Position numbers and translations under genes: made by a program
The notes under the pieces: generated by a model
The model's database searches: none
What the model saw: only the letters and a program-made list of their open reading frames with translations
What the model was told of the DNA's origin: nothing
Source: Mobula hypostoma
Lineage: Eukaryota
Direction of reading: 5' to 3'
Assembly: GCF_963921235.1 (NCBI RefSeq)
Contig: NC_086097.1
Location: 167,278,001 to 167,342,000, forward strand
Length of the DNA: 64,000 bases
Part shown: in pieces, positions 1-64,000 of the stretch
How the letters are laid out: each line of letters opens with the position of its first letter
Numbering within the stretch: position 1 is the first letter of the stretch

Positions 1-119
1 AGTGCTGTGCCAGGCTGCCCACTGAATTTACAAGTGTACAAAATGACTTCACTCTGTAATGAGCTTAATTGCCTGTACATGCTTCTGAAGATTTGAAAGG
101 GCCAAAAGGTCACCAATAA

Positions 120-300
120 AATGGTGCATTGATACTGCACTTAAGCGCTGCAATTCACAGCACCAGTCGCCCAGGTTCAATCCCCATGTGCTCTCTGTGC
201 ACAGATAGCACATTCTCGCTGTGACAAATTGTGTTTTGCTGGTTTTCTCCCATATACCAGTGGCATACTGATGGGTTAGCTGGTTACCATAAATTATTAT
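120..300 (+). mobile_element. Degenerate tRNA-derived V-SINE/HE1-like SINE fragment
   Basis: B-box-like GGTTCAATCCC near 174-184, followed by a decayed V-SINE-like core (cattctcgctgtgac...ttttctcccatat). Confidence 0.45.
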
Positions 301-397
301 AGGGCAGTGGCAAAAGAATCAAAGAAGAGTTGGCAGGAGAGTCTAAATTTCAGGAATGGGAGGTTACTCTGCAGGAAGCCAGCATGAACACAAAGAG

Positions 398-660
398 CTT
401 TATTTGTCACCTGTACATCAAAACATGCACTGAAGTGCATCATTTGCAGCAAATCAAATCAGTGAGGATTGCGCTGGGCAGCCTGCAAGTGTTGCCATGT
501 TTCCAGGGCCAACATAGCATGCCCACAACTCACTAACTCTAAGCATACATCTTTGGAATGAGGGAAGAAACTGGAGCACCCAGAGGAAACCCATGTGATC
601 ATGGGGAGAATGTACAAAGGCCTTACAGACACCAGTAGGAACTTTGAACTTACAACTGAA
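398..660 (-). mobile_element. V-SINE-like SINE with Rex1-like 3' tail
   Basis: Reverse complement matches 8530-8797: core gaaactggagcacccagaggaaacccatgtgatcatggggagaatgtacaaa and tail tgtacaggtgacaaataaagc. Confidence 0.6.
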
Positions 661-1097
661 GCTGTAAGATCATAATTTTAAACTCCTACTTTGTAATTCT
701 CATCAATTATCTTCACATCTTTTAGTTTCATTTATTCTTTTCTAAATACCTTTAGTTTTATTTTAATTTTTGGAATAATCGTTGCTGGTTTTCTTTGCAC
801 CATTTCCAATGCACCAACTAGGGGCTGACAAGTACATATTAAGTATCAGTATCTGGGAAGTTGCAGTGAATATGTTTACCACAGTTTTGACTCTGAGTCA
901 AACTAACACAGTTAATGCCTTTCTATTTACCTACCATTTCCACTGACTCACCCAAAGTTCTCAGTGGATCATCTCCTGTAATGTCTTGGCCACTCTTTCC
1001 TTATTTAAATCACTTGCTGTATCTTCTATTTTTTGTGAATTTTACTGGCAAGGCCTAATGCATCCTTAATTGCCCCTTACTCCATTTTGGAGTCAAC

Positions 1098-1222
1098 CCA
1101 ATGAAGGGTCTTAACCTGAAATGCTGACTATTTCTCTCCATAGATGCTGCCTGACCCAATGAGTTGCTTCAGGAGATTGGATTTTGCTGTCGATTCTGGC
1201 ATCTACCATCTCTCATGTCTCC
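1098..1222 (+). mobile_element. Penelope-like element (PLE) terminal repeat remnant
   Basis: atgaagggtcttaacctgaaatgctgac...tagatgctgcctgacc, a decayed copy of the motif at 5421-5515. Confidence 0.6.
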
Positions 1223-1339
1223 AGGGCAGCCACATTGCTAGGGGCTGGTGTGATATATAAGCTAGAATGGCATCTTGACAGTGAATCAGAGAAATTTTAA
1301 TGAAACTCTGGTAGTTCACTGGTCACCATTTATTTAATT

Positions 1340-1506
1340 TGGGTAGCATGAGAAATAGAGCTAACATTTCAGGTTACTGATCCTTTGTTAGAACCTGAAA
1401 TGTTGATCACTCCTTCCATCCCAGAGATGCTACTCAGTCTGCTGAGTTCCTTGAGCAGATTGTTTGTTGCTCCAGATATCAGTGTCTGTAGTCTCTTGAG
1501 TCTCCA
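1340..1506. mobile_element. Old PLE terminal fragments in inverted arrangement
   Basis: aacatttcaggtt (1363-1375) and aacctgaaatgtt (1392-1404) form an inverted repeat, followed by gatgctactcagtctgctgagttccttgagc. Confidence 0.5.
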
Positions 1507-3393
1507 AGAGGAAAGAAGCAAGTGGATTTTAAAATTGCAGAGAGGTTTTGGGGTGAGATGTACAGAACTATATCAGATGAGGCTAGGTAAATGAGGTCTT
1601 CAAAACAATGGGTTAATAAATGAAGTTAAAGAGCAAAGGATCTTGAAATCTATGAGATGAGTGTAGAGAATCAGAACACAAAGCAATGTAAAAGTGCCCA
1701 AGCAATAGAGAGAGGAAACACTGAGCCACTGTCCCAGCTGAATGACCTGGCCTTTTAGGTTAGGAGAAAGGAAGTTACTTGAAATTTAAAAAAAAATTTG
1801 TTAAATCACATCCCCTGTAGTCTGCTGTGCAAATTTCACCACCAAGACATTGAGGGACAGATAGGCAGGCAGATTAAGTAAAGGTGTAAATTCAATAGCG
1901 TTGTTGTCATGGGGGACTTCAACTTAGACCATCAGGCCTTTTAACATTTGAAATGTTTCTGAGATTCCGCCCCCCCCCCCACCCCATTCTCCTGAACTCC
2001 AGGGAATACGGCCCAAGAGCTGTCAAACATTCCTCATACAGTAACCCTTTCATTCCTGGAATCATTCTCGTGAATCTTCTCCGAACTCTCTCCAATGCCA
2101 GTATATCCTTTCTAAAATAAGGAGCTCACAACTACACAAAATACTCAAAGTATGGTCTCATGAGTGCCTTATAGAGACTCAATATCACATCCCTGCTCTT
2201 ATATTCTATACCTCTAGAAACGAATGCCAACATTGCATTCACCTTCTTCAATACCAACTCAACCTGGAGGTTAACCTTTAGGGTATCCTGCACAAGGACT
2301 CCCAAGTTCCTTTGCATCGCTGCATTTTGAATTCTCTCCCCATCTAAATAATAGTTTGCCAGTTTACTTCTTCCACCAAAGTGCATGACCATACACTTTC
2401 CAACATTGTATTTCATTTGCCACTTCTTTGCCCATTCCCCTAAACTATCTAAGTCTCTCTGCAGGCTCTCTGTTTCCTCAACACTATCTGCTCCTCCACC
2501 TATCTTTGTATCATTGGCAAATTTAGCCACAAATCCATTCATCCCATGGACCAAATCATGGACATACATCGTAAAAAGCAACGGTCCCAACACCAACCCC
2601 TGTGGAACTGCACTGGTAACTGGCAGCCAGCCAGAATAGGCTCCCTTTATTCCCACTCTCTGTTTTCTGCCAATCAGCCAATGCTCCACCCATACTAGTA
2701 ACTCCCCTGTAATTCCATGGGCTCTTATCTTGCTAAGCAGCCTCATGTGTGACACCTTGTCAAAGACCTTCTGAAAATCCAAGTACACCATATCTACACT
2801 ATCTTTTTTGACTACCCTGCCTGTAGTTTCCTCAAAAAATTGCAGTAGGTTTGTCAGGCAGGACTTTCCTTTCAGGAAACCATGCTGGCTTTGGCCTATC
2901 TTGTCATGTGCCTCCAGGTATTCTGTAACCTCAACCCTTACAATTGATTCCAACAACTTTCCAACCACTGATGTCAGGCTAACAGGTCTATAGTTTCCTT
3001 TCTGCTGCCTCCCACTCTTCTTAAATAGTGTAGAAACATTTGCAGTTTTCCAGTCATCCGGTACAATGCCAGAATCTATCAATTCTTGAAAGATCGTTGT
3101 TAATGCCTCCGCAATCTCTCCAGCTACTTCCTTCAGAACCTGAGGGTGCATTCCATCAGGTCCAGGAGAATTATCCACCCTCAGACCATTAAACTTCCTG
3201 AGCACCTTCTCAGTTGTAATTTTCACTGCACAAACTTCACTTCCCTGACACACTTGAATGTCCTGTATACTGCAGGTGTCTTCCACTGTGAAGACTGATG
3301 CAAAATACGCATTCAGCTCCTCTGCCATCTCTGCGTCTCTCATTACAATATCTCCAGTGTCATTTTCTATTGGTTCTATATCTACCCTTGACT

Positions 3394-5183
3394 TGACGAG
3401 CAAGAGGATAAGATGTGAGAGAATAGGACCAATCAAGTGTACAGTGGAAAAGTGCATATGGAACTGGAGGAGATAGCAGAGGTACCTAATGAGTACTTTG
3501 CTTCAGTATTCACTACGGAAAAGGATTTTGGTGACTGTAGGGATGACTTACAGTGGATTGAAAAGCTTTAGTATGTAGATATTAAGAAAGAGGATGTGCT
3601 GGAGCTTTTGGAAAGCATCAAGTTGGATAAGTCACCGGGACTGGATGAGATGTACCCCAGGTTAATGTGGGAGGTGAGGGAGGAAATTGCTGAGCCTCTG
3701 GCAATGATCTTTGCATCATCAATGGGGATGGAAGAGAATCTGGAGGATTGGAGGGTTGCGGATGTTGTTCCTTATTCAAGAAAGGGAGTAGAGATAGCCC
3801 AGGAAAATATAGACCTGTGAGTCTTACTTCAGTGGTTGGTAAGTTGATGGAGAAGATCCCAAGAGGCAGGATTTATAAATATTTGGAGAGGTATAATATG
3901 ATTAGGAATAGTCAGCGTGGCTTTGTGAAAGGCTGGTTGTGCCTTATGGGCCTGATTGAATTTTTTGAGGATGTGACTAAACACATTGATGAAGGTAGAG
4001 CAGTAGATGTAGTGTATATGGACTTCAGCAAGGCATTTGACAAGATACCCCATGCGAGGCTTATTGAGAAAGCAAGGAGGCATGGGATCCAAGGGGACAT
4101 TGCTTTGTGGATCCAAAACTGGCTTGCCCACAGAAGTGGTTGTAGATAAGTCATATTCTGCATGGAGTTCGGTCACCAGTGAAGTGCCTTGGGGATCTGT
4201 TCTGGGACCCTTACTCTTCGTGATTTTTATAAATGACCTGGATGAGGAAGTGGAGGGATGGGTTAGTAAATTTGCTGATGGCACAAAGGTTGGGGTGTTG
4301 TGGATAGTGCGGAGGGCTGTCAGAGGTTACAGCAAGACATTGATAGGATGCAAAACTGGGCTGAGAAGTGACAGATGGAGTTCAACCCAGGTAAGTGTGA
4401 AGTGGTTCATTTTGGTAGGTCAAATATGATGGCAGAATATAGTATCAATGGTAAGACTCTTGGCTGGGTGGAGGATCAGAGGGATCTTGTGGTTTGAGTC
4501 CATAGGACACTCAAAGCTGCTACGTAGGTTGATTCTGTGGTGAAGAAGGCATACAGTGCATTGGCCTTCACCAATCATGGGATTGAGTTTAAGAGCCGAG
4601 AGGTAATGTTACAGCTATATAGGACGCTGTTCAGACCCTATTTGGAGTACTGCGCTCACTTCTGGCCATCTCACTACAGGAAGGATGTAAAAAACTATAG
4701 AAAGGGTGCAGAGGAGATTTACAAGGATGTTGCCTGGATTGAAGAGCATGCCTTATGAGAATAGGTTGAGTGAACTTGGTCTTTTTCCTTGGAGTGATGG
4801 AGGATGAGAGGTGACCTGATAGAGGTGTATAAGATGATGAGAGGCATTGATCATGTGCTTCGTCAGAGGTTTCTTCCCAGGGCTGAAATGGCTATCACAA
4901 GAGGGCACATTTTTAAGGTGCTTGGAAGAAGGTACAGAGGAGATGTCAGGGGTAAGTTTTTTATGCAGAGAGTGCTGAGTGTGTGGAATGGGCTGCTGGC
5001 AACAGCGGTGGAGGCGGATACGATAGGGTCTTTTAAGAGACTCCTGGACAGGTGCATGGAGCTCAGAAAAATAGATAATATGGGTAACCCTAGGTAATTT
5101 CTAAGGTCAGGACAAGTTCGGCACAGCTTTGTGGGCCAAAGGGCCTGTATTGTACTATAGGTTTTCTATGTTTCTTCTATGTT
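3394..5183 (+). mobile_element. 5'-truncated CR1 LINE (element B) nested in A
   Basis: Frameshifted RT pieces (SPGLDEMYPRL, YRPVSLTSVVGKL, MDFSKAFDKIPH, KFADGTK) and a 3' tail of ttctatgttt repeats. Element A is contiguous across the insertion. Confidence 0.9.
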
Positions 5184-5298
5184 TCTCTTTTGCCCTTTAA
5201 TTACTTAAAAAAGCTTTTAGTATCTTCTTTGATATTAGTTGCCAGCTTCCTTTCATAATTCATCTTTTCCTTCCTCATGACCTTCTTAGTTTCCTTCT

Positions 5299-5515
5299 CA
5301 ACAGGAATTCTGCAGATGCTGGAAATTCAAGCAACATACATCAAAGTTGCTGGTGAACGCAGCAGGCCAGGCAGCATCTATAGGAAGAAGCGCAGTCGAC
5401 GTTTCAGGCCGAGACCAGTCCTGACGAAGGGTCTCGGCCTGAAACGTCGACTGCGCTTCTTCCTATAGATGCTGCCTGGCCTGCTGCGTTCACCAGCAAC
5501 TTTGATGTATGTTGC
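5299..5515. mobile_element. Palindromic non-autonomous PLE-derived insertion with 12-bp TSD
   Basis: Perfect 87-bp inverted repeat (5330-5416 / 5430-5516) with a 13-nt loop. TAGTTTCCTTCT is duplicated at 5287-5298 and 5516-5527. Confidence 0.85.
5416..5453 (+). ncRNA. Minimal type I hammerhead ribozyme motif
   Basis: Stem I CAGUC (5416-5420)/GACUG (5449-5453), core CUGACGA (5421-5427), stem II AGG/CCU, GAAA (5441-5444), palindromic ACGU helix III, GUC triplet at 5446-5448. Confidence 0.8.
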
Positions 5516-8500
5516 TAGTTTCCTTCTGCAAGTTTTTAAAAGCTTCCCAATCCTCTATCTTCCCATTAGCTTTGGCTTCCTTGTATGTCCTCTCTTTTGC
5601 TTTTACTTTGGCTCTGACTTCACTTGTCAGCCACGGTAGTGTCCTTCTTCCATTTGAAAATTTCTTCTTATTTGGAATATACCTGTCTTGCACTTTCCTC
5701 ATTTTTCGCCCATTGCTGCTCTACTTTCCTTCCTGCTAGTATCCCCTTTCCAGTCAACCTTGGCCAGTTCTCTCTCATGCCATTGTAATTTCCTTTATTC
5801 CTCTGAAATACTGACACATTGGAATTTAGTTCCTCCTCAAATTTCAAAGTGAACTCAATTATATTGTGATCACTGTTCCCTAAGTGTTCCTTAACCTTAA
5901 GCTCTTTTATTACCTCCAAATCATTGCACAACACCCAATCCAGCACAGCCAATCCCCTAGTGGGTTTAACAACTTCCCTAATGTAAACTGGGACCTTCTA
6001 AGTGCAAGTGAATTAGATCAGGCAGAATATGTTGGGTGCATCAAGGAGGGTTTCTTAAATCAATATGTAGGTAGTCCAACAGAGGAGATGGTGGATCTGG
6101 TGTGGGCAATGAGCCTGCCAGGTGGCCAACCTGTCAGTGAATGAGCAGTTAGGGTACAGTGACCCCAATTCTTTAAGTTTTAAGGTAGCTGTAGATAAGG
6201 ATGAGTACAGATATCGTTGGGAGAGTATTAAACTGGAGCTGAACAAATTACAAGAGCATTAGGCAAGAAGTAGAGAGAGTTAATTGGGAATAGTTATTTT
6301 TGGGTATATCTACATGTGACATGTGGAGGGTGTTTCAAGAGCAAATGCACAGAGTACAGTTCATATATGTTCCAGTGAGAAGGGAGGGCAAAGATGGCAA
6401 GGTAAGAGAACCTTGGATGTTGAGGGAGGTGATGGATTTGGTCAAGAAGAAAAAGAGCAAGCATATAAAATATAAGAAGCTAGAATGAAACAAAGCCCTT
6501 GATGATTATAAGAAGCTAAAAAAGAACTCAAGAAAAGACTTGGGAAAGCCAAGAGGAGCTATTAAAAGTCCTTAGTAAGTAATATTACTGAGTAAGCAAA
6601 TACTTCGTAAGAAAATCCCAAGGCGTTCTATACAGTACATATATGAGAAGCAGGAGGATAAAGAGGGAGAGGATGGGATGAGGGAGAGGGGAACATTTGC
6701 TTGGATGTGAAAATGTGGGTGAGGTCCTTAATGAGTACTTTACCTCAGAGAAGGACACGGAGGGTAGGGAGATCAGTACTGAGGGTATGGATATGCTAGG
6801 GCATTTTGAAATAAAGGGGTAGGTAGTGTTGGATCTCTTAAAGAGCAGTAAGGTGGATAGGTCCCCAGAACCTGATGGATGTACCCCAGGCAAGTTATTG
6901 AGAGAGGCAAGTGAAGAGATTGCTGAGACCTTGACCAATATCCTTGAGTCCACCAGTCCTGGAAGACTGGTGAGTGGCTAATGTTTTTTTTTCCATTTTG
7001 TAGAAGGGAACCAGGGATGATCCTAGAACCTATGGACTAGTGGGTCTCACATCAATGGTAAAGAAAAGAATTCTTAGGGATATGATTTATGAGCATTTGG
7101 AAAATCATGGAGTAATTTGGGAGAGGCATTATGCCTTTGTGTAGGGCAAATTGTGTGTTACTAACTTGATTGAGTTTTTTGTTGCGGTGATGAGGGTGGT
7201 TGATGAAAGTAGAGCTGTAGATGGTGCCAACATAGATTTTAGTAAGGCACTTGACAGGGTCCCCCATGGCGGGCTCACCCAGAAGATTAAGGTGCATAGG
7301 ATCAGTGGTGAATTGGCCACTTAGATTCAGAATTGGCTTGCTCATAGGAGACAAAGGGTGGTGGTCAAAGGGACTTATTCTAACTGGAGATCTGTGATTA
7401 ATGGTTTTCAGGCAGGGATCTGTACTAGGACCCCTGCTGTTTGTGATGTATATAAATGACCAAGATGAAAATGTAGATGGGTGGGTTAGTAAGTTTGCAG
7501 ATGATATGAAGATTGGTCATGTTATGGATAGCATAGAAGACTGACAAAGAATACAACAGAATATAGATCAGTTGCAGATATGGGCAGAGAAATGGCAGAC
7601 AGAGTTTAACCCAGCTGTATGTGAAGTGTTGCAGCTTAGCAGGTCAAATGTGAGGAGACAGTACACTGTTAAGGGCAAGACCCTTAACAGTACTGATGAA
7701 CAGAGGGATCTTGAGGTCAAAGTTCATAGCTACCTGAAGTTGGCTACACAGGTTGAGAGGGTGGTTAAGAAGGTAAATGGCATGCTTGTCTTTATTACTA
7801 GAGGCATTGAGTTCAAAAGTCAGGAAGTTATATTGAAGTTTTATAAAACTCTACTTAGGTCGCATCTGGAGTATCACATGCAGTTTTGGTCACCCCACTA
7901 TAGGAAGGATGTTGAGGCTTTGGATGGTGCAGAAGAGGTTTACCAGGACTATAACTACACTATAGTCTATACTATAACAACAGGTTGGACAAACTTGGGT
8001 TGCTTCCCCTGGAGCAATGGAAGCTAAGGGAAGATCTGATAGAGGTTCATGAGAGGCACAGATAGAGAAGACTATATTTTTTCCCCAGGGTTGAAATATC
8101 TAATACCAGAGAGCATGCATTTAAGGTAAGAGGGGTAATTTTAAAGCAGATTTGAGGGAGATTTTTTTTTTACACAGACAGTAGTGGGTGCCTGTTTTGT
8201 GCTGCCAGATACATTAGGGACTTTTCAAAGACATCTAGATAGGCACATGAATATATGGAATATGGAGGGATGTGGATATTGTGTAGGTGGAAGAGAATTG
8301 TTTAGTTAGCCGTTTGATTACAAATGTAATTGGTTCGATACAACATGTTGATGAAGGCCCTGCTGCTGTGCTGTACTGCTGTATGTTCTATGAAATTACC
8401 AAATGAAGTAGCAATTGCTGTTACATATTCAACACCACATCTGTCAGTCTTTTTTCTACTGTTAACATTTCCCATATTCTCTGGAATTTCATTGACATTG

Positions 8501-8529
8501 GAAAGGTTTTGGTGAAGGTCCAAGCAGGG

Positions 8530-8797
8530 AGTGGCACAGTAGCATAGTGGCTCATGTAACACCTAACAGTGCCGGCGGTCGGGATTCAATTCTGCCACGG
8601 TTTGTAGGGAATTTGTAGGTTCTCCTTGTGACCAAGTGAGTTTCCTCATGGTGCTCCAAGTACCTCCCGCTTTCCAAAGATATACCGATTAGAAAGGGTT
8701 AGCAAGCTGTGGGCATGCTATTTAGGTGGCGGAAGCAGGACAACACCCGCACACTACACCCAGTAAATGTACATGTGACAAATAGAGCTAATCTTTA
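8530..8797 (+). mobile_element. tRNA-derived V-SINE-like SINE with Rex1-like tail
   Basis: A box TAGCATAGTGG (8540-8550), B box GGATTCAATTC (8582-8592), V-like core, tail gtacatgtgacaaatagagctaatct. Confidence 0.7.
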
Positions 8798-8954
8798 AAA
8801 GTAAACTATAGCCTAGAGATTTTCTAATTTTTGTAGGATCCTCAAATCTTGTCAAGTAGTTCTGCTAACAAGAGCCCTTTCAATTTATTCCACCAGTCGA
8901 CACTGGGTGGTTACTCTTGTAATATTGCATTTTTTTTTTCGTTTAGTGCTAAGA

Positions 8955-9370
8955 TTAATCAGCTCCATCATGGGTACCAGCCTCCGTAGTATCCAAGACA
9001 TCTTCAAGGAGCAGTGCCTTGGGAAGGTGGCGTCCAACATTAAGGATGCTCACCACCCAGAATGCCCTCTTCTCATTCTGACCATCAGGAAGAAGGTACA
9101 GAAGCATGAAGGCACATATTCAGCAACTGAGGAACAGCTTCTTCCCCTCTCCCATCCAATTTGTAAATGGACATTAAACCCATGAACACTACCTCACTAC
9201 TTTTTTTTTGCACTACTTGTTTTAACTTAATTATTAAATAGACTTTCGGTATATATACACTGTAATTCTGTTTTTTCTCTATTTATTTATCATGTATTTC
9301 ATTGTACTGCTGCTGTAAAGTTAACAAATTTCACAACATATGGCGGTGATATTAAACTGATTCTGATTCT
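8955..9370 (+). mobile_element. Rex1/Babar-type LINE 3' fragment
   Basis: Translates as SSIMGTSLRSIQDIFKEQCLGKVASNIKDAHHP, the typical ORF C-terminus, and ends in a (CTGATT)n tail. Confidence 0.7.
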
Positions 9371-9459
9371 GGTATAAGGAGCCTACAGTTACCGGATTTG
9401 AACATTCTCTTTCCTTTTAAACATTGTGAGTATACCAGTATAATTACCTGGTATAATAA

Positions 9460-9662
9460 GGTGAACTCTTGACCTCGCAATCTACCTCATAATGATCTTG
9501 CACTTTCTCTGTGGCTTTTATACTTTATTCTACAATTTTCAATTATTCTATCTTGTTCTGCCTGTGTAATGATATGAACTGTATGAAAAGTATGCAATAG
9601 AAGTTTTTCATTGTGTCTTGATACATGTGACAATAATAAACCAATTTCAATTCCAATCCCAA
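9460..9662 (+). mobile_element. Rex1-type LINE 3' UTR fragment
   Basis: tacatgtgacaataataaaccaatttcaattccaat tail, similar to other Rex1 tails in the window. Confidence 0.5.
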
Positions 9663-11139
9663 GTCCATAGATCCCCATTGGTCAATGGTTCTTCAGCACA
9701 GATCTCCAGATAGGCCTCAGGATGGATGCTATTTGGCTCATGGAAATTTGATCCTTTAAATCAATACCTTGATATTCCTGATAATAAAGCTATTTATATA
9801 GTAATTATTAAAGTACATTGTAGAGATTTAAAAGAGGTTAAAAAAGGATTGCACTTTGTATAGAGCCTTGCACAACCACAGGACTTCTAAAGAGCTTTAC
9901 GGTTAATGAATGCATCATGAAGTTTAGTCACTGTTGTAATGGAGGAAACATCGCAGTCAATTTTCAGGAAACTCCTACGTAAAGCAATGTGATAAGGATC
10001 ACAGAATCTGTTTCTGTCAGTTGTAGTTAAGGAGTAACTCCAGATGCTGATGACTGAGGTTTAAATAGAAATGTTGGGAATACAGAGCTGGTAAAATAGC
10101 GCTGATAATGTAATATTAACCAGAATGTTGCAACGTATCCTTTCACCATGCATTTCTGATAACTTAAGTTTTATTTAGTTCCTCCAAATTCTAACATGCA
10201 GCTAATGATGATACATAGGAATTAAGGTATGTGTAAAATTGATTGGAAAATTCGTGCACTGGCTTGGATATTAACCCCTTCACCCAGTCGAAATACTATG
10301 TAAAAAGGGTTGAAGTCTTAAAAACTCCACTTCATTCCCATGTTTCTACTAAAGTTTGAAAAGAGTCTCCATCCTTTCTCAAACCCAACCCCCCCACATC
10401 CCCAAATCTACCTGCAAGTGTTTTTGTGGCAAATCCCTACTCTTGCAGTGAATTTGCCCAGTATTTGGGTGGGACTCAAGACATCTTTAATTAAGTGATA
10501 TCAAGTTGGTGGCTCATCTCCCCAGGGCCTCTGAGTGGATGATTTTTCTCTTCTCCACCCACTTTCTCAGCTGAGAATTTGGCATTAGGTATAGAGATCA
10601 CATCAAAAAGCATAATAATTTCATCACTTAGCTCATATTTTTAACTTTGCTGGAACAATGATATTGACCTTACTTTTAGACTTCAAAGTAAGTTATTACC
10701 AAAATAATGTTACAACCATCAAACTGGTTAATCCATTTACTACTTTTAACTGTTGGAACATTAGACAGTTAACTACAGGCAATGCCATTTTTGATGAAGA
10801 CATGAATAGCTTTTTATTCAAAGATGAATGTTCCTTTCATTCCAAAACACTTTTAAATACAGTACTCCACATTGGGATTTCTTCCCTCCCTGTGGATGTA
10901 CACCAACCTAATTTTCTTTTGTACTCATTCAAGGGATGTGGACTTCTCCGGCTGAGCCAGCATTTGATTATTAATCCCCCGGTGCCCTTTAACCTGGTGT
11001 TAAGCTGCTTTCTTGAACCCTACCCATAAAGCCTAATGTTTTGAAAAAGTACCTCAGCCAGTGGTTGCAGTAAAGCAATCCTTTATATTACCCATCTGGT
11101 TATTTTTGGCTTTTGGTCTTTACTCACAAAATGTATGTA

Positions 11140-11665
11140 TGGGGTACATGGGGTGTCCAGGGAGGGGTAGCACCTCTGGTGAAGGGGCTTGTCATGTCCT
11201 TTCCAGGGCAGCTCACACACTTTACTTCCCCAACAGACACTAAGCTCTCACCCATGGCTCCGAGTAGCTGTTTGCATGCAACAGCAGCTGTCCACCACTT
11301 CGACAGGCGGGCCAAACCGGAGTGAGGGTAGCAGGCAGCCGCATACCCCAGTGAGATAGGGACGTGCCTGCACTAGCATGTGAAGTCGGCTCAGGTGGAC
11401 TGGCAGGCGATACCTACCGTGAAATCCAACAGCCAGGATGGTGGTACTGCACACTCCATGGAGAGCGAAGGGCATGACAAGGCACAGAAGATGTCATGGT
11501 CATCCACTGCAACCAAGGAAGACCCCAGCTTGTGATGACTGCTCGTACTACTGGACCTGGACTTCTAAGATCAAGAAGAGTGAAACTGCCCAAGTGCAAC
11601 AACTTTTCCACTTTAAAAGCTCTTCTGTACAGGTTTCCCGTCATCCTGATGGACAACCACCACAA
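11140..11665 (+). mobile_element. Non-coding element resembling an RTE-clade LINE 5' UTR
   Basis: ggtgaaggggcttgtcatgtcc...cagctctcacc...gtagctgtttgca. A second copy lies on the minus strand at 19500-19692. The RTE resemblance is from memory of the family, not from a search. Confidence 0.45.
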
Positions 11666-11765
11666 GGTGTAAGATCATGAAGTGATTTAAATCAAAATCA
11701 ATTCTATTTGTACTTCTACTGAGGTCTTCACCTTTACAATATATAAGAGTTGTATGTCTCAAATC

Positions 11766-12454
11766 AGATTAGATTATGAGAACACTCAGTCCTCTTTTAT
11801 TGTCAATTAGAAATGCATACATGCATTAAGAAATGATACAATGTTTCTCCGGAGTGATATCACAGAAAACAGGACAAACCAAAGACTAACACTGACAGAA
11901 CCACATAATTATAACATATAGTTACAGCAGTGCAAAGCAATACCATAATTTGATGAAGAACAAACCATGGGCACGGTAAATAAAGTCTCAAACGTCCCCG
12001 AGTCGATCGACTCCTGAGTCCCCGATAGCGGCGGCAAAAGGGAGAAACTCCCTGCCATAAACCTCCAGGCACCGTCAACTCGCTGATGCCTTGGAAGCAA
12101 CCGACCACAGCCGACACTGAGTCCATCTGTCCAAAAACTTCAAGCTTCTGACCAGCCTCTCCGATACAGCCTCCCGAGCGCCATCCTCCGCTGAGCGCCT
12201 TCGACCTCGCCCCAGCCACTGAAAGAAGCAAAGCCGAGGATTCGGGGCCTTCTGCTCCGGAGATTCTGGTTACCACACAGTAGCAGCAGCAGCGAAGCGG
12301 GCGTTTCAGAAGTTTCTCCAGATGTTCCTCCGTACTCTCACGTCTGTCTCCATCAAATCAGAATTGTGCACGGTCTCCTACTTGACAGATAACAGACATC
12401 ACCATCAAAGTGTCCGCGTGCACTGCCGTCGCGCTGCCATCTTCTCCAGTACTT
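11766..12454 (-). mobile_element. Young CpG-rich non-autonomous (bipartite) LINE-derived element
   Basis: Minus-strand start GGAGAAGATGGCAGCGCG, AATAAA and an (AATCT)n tail, TCAAATC duplicated at 11759-11765 and 12455-12461, no RT coding sequence. Confidence 0.7.
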
Positions 12455-12494
12455 TCAAATCTGTTACTTTCGAAAAGTTTGCAATTTCTCCTCA

Positions 12495-12830
12495 AGATGT
12501 ACAACACAAGAAGAGGTCCTTTAGGCCTCTGAGTCTGCACTAATCACCATGTCCCTATTAACCCTAAACCTACGCAATTCATTTCATTCTCCCTCCACCC
12601 TCCCCATTCTTCTCAACCTCCTTTCTGATTCTACCACTCGTCTACACTAGGGGCAATCTATAGTGGCAATTGACTGATAAAGCAGCACATACCTGGGATG
12701 TGGGAGGGAACTGGAGCACGTGGAGGAAACCTACGTGGTCATGAGGAGAATGCGCAAACTCCACACAGCGTCTGCACCAGAGGTAAGGATTGAACCTGGG
12801 ATGCTGGAACTCTGAGTGTGCACCGCAGCT
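12495..12830 (-). mobile_element. HE1-like SINE (tRNA head, V-like core, CR1-type tail)
   Basis: B box on the minus strand (ggattgaacctggg on plus), core ggaactggagcacgtggaggaaacctacgtggtcatgaggagaatgcgcaaactccacacag, CR1-like tail. Confidence 0.7.
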
Positions 12831-13771
12831 GGGTTGGCATTTTGGGCATAATGCTTCCAATGATTTAATAAGAAAAATTAAAAAAAAACATGAAATGTAA
12901 CATGTTGAAGATCTCTGACCGCAAGGAGACAGCTAGTAATTAAATTGCTAGATATCTCCTTGTGGTAAATTTCCACTTCATGGTTGGTAAGCTGGTGGAG
13001 AGGACTGTGTTTGTACTGTGGAATTCACCTCATTGTAATTCTGTTGAAAGCAAACAGACACATAAACTCAGGGTAGGACTAAGTCACTCAGCCCCTCAAG
13101 CTTGCTCTACATTAGTACGATTATATCTGACAATGACCTTAACTCTACATTCCCACCCATCTGTGGTGACCTTTTTAACCCTTTCATTATCAAAATCCCA
13201 TCTATCATCAAAGACTCAGCTCAGAAAATTCCATACACCCACCATCCTCAGATAGAATGTAGTTCACCACATCTCTGCCTTAAGTAGGCAACCCCATACC
13301 TTTAAACAGTGACAAGAGTCACTGTCAAGTCAAGTCCCGTGTGGAGAGTCCTCTCCAGTCAAGTCCCGTCATTCCAGTAGATACAACCTCGTCCATCACA
13401 CTTTACTCATTAAAAATGCATCCTTCCAGATATTATTCAGTTAAACCTTCCGAGCTGCTCCCAATGCATTTCCCCAATTATACTCTGACGCAGCCCTTTC
13501 TGGAATAGTTTACATGTCTGGTCTCCCTGTGAGAGGAGGAGAATCACCAAACTGATTGAGGGATGGTGAATCTGTTGCATGGGGAAAGGTTAAGCAAATA
13601 AGGCCTAATGTTGCTGTCACAGCCTAATCCTACAGTTCTCTCTGTGAGCTTCATCCAAACAAAGTTGAATACAGTTATTCAGTGCATTTTAGGGAGAGGT
13701 TGACATATATTTAAGTAACTGAGAGATATGGGGTTAGTGCTGTAATGCTGAGGTTAAAGATCAGCCATTAT

Positions 13772-14017
13772 TGTTGTGTTTTGTAACTCCCAAAACTAAT
13801 TGAAAGAAAAAACTAAGGAGAGCTGGGGATAACTCGTGTTAAGTTTCATTTCTATTTTGGGGAGGCACGCATTTATAACATGGTGGTGCGGTGACTTATC
13901 CCATTCATACACTTTTACATATAACCCATGATAAATCATGTAAAGAACAAAGAATGCTAATCAAACAATATATTTACAAGATAACTCAAATATTATGGAA
14001 ATCTTAAAGACACAGCA
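13772..14017 (-). mobile_element. Solo LTR inserted in an old CR1 3' end
   Basis: TG...CA ends (TGTTGTGT / ACACAGCA), flanked by ATTAT and ATGAT (5-bp TSD with one mismatch). Confidence 0.6.
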
Positions 14018-14029
14018 ATGATCCTATTG

Positions 14030-16205
14030 AAACTACACAAAATATTAGAGGAACTTAGCAGCTCAGGTAGCATCTATGGAAATGGATAAACAGTTGACGT
14101 TTCCAGCTGAGACCCTTCTTCAGGATTGGAAAGGAATTGGGGAGACAGCAGAATAAGAAGTTGAGGGAGGAGAAGAATGATAGCTAGAAGGTGATAGGTT
14201 GTGGTAGAAGTGGTTAAAACTAGTGTATGATGGGAATCTTGACTATCCTGGATCAGCTGGGCTTAAGACTGCTGATGCGTGTCGAGAATAACCTTGGATG
14301 ACAAGTGCAGTACCAGGAACTCCAATAAATAAGATACTCGGCCCCTGGAACAAGGAGGGAGGATGCCTCTGGGGGTAAGTTATGAGTCCTGATAACAGGA
14401 GGCAGGAAGAACCATCGCGCTGAGAGATAATTGACATCTCTTTTAAACAATTGATCATGTATTGATCATGTACTGACCCGTGGGATGCCAAACAAAGTTA
14501 TGTGAAGCTGTTTGTCTTGCTGTATAAATATGAGCTCAGTACAACCTAAAAATCAGAGTTCTGTTGGTGTTGGAAACTGCTGCAGACTGTCCATGGTATC
14601 ATATTAATAAACTCTTAAAACAAAACTCAAAGTCACTCTGGTGTTCTTAGTTAGTGTTTCCACAACACAGGTAAAGCAAGGTGGTCAAGAACGGTATAGG
14701 GCTGGAGTTGAAGGAATCTGTTAGGAGAGGAGAGTAGACCATAGGAGAAAGGGAAGGAGGAAGGGACTGACTGGGAAGTGATAGGCAGGTGAGAAGAGGT
14801 AAGAGGCCAGAGTGGGGATTAGAAAAAGGGCGGAGAGGGAGAGAATTTTCTTTTACCGGATAGAAAAATCAATATTTGATCTATCAGGTTGGAGGCTACC
14901 TAGACGGAATGTAAGGTGTTGCTCCTCCACCCTGAGGGTGGCCTCATCATGGCACAGGAGGAGGCCATGGACCAACATGTCTGAATGGGAATGGGATTGG
15001 GAATTAAAATGCTTGGCTACTGGGAAGTTCTGTTCTTGGAGAATGGAGTGAGGTGTTCGACAAATCAGCCACCCAATTTACAATGAGTCTCTCACCAATG
15101 TAGAGGAGGCCACATCAGGAGCACCAGATACAACAGACAACCCCAGCAGATTCACAGGCGAAGTGTTGCCTCACGTGGAAGGACTGTTTAGGGCCTTCAA
15201 TGGAGGTGAGGGAGGAGGTGCATGGGCAGGTGTAGCACTTAGGTCTCTTGCAGGGATAAGTGCCGTGAGGGAGATTAGTGGGAAGGGACAAATGGACAAG
15301 GGAATCTCAGAGGGAGCAATCCCTATGGAAAGTGGGGGTGAGGTAATGATGTGTTTAGTGGTAGGATCCTTTTGGAGATGGTGGAAGTTGTGGAGGATAA
15401 TGTGTTGGAGGTGGAGGCTCATCGGGTGGTGGGTAAGGACAAGAGAACTCTATCCCTGTTACTGTGGTGGGAAAATGAGCAAGCGTGTATGCCTGGGAAA
15501 TGGAGGAGATGAGGGTGAGGGCAGCATCAATGGCGGAGGAAGGAAGACCCTGTTTTTTGAAGAAGGAGGGCATTCTGGAAAGGAATTGGTGAGACCCGTC
15601 AAAAACTATGGGTGGCTTCGTTGAAAACCTCTGCTCCATCCACAAAAGCCCAACTTCAAAGTAGCCCAACATTTTAATTCCAATTCCAATTCCTGTTCTG
15701 ATATGTCATTCCATGGCCTCATCTTGTGCCACAATGAAGCCACCCTCAGGATGGAGGAGCAACACCTTATATTCTGTCTGGGTAGCCTTCAATCTGATGG
15801 CATGAATGTTGACTTCTTCCGGTAAAAAAAATTTCTCTCCCCCTCCCCTCTTCTTCTATTCCCCACTATGGCCTCTTACCTGTTCTCTCCGGCTTATCAT
15901 CTCCTCCCTGATGCCTCTCATCTTCCCCTTTCTCCTATGGTCCACTCTCATCTCCTATCAGATTCCTTCCTCTCCAGCCCTATACCTTTCTTACCCACAT
16001 GGCTTCACCTAACACCTTCTAGCTATTTTTCTTCCCTTCCCCCACCTTTTTATTCTGGCATCTTCCCCCTTCCTTTCCAGTCCTGAAGAAGGGTCTCGGC
16101 CCGAAACATCAGTTGTTTGTTCATTTCTATAGAAGTTGCCTGACCTACAGAGTTCCTCCACCATTTTGTGTATGTTGCTTTAGATTTCGAGCATCTGCAG
16201 AATAA
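14030..16205. mobile_element. Penelope-like element, inverted (minus then plus) arrangement
   Basis: Minus arm 14030-~15580 carries RT C-terminal and GIY-YIG remnants. Plus arm starts ~15585 at IGETR and ends in a pLTR with cctgaagaagggtctcggcccgaaac at 16082-16107. Confidence 0.8.
14200..14667 (+). mobile_element. Solo LTR nested in PLE
   Basis: TGTGGTAGAA...TTCCACAACA ends, TATA-like tataaata near 14523, AATAAA at 14606-14611, flanks TAGGT/CAGGT. Confidence 0.75.
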
Positions 16206-16839
16206 TTTGTGTTAATGTTCTCACTGCATGGCATTACAATGGCAAAGGACCAAATGGACTGTTTCTGCTAAATCTTTAATTCTTATGGATGCTGATGGCA
16301 CATAGCTGAACTCCTCCACCACCTATATTCCTCATCTCCTTCACATCCTCTGCGTTCTAGAACTTGGACAAGATTTGCTCTTCCCTAGTTAAGCATGGGA
16401 AAATCAGAAGCCACTGAGGTGACCTTTGTTCTCTATAGGTACTGTACGTGGAAGATGGCAATGTGTGCACATTGAGCTACATAGAGTGAAATTTACTCCA
16501 TGAAATTGACTCAGTGGAGCCACATTAGAAAAACAGAACCGGAGTCAGCTAAGTTACTACGTACTTTCTGTTAAATGCCTACAATAGTGAATGAGTTTCT
16601 AGCTCTCTGTACACATTCTCCCACCATAATTCTGAACATCTCACCTCGGAACATCATAACTTCCTTCTGAGCACTTAGCATCTGTCTGGAATCAACACTG
16701 ATCTTTCCTGTTTCAGGTAAACGTCCTCTCATTGTTTCCCATTATCATGCTCCTTTCCTTTTCTCCCTCTCATTTCAATAAAATGCTTCCCTAATGGCCA
16801 GTCCTCACGTAATCTGTATTAACCCATCTCCATGCAGTG

Positions 16840-17295
16840 CGTCCCCTCTCTATCAGCTTGACCAAGCATACACTAGGTGACTGCTTTGCCAAATAGCTAC
16901 ACTCTGTCCGCAAAACCATTCTTGAATTCCTGCTGCATGCGGTTTCAGCTTCCCCTCCCCATTCAAACACCGTCCTGTTTGTCCTCGACCTCCTCCACGG
17001 CCAGGGTGAGGCCAAATGTAGACGAACAGAGAGACTCCTCATATTCCACGTGGGTAGTCTACCACCGATGGCATGAACATTGAATTTTTCAATTCCAGGT
17101 AAACTGCAGCACTCTGTGTTTCTTCCTCTCCATTGATTGATGCAGGATTTCTTACCTTCAGTTCTTCCCAACCCACCCCCCACCGGTAGCACCACTGCTC
17201 CTTTCCTCTCCCGCACTGTTTCCATCTGCCCATCATCCCTCCATAATTCAGTACAACATCGCCTTCTTTACTTATCAGATATCAGAATATGTCGC
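16840..17295 (+). mobile_element. PLE GIY-YIG 3' fragment
   Basis: catattccacgtgggtagtctaccaccgatggcatgaacattgaattttt, homologous to 15770-15815 and 26205-26260. Confidence 0.65.
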
Positions 17296-17314
17296 CCTTT
17301 GTTATCTGCACTTA

Positions 17315-18110
17315 AAGATTCAAAAGAGCATTTATTATCAGAGGATGTATAAAATGTACAACCTTGAGATTTGTCTTCTTTTACGCAGACACAAAGCAAG
17401 AAACCTGAAAGAACCCAATTAAAAAAAGAAAAACTGAATAAGAAAGACCAACATCCAATGCACAGAGAAACAGAAAAAACACAAATTATGCAAACAATAA
17501 GAAATTTATTGATCCTGACTGTGAAATTATTTCATTACAACAGCAACATTTAAAGACACAGCGAGCAATAATAATAACTAGTAATCAAGTACAGAATAAT
17601 ATACACAATAGAAGCAAGCAACAGCATTCTGGACCAAACTGAGCCAATAAACCCTGAATCCACAGAGCAGCTGGAGTAGGCCGAAAGCCTCAGTTCATCA
17701 GATAGCGGGGCAAATCTCCATGAAGCTCATACACATGAAGCACGTTACAACGGGAGCAGTTTCACAGCCTCAGCGCCATGGAGAGAGGAGTGAACACTGT
17801 GGGACACTGAGCGAAATTGGCCTGATCCTCACCTCCAGTCATGACACCCTGCTTTTCCAATCTATCTGGGCCGGCATTTAAATTGTCCAACCACTGGGTA
17901 ATGCCGTACACTAGGTCCTGGGCCCCACCACAGCGATATGATCCGGGTCTAGACCTCACCACCCAGCCTGAAGCCATTCCTGACATCTCCAAATTGGCTT
18001 AGCGCTAAGAGCAATCTAACCTTGCACCCAGGTGAGGTAGATGGGCATCGAATCTCCTCTGCCTCAACTCCTCTCCAAATTGCTCATTCCAACTCCATCT
18101 CTGACAGCAA
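17315..18110 (-). mobile_element. Non-autonomous LINE-tailed element (family also at 50270-52390 and 62625-62950)
   Basis: Shared blocks tttattatca...tacaaccttgagatt, caagaaacc...gaacccaatt, gtaggcc.aaagcctc, tttaaattgtc. Confidence 0.6.
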
Positions 18111-19421
18111 CACCATCTCCATCTCCAAAACCATCTGGAACATGTTAAGCTCTGACTTTGCAACCTACCAGCACAGCTCATCCCTCAAGTTAGCCTTGCC
18201 TCTGCTCACCTCTTCATTGTTTGTGGTGATAGTTTACCGCAATTTACCTCATAAAAATTATTATCAAAGATGTTTTTAGTCATATCTCTTGCCTTTTGAA
18301 CTACCAGTAAAGCTGTTGTACAACTTCAGTAGTGCCATCTTAAGCCAGACCATCTTACATCCTTTGTTTCTTCTCAACTATCCTCTTCCCTTGCTTGGCT
18401 CTATTTGCCCCCTAGCGCCCTTCCCATTTGTTCCATCTATCACCTGCCAGACCCTACCTCTGCCTCCACGGATGCTGACTGAATCACTGAGTTCCCTCAG
18501 CAGTTTGTTTCATGCTCATTCCTCCCCAAGCTCTGCTTTGAGAACTGTAACCCCTCCACTCTTTCCCCAGTTCCGGAAAAGGGCCTCTGACCTGAAATAT
18601 TGACGATTTTTTCTTTCAGCAAATACTGCTTTACCAGCTGAGTTCTTACAGTATTTTCTGTTTTTTGTCACTGATTCTCCAGCCAGTATCTCAAGTTAAA
18701 TTAATTCTGCATCTATAATCTCCCTAAACACTGCGACTCCGAATGCCTAATATTCAAATGAAATATTAATATTTTGTCACAAAGAGTTAGAGTCACAGCA
18801 AAAAAACAGAACTTCCAATTTTATGGACTCAATGTACGGAGGGATCTTGGGGGCCAAGTCCATACCTCCCTGAAAGTGGCCACCCAAGTTGATAGGATGG
18901 TCAGGGAGGCATATGCTATGCTTGTCTTCATTGGCTGGGGCATTGAATATAAGTCAGGAAGTCATGTAGCAGCTGTATAAAAATCGTAAAGCTGCACTTG
19001 GAGTATTTAGTGCAATTCTGATTGCCCTATTGCAGGAAAGGTGTGGAAACTTTGGAATGGGTGCTGAAGATGTTTACCAGAACACTGCTTGAGGTACGAT
19101 GATTGAGCTATATGGAGAGATTGGACAAACCTGGGTTGTTTTCTCTGGAGTATTGGAGGCTGAAGGGAGATCTGAGAGAAGATTATGAGAGGCATACATA
19201 TGTTGGACAGTCAGAATCTTTTTCCAAGAATAGAAGTATCAAGTACTAGAGAACATGCATTGAAGATGAGAGGGGAAATGTTTAAAAGGGTTGTGTGGGG
19301 CAAGTTAATTATAGAGAGAGTGACAGGTGCCTGGGATGGGCTGTAAGGGGTGGTGGGGGAAGCATAGAGAATAGTGCTGTTTAACAGGCTGTTAGGCAGA
19401 CATATGCAGAGAACTGAGGTA

Positions 19422-20165
19422 CAGTGGATTTCAGTTAATCAGGGCAGCTGCTTCTTTGGGACAACTCTTAAAGAACAAAATCTATACAGGAAAATATTTC
19501 ACCAGGGTATGAGGCTCACCAGCTACCCTCTCCTGGTTGAGACCGCCTGTCAAAGTAGTGTACAGGGACGTGACCATTGTCGATTGCAAACAGCTATTTA
19601 GAGCTACAGGTGAGAGCTGAGTGTCCGATGGGGACCTAAGGTGAGTGAACTGCCGCAGAATGGACACAACAAGCCCTTCACCACAACACCCCATATGCAG
19701 CAGCGTACACCAGATGAATTCCTCTGTTGATAACTATTAGGAAGCTTTGGACACTACCTCACTTATTTATATATACAGTATTTCTGTTTTTGCACATTTA
19801 AAAAAATCTATTCAATATACAGTAAATAATTGATTTACTTGTTTATTTATTATTATTATGTTTTTCTCTCTCTTTGCTAGATTATGTATTGCATTGAACT
19901 GGGGCTGCTAAATTAACAAATTTCACATCACATGCCAATGATAATAAACCTGATTCTGAATCTGATTTTAATACGTAGTTTTATAGTACTGTAGTAGCAT
20001 TGGTAGTGCTCTAATTTGTTCTGTATTTCATTTAAGTACATAATTTGTTACTCAGTTAAACTGTAGTTTTAACTATTTCCATGAAACTTCAGCTGATTGG
20101 GGCAGCAGCTTAATCAGGCCAAAATGAACTGGTCCTGATATGTCCTAATCAATTGGAATGCACTG
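19422..20165. mobile_element. Tc1/mariner-pogo-type MITE with nested RTE-like and Rex1 fragments
   Basis: TA|CAGTGGATTTCAGTTAATCAG ... CTAATCAATTGGAATGCACTG|TA: imperfect TIRs with a TA duplication. Confidence 0.6.
19500..19692 (-). mobile_element. RTE 5'UTR-like fragment (same family as 11140-11665)
   Basis: Reverse complement aligns by eye to 11175-11355. Confidence 0.55.
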
Positions 20166-20974
20166 TATATAAATCAGCACAGGCAGAATAGAATTAATTA
20201 ATTCCATATCAGGTTCTGCACAGACATTGTAGTTGAAAGGGTCTGTTCCTGTGCTATACTGTTCTAAGAAATCTTTGAGTTCATTGTGTTTTTGTTTTCA
20301 GAAATTATGCCTTTTAATTTTCATTCTCACAGCTATTTAAGGATTCTAAAGGAAGTAATTAATGTAGGACAGAAAGAAGCATTGTCTATCTTAAAGCCAA
20401 AATAAACCTAATTGTAATGTTCTATATTGATCAGAATAATAGCCTTGGGGAGCACATTGAGGATCTGGAAGGATGTCAATCTACATTCACCTTAATGAAG
20501 ATAAGGCTTGTCACTTGAGTGAGCTCTTTCTAACCAGTAGGCTAATGTTGCTTTGCAGGCTACTTCCTGAATAGCAAAGCATAGATTATCTCTTCAAATT
20601 TAAGAGATTTTTAAAAAAACATCCGCAATTATTCTCTCATGTGACATGGGCCTGAAAACATCAGACTTTATAATTTTGGTCATCTCAATATTTTGAATAA
20701 GTGTTAAAATCTTCAGTAAAGAAGATGCTTAGTTGTGGCAGCATTTAGACCTAACTCATTATTATATAGTACATGTGGGATAAGATGTTTCTTCAAAAGC
20801 TGGTACGACAAAGTTAGTTCTATTATTTGCACTTCACCAACAGGCATTCGTCTTTCCATAAGAATTTCTTACTGATAAGGAACACAATAAAATAGGACTG
20901 ATCTATTGAAGCAAATTGGTTATGTTGCCACCATAAATAATAATAATTGGATGAAAAAGAAGTCCAAAGAAACT

Positions 20975-21106
20975 TCACTCCAGTCCTGCCAAAGGTTCTT
21001 GGCCCGAAACATTGACTCTACTCTTTTCCATAGTTTCTGTCTGGCCTGCTGAGCTCCTCCAAGTGTGTTGCTTGGATTTATAGCATCTACAGATGTTCTC
21101 TTGTTT
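20975..21106 (+). mobile_element. PLE terminal repeat remnant
   Basis: cagtcctgccaaaggttcttggcccgaaacattgact...ctggcctgctgagctcctcc. Confidence 0.65.
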
Positions 21107-21469
21107 GCCAGAAGAAATTTTGATGTCTCCAATAAAGATGTATTTTATCTTGAACGGCACACACAAAATGCAGGAGGAAATATGCATTTTGTATGGGTTA
21201 CTCAGGAAATAAACAAGTCAGACAGTCATCTGTGGAGGGGAATGATTAGTCAACATTCACAGAACTGTAAATTATTTAGCTACACTAGGATGGTTCTCTG
21301 AGTTTCAGCTGAACAATCCATGCTGCTGTAACAAGTACCAGCCCCCAACCTCATGCATACCCACACTTCTGCTTGAAACTACTATTCAAAGAGCTGATTT
21401 TTATCAGTCAGTTACCAGCCAGATGTGGAACTGACACAGCCTTCCATTTGGGTTGGGATTCACATCAAT

Positions 21470-22050
21470 TCAGAGACGCGAGAGATTGCAGATGCTGAAA
21501 CCTTGAGTATCGCACAAAACGCTGAAGGAACTCAATGGGTCGGACTGTATCTTTGTAGGGAAATAGACAATCACTGTTTCAGGCCAAGACCCTTCATCTG
21601 GACAGAAGGACAGAGAGGAGATAGCCAGTATAAATAGAAGGAAGGAAGAGGTGGAGCAAGAGCGAGCGAAGAGGTGACAGGTGGATCCAGATGAGCAGGA
21701 GATAGGCAGATGGGTGGGGGTGTGGGGCTGGATAGTTAGAATGCCATGAGAAGCTGGGAGGTGATAGGTGGAAGTGACAAGGGGCTGAAGATGGTGGTAT
21801 TTGATAGGAGAAGAAGGTGGTGCATAGAATAAAGCAAGGGAGTAGGGACATGTAGACAATGGACAGCTGGAGAGACTGGGGGAGGGGAAAGAGATTATGG
21901 AGATGGTGGCTAGGTAGGTCAGGCGAAGGGAGAAAGGAGGAAAGGAACAGCCAGGAAGCAATTATCAGAAGTTGGAGGATTCACTGTAATGTTACTATGT
22001 TGCAGACTTACTGGGTGGAATATGAGGTTTTGTTCCTCTACTCTTTGTTT
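21470..22050 (-). mobile_element. PLE 3' fragment
   Basis: gattgcagatgctg...gtttcaggccaagacccttcatc, a purine-rich body, then the GIY-YIG tail. Confidence 0.65.
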
Positions 22051-22903
22051 AGCCCTATTTTCCTCTCTTTCAGAAGTTGAGATTGGACACTAATTAGTGG
22101 AAGGAACACACACAAAATGCTGGAGGAACTCAGCAGATTGGGTAGCATCTATTGAAAAGTGTATATAGTCAACGTTTCAGGCCAAGACCCTTCATCAGGC
22201 GAGGGAGTCTGATAGGAGAGGGTAGAAGGCCATGGAAGATAGGGAAGGAAGAGGAGCTCCAGAGGGGTTGATGGGCAGGTAAGGAGATAAGATGAGAGAA
22301 GGAAACAGGAGTGGCAAGTAATGAAGGAGGGCTGGGGGTGGGGGGCAATTACTGGAAGTTGAAGAAATTGATGTTTATGCCATCAGGTTGGAGGCTACCC
22401 GGATGAAAGAGAAGGTGTTGCTCCTCCAACCTGAGTGTGGCCTCCAGCACATAATTCTCTGTAACTTCCATCATCTCCAATGGGATCCCAGCGCCATGCA
22501 CATCTTTCCCTTCCCCAAAGTTTCTGTGGGATCATTCCCTACACTGCTCCCTTGTCCACTTGTCCCTCGGCACTGATCTCCCTCCTGTACTTATCCTTGC
22601 AGGTGGAACAAGTGCCACTCCTGCCCCACACCTCCTCCCTCACTACAATTCTGGGCCCCAAACAGTCCTTCCAGGTGAGGTGACACCTCACCTGAGTCTG
22701 TTGGGGTTATCTACTGTATCCGGTGCTCCCAGTGTGGCCTCCTGTATATTGGTGAGACCTGATATAGATTGGGAGACTGCTTCACCAAGCACCTACCAGA
22801 AAAATCCAGAAAAAGTGGAATCCAGTAGCCAACTATTTTAATTCTACTTCCCATTCCCATTCTGACATGTCAGTCCATAGCCTCTACTGCTGCAATGAGG
22901 TCA

Positions 22904-25900
22904 TAGAACAGCACAGTACAGGCCCTTCGGCCCACAATGTTGTGCCGATCCTCAAACCCTGCCTCCCATCTAAGCCCCCACCTTAAATTCCATCATATAC
23001 CTGTCTAGTAGTCTCTTAAACTTCACTAGTGTATCTGCCTCCACCACTGACTCAGGCAGTGCATTCCACGCACCAACCACTCTCTGAGTAAAAAACCTTG
23101 ATATCCCCCTTGAACTTCCCACCCCTTACCTTAAAGCCACGTCCTCTTGTATTGAGCAGTGGTGCCCTGGGGAAGAGGCGCTGGCTATCCACTCTATCTA
23201 TTCCTCTTATTGTCTTGTACACCTCTATCATGTCTCCTCTCATCCTCCTTCTCTCCAAAGAGTAAAGCCCTAGCTCCCTTAATCTCTGATCATAATGCAT
23301 ACTTTCTAAACCAGGCAGCATTCTGGTAAATCTCCTCTGTACCCTTTCCAATGCTTCCACATCCTTCCTATAGTGAGGTGAGCAGAACTGGACACAGTAC
23401 TCCAAGTGTGGTCTAACCAGAGTTTTATAGAGCTGCATCATTACATCGTGACTATTAAACTCTATCCCTCGACTTATGAAAGCTAACACCCCATAAGCTT
23501 TCTTAACTACCCTATCCACCTGTGAGGCAACTTTCAGGGATCTGTGGACATGTACCCCGAGATCCCTCTGCTCCTCCACACTACCAAGTATCCTACCATT
23601 TACTTTGTACTCTCCCTTGGAGTTTGCCCTTCCAAAGTGTACCACCTCACACTTCTCCGGGTTGAACTCCATCTGCCACTTCTCAGCCCACTTCTGCATC
23701 CTATCAATGTCTCTCTGCAATCTTTGACAATCCTCTACACTATCTACAACACCACCAACCTTTGTGTCATCTGCAAACTTGCCAACCCACCCTTCTACCC
23801 CCACATCCAGGTCGTTAATAAAAATCACGAAAAGTAGAGGTCCCAGAACAGATCCTTGTGGGACACCACTAGTCATAATCCTACAATCTGAATGTACTCC
23901 CTCCACCACCACCCTGTGCCTTCTGCAGGCAAGCCAATTCTGAATCCACCTGGCCAAACTTCCCTGGATCCCATGCCTTCTAACTTTCTGAGTAAGCCTA
24001 CTGTGTGGAACCTTGTCAAATGCCTTACTAAAATCCATATAGATCACATCCACTGCACCACCCTCATCTACATGCCTGGTCACCTCCTCAAAGAACTCTA
24101 TCAGGCTTGTTAGACATGATCTGCCCTTCACAAAGCCATGCTGACTGTCCCTGATCAGACCATGATTCTCTAAATGCCTATAGATCCTATCTCTAAGAAT
24201 CTTTTCCAACAGCTTTCCCACCACAGACGTAAGGCTCACTGGTCTATAATTACCCGTACTATCCCTACTACCTTTTTTGAACAAGGGAACAACATTCGCC
24301 TCCCTCCAATCCTCTGGTACCATTCCCGTGGACAACGAGGACATAAAGATCCTAGCCAGAGGATCAGCAATCTCTTCTCCCGCCTCGTGGAGCAGCCTGG
24401 GGAATATTCCATCAGGCCCCGGGGACTTATCCGGCCTAATGTATTTTAACAACTCCAACACCTCCTCTCCCTTAATATCAACATGCTCCAGAACATCAAC
24501 CTCACTCATATTGTCCTCACCGTCATCAAGTTCCCTCTCATTGGTGAATACCGAAGAGAAGTATTCATTGAGGACCTCGCTCACTTCCAACAGCCTCCAG
24601 GCACATCTTCCACCTTTATCTCTAATCGGTCCTACCTTCACTCCTGTCATCCTTTTTTTCTTCACAAAATTGAAGAATGCCTTGGGGTTTTCCTTTACCT
24701 TACTAGCCAAGGCCTTCTCATGCCCCCTTCTTGCTCTTCTCAGCCCCTTCTTAAGCTCCTTTCTTGCTCCCCTATATTCCTCAATAGACCCATCTGATCC
24801 TTGCTTCCTAAACCTCATGTATGCTGCTTTCTTCCACCTGACTAGATTTTCCACCTCACTTGTCACCCATGGTTCCTTCACCCTACCATTCTTTATCTTC
24901 CTCACCAGGACAAATTTATCCCTTACGTCCTGCAAGAGATCTCTAAACATCGACCACATGTCCATAGTACATTTCCCTGCAAAAACATCATCCCAATTCG
25001 CACCCGCAAGTTCTAGCCTTATAGCCTCATAATTTGCCTTTCCCCAATTAAAAATTTTCCTGTCCTCTTTGATTCTATCCTTTTCCATGATAATTATAAA
25101 GGCCAGGGAGCGGTGGTCACTGTCCCCCAGATGCTCACCCACTGAGAGATCTGTGACCTGACCCGGTTCATTACCTAGTACTAGATCTAGTCGGCCTGTC
25201 CACATACTGTGTCAGGAATCCATCCTGGACACACTTAACAAACTCTGCCCCATCTAAACCCTTGGAACTAATCAGGTGCCAATCAATATTAGGGAAGTTA
25301 AAGTCACCCATGATAACAACCCTGTTATTTTTGCACCTTTCCAAAATCTGCCTCCCAATCTGCTCCTCTGTATCTCTGCTGCTATCAGGGGGCCTATAGA
25401 ATACCCCCAGTAGAGTAACTGCTCCCTTCTTGTTCCTGACTTCCACCCATATTGACTCAAAAGAGGATCCTGCTACATTACCCACCCTTTCTGTAGCTGT
25501 AATAGTATCCCTGACCAGTAATGCCACCCCTCCTCCCCTTTTTCCATCCTCTCTATCCTTTTTAAAGCACTGAAATCCCGGAATATTGAGAATCCATTCC
25601 TGCCCTGGTGCCAGCCAAGTCTCTGTAATGGCCACTACATCATAATTCCATGTATGTATCCAAGCTCTCAGTTCATCACCTTTGTTCCTGATGCTTCTTG
25701 CATTGAGGTACACACATTTCAGCCCTTCTACCTTACTGTCTTTACACCACTTATTCTGCTTCTCTTTCCTCAAAGCCTCTCTGTATGTTAGATCTGGCTT
25801 TACTCCAAGCACTTCTTTCACTGCTCTATCGCTTTGGGTCCCATCCCCCTCGCAAATTAGCTTAAACCCTCCCGAACCATGCTAGCAAACCTACCTGCAA

Positions 25901-26180
25901 GGATATTGCTCCACCTCGAGTTCAGGTGCAACCCATCCAATCTGTACAGGTCCCACCTTCCCCAGAAGAGATCCCAATGATCTAAAAATCTAAAACCCTG
26001 CTCCCTGCACCAACTCCTCAGCCATGCATTCAACTGCCATTTCCTCCAATTCTTACCATCTCTGTGACGTAGCACTGGCAGCAATCCTGAGAACGTCACC
26101 CTTGAGGTCCTGTTCTTCAGCCTTCTGCCTAATTCCCAAAACTCACACTTCAGGACCTCATCCCTCTTCCTGCCTATGTC
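22904..26180 (-). mobile_element. Young CR1 LINE (element D): ORF1 esterase tail, EN and RT
   Basis: SGNH-type motif FLDHWDLF...DGLHLN (25857-26170), EN YLNARS/ITETW/MGDFN (25171-25821), RT (23052-25205), CR1 3' tail. Confidence 0.95.
23052..25821 (-). pseudogene. CR1 ORF2 (APE endonuclease and reverse transcriptase), frameshifted
   Basis: ORFs 25171..25821 and 23052..25205 are split by a 17-bp deletion relative to copy E. Motifs QHGFVKGRSC, DFSKAFDKVPH, GVPQGSVLGP, KFADDTK. Confidence 0.9.
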
Positions 26181-26674
26181 ACACTTATGTTGGAGGAACA
26201 ACACCTTATACTCCGTCTGAGAAGCCTTCAACCTGATGGCATGAACATCAATTAGTCAAACTTCCAGTAATTGCCTCCCCCCTTCACCATTCCCCACTCC
26301 TGTTTTGCTCTCTCACCTTATCCATCACTTCCTCCTGGTGCTCCTTCTCCCCTTTCTTACATCGTCTTCTATACTCGATCAGATTCCCTCCCTCCGGCCC
26401 TGTATCTCTTTCACAGATCAACTTCCCAGCTCTTTACTTCAGCCCCTCCCTTTTTACAATTTTGCCCATCACCTACCACCTTGTACTTCTTCCTCCCCTT
26501 CCCTCTCAACTTTTTATCTGAGTTCTCATCTTTTTTCCAGTCCTGATGAGGGGCTGCAGCCCAAAATGTTGACAGTTTACTCTTTTCCATAGATGCTGCC
26601 TAGCCTGCTGAGATCCTCCAGTATTTTGTGTGTGTTGCCTTTGGTTTCCAGCATCTACAGATTTTCTCTTGTTT

Positions 26675-26740
26675 GAGAGAGAGGGAGAGAAACAGCGAGG
26701 CAGAGGGGGAGGGGGAGAGAGAGGGGGAGGGGGAGAGAAA
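26675..26740 (+). repeat. GA-rich low-complexity repeat
   Basis: gagagagagggagagaaac...ggggagggggagagaaac. Confidence 0.7.
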
Positions 26741-27039
26741 CATTGTAGGAAATTGAGGCTAATCTCATTTGATTCTTTTTAGCACTTCACCTAACCACTC
26801 GATTAATGCTATTTCCACACTAACAGTTTTGCAGAGAAAGGAAGCTGCCAATATGTTTTACTAGTTAGCAATACATTGGCAGTAATTGACAGAATACTTT
26901 TTCGACCTACGTAAAAAAAACTTTGAATGCAAATCCACTCAATAACTTCCTTTGTCAATTTTACTGTACTGAGAAGAAATATCCACAATTTCCTCAAAAG
27001 TCATTGTATCATTAACATCATGTTAAAAAGACATTGTGC

Positions 27040-29790
27040 AATTTGGTTAATTTTATAAGGTTAGACCATAACTGGAACATTGTTTCTAATTCTGGTCACC
27101 TAACGTTAAAAAAGATGTGACAGTCCTAAAGATGGTACTGAAATTATTTAATAGAATGGTTTCAAAGATAAGGAATTTCAGCTACAAATGTAGAATGGTG
27201 AATCTGGGGTTATTGTTGTTGCTGGAGGACAGAGCATTGAGAGAAGCTTTGATGGAGGTATGCAAGATAATGATGGATTTGGAGCAACTAAATTGAGGAA
27301 AGCTATTTCTGTTTGGATATGATACAAGGACCCAGACACTTAGAGAAGCAAATCTGTAGAGAGAGCAGACAGTTGCAAGAAAAATAAGGTTGTGATAGCA
27401 GGTGATTTTACCTTTGCACATCTTGACTGTACTCCATACTGTAAAAGAACTGGATGAGATAGAGTTTGTCACAATTGTTCAGGAAAGTTTCTTCCATCAA
27501 TATATAGAGAGAGCATGATGCTGGATCTCCTACTGGGGAATAAGGCAGGGCAGGTAACAGAAGTGTGCTAAGGTGAACACTCGGACTAGTGATCATAAAT
27601 CCATTAATTTCAAGCTAATTAGGGAGAAAGACTGGTTTTTGGGTTGAGATTCTAAATTGGAGAAAGGCCAACTTTGCAGGCATAGGAAAGGATCCAGCAG
27701 GTGTGGATTGGGAGAGGTTTTTTTTGGCAAAAGGATGATTGATTAGTGGGAGGCCTTCAAAAAATAAATATTGAGAGTGCAAAGTTTGTATATTTCAGTT
27801 AGAATAAAAGGCAAAGCTTAAAGCCTTAGGGAACTTTAGTTTCCAAGGGATATTAAGGCCCTGGTCAAGAAGAAGAAGGAGGTGCAGAGCAGGTATGGGC
27901 AGCAATGAACAAGTGAGTTGTTTGATGATTATAAGAAATGCGAGAGAACACTCAAGAAAATCAGGAGGGCTAAAAGAAGGCATGATGTTGCTCTGTCAAA
28001 CAAGGTGAAGGAGAATCCCAAGGGTCTTCTACAGATGCATTAAGAGTAAATGGAAAGTTAGGAACAAAATTCATCCACTTGAAGATCAGTGTGGTCATCA
28101 ATGCCTGGAGCCAAAAGAGATGGGAGAGATCTTGAATAGACTTTTTTTTGCATCTGTATATGCTCGGGAGGTGGACACTGAGACAATAGAACTAAAGCAA
28201 AACAATGGTGAAGTCATGGACCATATACAGATTACAGAGAAGGAGGTGCTTACTGTCTTGAGGCAAATTAGGATGGATAAGTCCCTAGGGGCTAATGAGG
28301 TGGTCCTTGGACCTTGCAGGAACCCTGGCAGATATATTTAAAATACCCTCAGCCACAGGTGAGTTACCAGAGGACTGGGTGATAGCAAATGTTGTTCAAG
28401 AAAAGCTCTAAGAATAAAAGAGAAATTATAGGCCAGTGATCCTGACATCAATAGTGTGTAAATTATTGAAAGGTATTCTAAGGGACATTATATATAAGGA
28501 TTTGGATAGATAGGACCTGTTTTAAGATAGTTAACATGGTTTTGTACATGGTAGGTTATGTTGAACCAATCTTACAGAGTTTTTCCTAGGAGGCTAACAG
28601 GAAAGTTGATGAAGGAAAAGCAGAGAACATTATCTACATACACTTTAGAAAGACGACGTCCCACTTGGGAGGCTGGTATAGAAGGTTCAGTCACTTGGCA
28701 TTAAAGATGAAGTAATAAATTGAATTCAACATCCGCTTAGTGGGAGAAACTAGAGGATGGTGGCAGATGGTTGTGTCTCTGATTGGATGCCTGTAACTAT
28801 TGGTGTGCTGGGACAGTCATTGTTGGTCTTTGTAAGGCACAGAGGAGTAAAGTAGAATAAAGGGATCTGAGAATACAGATCGATAATTCCTTGAAAGTTT
28901 CATCACAGGTAGATAAGATCACAAAAAGAGCTCTTTGGCACATTTGCCTTCATAAGTCTGAGTATTGAGTATTGAGTACAGAAGTTATGTTGAAGTGTTA
29001 TAAAATGTTGTTGAGGCTAAATCTGGAAATATTGTGTGCAGTTCTGGTCACCTAAGAAAGATCCCAATAATATTGAAAGAGTACTGAGAAAATTTACAAG
29101 GACGTTGCTGGGACCTAAGGGCCTGAATTATAGGGAAAGGTTGACTAGGTTAGCTTGTTATCAACTGGAGAACAGAAGAATAAGGGGAGACTTGATAGAA
29201 GTAAACAAATTATGGGAGGTATAGAAATCCAGCTTTCTCCACTGAGGGTGGGTGAGACAAGGTTAAGGGTGAAAGGTGAAATATTTAAGGGAAACCCGAG
29301 GGGGAAGTTCTTCACTCAGAGGGTGATGAGAATGTGCGAAGAGCTGCCAGTGGACGTGGTGGATGCAGGTTCAATTGCAACATTTAAGGGGAGTTTGGCT
29401 AAGTACATGGATGGGAGTGGTATGGAGGGATACAGTCCAGGTGTGAGTCAATGGGACAAGACAGAGTAACAGTTTGGCATGGATTAGACAGGCCAGAGGA
29501 GCTACTTTTCAGCTGTAGTGCTCTATGACCATGAAGTAGATTTAAGATTTACAGGGATGTGAAATAATTTTCTTCGCAATGACAGGAGTTATGGTTTGGA
29601 ATTGACTGTCCACAGAAAACAGTGGAAACAGAATCAGTCAGTGCTTTCAAAAGAATTTGGATAAGACACTGAGAAGGGTTGAATTGTAGAGCTACAGGGA
29701 AAGATTAGGATGGAACATGTTTTCCCCAATAGTAGCTGGAATAGACTCAATGGGCCAAATGGCCTCTTTCTGAGGTTTAGCAGCTCGATG
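27040..29790 (+). mobile_element. Two nested decayed CR1 LINEs (inner copy ~27350-29530)
   Basis: EN remnant (gtgatagcaggtgatttta), RT remnants (MGEILNRLFFASVY, QFWSP, FFTQRVMRM) and two CR1 tails at ~29520 and ~29780. Confidence 0.75.
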
Positions 29791-30714
29791 ATTCTTTGGA
29801 TTGTAAACATGGTTGAATATTAAGCTATAGCATGTCTCTGATAATCAAAAATATATTTTTCCATTTATTACATATACAAATTACAACTTTCATTCAATAA
29901 ACAAAAGGGTTCATTTAAGGTGTTTCACTTAGCGATGTGAATCAGTGACAAAGCACTTACTTTCCCTACACATTTACACTGATTGCCAGTGGTGTTGTGA
30001 CCAGTTGACTGTGAACATTCCTCTCTTTTCTGAATTGACAGCACAGCCTGGTGCTGAGGGGATAGAGTTGAAGGTCTTAGTCTGGATTATTTAATCAATC
30101 ACCATGTACAAGATATCAGATGGAAACTTGGCTTGCACCACTGATAACTTCGAAGAAACTGGAGGCTAGGGGTGTGATCCTGTGTCCGTAAAGGTTGACT
30201 GCATGATGTAACTTGGAAGAAACTACAGGCTGGGTATGTGATCTTACATCTATAGAGGTTGATTGCATGATTTCATGAAGTATATACATGACCCGCTAAA
30301 CAACTCCTTGTCCCTGCAATGGTTTCTGTCATCACCAGGTAATTTTTGTTTTTGAATGGAGTGGATAATATGCCTCTGGGTCTGTTTTCCTTGAGATTGC
30401 TCCCTTGTTCATTTTCAAGCCTTGTCATTGAAACAAAGTGAGAGGAATGATTTGTGACTGCTCACAAATTCATTTTTGTCAAAAGGAACACAATGATATC
30501 AGTCATCCTAATGTCTTAATCGGCATTTCTCACCATTAAACACACACATAAAATGATTGAAGACAGAGGACAACACATGGATTTTTTGAAAACATGAAGA
30601 GTGAAGGCTGCCTTAGAAAGCAGCATGCAGCATAAGTTTACTTTGCTAATGACAATTTTGTTAGCAGTACCACATACTGTACATTTCAAGCATAGCAGTA
30701 AGTACAATAATGGG

Positions 30715-30930
30715 AATTAGAAACATAGATAACCTGCAGCACAATACAGGCCTTTGAAGGGTCTCGGCCTGAAACGTCGACTGCGCCTCTTCCTATAGAT
30801 GCTGCTTGGCCTGCTGCGTTCACCAGCAACTTTGATGTATGTTCCCTCTTTATGTTAGCCAGTTCAGCCCTGGGGAAAAAAGCCTCTGACTATCCACACG
30901 ATCAGTGCCTCTCATCATCTTATACACCTA
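30715..30930 (-). mobile_element. CR1 3' end (family of element B) with an internal segment replaced by an 88-bp PLE piece
   Basis: Flanks match the reverse complement of 5139-5173 and 4810-4905. 30756-30843 matches 5426-5513 with two mismatches. Confidence 0.75.
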
Positions 30931-31644
30931 ACTGAGGAAGTTCAGTAGCTTACATTCATTGTTTTGGTATGAAGCGATTCAGGACAGCATTAATGACATT
31001 TAGAAAACAGAATTTCCTGATTTTTTTTTTAAGGTCAGTTCTATATGTGACTACAGCAATGTTGATGCCTAAATGCCCTCTGAATGGTCTCTAGAAATTC
31101 AGTCAGGTGAAGCCTAATCAGGAGTGTGAGTTGTAGGCTAAATCTGGTGAAAGAGAGAACAGGTGATATTTTGCAATCTGAGCACATCACTGATTAATGA
31201 TGCTTGTATTGATTTGGTCTCCCTCATTGTTTGGAGAATCATCCACTTGCTCAGGAGTCTGAGATTCCAGGCCTCATTGGCTAAAGCTTGGATAACTTTC
31301 AACGGCTGTGACATTCAAAAACATTCAAAAGTTATTTTGTTGATAGGGGTAGTGGGAAAAAGATGGGACAAGACCAAGATTCAGATCAGCTATGATCTTA
31401 CTCAATGGCAGAGCAGTCTTGAGGGGCTGTTCGTATTTCTTATGTTCCTATTATTTCTCCATTCTTAATGATAAAATGGTTAAATCAAATATTAAAAATT
31501 AAAACATTTAAAATATTTAAAACAATTAAGTAAACTCAATTAATTCAACAAAATATGAATAACTAAGAATGCTCTTGTTCCTCACAGCCATAGCTCTCAA
31601 ATGAAAGCTGTTGTTTTTTTCTGTAGGACTAACCTGGTTCAATG

Positions 31645-31745
31645 AAACATGCACAAAATACTAGAGGCGTTCAGCAGGTCAGGCAGCATCTATGGAGGGG
31701 AATAAACAGTTGATGTTTTAGGCTAAGGTCCTTCATCAGAACCCT
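31645..31745 (-). mobile_element. PLE terminal repeat remnant
   Basis: cagcaggtcaggcagcatctatggag...cagttgatgtttaggctaaggtccttcatcag. Confidence 0.65.
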
Positions 31746-31977
31746 TCAGTAAGCAGGGTTGAATCGAGGGATGTTGGTGTTGTGATGTCGAACCCCATGA
31801 GGATTTCAATGGCTGACTACAATGTCCCAGTGAAGAAGACTTCTGATTTCACATGGGAATCCTAAGCTTGGTGGTACTTAATGCCTGGCTCTATTGACAG
31901 CTTGGAATGGGACTGTTCATATTTCTTGGTATGTTAATTGTACACGGAATAGTATGTCCCGCAGGAATAGTCTAATC

Positions 31978-32356
31978 GATGGGCGGTGGGGTGGAGATAT
32001 GTCTCTTCCAAAGGTGGCATGAGGTGCTCCTTCTCTCTGCTAGCCTGCAGGTCACCCTTGGGCAAGGTGTAGCACCTGCTTAACCCCCCAGTCAGGGTCA
32101 CATGAAGCCATCGGAGCAGGTGATGGATGGTCGTATGAGCAGCTGGTGCATATCACAAGTCCTGATTATGCGACCACTGACGCCAGGCAGACAATCTCTG
32201 AAGGGTATTGATAAAGGCTGGGGTCATCCCTCTTGTAAAAACACTGCCCAGAAGAAGGAAATGGCAAACCACTTCAGTAGAAAAAAATTGTCTAGAACAA
32301 TCACGGTCAAGATGATTAATGCCCACGTCATACGACACGGCACATAATGAATGAAT
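31978..32356 (+). mobile_element. RTE-related short non-autonomous element
   Basis: gaagaaggaaatggcaaaccacttcagta resembles the BovB/RTE motif GAAGGAAATGGCAACCCACTCCAGTA. Ends in (ATGA)n. Confidence 0.55.
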
Positions 32357-32381
32357 TAAGTATCTCTTACTAATAATATTC

Positions 32382-33108
32382 TGTAGGGGTTTCTTCTTTT
32401 ATGTTATTGCTAAGGCTAATAAAATGGCTTCTTTGTTATGTTAAAAATAAAATGGCTTCTCTGTGATGTTAACTGCTGAGACAGTAGTTCTCTCTCTAGC
32501 AGCTTGTTTGGGTTATATTACTGATAATGAGAATTGTATTCATTTGCTAACCAATTGGGATAGATGTTATTCTTTCTTGTGTGTCTGTAAGCTATTGTTT
32601 TTCGCTGCCTTTGGGGCAGAAGGCGCGATGGGGACAGAGAGAGGAGACACGATGCTGTAAGCTGGGCGACAGAACGGACCCCGAGTGGGAGTCCGAGGCC
32701 CAGGGTTTTGGGGAGGAGAACCGAAGAGGAAGGACATGCTGGACGCGCTCTGGTCGACCACCGTGGTTGGGCCCAGGCGGCGGGTCGAGGAGGTCAGAGG
32801 GGATCGAATGGTGGAAAGAAGGCTCCGTTCATTGAGCTCCAACGGTTGTGCACGAAGTGGTTGAACTCTGATAAGTTTGGTGCCTTTTACTTTCCTTTTA
32901 TATTGTATCTCTATTAATTACATAGTTCCAGTAAGATCTATAAATTCTATTCTGTAAATCGCATATGGTGTATTGTCTGTTATTTGGCGGGGTAGGGTAA
33001 ATCACACAGTATCCACACAAACTGGATTACCGAGTTTGGCAGGGCCGAAGGCTGCTTCCCCTAGACGGAAGCGAGCTGAGCGAGCCTGAGGTTTATCAGG
33101 GGGCTACA
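32382..33108 (+). mobile_element. Solo LTR (727 bp) with perfect 4-bp TSD
   Basis: TGTAG...CTACA termini, ATTC at 32378-32381 and 33109-33112, related copy at 39931-40506. Confidence 0.85.
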
Positions 33109-34299
33109 ATTCTAATAGAATAGTATCAATGTAGGGGATTTAAACAAGAACACAATTATTTAAATACCTGCTGAAACTCTTGCAATATAACCCCATGTTT
33201 GGAAGACTGTGATCACAGCTGATGCTAAATAGATAAACTGTGCTAATTCAGATATAAAACAACCTCCATGTTCAATTGAAATTGCAGCATAAATTGTATA
33301 TAGATATACAAAGTGATACTATAAATATTTTATTTTCCGTAAAAATTAACCATTAAGCATAGTTTCTTCAAACTGAATTGAGGTACAAAAGAGAGGAAGA
33401 GACAGGCAATCCATGCCTTGCTGAAGGCCTGCCTTCTGAAAGTAAGCTTCAGTAGTATGATCAGGATAGATGCATTTCCCAATAGACAGGTATATGTTTT
33501 ATCTATTAAAAATAAATGGGATATTGGACTGAAATGGAAATTCAAAATGTTAATGTATCTGATTGTTTGCTGGGCATTGCTCAGTAATCTATATCTAACT
33601 GTTGTTCTGACTAATATAACTTCAACCATTAAGTTACAAGGACAAGAACAGATATAAATTACTTTTGTATTTGCATTATTAATAAATTCAGCTCCATTAT
33701 AATACCCAACAACTCTTTACTGACTGGGTACTTTTTGGGAAGCCAACGCAAGAAAGGTAATTAAAATATTGAGTTCTGTGCTACTTCACCATAATGTAAG
33801 TTTTATTGACCAGAAAAACAAATTATGAGCCAATAATGTAATGACTGGTGCCAGTAATGTCAATGAACATCAAGTGCAGGTGAACCATTCTATTTGGTAT
33901 GAGGGTTTCTTTCACACTGATCACACATATCAATGCATAGTGTGAGATGCAAGACCGTGTAGGGTTAAGTTTGTTCATCAGGTTTGCTTTGAGTTTGATA
34001 AGCAATCGAAAAGTGTTAATGATGTTGCTGTTCCACAATGTGGTCCTGTTACATCCTTATGATGTATCTTGTGACAGCAACTCAGTCCTGGATCAAAGTG
34101 ACCCAAGGGGGTATCAAAGCTAACAGCAAATGTTTTTATTGATGTATAAATGGAAGAAAGTGTAACAGGAAGCTCTGGTCCCATTAACACTTGTAGGGAG
34201 ACCATAACAAACAGTTAGGACATGGCAGATTTTCACAATTATAAAGCACAATATTACAATTATAAGGATTTAAAATCAAAGTTAATAGGAAAAATCTAG

Positions 34300-34930
34300 T
34301 GAATTTAGTAAATGCGCTAAGGATGATGTAGTAAAAAAAATGGGATTTAAGATGCATAATTTTTCAGGACCTGATGATTTAAATCACAGAGTATTAAAAG
34401 AAAGAGGTGAGGGAAATTGCATATGCGTTCATTATAATTTTAAAACGATATGAAAAATGTTATTTAAGAATGTTTTGGGGTACTTTAGGGGAATTGTGTA
34501 GGGAAAACAGATAGATGCCCTTCCTTCAGTTTAAAAAGACCTATAGGAAGGTTACCGGAATCTCTCAGCAGAGAATGCAACTGAGCACTTAAACACGTAG
34601 GAGGTAATCAGAAGAGGAAGGAAAGGAAGTTGTATCTAGCTAATCTTGTTGATTGTTTTAGGGAGACCTCTAAAATGGTGAACTAGAAATGCCTGAAGAT
34701 ATTTTCCATTTGATTTCCAGGAGACTTTTGATAAGTTTCCACTCAAGTGAATACTAGCTAAAATGGAATTGTATAGTGGTCAATTTAGCCTTTGCTATAG
34801 CTTGGTAATTATTGAGGTGAGGGTGAAGGTATAGGGATATTGTCTCATTAAGGGAGTGTGAAGGTGGTGTCTCCCAGAGAATTGTTTTGGGCCTTTAACT
34901 TTTCAATTTATGATGGAGGATTAGTGGCTT
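34300..34930 (+). mobile_element. Very old CR1 RT fragment
   Basis: tcaggacctgatgatttaaatcacagagtattaaaagaa and gatttccaggagacttttgataagtttcc (decayed DFQKAFDKVP). Confidence 0.55.
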
Positions 34931-35174
34931 ATACATCTAAGAGAAAAGACAGAATTTCTATTGCCCAATATTTTGTTTGCAAAATCTTCCAGATATTTGT
35001 CTTACTCCTTTGTGCATTTGATGCACATTCACATGAAATCCATTGGGTACCCACAGTGATATTAAATTACATGCATGCCTCAACTGATGTCTCTTTGGCG
35101 AAATTCTGTTTTGCATTCTCGCTGCATGATTTGCATGTAACCAGATCTTTAAAGAAGAACTTAACTTATTTTTA

Positions 35175-35535
35175 TTTCAATATAGGAGGAGGCCATTTGA
35201 CCCATTGGGTTCTTCTAACTCCCAGGACAGCAGTATTGTCAACCACGTTATACTTTGCTTGTTTTTCTGTGACCGTACAACTTCTCTCCCACACCTAAGC
35301 CCATGAACCCTTCTTTGATTACCCTTTTTATTGCCACACTTCCAACAAGAAGTAATTTCCAGTAATAGGTTAAGCTGCCAGCATGTCCATGGGACGTGGG
35401 AGGGCACCTAGGCAACAGGTGTCAACCTGCACGGTCATGGAGAGAACATTGTAAACTTCATGCCGGCATCAGATAGGGATTGAACCCACATCCCTGGAGC
35501 TGTAAGGCAGCAGCACCAATTGCTGCCTTATTGAG
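35175..35535 (-). mobile_element. HE1-like SINE
   Basis: gggattgaacccacatccctggagctgtaaggcagcagcacc (B box on minus), V-like core, CR1-type tail aggaggccatttgaccc. Confidence 0.6.
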
Positions 35536-37194
35536 TCACCATAAAAATAGATGGTTGAGGCCTGTTTGGCTATTCATGAAGGGGCCTTCCATGTTAACCA
35601 CAAGCAAAGCCTTGGGAAGCCTCAACATGGACATTAGGCCTAACGAAATCATATGCCCCTGGATCAACAATAGACAAGGAAAATATTTGGCAATTGGTTT
35701 ATTATTGTCACGTGTACCAAGATGCAATAAGAAGTTTTATTTGCCTACCATGCAGCCAGATAATTCCATGCATAAGTATGACAAGGTAGTAGAAAAGGGA
35801 AATATAATAATAGAATGCAATACATTGTGTTACCATTACAGAGAGAGTGCACTGCAGCTAGGCAATAAGTCTGAAATGCCATTTTTTCTTGATCCAGTTT
35901 TCTTCTTTAACTTTCCATCTATAGTACACTGCTTCCAAACCCTTAGATAGTCCCATCACAAGAATGCCCATTCAGCCCCGTACCCAATCTCTGATTGTTC
36001 TCCATCAAATCTTTACACCTCTAATAAACTCATCAACAACCCTGATTTTCCTCCTCTATAAATCCTTACTTGCCTCTGATAACCTCATTTACAGCCCCTC
36101 TGCTCCATCTTAGCTACTGTCCTGCCTTTAGTAATCTCAATCTACACCATCACCACCTCAAAGTACCCCCCTCAAAACCTCTAACTTCATCAATCAGTCC
36201 CAATGCAGAATATCAACTGTATCTCCATGCCCCAAAGATGCTGCTCGACCCCCTGAGTTCCTCCAATAGATTGTGCCAAACACAGGCAGATGGGACTAGC
36301 TGACATGGGCAAATTGAGTCAAAGGGCCTATTTCCGTTCTATATGACCCTATCATTCTATATGGAGTTCAAGTACAAATCAACTATTATTTCATTGTTAA
36401 GACATTATTTTCAAGCTGAGAGCATTGTTTGCAATCCTAGAATACGTTACTCACTGCTCATACACCTGATAAAGTGTGATACAACTTACTGAGTTGATTC
36501 CTGTTCAGCCAGGGCTGGTAGTTCCACAGACAACTGGAGGTTGCCAACTGCTGAGTGATCAGCACATCACAACCTTCTCTGCATACGGAAACGTAAATGG
36601 AATTTGTGTTATTGCAATGAGTAGTATAGATGAGGTGGTCCCAAAGGCCTGTTTCTGTCTTATATGGCTCTATGGCTCTAGTAACAGTTAAATAGAGATA
36701 ATGTTAATACTTTAACCACTCTTTATAATATTGCTAATTAACTTCCTTATATTTATTTTTATTTTATTTTTATTTATATCCATGTTTATTTTGCCTTAAA
36801 TAAGTTAAATATTCTTAAAAATATCTCTAACTGTTCAAAAGAAATTAAAACAATATGGAAACTTTTGACCAGGGACAGAAAGATGCACAGCAAGAAAAAC
36901 TGTAGAAGATGAAGGTTTATATAATAGTAACTGTTTGGACAACATCTATATATAGATCCCGTGTCTGCTGAGTGTCAGAATTGTTACTAAAGTAGGGAAA
37001 CAAATTTTGAAGTTTGCACATTCTTCCTAAGACAACATGAATTTCCTCTGACTGCTCTTGTTTTCACACAGATCCCAAAGCCTTGAGGGTTGGTAGGTTA
37101 ATTAATGACAGTAAACTGTGCCGCTGAGTGGTAGAATCTGCGGGTAGTTTATTGGAACGTGAGGAGAATAAAATGAGATTAGTCTAAATTTGAA

Positions 37195-37680
37195 TTGCTG
37201 GAGGAACTCAGTGGGTAGAGCATAATCTTTGGAAGAGAAAGAAATTGTCGATGTTTTGAGTAGAGACCTTGCACCAGGACTCAGAATGGAGAGAGAAGGT
37301 AGCTGGTGTAAAGAGGAGAGGGGTGGCCTGAGACCGACAAGGTGTGAGGGGTGATGGGCAGGTGGAGACCAGTGTCACATGGGGACGTGGGAGTACTGGA
37401 GTTGGGAGACATGGGAAGGTGGATGATTGGTCAAATCAATAAGGGAAAAACGGCAGGAAGGGAGAGGGTGATGGCTGAAGGAGGAGAGTGATAAGCAGGG
37501 ATACAAAGTCTTGGGAGAATGTGATAAGTAAGGAAAGTGGTCATTGGAGAAGTGAATGACAAATGGAGCAGATGGGGGAGATAATCCAGTGGGTGAAGTC
37601 TGGAGTTGTAGGTGGATGAAAGGGGAAGGGGAGTGGATGATGAGGGCTGGAAGGAGGCTGGAAAAGAAGCATAATGGCAG
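37195..37680 (-). mobile_element. PLE terminal fragment
   Basis: tgctggaggaactcagtggg...ttgtcgatgttttgagtagagaccttgcaccaggac followed by a purine-rich body. Confidence 0.6.
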
Positions 37681-38497
37681 TGCATAATGATGTGCTGTGA
37701 GGCTCAGTGACTCTATCTCAGTTTTGCACATAGCATAGACAGCATTAAGAAACACCTGGTCAAATGTCTTATTTGTATTTGAATCCAGTACAAGGCACAA
37801 TTGCTATAACCATCTGTATTTAAGAAAAGTGTTTATATTGCTATTTGCTATTGGCATTAAAAGGAAATTAAACAATCTGATCTATACACTGAATGTAGAT
37901 TCCCACATTGCTGTAGAAATATGTCCCTTAAGTAATGTACAGTATAATTTTTTTAATAAAGAAGGCTTTTGACAAGGTTCTGCATGTTGCACTCCATGTA
38001 TTGAGGGCTGCGAACAGCAAGCAAGAAACAGTCATCCCCTTTACCTTTCAAATCATTGCTGAGGACTTCAATCAGGCTTCCTCGAAGAAATGTCTGCCCA
38101 ATTATCATCAACAGTTCATCTCATGGACTGGTGGGCACCCAAATGCCTGTCACTTGCGATTGGAGATAATGGTGATGTCTAATGCCATATTGAGTTGTAA
38201 CTTGACCAACTAATTGTTGATGAATATGCTGACGTACCCTTCTCCTGGGGGCAAAGACAACTTTGAATGTGACCATTCAATTCTTTGAAGGTTTGTTTGA
38301 TGGAGTTTGAAATTTGTCTTTATGTTTTATTGGCCTTCAATAACTTGCTGGTCAAGGTTTAGATTAACGTCTGCTGGGCCACCTCAAATTGAGCTTGCTG
38401 CTGTGGTTGAATTGCACATATCTCCTGCTGAAATTACCATGTTGATATAATACAGCACCTGATTGCTAATTTGTTGTGTTTGCTCACCTATAACTAC

Positions 38498-38738
38498 TGA
38501 TGAGACCCAAAACCAGGAGATAGGTTGAAGCCAGAACTTGAAATAAAGCTTTATTCAGTAAAACCACACAAGTACAAAAACCTCAGAACTCCCTGTACAT
38601 TCCAAAGCAAGAATATTTCAATGATTTACCCAAGAACATTTCAGAAGATTGTAGGAACAATGACCAATTAGTGAAAGTCAGCTTGGGATTAGTTGTCATC
38701 TGACCAATAGACATTGGTTGTTTCAGCTCACCGTAACA
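38498..38738 (-). mobile_element. Probable LTR fragment
   Basis: TG...CA bounded, AATAAA on the minus strand, interrupts the Rex1 element, no clear TSD. Confidence 0.35.
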
Positions 38739-39930
38739 CAGTAGCACTTACATCCACTGTGATGAAGTGCTTTGAGAGGTTGGCGATGAGACATCAAATC
38801 CTGCCCGAGGAACAACTTGGATCTGCTTCAATTTGCCTCCCGTCACAATAGGTCAGCTTCGCACGCTATTTCACTGGCTCTTCACTCAACCCTGCAACAT
38901 CCGGACAGCGAAGACGCATATATCAGGATGCTCTTCATTGACTACAACTCTGCATCCTTCACTACCATTCCCTCAAAACTAATCAATAAGCTTCAAGACC
39001 TTGGCCTCAATGCCTCCTGGTACAACTGGATCCTCAATTTTCTCACTTGCAGACCCCAGCTAGTTTAGATTGGCAACAACATCTCCTGCACAGTCTCTAT
39101 CACGACAGGTGCACCACAAGGCTCTGTACTTACCTCCTTGCTCTACTCACTTTATATTTATGAATGTGTGGCTAAGTACAGCTCCAATGCAATATTTAAG
39201 TTTGCAGATGACACCATTGCCAAACCAAAGGAAGAGACTAATCAACATATAGGAGAGAGATTGAAAATCTGTCTGAGTGATGCCACAACAAGCTCTCGCT
39301 CAATGTCAGCAAGACCAAGGAATTGATTATTAACTTCAAGAGGAGGAAACCAGAGGTCCATGAACCAGTCCTCATCATGGGATCAGAGGTGGAGAGGGTC
39401 AGTAACTTTAAATTCCTTGGCATAACCATTTCAGAGGACTTGTCCTGGGTCCAGCACTTGAGTACCAATACAAAGGAGACATGGCAGTTGCTCTACTTTC
39501 TTAGAAATTCGCAAAGATTCGGCATGTCTTCTAAAACTTTGAGAAATTTCTACAGATGCATGGTCCTTAAATGGAAAAACCTACAAAAAGTATTGGATAC
39601 GGATCAGTCCATCACGGGTAAAGCCCTCCTCACCATTGAGGACATCTACAGGGAGTGCTGTCACAGGAAACCAGCATCCATAATTAAGGACCCCCACAAT
39701 CCAGGCCATGCTCCCTTCTCACAGCTGCCATTAGGAAGGATGTACAAGAATCTTAGTTCCCACAGCAGCAGGTTCAAGCACAATTATTACTCTCAACGAT
39801 CAGGCTCCTGAATCAGAGTGGATAACTTCACTGAACACAACACTGAACTGATTCCACAACCTATAGACTCACTTTCAAGGACTCTACAACTCATGTTCTC
39901 AATATTTATTAGTTGTGTACTTATTATCAT

Positions 39931-40506
39931 TGTAAGGGGTTTCTTCTTTTATGTTACTGAGAAGGCTCATAAAATGGCTTCTTTGTTATGTTAGAATGAA
40001 AATGGCTTTTCTGTAATAATAACTGTGATGTAAGGGGTTCTCTCTCTCTCTGCTTGTTTGGGTTATACTATTGAGAAGACAGGGAATGAACCAGTGAGTG
40101 TCCATGATATTCTGTCTCATATGGCTGGGAACCGTGTGGTTTGGCGGGCTTTCGGGAGGATTCCTAAAGAGGAAGGATGTGCTGGAAGCGCTTTGGTCCA
40201 CCACTGTGGTTGGTCCCGAGCGGCAAGTCGAGGGGATCGAATGGTGGAAAGAGGACCCCGTTAATTGAGTTCCAACGTTTGTGCACGAAGTGGTTGAACT
40301 CTGAGAAGTCTGGCACCTTTTACTTTCCCTTTTATATTGTATCTCTATTAATCACATAGTTCCAGTAAGATTTATAAAGTGTAATCTGTAAATCGTACAT
40401 TGCGTGCTGTCTGATATTTGATGTGTGAGTTTGTACCAGGTGGCGTTACACAGCAGCGATGCAACCATGAGAAATGGTTTGGCAGGCGGACGGGGTTTCC
40501 CCTAGA
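39931..40506 (+). mobile_element. 3'-truncated LTR related to 32382-33108
   Basis: Same 5' end (tgtaaggggtttcttcttttatgtta) and internal blocks, but stops at ttcccctaga without the terminal ~40 bp. Confidence 0.8.
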
Positions 40507-40615
40507 TATTTGTATTTGCACAATTTGTTGTCTTTTGCACATTGGATGTTTGTCCATTCTGTTTCATTCTGATTCAATTCTGTTTCTTGGATTTACTGTG
40601 TATGCTTGCAAGAAA

Positions 40616-43600
40616 TCATTGGGATCTCTTCGGGGGAAGGTGGGACCTGTACAGCTTGGATGGGCTACACCTGAACTCGAGGGGGAGCAATATCCTTGCA
40701 GGTAGGTTTGCTAGCATGGTTCGGGAGGGTTTAAACTAATTTGCAAGGGGGATGGGATCCGGAGCAATAGAGCAGTGGAAGAAATGCATGGAGTAAAGCC
40801 AGATCTAACATATAAAGAGGCTTTGAGGAAAGAGAAGCAGAATAAGGGGTGTAAAGGTAGTAAGGTAGAAGGGCTGAAGTGTGTGTACTTCAATGCAAGA
40901 AGCATCAGGAACAAGGGTGTTGAACTGAGAGCTTGGATACATACATGGAATTATGATGTAGTGGCCATTACAGAGACTTGGCTGGCACCAGGGCAGGAAT
41001 GGATTCTCAATATTCCTGGATTTCAGTCCTTTAAAAGGGATAGAGGGGGGCGGAGGGGGGAAAAGGGGAGGGCGGATGGCATTACTAGTCAGGGATACTA
41101 TTACAGCTACAGAAAGGGTGAAAAATGTTGCAGGATCCTCTCTTGAGTCAGTATGGGTGGAAGTCAGGAACAGGAAGGGAGCAGTTACTCTATTGGGAGT
41201 ATTCTATAGGCCCCCTGGTAGCAGCAGAGATACCGAGGAGCAGATTGGGAGGTAGATTTTGGAAAGGTGCAAAAATAACAGGGTTGTTATCATGGTTCAC
41301 TTTAACTTCCCTAATATTGATTGGCACCTGATTAGTTCCAATGGTTTAGACGGGGCAGAGTTTGTTAAGTGTGTCCAGGACGGATTCCTGTCACAGTATG
41401 TTGACAGGCCGACTGGGGAGAATGCCATTCTAGATCTAGTATTAGGTAACAAACCGGGTCAGGTCACAGATCTCTCAATGGGTGAGCATCTGGGAGACAA
41501 TGACCACCGCTTCCTGGCCTTTAGCATTATCATGGAAAAGGATAGAATTAGAGAGGACAGGAAAATTTTTAATTGGCGGAAGGACAAATTATGAGGCTAT
41601 AAGGTTAGAACTTGTGGGTGTGAATTGGGATAATGTTTTTGCAGGGAAATGTACTATGGACATGTGGTCGATGTTTAGGGATCTCTTGCAGGATGTTAGG
41701 GAAAAATTTGTCCCGGTGAGGAAGATAAAGAATGGTAGGGTGAAGGAACCAGTGACAAGTGAGGTGGAAAATCTAGTCAGATGGAAGAAGGCAGCATACA
41801 TGAGGTTTAGGAAGCAAGGATCAGGTGTGTCTATTAAGGAATATAGGGTAGCAAGAAAGGAGCTTAAGAAGGGGCTGAGAAGAGCAAGAAGGGGGCATGA
41901 GAAGGCCTTGGCGAGTAGGGTAAAGGAAAACTCCAAGGCATTCTTCAAATATGTGAAGAACAAAAGGATGACAGGAGTGAAGGTAGGACTGATTAGAGAT
42001 AAAGGTGGGAAGATGTGCCTGGAGGCTGTGGAAGTGAGCGAGGTCCTCAATGAATACTTCTCTTTGGTATTCACCAATGAGAGGGAACTTGGTGACGGTG
42101 AGGACAATATGAGTGAGGTTGATGTTCTGGAGCATGTTGATATTAGGGGAGAGGAGGTGTTGGAGTTGTTAAAATACATTAGGACGAATAAGTCCGCGGG
42201 GCCTGATGGAATATTCCCCAGGCTGCTCCACGAGGTGAGAGAAGAGATTGCTGAGCCTCTGGCTGGGATCTTTATGTCCTCATTGTCCACAGGAATGGTA
42301 CCGGAGGACTGGAGGGAGGCGAGTGTTGTCCCCTTGTTCAAAAAAGGTAGTAGGGTTAGTCCGGGTAATTATAGACCAGTCAGCCTTACATCTGTGGTGG
42401 GAAAACTGTTGGAAAAGATTCTTAGAGATAGGATCTATAGGCATTTAGAGAATTATGGTCTGATAGGGACAGTCAGCATGGCTCTGTGAAGGGCAGATCG
42501 TGTCTAACAAGCCTGATAGAGTTCTTTGAGGAGGTGACCAGGCGTATAGATGAGGGTAGTGCAGTGGATGTGATCTACATGGATTTTAGTAAGGCATTTG
42601 ACAAGGTTCCACACAGTAGGCTTATTCAGAAAGTCAGAAGGCATGGGATCGAGGGAAGCTTGGCCAGGTTGGATTCAGAATTGGCTTGCCTGCCGAAGGC
42701 AGAGGATTGTGGTGGAGGGAGTACATTCGGATTGGAGGATTGTGACTAGTGGTGTCCCACAAGGATCGGTTCTGGAACCTCTACTTTTCATGATTTTTAT
42801 TAACGACCTGGATGTGGGGGTAGAAAGGTGGGTTGGCAAGTTTTCAGATGACACAAAGGTTGGTGGTGTTGTGGATAGTGTAGAGGATTGTCAAAGATTG
42901 CAGAGAGACATTGATAAGATGCAGAAGTGGGCTGAGAAGTGGCAGATGCAGTTCAACCCAGAGAAGTGTGAGGTGGTACACTTTGGAAGGACAAACTCCA
43001 AGGCAGAGTACAAAGTAAATGGCAAGATACTTGGTAGTGTAGAGGAGCAGAGGGATCTGGGGGTACATGTCCACAGATCCCTGAAAGTTGCCTCACAGGT
43101 AGATAGGGTAGTTAAGAAAGCTTATGGGGTGTTAGCTTTCATAAGTCGAGAGATAGAGTTTAAGAGTCGCGAGGTAATGATGCAGCTCTATAAAACACTG
43201 GTTAGGCCACGTTTGGAGTACTGTATCCAGTTCTGGTCACCTCACTATAGGAGGATGTGGAAGCATTGGGAAGGGTACAGACGAGATTTACCAGGACGCT
43301 GCCTGGTTTAGAGAGTATGTATTATGATCAGAGATTAAGGGAGCTAGGACTTTACTCTTTGGAGAGTAGGAGGATGAGAGGAGACATGATGGAGGTATAC
43401 AAAGTATTAAGAGGAATAGATAGAGTGGACAGCCAGCGCCTCTTCCCCAGGGCACCAAGAGGACATGGCTTTAAGGTAAGGGGTGGGAAGTTCAAGGGGG
43501 ATATTAGAGGAAGATTTTTTACTCAGAGAGTGGTTGGTGCGTGGAATGCACTGCCTGAGTCAGTGGTGGAGGCAGATACACTAATGAAGTTTAAGAGACT

Positions 43601-43719
43601 ACTAGACAGGTATATGGAGGAATTTAAGGTGGGGGGTTATATGGGAGGCAGGGTTTAAGGGTTGGCACAACATTGTGGGCTGAAGCGCCTGTACTGTGCT
43701 GTACTATTCTATGTTCTAT
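40616..43719 (+). mobile_element. Young CR1 LINE (element E), inverted near-copy of D
   Basis: ORF1 tail DGLHLNSRG, EN YFNARS/ITETW, RT in frameshifted ORFs 41482-43658, tail ctgtactattctatgttctat. Confidence 0.95.
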
Positions 43720-43798
43720 ATGAAATTGAATCTCAGGGTTTTGTATGGTGACATATATGTACTTTGATAATAAATTTACTTTGATCTTTGAACTTTGA

Positions 43799-44470
43799 TA
43801 GGTTGGTCCAGAAGGTTAAGGCACAAGTCTCCAGGGTGCGTTGGCAAACTGGATTCAAACTTAGCTTGCTGATAAAAGTAAAAGGCCTCTTTTAATTTTA
43901 AATGGAATTTTTTAATTGAAGTCTGAACAAATGGTATACCATAGTGCTTGGATTTCTGTTTTTTTTAATGTACAAGGACTTGGATGAGAAATAGATAATC
44001 TGGTTAACAATTTTGCAGATGACATGAAAATTGGTGGAGTCATGGATGGCAAAGAAGATACAGTGGGTCATAGGTCAGCTGGAAATTTGAGTGGAGCAGT
44101 AGATGGTGGAATTTAATCCAGACAAATATAACATAATGGACTTTGAAAAGTCAAACCCTGGGAAGAGATATGGAGTAAATGGAAGGGGCCTTAGAACAGT
44201 GATGTACAGAGAAATATGGGATCCAGCTCAATAGGTAATTGAAAGTAAATGATACAGGTAGATAGGATTGTGAAATGGACATTTGATATGCTTTCCTCAT
44301 AGACCAAGACACTGAGTGTAAGAGTTAAGACTTAATGTTGAAACTGTACCAAACAGTAGTTTGACCACATGTGAAGTACAAACGTATTTTGCAATCCACT
44401 CTATTGGAAGAATGCTGTGCCAATAGAGAAAATGAAAGAGATTCATCAGGAATGCAAGGCTGTGGAGTTT
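43799..44470 (+). mobile_element. Old CR1 RT fragment (host of the Rex1 insertion; upstream piece ~37955-37987)
   Basis: KAFDKVLH at 37960-37986 continues as RLVQKVKA at 43800. tttgcagatgacatgaaaattggtgg is the FADD motif. Confidence 0.6.
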
Positions 44471-44494
44471 GGATTGGCGGGGTTTATTCCCACT

Positions 44495-45360
44495 CGAACA
44501 CAAGAGATTCTGCAGATGGTGGAAATACAGAGGTACACATGAAAAATGCTGCAGGAATTCAGCAGGTCAAGCAGCGTCTGTGGAGAGGAACAAACAGTCG
44601 ACGTTTTGGACTGAGACGCTTCATCAGGCAAAACTTGAACAGAAGGGTAAGAAGACAAAATAAGAAGATGAGGGGCAGGGAGGGAGTACAAGCTGTCAGA
44701 TAGTAGGTAAAACAAGGGGAGGGGAAGGTGGGTGGATGGCTGTGGAAGCGGGAGGGGGGATGAAGTGAGAAGCTGAGAAATGATAGATGGAAGCAGTAAA
44801 GGGTTGAAGAAGAAGTAATCTGATAGGAAAGGACAGTGGACCAGGGGAGAAAGGGAAGGAGGACTCCAGAAGGAGATGGCCAAGTGAGGAGAAGAGAAGG
44901 GATAAGAGGGGAGACAGAATGGGGAATGGAATAAAAGAGAACATGGAAGGGAGAGAAATTACTAGATTACCGAAATCGATGTTCATATCATCAGGTTACA
45001 GGCTACTCAGACAGGATATGAGGTGTTGCTCCTCCAAACTGAGAGTGGCCTCATCATGGCATGGAATGGGAATGGGGAGTCAGATTGAAATAGGTGGCCT
45101 CCATGAAATCCCTACTTTTGTGTTGGATGGAGTGAAGGTGCTTGATGAAGTGATCTCTCAATCTACATTGGATCTCACTGATTAGAAGAGGCTGCTCTGG
45201 GAGCACCGGATGCAGTAGATGATCTTGACAGACTCGTAGGTGACGTGTCGTCTCTCCTGGTAGGACTGTTTGTGGCCGTGAATGGTTGTTAAGCAGGAGG
45301 TGCTTGCAGAGATAAATTCCAGGAAGGAGATCAATGGGGAAGGACGAATAGACAAGGGAG
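44495..45360 (-). mobile_element. PLE 3' portion (GIY-YIG and pLTR)
   Basis: cagtcgacgttttggactgagacgcttcatcagg and gatatgaggtgttgctcctccaaactgagagtggcctc. Confidence 0.75.
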
Positions 45361-45877
45361 AACTAGAATGTTAGTGGCTGAGGGATGTCCACATTGAATT
45401 TTACAAAATTATAAGGGGCATGGATAGGACAGGTAGTCAGAGGCATTTTCCTAGGGCAAGGGAATTCAGAACTAGAGAACACATCTTTCAACTGAAAGGG
45501 AAGGTAGTTAAAGGGGATATGAGGAGGAAGTTTTCATACAGAGAGTGGTGATTATCTGGAATGAGCTACCAGAGGAGGTGGTAGAGGCAGATGCAATCAC
45601 AATGTTTGAAAGGAATTTTCAACATATTGGTGAGAAGGCATGCCAGTGTCATAGTTCATTAGGAGTTTGAAAAGATTTGGTATGTCACCAAAGTCCATTG
45701 CAGATTTCTACAGCTGTATCATGAAGATCTTTCCTACTGGTTGCATCACTGCCTTGATATGGAGGCTCTAATGTCAGGATTGAAGGAGGTGTCAGGCAAC
45801 TGTACACTCAGCCAGTTCCATCATGGGCATAATTGAGGGTCCCTTCAAAACACAGTGCCTCAAGAAGGAGTCAAACC

Positions 45878-45953
45878 TGTATCTGTGCACAACTACATAT
45901 CAATTAAATAAAAAAGCACACACACGGGAGATGGCTTTAACTAGTGTATTCAC

Positions 45954-46013
<60 letters not shown>

Positions 46014-48290
46014 ATTGTGCATGCGCAGACAACAGAACATGCGCAGGCAACAGATCAATGCGTAGTGCTGGGGGGGGGCGGGTGGTCATAGCTCTAAAAG
46101 AAATAGGTCAATACATTAATCTGCAGGGGGAGGAAGTGTAATGCAACATTAAACTGTATATATTCAATTTCCCTTTCATAAACCCATATTCCAAATAAAC
46201 ACACTTTCACAATAACAGTCCATAACTAACTTTACTGTTCTAAAGATTCAGTCTTTTGGGTGGTTCTCTGTTTCTTTCTGGATAGTGCATCTGGACCTGT
46301 GGAGGGGCATCAGGTTTGGTTGATGTCTTGTCGAAGTCAACATTCTCAGTTTTCAGTGTCATGTTGCTGTCAGTGACATCATCACTGAGAGGAAAGTTCG
46401 GTGACTGTAATGTGTCCATCTTGTTGGATGTAGCTTACTCAGGTGTGTTCTTCGGTTGAGCATCCTCTATCTGATCCACATAACGTCTCCATGTCTGATC
46501 TCTAATATCCACTGTGTGCAACAGTAGTCTAGTTCTTGTAGTAATCCTACCTGGTGTCCACTTGTCTTCTCTGTAATCATGCACGAGTACGTCCTGTCCA
46601 ATCCCGAAGCTCCTTGCTGCTTCACTTGGCAACTGGCTGAACTGTTTATTCTGCACTTCCCTCCGTAGATCTGATTTCAGCAGGTCTATGTGAGATCTCA
46701 GATTCCTGTTCTGAACAGCACTGCAGGGGTCTGATTTGTCGTCCCATGAACAGAGTTCCAATACACAAAAAGGAAGTTGTCCACCTTGTCTTATAGAGGA
46801 ATGTCCTCCTTGCCCATCACTTTAATAGACTACTTGTGAAGGTTTGGAAAAATCTTTCAGCTAACCCATTCATTGCTGGGGTGGTTAGGAGAAGACTTGA
46901 AATGTCTGATGCCATTTTCCTTCATGAACAGTCTGAGTACTTCTGATGTGTATTGTGGTCTGTTGTCACTCACAATTTGTTCTGGTAAGCCATTTCCGGT
47001 GAAGGTAGTCCTCAGAGTGGAGGCAGTCTTTGCTCAGGTGGTTGACTTCATTGGTCTAACCTCTGGTCACTTTGAATAAGTATCCATGGCAATCAGGAAC
47101 ATGGAGTACATGAATGGCTCAGCAAAGTCAATATGTACTCTGCTTTGGTGAAGACAGCCACTCCCATGGGTGTAATGGTGCCTGTGGGGGTGCATTTTGA
47201 AATTTTTGGTATCCTGGACAGCTCTTAGCCAAATCTTCAATCTGTTTATCCATTCCTGGCCAACACACGTAGCTCCAGGGCAAAACTCTTCATTTTGACT
47301 GTACCCAGGTGTCCTTCATGCAGATACAAGGCCTAAATATGACCTGAGTTGTGACACATTTTCCAGTTTGGTTGCCTGTAGCACTGCTTCAATCTTCTCT
47401 TGTGACTTATGTAAGCCATGCTTGTCAATGACATGTCCACAATATGAGATTTCATTCTTAAAAAACTCACATTTCTCTCCCTTTGCACACAGACCATACT
47501 CACTCAGCCTGGTAAGCACTTTTTAGCCAGTCACCATGATGTCATCAAGGTAATATTGTGTTCCTGGGATATCTTGGAACACTTGGTCCATTGCCCTTTG
47601 CCAAATTGCTGGAATTGATGCGACGCCAAAGACGAGACAATTATACTGGAACAGTCCCTTGTGAGGAACTTCCTGCTTAACTCTCCATTTGCAGATTAGT
47701 TTATGACAAGTCAATCTTTGAAAACCTCTCCTCACCTGCCAAGGATGTAAAAGTGCCTTCTATTTATGGCAGGGGATACTGCACAGTATGCAGCACCAGA
47801 TTGCTACTCTCCTTGAAATCTCCACATCTGTGAACGGCTCTGGCCTTTCCTTTCTTGATCACCGGGACAAATGGACATGGCCCAATCACTCCACTCAATC
47901 TTGGAGAGAATGCCAGATGCCTCCAAGCTCAGCAATTCAGTACCCACTTTAGGATGTAGTGCGCAAGGAACTAGACACATTTTATATAATCTTTGTGTTG
48001 CTGTTTCATCCATTTCATTTCTGGCTTTAACTTCTTTGAGTATACCAATCCCTTCTCAAACACCTTCTCATTAGCATTAAGCAGTTGTGCCAGTCTCTGG
48101 TTAGTGCTACCATTTGGGTTGCCATTGCCTGTTATGTCACATTGAGAGCTTTGAGTGACAGTCTAGTTGGATTTTTCTCAACCATTCACATCCAAAAATT
48201 GCTGGCCCTCCACTTTTCAATACATAAAACTCTAACTGTTGTTTTTGGCTTTCATACAGCACGTTTACTTTCTGTTTGCCTTTGGGAGAC
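45878..48290 (-). mobile_element. Decayed Gypsy-type LTR retrotransposon pol with putative 3' LTR region
   Basis: RT LFQYNCLVFGVASIPAIWQRAMDQ, YYLDDIMVTG and KCEFFKNEISYCGHVID; integrase remnants; C-terminal HYPERNREPPKRLNL* ending near 46240. Confidence 0.8.
45956..46011 (+). repeat. (GA)28 microsatellite
   Basis: Uninterrupted GA dinucleotide run. Confidence 0.95.
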
Positions 48291-48374
48291 ATTTTGTCAC
48301 CTGTGTAGGTCTATAGCATCACTGAGGTCTTCTCTAATGGTATCTTAGGTAACAGTCTGTTGTCGGCAGCCTCA

Positions 48375-48850
48375 GAGGTTATGGACAAAGCTGACCGTGT
48401 GTTGCACAGTTCAGGCATTTTGGCCCATAACAGGGTACCAATCTTTTAATCTTCCCTAAGATCAATCTTACTCCTTCCTCCAACTTTATTTTATCCATAT
48501 GCTTGTCCAAGAATCTTTTAAATGTCCCTAATATATCTGCCTCTGCCACCACTCTTGGCAGCACTCACCACTCCCTTTGCAAAAAAAACCTTTGAAGTTC
48601 CCCCTATACTTTCCTCCATTCAAATTACAAATATGCCTTCTCATGTTAGCCATTTTCTCCCTGGTAAAAAGTCTCTTGCTGTCCATTCTGTCAAGTCACC
48701 TCTCATCCTCCTTCACTCCAAAGAGAAAAGACTTAGCTCACTCAATCTACCATCTTAAGACATGGTGGCTAATCCAGGCAGCATCCTAGGAAATCTCCAC
48801 TTCATCCTCTCTAAGCTTCCACATTATTCCTGTATTGAGAGGACTAGAAC
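48375..48850 (-). mobile_element. Decayed CR1 3' fragment
   Basis: LPRVVAEADILGTFKRFLDKHM on the minus strand. Confidence 0.7.
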
Positions 48851-49419
48851 TTACACTTATCTACTTTTGTAATTTTTTAAAAATCTTGCATTGCTTTACT
48901 GCCACAAAACAACAAATTTTACAAAATATATATCAATGATAATAAATCTGATTCTGATACTTAGTTAGGAAAGGAATGGAGGGATATAATTTAGTTTAGG
49001 CAAAGGGATCAAAATAGATTGGCATCACAGTCAGCATTGATAAGATGGACCAAAAGGGTTTTTTTCTGTGTTGTATGTTCTAACATTTAGTGATTCCATG
49101 ATATAATTTTTTTTTAATTCAGCCAAGCTCACAGATGTTTGACCCTAAGGTCACTCGTACCTTTGTGACCTTCACTTTGTGAGCTTTATCATTCGTTTTT
49201 GTTCTGCTTTCTTTCTCAGCAGCCTGTCACGTTGCATGTGCTGCACATCTGCCAGAGCCTAAATCTGCTGCCTGGACTCATTTGGCGCTAATCGGCAATA
49301 CACCATTAGAAGGAATAAGCCGGTGAGAATCATGTAATATCATCATTGACCTTCTTGAGCATCTGTGCCTCATTCAAGGAGGGTAATGTTCACATTACAT
49401 GGTAGGCGACAGGCACACA

Positions 49420-49633
49420 CTGCTGGGATGGTGATACTATAGTTGATACAATAAGGCCATTTAAGAAACTCTTAGATAGGCACATTGATGTAAGAAAAAT
49501 GGAGGGTTATGGACTGTTTAGGAGGGAGGGGTTAGATTGATCAAGGAGTATGATTATATAGATCAGGACAAATCTGTGGGCTGAAGAGCCTGTACTGTGC
49601 TGTACTGCTCTCCTTTCTCTGTTCTATGTTCTA
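49420..49633 (+). mobile_element. CR1 3' end
   Basis: tttaagaaactcttagataggcac...gggctgaagagcctgtactgtgctgtactg...gttctatgttcta. Confidence 0.75.
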
Positions 49634-50269
49634 CATGGTTCTTGTTTCATTTGCCATCTAATTCTATCCAAGCGATCAGACATGTCTTTGATGCAATGCA
49701 TTACGTCAACAGTAGGCTGTGCTACGTTGCTGCAAAGGCCTGTTATTAGAAGTGTTTGCTCAGCACTGAGAATATTCATCTGACCAGCTTGCAAAGTCAT
49801 CAGGTTCATTTTAAACACTGCACAGGACTCAGATTAACTTCACACAAATGAGCAAGATAAAATATAAAAAGGTTTGAACAGAGCGAGTGAACTTTCATTT
49901 TTGATACTGAACGCAATCCTGTAAAGGCATGAGAGGAAACTTATATTAAAATTAAATTAAACTAGCAAACATTGTTATCAATTTAATCACCTGAACACAA
50001 GACCACTTTGACCATTCTTCAGTTATAGAATCTGGGGTCACCCCTTTGTCAGTGTGGAATGGCTTATATGGTTTCTGCGTTTCAGTTTATTTTAGAAGTC
50101 ATTTCTGATTTTAAGTGTTCTCTTGCTAACCTTCAAGAAGATACTCAGAATTCCCCTTGTTGGAATTAATAGCACCAGAACAACTAATGGAAGTTTTAAA
50201 GTCCAAGTTTAAAGTAAATTTATTATTAAAATACCTATATGTCATCCCATACTACCTTGAGATTCATTT

Positions 50270-52390
50270 TCAAAATTCAAGATCCATTTATTATCAAAAA
50301 AGTATATATTATACAACCTTGAGATTGCTTACTCACAAGCAGCCTCTAAACAAGAAACCTGAAATAATCCAATTGAGAGAAAAAAATAAAAATAAAAATA
50401 AAAGACCAACACTCAATGCGCAGAAGACCAGCATTCTGAACCAAAAGTGTATCCTCAGATCCAAACCATGGATCAGCCTGGTGTAGGCCCAAAGCCTCGC
50501 TTATCAGTTAATTACATTAGTAGGGATAGTCCGGGTAATTATAGACCAGTAAGCCTTACGTCTGTGGTGGGAAAGCTGTTGGAAAAGATTCTTAGAGATA
50601 GGATCTATGGGCATTTAGAGAATCATGGTCTGATCAGGGACAGTCAGCGTGGCTTTGTGAAGGGAAGATCATGTATAACAAGCCTGATAGAGTTCTTTGA
50701 GGAGGTGACCAGGCATATAGATGAGGGTAGTGCAGTGGATGTGATCTACATGGATTTTAGTAAGACATTTGACATGGTTCCACATGGTAGGCTTATTCAG
50801 AAAGTCAGAAGGCATGGGATCTAGGGAAGTTTGGCCAGGTGGATTCAGAATTGGCTTGCCTGCAGAAGGCAGAGGGTGGTGGTGGAGGGAGTACATTCAA
50901 ATTGGAGGATTGTGACTAGTGGTGTCCCACAAGGATTGGTTCTGGGACCTCTACTTTTCGTGATTTTTATTAACGACCTGGATGTGGGGGTAGAAGGGTG
51001 GGTTGGCAAGTTTGCAGACGACACAAAGGTTGGTGGTGTTGTGGATAGTGTGGAGGATTGTTGAAGATTGCAGAGAGACATTGATAAGATGCAGAAGTGG
51101 GCTGAGAAGTGGCAGATGCAGTTCAACCCAGAGAAGTGTGAGGTGGTTCACTTTGGAAGGACAAACTCCAAGGCAGAGTACAAAGTAAATGGCAGGATAC
51201 TTGGTAGTGTGGAGGAGCAGAGGGATCTCGGGGTACATGTCCACAGATCCCTGAAAGTTACCTCACAGGCAGATAGGGTAGTTAAGAAAGCTTATAGGGT
51301 GTTAGCATTCATAAGTCGAGAGATAGGGTTTAAGAGTCATGAGGTAATAATGCAGCTCTATAAAACTCTGGTTAGGCCACACTTGGAGTACTGTGTCCAT
51401 TTCTGGTCACCTCACTATAGGAAGGGTGTGGAAGCATTGGAAAGGGTACAGAGGAGATTTACCAGAATGCTGCCTGGTTTAGAAAGTATGCATTATGATT
51501 AGAGATTAAGGGAGCTAGGGCTTTACTCTATGGAGAGAAGGAGGATAAGAGGAGACATGATAGAGGTATACAAGATATTAAGAAGAATAGACAGCCAGCG
51601 CCTCTTCCCCAGGGCACCACTGCTCAATACAAGAGGACATGGCTTTAAGGTAAGGGGTGGGAAGTTCAAGGGGGATATTAGAGGAAGGTTTTTTTACTCA
51701 GAGAGTGGTTGGTGCGTGGAATGCACTGCCTGAGTCAGTGGTGGAGGCAGATACACTGGTGAAATTTAAGAGACTACTAGACAGGTATATGGAGGAATTT
51801 AAGGTGGGGGGTTATATGGGAGGCAGGGTTTAAGGGTCGGCACTGTGCTGTACTGTTCTATGTTCCATATTTGCAGGCGTGGAACACAGCAGCCAGGGCA
51901 GTCCTCATAGCATCAGCACCACGGAGTTCACCATTATGGAGAATGAGTGAAATTTGCTCTTGTCCCGACTGACACCTTGTCTTTTCAGTCTATCTGGGCC
52001 AGCGTTTAAATTGACGCAACAACAGGACAGTGAAAGTCTCCGGTACCCTGGAGAGAAGAGTGAAAATCATGGAGAGCAAGCAAAATCAGCTCTCACCTTC
52101 GACCTGGGCTGGCGTTTAAATTGTCTGAACAGTGTAAAGTACCTCGCACTAGGACCTGGGCATCGGGCCTAGACCATGCCGCCCAGCGACTCGTTCTGGG
52201 CCTGGATTCCAGCCTGAAGCCATTCTCAAGCTCTGCAGAACAGCTCAGCACCCAGAGCAGTCTAACCTTTCACCCGGGCCAGTTGAATGTGCACCGGAAC
52301 TCCAACTGCAACGGTTCCGCAACACACCCTCTCGGCTCATCCTCTCAACTTTCCTCGCCATTGCTCGCCCCTTCACAGTTTGCGGCGATA
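50270..52390 (-). mobile_element. Non-autonomous LINE-tailed element interrupted by CR1 F
   Basis: Blocks shared with 17315-18110 and 62625-62950. The ttatcagtt|catatt junction is contiguous in the 62890 copy. Confidence 0.6.
50518..51865 (+). mobile_element. 5'-truncated young CR1 (element F), same family as D and E
   Basis: Starts at SRDSPGNYRPVSLTS, contains KFADDTK, in-frame stops at ~50822, ~51062 and ~51500, 3' tail present. Confidence 0.95.
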
Positions 52391-52919
52391 AATTAACACA
52401 ATTTACCACAGAACAGGTCATTTTCCTGATGTTTTTAGTCAGCCTGCAGATATTCACAGTAAAGCAAAGAAATACAATAGAATCAATTATTTTAAAAAAC
52501 TACACACAAAGACTGATAAATAACCAATGTGCAAATGACAAACTGAGCAGATAAATAATATTGAGATATGAGGTGTTGAGGTCTTAAAGGTGGTCTACAG
52601 ATTGTGGAATCAGTTCAGAGTTGAGATGAGTGAAGTTAACAATTTGTGTGGGACCCAAGGCTCCTGTACCACCTTCCCATGGGCAGCAGAAGGAAGAGAG
52701 CATGGTCCTGACAGTGGAGTCCTTGATAATGGATGCTGTTTTCTTGTGGCAGTGCTCCTTGTAAGAGTTTTCAATACTGGGAAGGGCTTTGCCAGTGAAG
52801 GACCAGGCTGTATCCACCACTTTTTGTAGACTTCTCCATTCTTGGCACAGGTTCAATGATACTTGTACATTCTTCCCTCAGTTACTGAGATCAGATCATT
52901 AGTTTAATTTCAGGTAAGG

Positions 52920-53300
52920 GCATCCATCACTAACGATCCCCACCATATAGGCCTTGCTATTTTCTCACAGCTACCACCAGACAGGAGGACCTGAAACCTG
53001 AAGTTCCACACCAGCAGCTTTAAGAACAGCTACTTCATTTCAACCATCCGTTTCTTGGACCAACTGGCAAAACCCTAATCACTGAAGTTTTACAATACTT
53101 TTCATCATTTTGCACTCAAATGGACTGCGTTTTTTTTTTCTAATTATGTTCTTTCTTGTAAAAACTGTGTATAATTATGCTTAATTTATGCTTTTCTTGT
53201 CGCTGTTTGTCTGTGCCTGTAATGTTGCTGCAGTAAATTTTTCATTGCACTTTTGCATATACGGTGCATGTGGCAATAAACTCAACTTTGACCTTGAGAT
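52920..53300 (+). mobile_element. Rex1-type 3' fragment
   Basis: catccatcactaacgatccccacca...aagaacagctacttc...ggcaataaactcaactttgac. Confidence 0.6.
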
Positions 53301-54152
53301 AAAGAAATAAAGAAAACTGATTTTTAGAGTATTTTGCAAAATTCAGGGCACTTCAAAGTGCTTTAAATACAATCAAATATTGCTAACATGTAGGAGCTAT
53401 TTAATTGTAGATAGGTACTCCACACAGATGAAATTTTGACTCCTACCTGTCTACACTAGCACAGTAGACAGTTTCCAACCCTCTTCATAAACCATCAGAT
53501 TCTCATTCCCTACTCTGTTCGGCCCAAGGACAACTTCTATCCCATTGTTGTCAGACTCTTCGACAGACTATTTGGATTATATAATGGATTCTTGACCTCA
53601 CAATCTAACTCGTTACGACCTTGCACATTATTATTTTTCCTACACTTCACTTTTCAAGTTCAAGTTGAATTGTCATTCAACCACACACTGGTACAGCCAA
53701 ACGAAACAGCGTTCCTGTGCCAACAGTCAGACACAGCACAAGACTCATTTAGCACATATAATTATGATAGCAGTAAACATACAGTCACAAAAAGTATAGC
53801 CCAAGTCCCTGAGTGTCAAGTCCTGTAGGTTGACGGTGCATGGGATGTTCTTGGATAGAGCAAGCCTGAAGCAGTCCAATCATCACATGCTAACTGAAGC
53901 CAAAGACAAGCACAATCCAGCTTGTCTTCCACCGAGCAAACATTTGGAAGCCAGCCCCAACCCAGTCACGCCACACAGCCTCATGCATCTCCACCCCTGG
54001 AAGAATCAACAGGTGACCGCAGCCATGAGGGCCTGGTCCATGCAACAATGGTGTTGAAAAAGAAAATGACATTCTCAAAGGCTTTGATGACTTGTTTTCT
54101 GGATTAAGATGTTTACCAGCATATCAAGATTGATCCAACTATTGCACCAGTC

Positions 54153-54863
54153 GTGCATGCCCTGAGAAAGATTCCAGTAGTTCTCAGGGATCAAGTACTG
54201 GAGGAGCTCCACAGAATGGAACAGGTGGGAGTCATAACAAGACAAATAGAACCGACCGACTGGGTGAATAGTATGGTGACAGTGGTCACAGAAAAAAAGA
54301 CGAGGATTTGCATGGATCCACAAGATCTCAAACAAGCCATCAAAAGAGAGCACTATCCGCTGCTCACGGTTGAAGAGGTTGTCTCCCGCATGCCTAATGC
54401 GAAATACTTTTCAGTATTAGACGCAAGTCAAGGTTTCTGGCAGATCAAGCTGGATGAAGAAAGTTCCAAATTATGCACCTTCAACACGCCCATAGGGAGA
54501 TATCGTTTCCTGCGTTTACCCATTGGGATTTCTTCTGCATCAGAGGTATTCCAGAGATCCGTGGCACAAATGATTGAAGACCTGGACAGGGTGGTCAACA
54601 TCATTGATGATTTGCTGATATGGGGTGACACAATTGAGGAACATGATCAGAGACTGAGGAAGCTCCTGGAGAGAGCACATGAGTACAACCTAAAACTGAA
54701 CAAAAGTAAATGTAAGATCAGAACCACAGAGATCAAATACATAGGTCATGTGCTCAGTGCTGATGGGCTAAAACCAGATGATGAAAAGGTCAGAGCTGTG
54801 GTACAGCTACCACCACCCAAAGACAAGCAAGAACTATTGAGGTTCATGGGCATGATACAGTAA
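54153..54863 (+). pseudogene. Gypsy-type reverse transcriptase domain
   Basis: EPTDWVNSMV, RICMDPQDL, LCTFNTPIGRYRFLRLP, IIDDLLIWG, KCKIRTTEIKYIGH. Confidence 0.9.
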
Positions 54864-55487
54864 TCTTGCCAAACTCATTCCCAACTTATCAGAGGTCAGT
54901 GTTCCACTCCACTCCGAAAGCTACTCGAGAGCATTGGAAAGACAAACAAAAGAAAAGTTTTGACATATTGAAGCAGTTGGTTACCAATGCACCAGCACTG
55001 AAGTTCTATGATGTCAATAAACCAGTGACGATGTCTGTGGATGCCAGTTTGGAGGGAATAGGAGCTGTTATACTGCAGGATGGGAAGCCTGTGGCGTATG
55101 GATCATGAGCACTTACGGACTGTCAACGCCGATATGCTCAAATCAAGAAGGAATTACTCGCCATGGTTTATGGGTGTGAGAAGTTCCACCAATATGTATA
55201 TGGCAAAGAAATCCAGGTTGAGAGAGATCACAAACCACTTGAGAGCATCTTCAAAAAGCTACTCCACCAAGCTCCTATGAGGCTGCAAAGGATGCTTCTC
55301 AGGATACAGAGGTACACTCTCACAGTCACCTGTAAGCCAGGAAAAGAACTGCACATTGCTGATGCTTTGAGCCGTGCTTACCTCAAAGAGCAAAAGGAAG
55401 AGTTGCTAGGAAGAGAGCTGGAGGTCAACCTCAACTACCCATCGTCATGAGAAGTTGAACATGTTCAGGAAAGTGACTGCAGATGAT

Positions 55488-55831
55488 AGAAACCATAGAA
55501 ACACTACAGCACAGAAACAGGCCTTTTGGCCCATCTTGGCTGTGCCAAACCATTTTCTGCCTAGTCCCACTGACCTGCACACGGACCATATCCCTCCATA
55601 CACGTCCCATCCATGTATCTGTCCAATTTATTCTTAAATGTTAAAAAAGAACCCACATTTACCACCTCGTCTGGCAGCTCATTCCATACTTCTATCACTC
55701 TTTGTGTGAAGAAGCCCCCCCTTAATGTTCCCCTTAAACTTTTCCCCCCTCACCCTTAACCCATGTCCTCTGATTTTTTTCTCCCCTTGCCTCAGTGGAA
55801 AAAGCCTGCTTGCATTCACTCTATCTACACC
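55488..55831 (-). mobile_element. CR1 3' end inserted into Gypsy pol
   Basis: CR1 tail (agaaaccatagaaacactacagcacag). ATGAT is duplicated at 55483-55487 and 55832-55836, and pol reads FRKVTADD|PEMQIL across the insertion. Confidence 0.85.
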
Positions 55832-57162
55832 ATGATCCTGAAATGCAAATACTAAGAGACATTACAATGAATGGATGGCCAACAGAAAGAAAAGATGTTC
55901 CAAAGGAGATGCAGAAATACTGGACATTTAAAGAGGAAATCAGCTATGCATCAGGACTAATGTTTAAAACGGCAAAACTCATCGTACCAAACCAAATGAG
56001 ACAGGAGATGCTCAACAGAATTCACGAGTCACACCTGGGGATAGTGAAATGTAAAGAAAGAGCAAGGGACATTCTCTTTTGGCCAGGCATGTCAACTCAG
56101 ATAGAGGACATTGTGTCTCAGTGTGCTGTCTGTAATGAAAACAAAAACAGCAATCCAAGAGAGCCTCCGTTTCCCCACCCACTACCAGGAAGACCATGGG
56201 AGAAGATTGGCACAGATCTCTTTCACTACAGTGGTACAGAATATCTGCTTTGTGTGGACTACTATTCAAAATATCCGGAGATCACCAAGTTAAGTGACAC
56301 GTCCAGTCGAGGTGTCATTACCGCAATGAAGTCAACATTCACAAGACATGTTATTCCAGATATTGTCGTTAGTGACAATGGTCCACAATATGCCAGTGGT
56401 GAGTTCAGAGGGTTCTCAGAAAGCTGGGAATTTCAACATGTTACTTCCAGTCCAGGGCACGCTCAGTCTAATGGACAAGCAGAGAGAACTGTACAAACTG
56501 TCAAAAACATGCTCAAGAAGGCACATAGCAGCAACAGTGACTCTTACATTGTTCTGCTTGAATACCGCAATGCACCGACCGAGGGTGTGGGGTTCTCTCC
56601 TGCGCAGCTGTTGATGGGACGTCGTCTGAAGTCCAAACTGCCAACATCCACAACTCTACTGACTCCTGAAGGTAATGCTCAAGTACATGACAAGCAAAAG
56701 TACAAACAAATAAACCAAAAGGGCTACTATGACAGACATACAAGACAGTTGCCAGATCTACATACAGGTGAAAATGTCAGAATACAGAGAGGAGACACTT
56801 GGCAACCAGCTGTGGTTGTGAACAGACATCAGCAACCAAGATCCTTCATAGTTCACACGCCGGGTGGAAGAGTCTACAGGAGGAACAGGAAGCGTCTGCT
56901 GAAGACAGGCGAGAGTGAGTTTCCACGTACAGATGCACAGGACATTTCCACAGATACAGACATGGAAACAAACGACACCAAGAGTGATGCAGACCGCAAA
57001 AACACAGAGGTTACTCGAGAGACTGACACGGATGAAGGACAAAAGCACAGTCACAGTTGTATCACACACGGTCTGGGAGACAAGTCAAACTTCCAGCCAG
57101 ATACAGAGACTAGACATACATACAGTCTCACACAGTTTGAGGCAAAGTCACACATGGTATAA
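55832..57162 (+). pseudogene. Gypsy-type integrase (HHCC and DDE)
   Basis: HESH...CAVC zinc finger, TDLF, SDNGPQY, SNGQAERTV, SPAQLLMGR. Confidence 0.9.
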
Positions 57163-57377
57163 GCTCCAAGATGTGAAAGAAAAGGTTTATTAGTCTATGT
57201 TAGTAAAAGAAAATACACTGCTGTTAGTATTGTAAGATACAATGCAGAATACAGTACAAGGTGGTAAGATTTTTTTTAGTTTATGTCATGGTTGTTGCAC
57301 TGTAAGAAGGGCATACCTAGAGGCATCGTTATGGTAATTCACAGTGTAAAAAGAAAAAAAAATCTTGAGGAGGGGGA

Positions 57378-57511
57378 TGTAATGTATTGTGTGAGTATTC
57401 GTAGCGTCAGAGTGCGTATGAAGTCAGGACGTGGAGAAGTAAAAATGGAAGTCTGTTGAATAAACGTGGTTGTTCAATCTACAGTGGTGTCCGAGTCACG
57501 TCAATATTACG
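57378..57511 (+). repeat. 3' LTR (134 bp)
   Basis: Starts TGTAAT immediately after the PPT, AATAAA at 57459-57464, ends ATTACG (ATTACA expected). Confidence 0.7.
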
Positions 57512-57844
57512 GAAGTGAAGACTAAGCTTAACTTTCTACTGGCAGAGTTGATACACCATGTGGATCACTGTCTCTCACTGTATCTTGCTCACAAACAACT
57601 GTAACTTACGTGGAAAATCCCACTCTGGCAGCTACGTCTGTTTGTAAGCTTGGCTTTGTGAGTCAATACAGAGTAGCTAAACTCCACTGGGACATGTTCA
57701 TAAACTTCATCCCAACACCCTCCTCCTCCATTCACCATCACTACTGGAACAGTCTCCTTTCCCCACGTAAAATATTCTCCCATCTAATAAACAAAAATTT
57801 TAGCTGAACTCAAAATAAATCCTGTATTTTACTCTGAAAATGGC

Positions 57845-58760
57845 AACATTAGTGGATAGGGTGGTCATGAAAACCTATAGCATTCTTGCTTTTATCAGTT
57901 GGGACAATGAGTAGAAAAGTTGACAAGTCATTTTGCAGCTGAATAAAACTAAGGTTAGTGTATATTTGAAGTATTGTATTCGGTTCTAGTCACCACATTA
58001 CAGGAAGGATTTCAAGGCTTTGGAGAGGGTGCAGAAGAGTGTTTCTGTAGTGGAGTAGTTAGTATAATGCTATTGCAATGTTAGAGACCCAAGTTCAGTT
58101 CCACTGCTGACTGTAAGGAATTTGTACCTCTTCTGCATGACGATGTGGGTTTCTTCTGAATGCTTCATTTTCTTCCCAGATTCCAATGACGGATGGATTC
58201 GTAGGTTAAACAGTCACATGGGTGTAATTAGGCAGCGTGGCCTTGTTGAGTCAGAATGGCAAATTATTTTGCTGTATCTCTAAATAAAACAAACATAATA
58301 AAATTGAAGAGGTTCAGCAGGATGTTGCCTGGATTATAAGGTATTTGCCAAAAAGAGAAGTGGGACAAATTTGAATTGTTTTCTCTGGAGTATTGGAGGT
58401 TGAGGGGGCGACCTGCTAGAATTATATAAAAAATTAGAATAGATGGTCAGAGCCTTTTTTCCCAGGCTGGAAATATCAAATACCAGAGGGCATCCCTTTA
58501 ACATGAGAGGAAGAAAGTTTAAGGAGATTTGGAGGCAAGTGGTTTTTACAATGAGTGGTAGATGCCTGGAAGACAGCACCTGAAGAAATGGTGAGTGGTG
58601 GAAGCAAATACAGGAGCAACATTTAAACACACACATGAGCAGGCAGGGAATTAAGTGATTTAGAGCATGTGTAGGCAGACGTGAATAGCTTAATCTGTTG
58701 TCATGATTTGCACAGACATCATGAGACAAAGGGCCTGATCCTTTGCTGTGCAGTTCAAAA
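57845..58760 (+). mobile_element. Old CR1 3' fragment with a nested V-SINE-like element (~58045-58305)
   Basis: CR1 gagagggtgcagaagag | gaagaggttcagcaggatgttgcctgg, split by the SINE core gtaaggaatttgtacc...gtgggtttcttctgaatgcttc. Confidence 0.65.
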
Positions 58761-58789
58761 ACCAATATTGTTTCTCCTCCGTTTTTTGA

Positions 58790-60120
58790 ATTTGAACTGA
58801 ATTTGAATTGACTTTATTTCTTACACCCTTCACATACATGAGGAGTAAAAATCTTTATGTTACGTCTTCACCTAAATGTGTAATGTGCAATTTATAGTAA
58901 TTTGTAATAAATAGTATGTACAACAGGACCATCAGTATAGCATAGAAATACAATTATGTCAGCGAGGATACGAGTTGACAATAAACTGGACTGGTCAAAG
59001 AACACTGAGGCTGTCTACAAGAAGGGTCAGAGCCGTCTCTATTTCCTGAGGAGACTGAGGTCCTTTAACATCTGCCGGACGATGCTGATGATGTTCTACG
59101 AGTCTGTGGTGGCCAGTGCTATCATGTTTGCTGTTGTGTGCTGGGGCAGCAGGCTGAGGGTAGCAGACACCAACAGAATCAACAAACTCATTCGTAAGGC
59201 CAGTGATGTTGTGGGTATGGAACTGGACTCTCTGACGGTTCTGTCTGAAAAGAGGATGCTGTCCAAGCTGCATGCCATCTTGGACAATATCTCCCATCCA
59301 CTACATAATGTACTGAGTGGGCACAGGAGTACATTCAGTCAGAGACTCATTCCTCCAAGATGCAACACAGAGCGTCATAGGAAGTCATTCCTGCCTGTGG
59401 CCATCAAACTTTACAACTCCTCCCTTGAAAGGTCAGACACCCTGAGCCAATAGGCTGGTCCTGGACTTATTTCATAATTTACTGGCATAGTTTACATATT
59501 ACTATTTAACTATTTATGGTTCTATTACTATTTATTATTTATGGTGCAACTGTAACGAAAACCAATTTCCCCCAGGATCAATAAAGTATGACTATGACTA
59601 TGTGAATTAATCAGTCTGATGGCCTGGTGGAAGAAGCTGATCCGGAGCCTGTCAGTCCTGGCTTTTATGCTGCGGTACCATTTTCCAGATGGTAGAAGCT
59701 GGAATACATATTGTGGTTGGGGTGACTTGGGTCCCCAATGATCCTTTGGTCCCTTTTTACATACCTGTCTTTGGAAACGTCCTGAATAGTGGGAAGTTCA
59801 CATCTATAGATGCACTGGGCTGTCCGCACCACTCTCTGCAGAGTCCTGCGATTGAGGGAAGTACAGTTCCCATACCAGGCAGTGATGCAGCCAGTCAGGA
59901 TAATCTTAATTGTGCTCCTGTAAAAATAATTTGGGGACTCATGCCAAACTTCTTCAACTGTCTGAGGTGAAAGAGGCACTTTTGTGCTTTTTCACCATAC
60001 GGCCGGTATGTACAGACCATGTGAGATCCTCGGTGATGTGTATACTGAGGAACTTAAAAGCTGTTCACCCTCTCAACCCTAGATCTATTGATGTCAATAG
60101 GGGTCAACCTGTCTCCATTC
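58790..60120 (-). mobile_element. Rex1-type LINE 3' part, interrupted at 58965-59601
   Basis: FYRSTIKIILTGCITAWYG...LQRVVRTAQ on the minus strand; (TTCAAA)-like tail near 58790. Confidence 0.75.
58965..59601 (+). mobile_element. Young Rex1/Babar LINE 3' fragment of a distinct subfamily
   Basis: Open frame NKLDWSKNTEAVYKKGQSRLYFLRRLRSF...SFLPVAIKLYN to the stop at 59453, AATAAA and a (TATGAC)n tail. Confidence 0.85.
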
Positions 60121-60495
60121 TTACAGCACCATTCTTGAACATGGTGGTTCATCTTGAACAATTATCAAGGAATCTCAATGCCACTTTCACCTCTGTTTAA
60201 TTGCCTGCAAGTTCTGTTTCATTTACAGGTGCACTTTGTAAAATCAAGCTTATTCATCGTTCAGTGTTCACATCTCTTCTTACTATCCCCACTTTACCGG
60301 TCACTGTTGTGCTGAAGAATATACATTGGCTCCTGATCCAGCAGCATGCTGATAGCCTTGGTTTGATCTCTTCAGATGCCTCATCACTATCGTCCTCCAG
60401 CTTATTGACAGATGGTGATGAGGTGGTGTACAGGAGTGAGGTAGGTCAGCTGTTTGAGTTGTGATGTAACAGCCTTTTGCACTCAATGTCAGTAA

Positions 60496-61509
60496 AAACA
60501 TAGAAACATAGAAACATAGAAAATAGGTGCAGGAGTAGGCCATTCGGCCCTTCGAACCTGCACCGCCATTTATTATGATCATGGCTGATCATCCAACTCA
60601 GAACCCAGCCTTCCCTCCATACCCCCTGACCCCTGTAGCCACAAGGGCCATATCTAACTTCCTTTTAAACATAGCTAATGAACTGGCCTCAACAGTTTGC
60701 TGTGGCAGAGAATTCCACAGATTCACCACTCTCTGTGTGAAGAAGTTTTTCCTAACCTCGGTCCTAAAAGGCTTCCCCTCTATCCTCAAACTGTGACCCC
60801 TCGTTCTAGACCTCCCCAACATCGGGAACAATCTTCCTGCATCTAGCCTGTCCAATCCCTTTAGGATCTTATACGTTTCAATCAGATCCCCCCTCAATCT
60901 TCTAAATTCCAACGAGTACAAGCCCAGTTCATCCAGTCTTTCTTCATATGAAAGACCTGCCATCCCAGGAATCAATCTGGTGAACCTTCTTTGTACTCCC
61001 TCTATGGCAAAGATGTCTTTCCTCAGATTAGGGGACCAAAACTGCACACAATACTCCAGGTGTGGTCTCACCAAGGCCTTGTACAACTGCAGTAGTACCT
61101 CCCTGCTCCTGTACTCGAATCCTCTTGCTATAAATGCCAGCATACCGTTCGCCTTTTTCACCGCCTGCTGTACCTGCATGCCCACTTTCAATGACTGGTG
61201 TATAATGACACCCAGGTCTCGTTGCACCTCCCCTTTTCCTAATCGGCCACCATTCAGATAATAATCTGTTTTCCTATTTTTGCCACCAAAGTGGATAACT
61301 TCACATTTATCCACATTAAATTGCATCTGCCATGAGTTTGCCCACTCACCCAACCTATCCAAGTCACCCTGCATCCTCTTAGCATCCTCCTCACTGCTAA
61401 CACTGCCACCCAGCTTCGTGTCATCCGCAAACTTGGAGATGCCGCATTTAATTCCTTCATCCAAGTCATTAATATATATTGTAAACAACTGGGGTCCCAG
61501 CACTGAGCC
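60496..61509 (-). mobile_element. Young 5'-truncated CR1 (element G) with uninterrupted ORF2 C-terminus
   Basis: GSVLGPQLFTIYINDLD, KFADDTK, LEYCVQFWSP, open to the stop at 60598; (ACATAGAA)n tail on plus; inserted in a Rex1 fragment. Confidence 0.95.
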
Positions 61510-61809
61510 ATGCAACTGATTGCATACCTTAGAAGTGGAAGCCAGGTGAATATAGATCTCCTCATGTTGAAGGGTCTGCAGTGGAAAAAGTGAGCAGCTT
61601 GGAGTTGCCGGGTGCCAACATCTTGAAGGATCTATCCTGGACTTAGCACATGGATGAAACCATGAATACAGCATGCCAGCCTTTCTGTTCTCTAAGAGGT
61701 TTAAGGTGATTCAGCATGTCATCAAAAACTAACAGCTCTACAGATGTACAGTGCAGCAGACAGCATTTTGAGTGATTGTATCAATGCCTGGTATGGAGAC
61801 TATAGAGTG

Positions 61810-62610
61810 TGGATCAGAATCAGGCGTACAGTATTATCACTCTCTTATATGACATAAAATTCATTGCTTTGCAGCAGTAGTGCAAAGAATGTAAAGAAAT
61901 AGATAATGAAGTCGTGTCCATGGATTCATGAATCTGACAGCGGAGGGGAAGAAACTGTCTCTAAAATGTTGATTGTGGGTCTTCAGTCACCAGTATCTCC
62001 TCCTTGATGGTAGCAGCAAGATGGTGAGGATATATCAAGATGGATGCTGTCTTCTTGAGGCACTGCCTCTTGAAGACATCTTCAATGGTGGGGAATGTTT
62101 TGCCCATGATGGAGCTAGTTGAATCTACAACATCTGCAGCCACTTGTGATCCTTTGTATTGGAGCCTCCATGCTAGGCACTGATGCAACCAGTTAGAATG
62201 CTTTCCACTGTACATCTGTCATAATTTGCAAGAGCCTTTGGTAAACTCCCAAATCTCCTCACACTCCTAATGAAGTAGAGCTGCTTGATCTTCATGATGG
62301 CATCAATGTGTTGGGCTTAAAACAGATCCTTGGAGACGTTAACACCCAGAAACTTAAAGCTGCTCGTCCTTTCCACTGCAGACTCCTTGACGAGGACTGG
62401 TGCGTGTTTTTCCAACTTCCCCTTGCTGAAGCCCACAATTCGTTCCTTGGTCTAGTTGATGTTGAACGCAGGGTTGTTATTGTAGCATCACTCAACCAGT
62501 GGATCAATCTCACTCTTGTATACCTCCTCATTCTCATTTGAGATTTTTCCACCATTAGTAGTGTCACTTACAGGTTTAAGGGTTTAATCTGAGCTGTGTT
62601 TGTCACACAA
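61810..62610 (-). mobile_element. Decayed Rex1-type fragments
   Basis: SSIMGKTFPTIEDVFKRQCLKKTAS and tttaagtttctgggtgttaac on the minus strand. Confidence 0.65.
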
Positions 62611-62624
62611 TCATGAATGTAGAG

Positions 62625-62950
62625 ATTCAAGTCAATTCAAGTACATTTATTATCAAACAATGTATAACTTATACAACCTGCAGATTTGCTTGCTACAAGT
62701 GGCCACAAAGCAAGAAAACCAAAAGAACCCAATTAAAAAGAAAGGATAAAAATAAAAATAGAAGACTAACACTCCTTGTGCAAGAGAAAGAAAAAATTAG
62801 GCAAACAATTTAAGTGAACAACAGCATTCCAAACCAAAAATGAGTCCTCAAATCCAAACCACGGAGAAGCCTAGAGTAGGCCTAAAGCCTCCCTTTATCA
62901 GTTCATCATATTACTGGGCATGGAGCACAGTAGCCGGGGCAGGCTTAATA
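62625..62950 (-). mobile_element. 3' part of the non-autonomous family seen at 17315 and 50270
   Basis: tttattatcaaac...tacaacctgcagatttgc...gtaggcctaaagcctc. Confidence 0.6.
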
Positions 62951-63029
62951 GAGCAGTGGTTAAGCATGCATCTTGAGGTGCACCTGAATTCTTTGTCAGC
63001 GAAAAGGTGATGTGGACTCAACCATTTAA

Positions 63030-63460
63030 TTACAGGTACAGCTATCCCCACCATTGAGGACATCTACAAGAAGCAATGCCTCAGGAAGGCAATATCGTTA
63101 TCAGGGAACCCACAGTCTGGGCCATGCCCTCTTCTTAATGCTGCCATCAGGCAGGAGCTACAAGAACCACAGCTCAAAGTTTAATAGCAGCTTCTTCCCC
63201 ACTGTCCTCAGGTTCCTGAACTGACCTGAGAAACCCTAATATCACCTCAGACTTTATTTCTTTTCTCTCGCTACCTTAACTTGTACTGGTGACATTCTGT
63301 TTGTAATTTACGTTTACATTGTTTACAAACATTCTGTTTGTAATTATGTTAGTTGGAGTTTATATTATTTTGTTTGTCATGTTTGTAATGTATAGTGTTA
63401 TGGCAAGAAGTGAATTTTCATGGTATCTGTACCCATGACAATAAACTTGAACTGGAACTC
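63030..63460 (+). mobile_element. Rex1-type 3' fragment
   Basis: ccccaccattgaggacatctacaag...cagcttcttccc...catgacaataaacttgaactggaact. Confidence 0.65.
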
Positions 63461-64000
63461 ATGCTCACATCCAATGTATGCTCCATAATTTTAAGCTGTC
63501 TTTAGAGTGTAAAGCAAACAAAATCTGCAAATGCTGCAAAACTAAATTAAATACAGAATTCAGGATAGAAGTTTCTGACCTGAATAATAGTCTCTATTTC
63601 CCTCTCCTGCTGCTGTCTGCCCTGCTGATTATCTCCAACATTTTCTGTTTCTAGATCTTTATCGTGACTAGATTAGATTCAACTGTATTGTCATTGTGCC
63701 GAGTACAGATACAAAGCCAATGAAATGCAGTTAGCATCTGACCAGAAATACAAAGAATCGTGTTATTTACAAAATAAATTTTGTAAATAACACTATTACA
63801 TAATATAATACAATAACAAATGACTTTCCTTGAATAAAACAATGGATGTTGTAGTTCAAAATTGTGATCAAGTTTGAAGATGCTTCACTATCTACACTAG
63901 AGATCAGAAGTGATGCCACTAACCTTTAGTAGAGACCTGGACAGTGTAAAAAAAAGAAAAGAAATATGCAATACTGCCAAAATGCATGCAAGGTTTGAGG

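Follow-up and report, generated by a model that had tools for sequence, protein, structure and literature searches.

A young, probably dead-on-arrival Penelope-like insertion in Mobula hypostoma consists of two head-to-head stubs and buries a hammerhead motif in a perfect hairpin

A 217-nt non-coding insert in Mobula hypostoma is very probably the recent, dead-on-arrival product of insertion by a Neptune-like Penelope-like element (PLE) with an endonuclease, and consists of two head-to-head stubs. It lies at positions 5299-5515 of the window, by which we mean the whole 64,000-nt stretch analyzed (64 kb; contig NC_086097.1, positions 167,278,001 to 167,342,000, forward strand), and it forms a hairpin. 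We are slightly more confident still that the insert is a by-product, and it most likely has no function at the locus; the step in which both target strands prime synthesis is given somewhat better than an even chance. The layout has already been described for PLEs, and the insert is a well-preserved young example of a known insertion product. As a clean example of that layout a single locus matters little; it is a data point on the open question of how PLE inverted repeats and one-sided tails originate.

Structure of the insert and its target site

The arms of the hairpin (5330-5416 and 5430-5516) are 87 nt each and 100% complementary, and enclose a loop of 13 nt. The hairpin fold has a z-score of -26.7, which was equalled by 0 of 200 shuffles. 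The 87th arm pair borrows the first base of the right target-site duplication (TSD), which amends the earlier note's description of a palindromic insert with a 12-bp TSD and mismatch-free 87-bp arms: 86 bp of the arms lie within the insert. The 12-mer TAGTTTCCTTCT is found at 5287-5298 and 5516-5527 and nowhere else on either strand of the 64-kb window. Its two copies are identical at 12/12 positions, and the insert arms show 0/86 mismatches.

Within the insert, a PLE tail of 31 nt (5299..5329, minus strand) is present on the left arm only and forms the outer 3′ end of the inverted copy. Loose contig ends before 5299 numbered 240, 226 and 24 in runs X1, X5 and X16, and the hundreds of loose ends before 5299 and 5303 have long flanks that are unalike, which shows that the tail end is a family boundary. 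The inverted copy (5330..5416, minus strand) is a 5′-truncated copy of the PLE 3′ end that ends within hammerhead stem II and lacks CUGACGA. The forward copy (5417..5515, plus strand) is likewise 5′-truncated, tail-less and 99 nt long, and includes the hairpin loop (5417-5429, plus strand).

The insertion target is a decayed CR1-type LINE ORF2 fragment on the minus strand (5176..5790, bounds approximate), recognized by tblastn of the flanks. When compared with the window's CR1 ORF, on which an RVT_1 domain was found, the flanks matched residues 93-152 and 151-189, with the two frames overlapping at the duplication. In addition, contigs that skip 5287-5515 (229 bases; joint 5286->5516, with 12 letters fitting either side) were present in X1, X5 and X8 (8, 11 and 8 contigs), and X16 had one contig with 6 letters, so that CR1 paralogues supply the sequence of the empty site in 4/4 runs. 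Because the flanks form one antisense CR1 ORF2 and empty-site contigs exist, the 12-mer is a true TSD.

An Rfam search of the insert returned no hammerhead family and eight matches, all below the gathering score. Identities as snR86 or a microRNA were rejected on that score, and the matches themselves arise because the hairpin is perfect. Pattern scans with a 25-mer gave 0 matches in metagenome contigs, and with a 22-mer 0 in the viral and 0 in the prokaryote collection; the sole 22-mer match (L001) was judged to be chance, with nothing in common by eye beyond the pattern.

Other CR1 sequences in the runs and the window also adjoin PLEs. In 21 contigs of X1 and 23 of X5 the PLE tail end abuts the 3′ terminal repeat of CR1 with nothing in between (joint 5175->5299), which suggests repeated PLE insertion at CR1 tails. 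Three CR1 copies (22903-26146, 40615-43707 and 50518-51843) are about 92-96% identical in matched segments, and one of them splits a PLE. At 30719-30929, a short minus-strand CR1 3′ fragment has about 230 bp replaced by an 88-bp young PLE sibling in the opposite orientation, an arrangement that suggests either a switch of template or an insertion that deleted part of its target.

Relationship to endonuclease-bearing PLEs

A profile of the PLE 3′ end gave 20 rows in the window, 19 of which include the 3′ end and represent 18 loci when both arms of the insert are counted once. Several copies continue upstream through a pyrimidine-rich tract into coding DNA, and six extend far upstream. The 3′ end of the insert is 74-76% identical to a window copy that is continuous with GIY-YIG endonuclease coding DNA, which bears out the PLE origin first proposed. 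The closest sibling in the window (30756..30843, plus strand) is 97.7% identical over 88 nt, has a single arm and starts inside the hammerhead.

Two older arrangements resemble the insert in being inverted. One is a head-to-head pair (14030..16218) whose copies meet within the coding region, near 15600, and which ties the 3′ end to GIY-YIG coding DNA; the other is a partial tandem plus inverted copy (21481..26672) with its junction near 22444 in coding DNA, split by a CR1. Only 6-7-nt chance matches were found when a TSD was sought for these pairs. Since no TSD was found and the copies resemble each other at about 80% or below, these older arrangements may not be single events, and that at 21481..26672 may be more than one.

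The 63-aa frame from the 14030..16218 pair matched 329 proteins at E<=0.001 in a full HMMER search, the best two being stingray proteins (78% and 75% identical). Ten of the 329 were scanned, and eight matched GIY-YIG (E 4.6e-9 to 0.002; four at or above the Pfam cut-off). Five of these eight also matched RVT_1 N-terminal of GIY-YIG, with mostly modest E-values. When searched directly, the short endonuclease fragments were not recognized in Pfam (0/5 and 0/2), in a word-index protein search, in the PDB or in the ESM Atlas (best 0.80). Because its relatives run into GIY-YIG/RVT_1 coding DNA, the insert, itself without an ORF, is by homology the 3′ end of an endonuclease-bearing PLE of cartilaginous fish. 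A three-cysteine motif seen by eye upstream of GIY-YIG in the older relatives suggests the Neptune clade, for which a linker cysteine motif is a criterion (PMC8557442).

The family is very abundant, with a summed depth over the insert of 0.9-10.5 million in X1 vs 13-38 for the single X1 contigs listed. We found no description of this PLE family for sharks or rays in the literature searched; subscription papers, Repbase/Dfam or supplements may contain one.

The published Penelope layout comprises an inverted copy, a 31-bp tail and a 9-bp TSD (PMC3846280), and one-sided tails of 30-40 bp are reported for PLE insertions (PMC8557442). The insert has the corresponding parts: a head-to-head inverted 5′-truncated copy, a tail at one end (31 nt) and a 12-bp TSD. 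Inverted termini are thus typical of PLE insertions, as had been claimed. The reverse transcriptase with C-terminal GIY-YIG that characterizes endonuclease-positive (EN+) PLEs is assigned to the family by homology only. Shared with EN+ Penelopes such as Pen2a_Av of Adineta vaga (PMC3846280; PMC8557442) and Penelope of D. virilis (PMC2377424) are the head-to-head 5′-truncated copies, the short TSD, the 31-nt tail on one arm and the landing in another non-LTR element. In contrast to what these sources describe, the insert has no ORF at all, both copies are shorter than 120 nt, and the junction falls inside the hammerhead; its TSD is 12 bp vs 8-10 bp in the rotifer examples.

Three further features of PLE copies were observed. 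An insert of about 470 bp with TATA-like and AATAAA motifs splits an older copy at 14200-14668 and may be a solo LTR. At 22199-22201, a copy lacks about 110 bp internally, and the gap stops where the hammerhead begins. A PLE-derived predicted protein (P0002), named 'mucin-2 isoform X2' by its source, matches GIY-YIG weakly, and the name is likely a misannotation.

The hammerhead motif at the junction

A minimal type I hammerhead motif spans the turn of the hairpin (5416..5453, plus strand), with features as in PMC4209133. It consists of stem I (5416-5420/5449-5453), CUGACGA (5421-5427), a bulged A5428, a 4-bp stem II (5429-5432/5437-5440) and GAAAC-GUC (5441-5448), with the predicted cut after C5448. 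The core CUGANGA, GAAA and NUH triplet are thus all present together with stems I and II, and in the isolated 38-mer four stem I pairs and stem II had pair probabilities of 0.88-1.0. No CUGANGA is found on the minus strand. Helix III is absent; positions 15.2/16.2 are palindromic (ACGU), and the 8-mer self-duplex is weak (-3.1 kcal/mol).

The claim that a complete minimal type I hammerhead starts at the inversion junction held for the core and the dimer type, and required correction in two respects. The pair that closes stem II is a G5429-U5440 wobble in place of G10.1-C11.1, which is highly conserved in minimal hammerheads (PMC4209133), so 'intact' applies to the core only. The base at 11.1 is T also in the sibling at 30756, and C in the older copies at 16077 and 20978. 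The other respect is C5416, which is supplied by the inverted arm, so that the forward copy begins at 5417; the loose-end consensus, at a low agreement of 0.52, reads T there in the subfamily.

Metazoan PLE hammerheads described in PMC4209133 share with this motif the type I arrangement, an intact core and a stem I of 5 bp; in both, helix III is missing, positions 15.2/16.2 are palindromic, and one base bulges out between 9 and 10.1. They differ from the insert in its G10.1-U11.1 wobble, its 4-bp stem II, the stem I base taken from the inverted arm and the burial of the motif in a perfect hairpin. The available text of that survey mentions neither sharks nor rays. For minimal hammerheads no cleavage was seen in monomers (PMC4209133), dimer cleavage was reported by Lunse et al. 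(via PMC6765202), and cleavage by an Anolis PLE hammerhead needed protein (PMC11167929). We found no measurement of the rate effect of a G-U at 10.1-11.1 in the available texts on minimal hammerheads.

Non-LTR retrozymes, reported in one cartilaginous fish (bioRxiv 10.64898/2026.07.22.740005), are likewise non-coding, PLE-derived and equipped with a type I hammerhead. They are described there as head-to-tail tandem units with a hammerhead in each, whereas the insert is head-to-head with a single core and so falls outside that description. A go-back joint in X1 (5455->5418, one inserted base) implies that at another place in that genome the hammerhead is duplicated head to tail, which makes it a candidate for a natural dimer.

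Competition between the hairpin and the ribozyme fold

Folding bore out the prediction that the long hairpin would trap GAAACGUC and leave CUGACGA in the loop. Once a transcript includes 17 nt or more of the left arm, the probability of the hammerhead pairs is about 0, and forcing the hammerhead fold in the full insert costs about 46 kcal/mol. The isolated motif favors an inactive fold by 4 kcal/mol (-12.6 vs -8.6 kcal/mol), and without the left arm but with downstream context the hammerhead stems form at just 0.2-0.3 probability. The idea of a self-inhibited ribozyme is therefore sound as folding but not as function, since the isolated motif already prefers the inactive fold and monomers are reported inactive (PMC4209133); according to these folding models the hairpin blocks a ribozyme that is probably already silent. 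As a duplex, the insert is a putative ADAR or Dicer substrate only if it is transcribed. No locus-specific transcript was found in the runs examined, of which X16 is guessed to be RNA, and none of the contigs listed from the four runs spans either junction of the locus. Scanning of 112 of the 170 candidate non-repeat frames (>=59 aa) for a host gene gave only retroelement families and one sub-threshold match.

Junctions among related copies

Contigs of runs X1, X5, X8 and X16 were placed on positions 5000-5900 (94,805, 61,621, 44,016 and 5,055, CR1 and PLE together). The joint rows listed were 15 of 813 plus 12 of 547 with inserted letters, a selected part of 27 of 1,360. Removal of three empty-site, two CR1-related, three go-back and three duplicate rows left 16 distinct fold-back joints; this tally leaves out contigs that pass straight through an identical 5416/5417 junction, among which a sub-family may exist. 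Left ends take 14 different positions and right starts 11 among the 16 listed inverted-to-forward joints, and the longer arm is the forward one in 12, the left one in three and neither in one. The forward copy starts at 5416/5417 in 6/16 and at 5416-5423 in 8/16.

Because the junctions vary widely among the joints listed, the distinct mobile hairpin family that had been envisaged is not supported, such variation being the refuting condition set in the earlier note, and the one-off inverted insertion that the note gave as its alternative fits best. We consider it improbable that the insert belongs to a discrete non-autonomous family, whether as a copied 217-nt hairpin or as a short, SINE-like RNA that always begins where the hammerhead starts. 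The starts clustered at 5416-5423 favor such a family, as do the high abundance of the PLE and four window loci that start at profile positions 167-184, near the 5′ edge of the ribozyme (a rough test entered as 4 of 17 loci gave p 0.003-0.09, which the recount to 18 loci weakens slightly). Together the joints and loci are a weak lead that the starts are less random than pure truncation predicts. Against a family, the joints are biased to 5417, since forward homology in the reference starts there; the 178 loose ends before 5417 in X1 have the upstream pyrimidine tract as their consensus, six window copies reach far upstream, left ends vary, and the 64-kb window holds no second hairpin with the same junction. 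Among the listed joints, some may stem from fold-back during library preparation or from deletions that took place later across the tip of a hairpin.

A more specific variant, which we regard as doubtful, is that the short copies derive from a discrete RNA of about 130 nt with its 5′ boundary at the start of hammerhead stem I, and that a PLE dimer primes this RNA from both target strands, giving perfect hairpins that bury their own ribozyme and possibly feed host dsRNA silencing of the family. In older copies the hammerhead start is preceded by a pyrimidine tract plus AG and resembles a 3′ splice acceptor, and in Penelope of D. virilis an intron is reported to end at helix I (PMC4209133). If this reading were true, the formation of PLE inverted repeats could be read out from the genome as from a natural library.

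Two other explanations for the junction positions were rejected. Hammerhead cleavage does not account for the truncation, as 0/16 of the listed joints, a small sample, start at 5449 or end at its mirror, and both arms of the insert pass the cut site. A 2-bp junction microhomology, considered from the older copies, was dropped, as the subfamily appears to have T upstream.

Origin of the inverted arrangement

At two positions both arms of the insert have an allele that most of the family lacks: the prevailing base is C at 5337 (87-97% of depth in 4/4 runs) and at 5457 (89-97% of depth in 3/4 runs), so the arms were either copied from one template or homogenized, for which gene conversion could be the source. 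The 0/86 arm mismatches correspond to an arm divergence below 3.4%. A simple fold-back of the nascent cDNA is excluded: the loop belongs to the tail-less arm, which provides no template for a tail, and no complementary bases are found at the turn.

These features fit priming from both target strands. The GIY-YIG endonuclease would cut the two strands 12 nt apart, and each target 3′ end would prime reverse transcription on the same element RNA. The top-strand nick would give a 118-nt cDNA with the tail, from the outer start site, and the bottom-strand nick a 99-nt cDNA without it, from the inner start site. Both cDNAs would pass the uncut hammerhead site and stop 13 nt apart in its 5′ half, after which the two stubs would be joined end to end. 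The hammerhead would then be an inheritance from the terminal repeat of the element, and its blocking by the hairpin a side effect.

Biochemical data exist for a PLE protein. For PAc, a Poseidon PLE of Anolis carolinensis (Frangieh et al. 2024, PMC11167929), the purified protein cleaves and extends the two strands of the target, and its reverse transcription begins at two RNA positions flanking the tail, as proposed here; it uses uncleaved RNA as template, which matches the passage of both arms over the cut site. PAc is a Poseidon element, whereas the window relatives carry the Neptune-type linker cysteine motif, and the available text of that study does not derive fold-back insertions from two-strand priming. 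We found no such model for PLE fold-backs in print, although subscription papers or supplements may contain it, and we infer the connection ourselves. With a family so abundant and young, a whole-genome catalogue of junctions could test two-strand priming.

Separately, the target at 5516-5524 used by the tail-less end resembles the tail start at 5320-5330 (five matching bases and one more). Through this likeness the primer of the bottom strand may have paired with the RNA; this is one case, and it could be due to chance.

An unlikely but serious alternative keeps the same element and the same by-product status and has the inversion arise by self-priming on antisense RNA and subsequent resolution by the endonuclease, a proposal made for rotifer Penelopes on the basis of palindromes where the inverted copies meet (PMC3846280). 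Self-priming would likewise yield identical arms, and a recurrent joint at a short natural palindrome (5381->5465; 7, 6 and 5 contigs in three runs) is in keeping with it. However, the turn of the insert has no complementary bases, a tail on one arm only would require extra steps, and either arm can be the longer one among the 16 listed joints. That the insert is instead an assembly artefact, a fold-back chimera, is extremely improbable: perfect palindromes can be artefacts, and no contig among those listed from the four runs spans the locus junctions, but the exact 12-bp TSD matches an empty CR1 site, the one-sided tail stops where the family sequence does, and the left and right flanks, each of them unique, carry on a single CR1 frame. 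It is also very improbable that the insert has been kept at the locus for a function, be it as a self-inhibited ribozyme or as a regulator acting through dsRNA (ADAR, Dicer). The perfect 86-bp duplex, the suppressed hammerhead with its 46 kcal/mol penalty and the occurrence of family sequence in X16 speak for it; on the other side, the insert is young (0/86 arm mismatches, 12/12 in the TSD) and lies within a dead CR1, the 112 non-repeat frames (>=59 aa) hold no host-gene family above cut-off, no listed contig spans either locus junction, and monomers are reported inactive while the insert in addition carries the G-U at 10.1-11.1.

Other elements in the window

A Gypsy-like LTR retrotransposon pol with reverse transcriptase, RNase H and integrase is present in several broken frames at 54108-57162. 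Frames at 58941-59453 and 39281-39811 match Pfam PF09004, one of them above the cut-off. Since some LINE ORF2 proteins end in this domain, the two frames are probably what is left of LINEs rather than part of a host gene.
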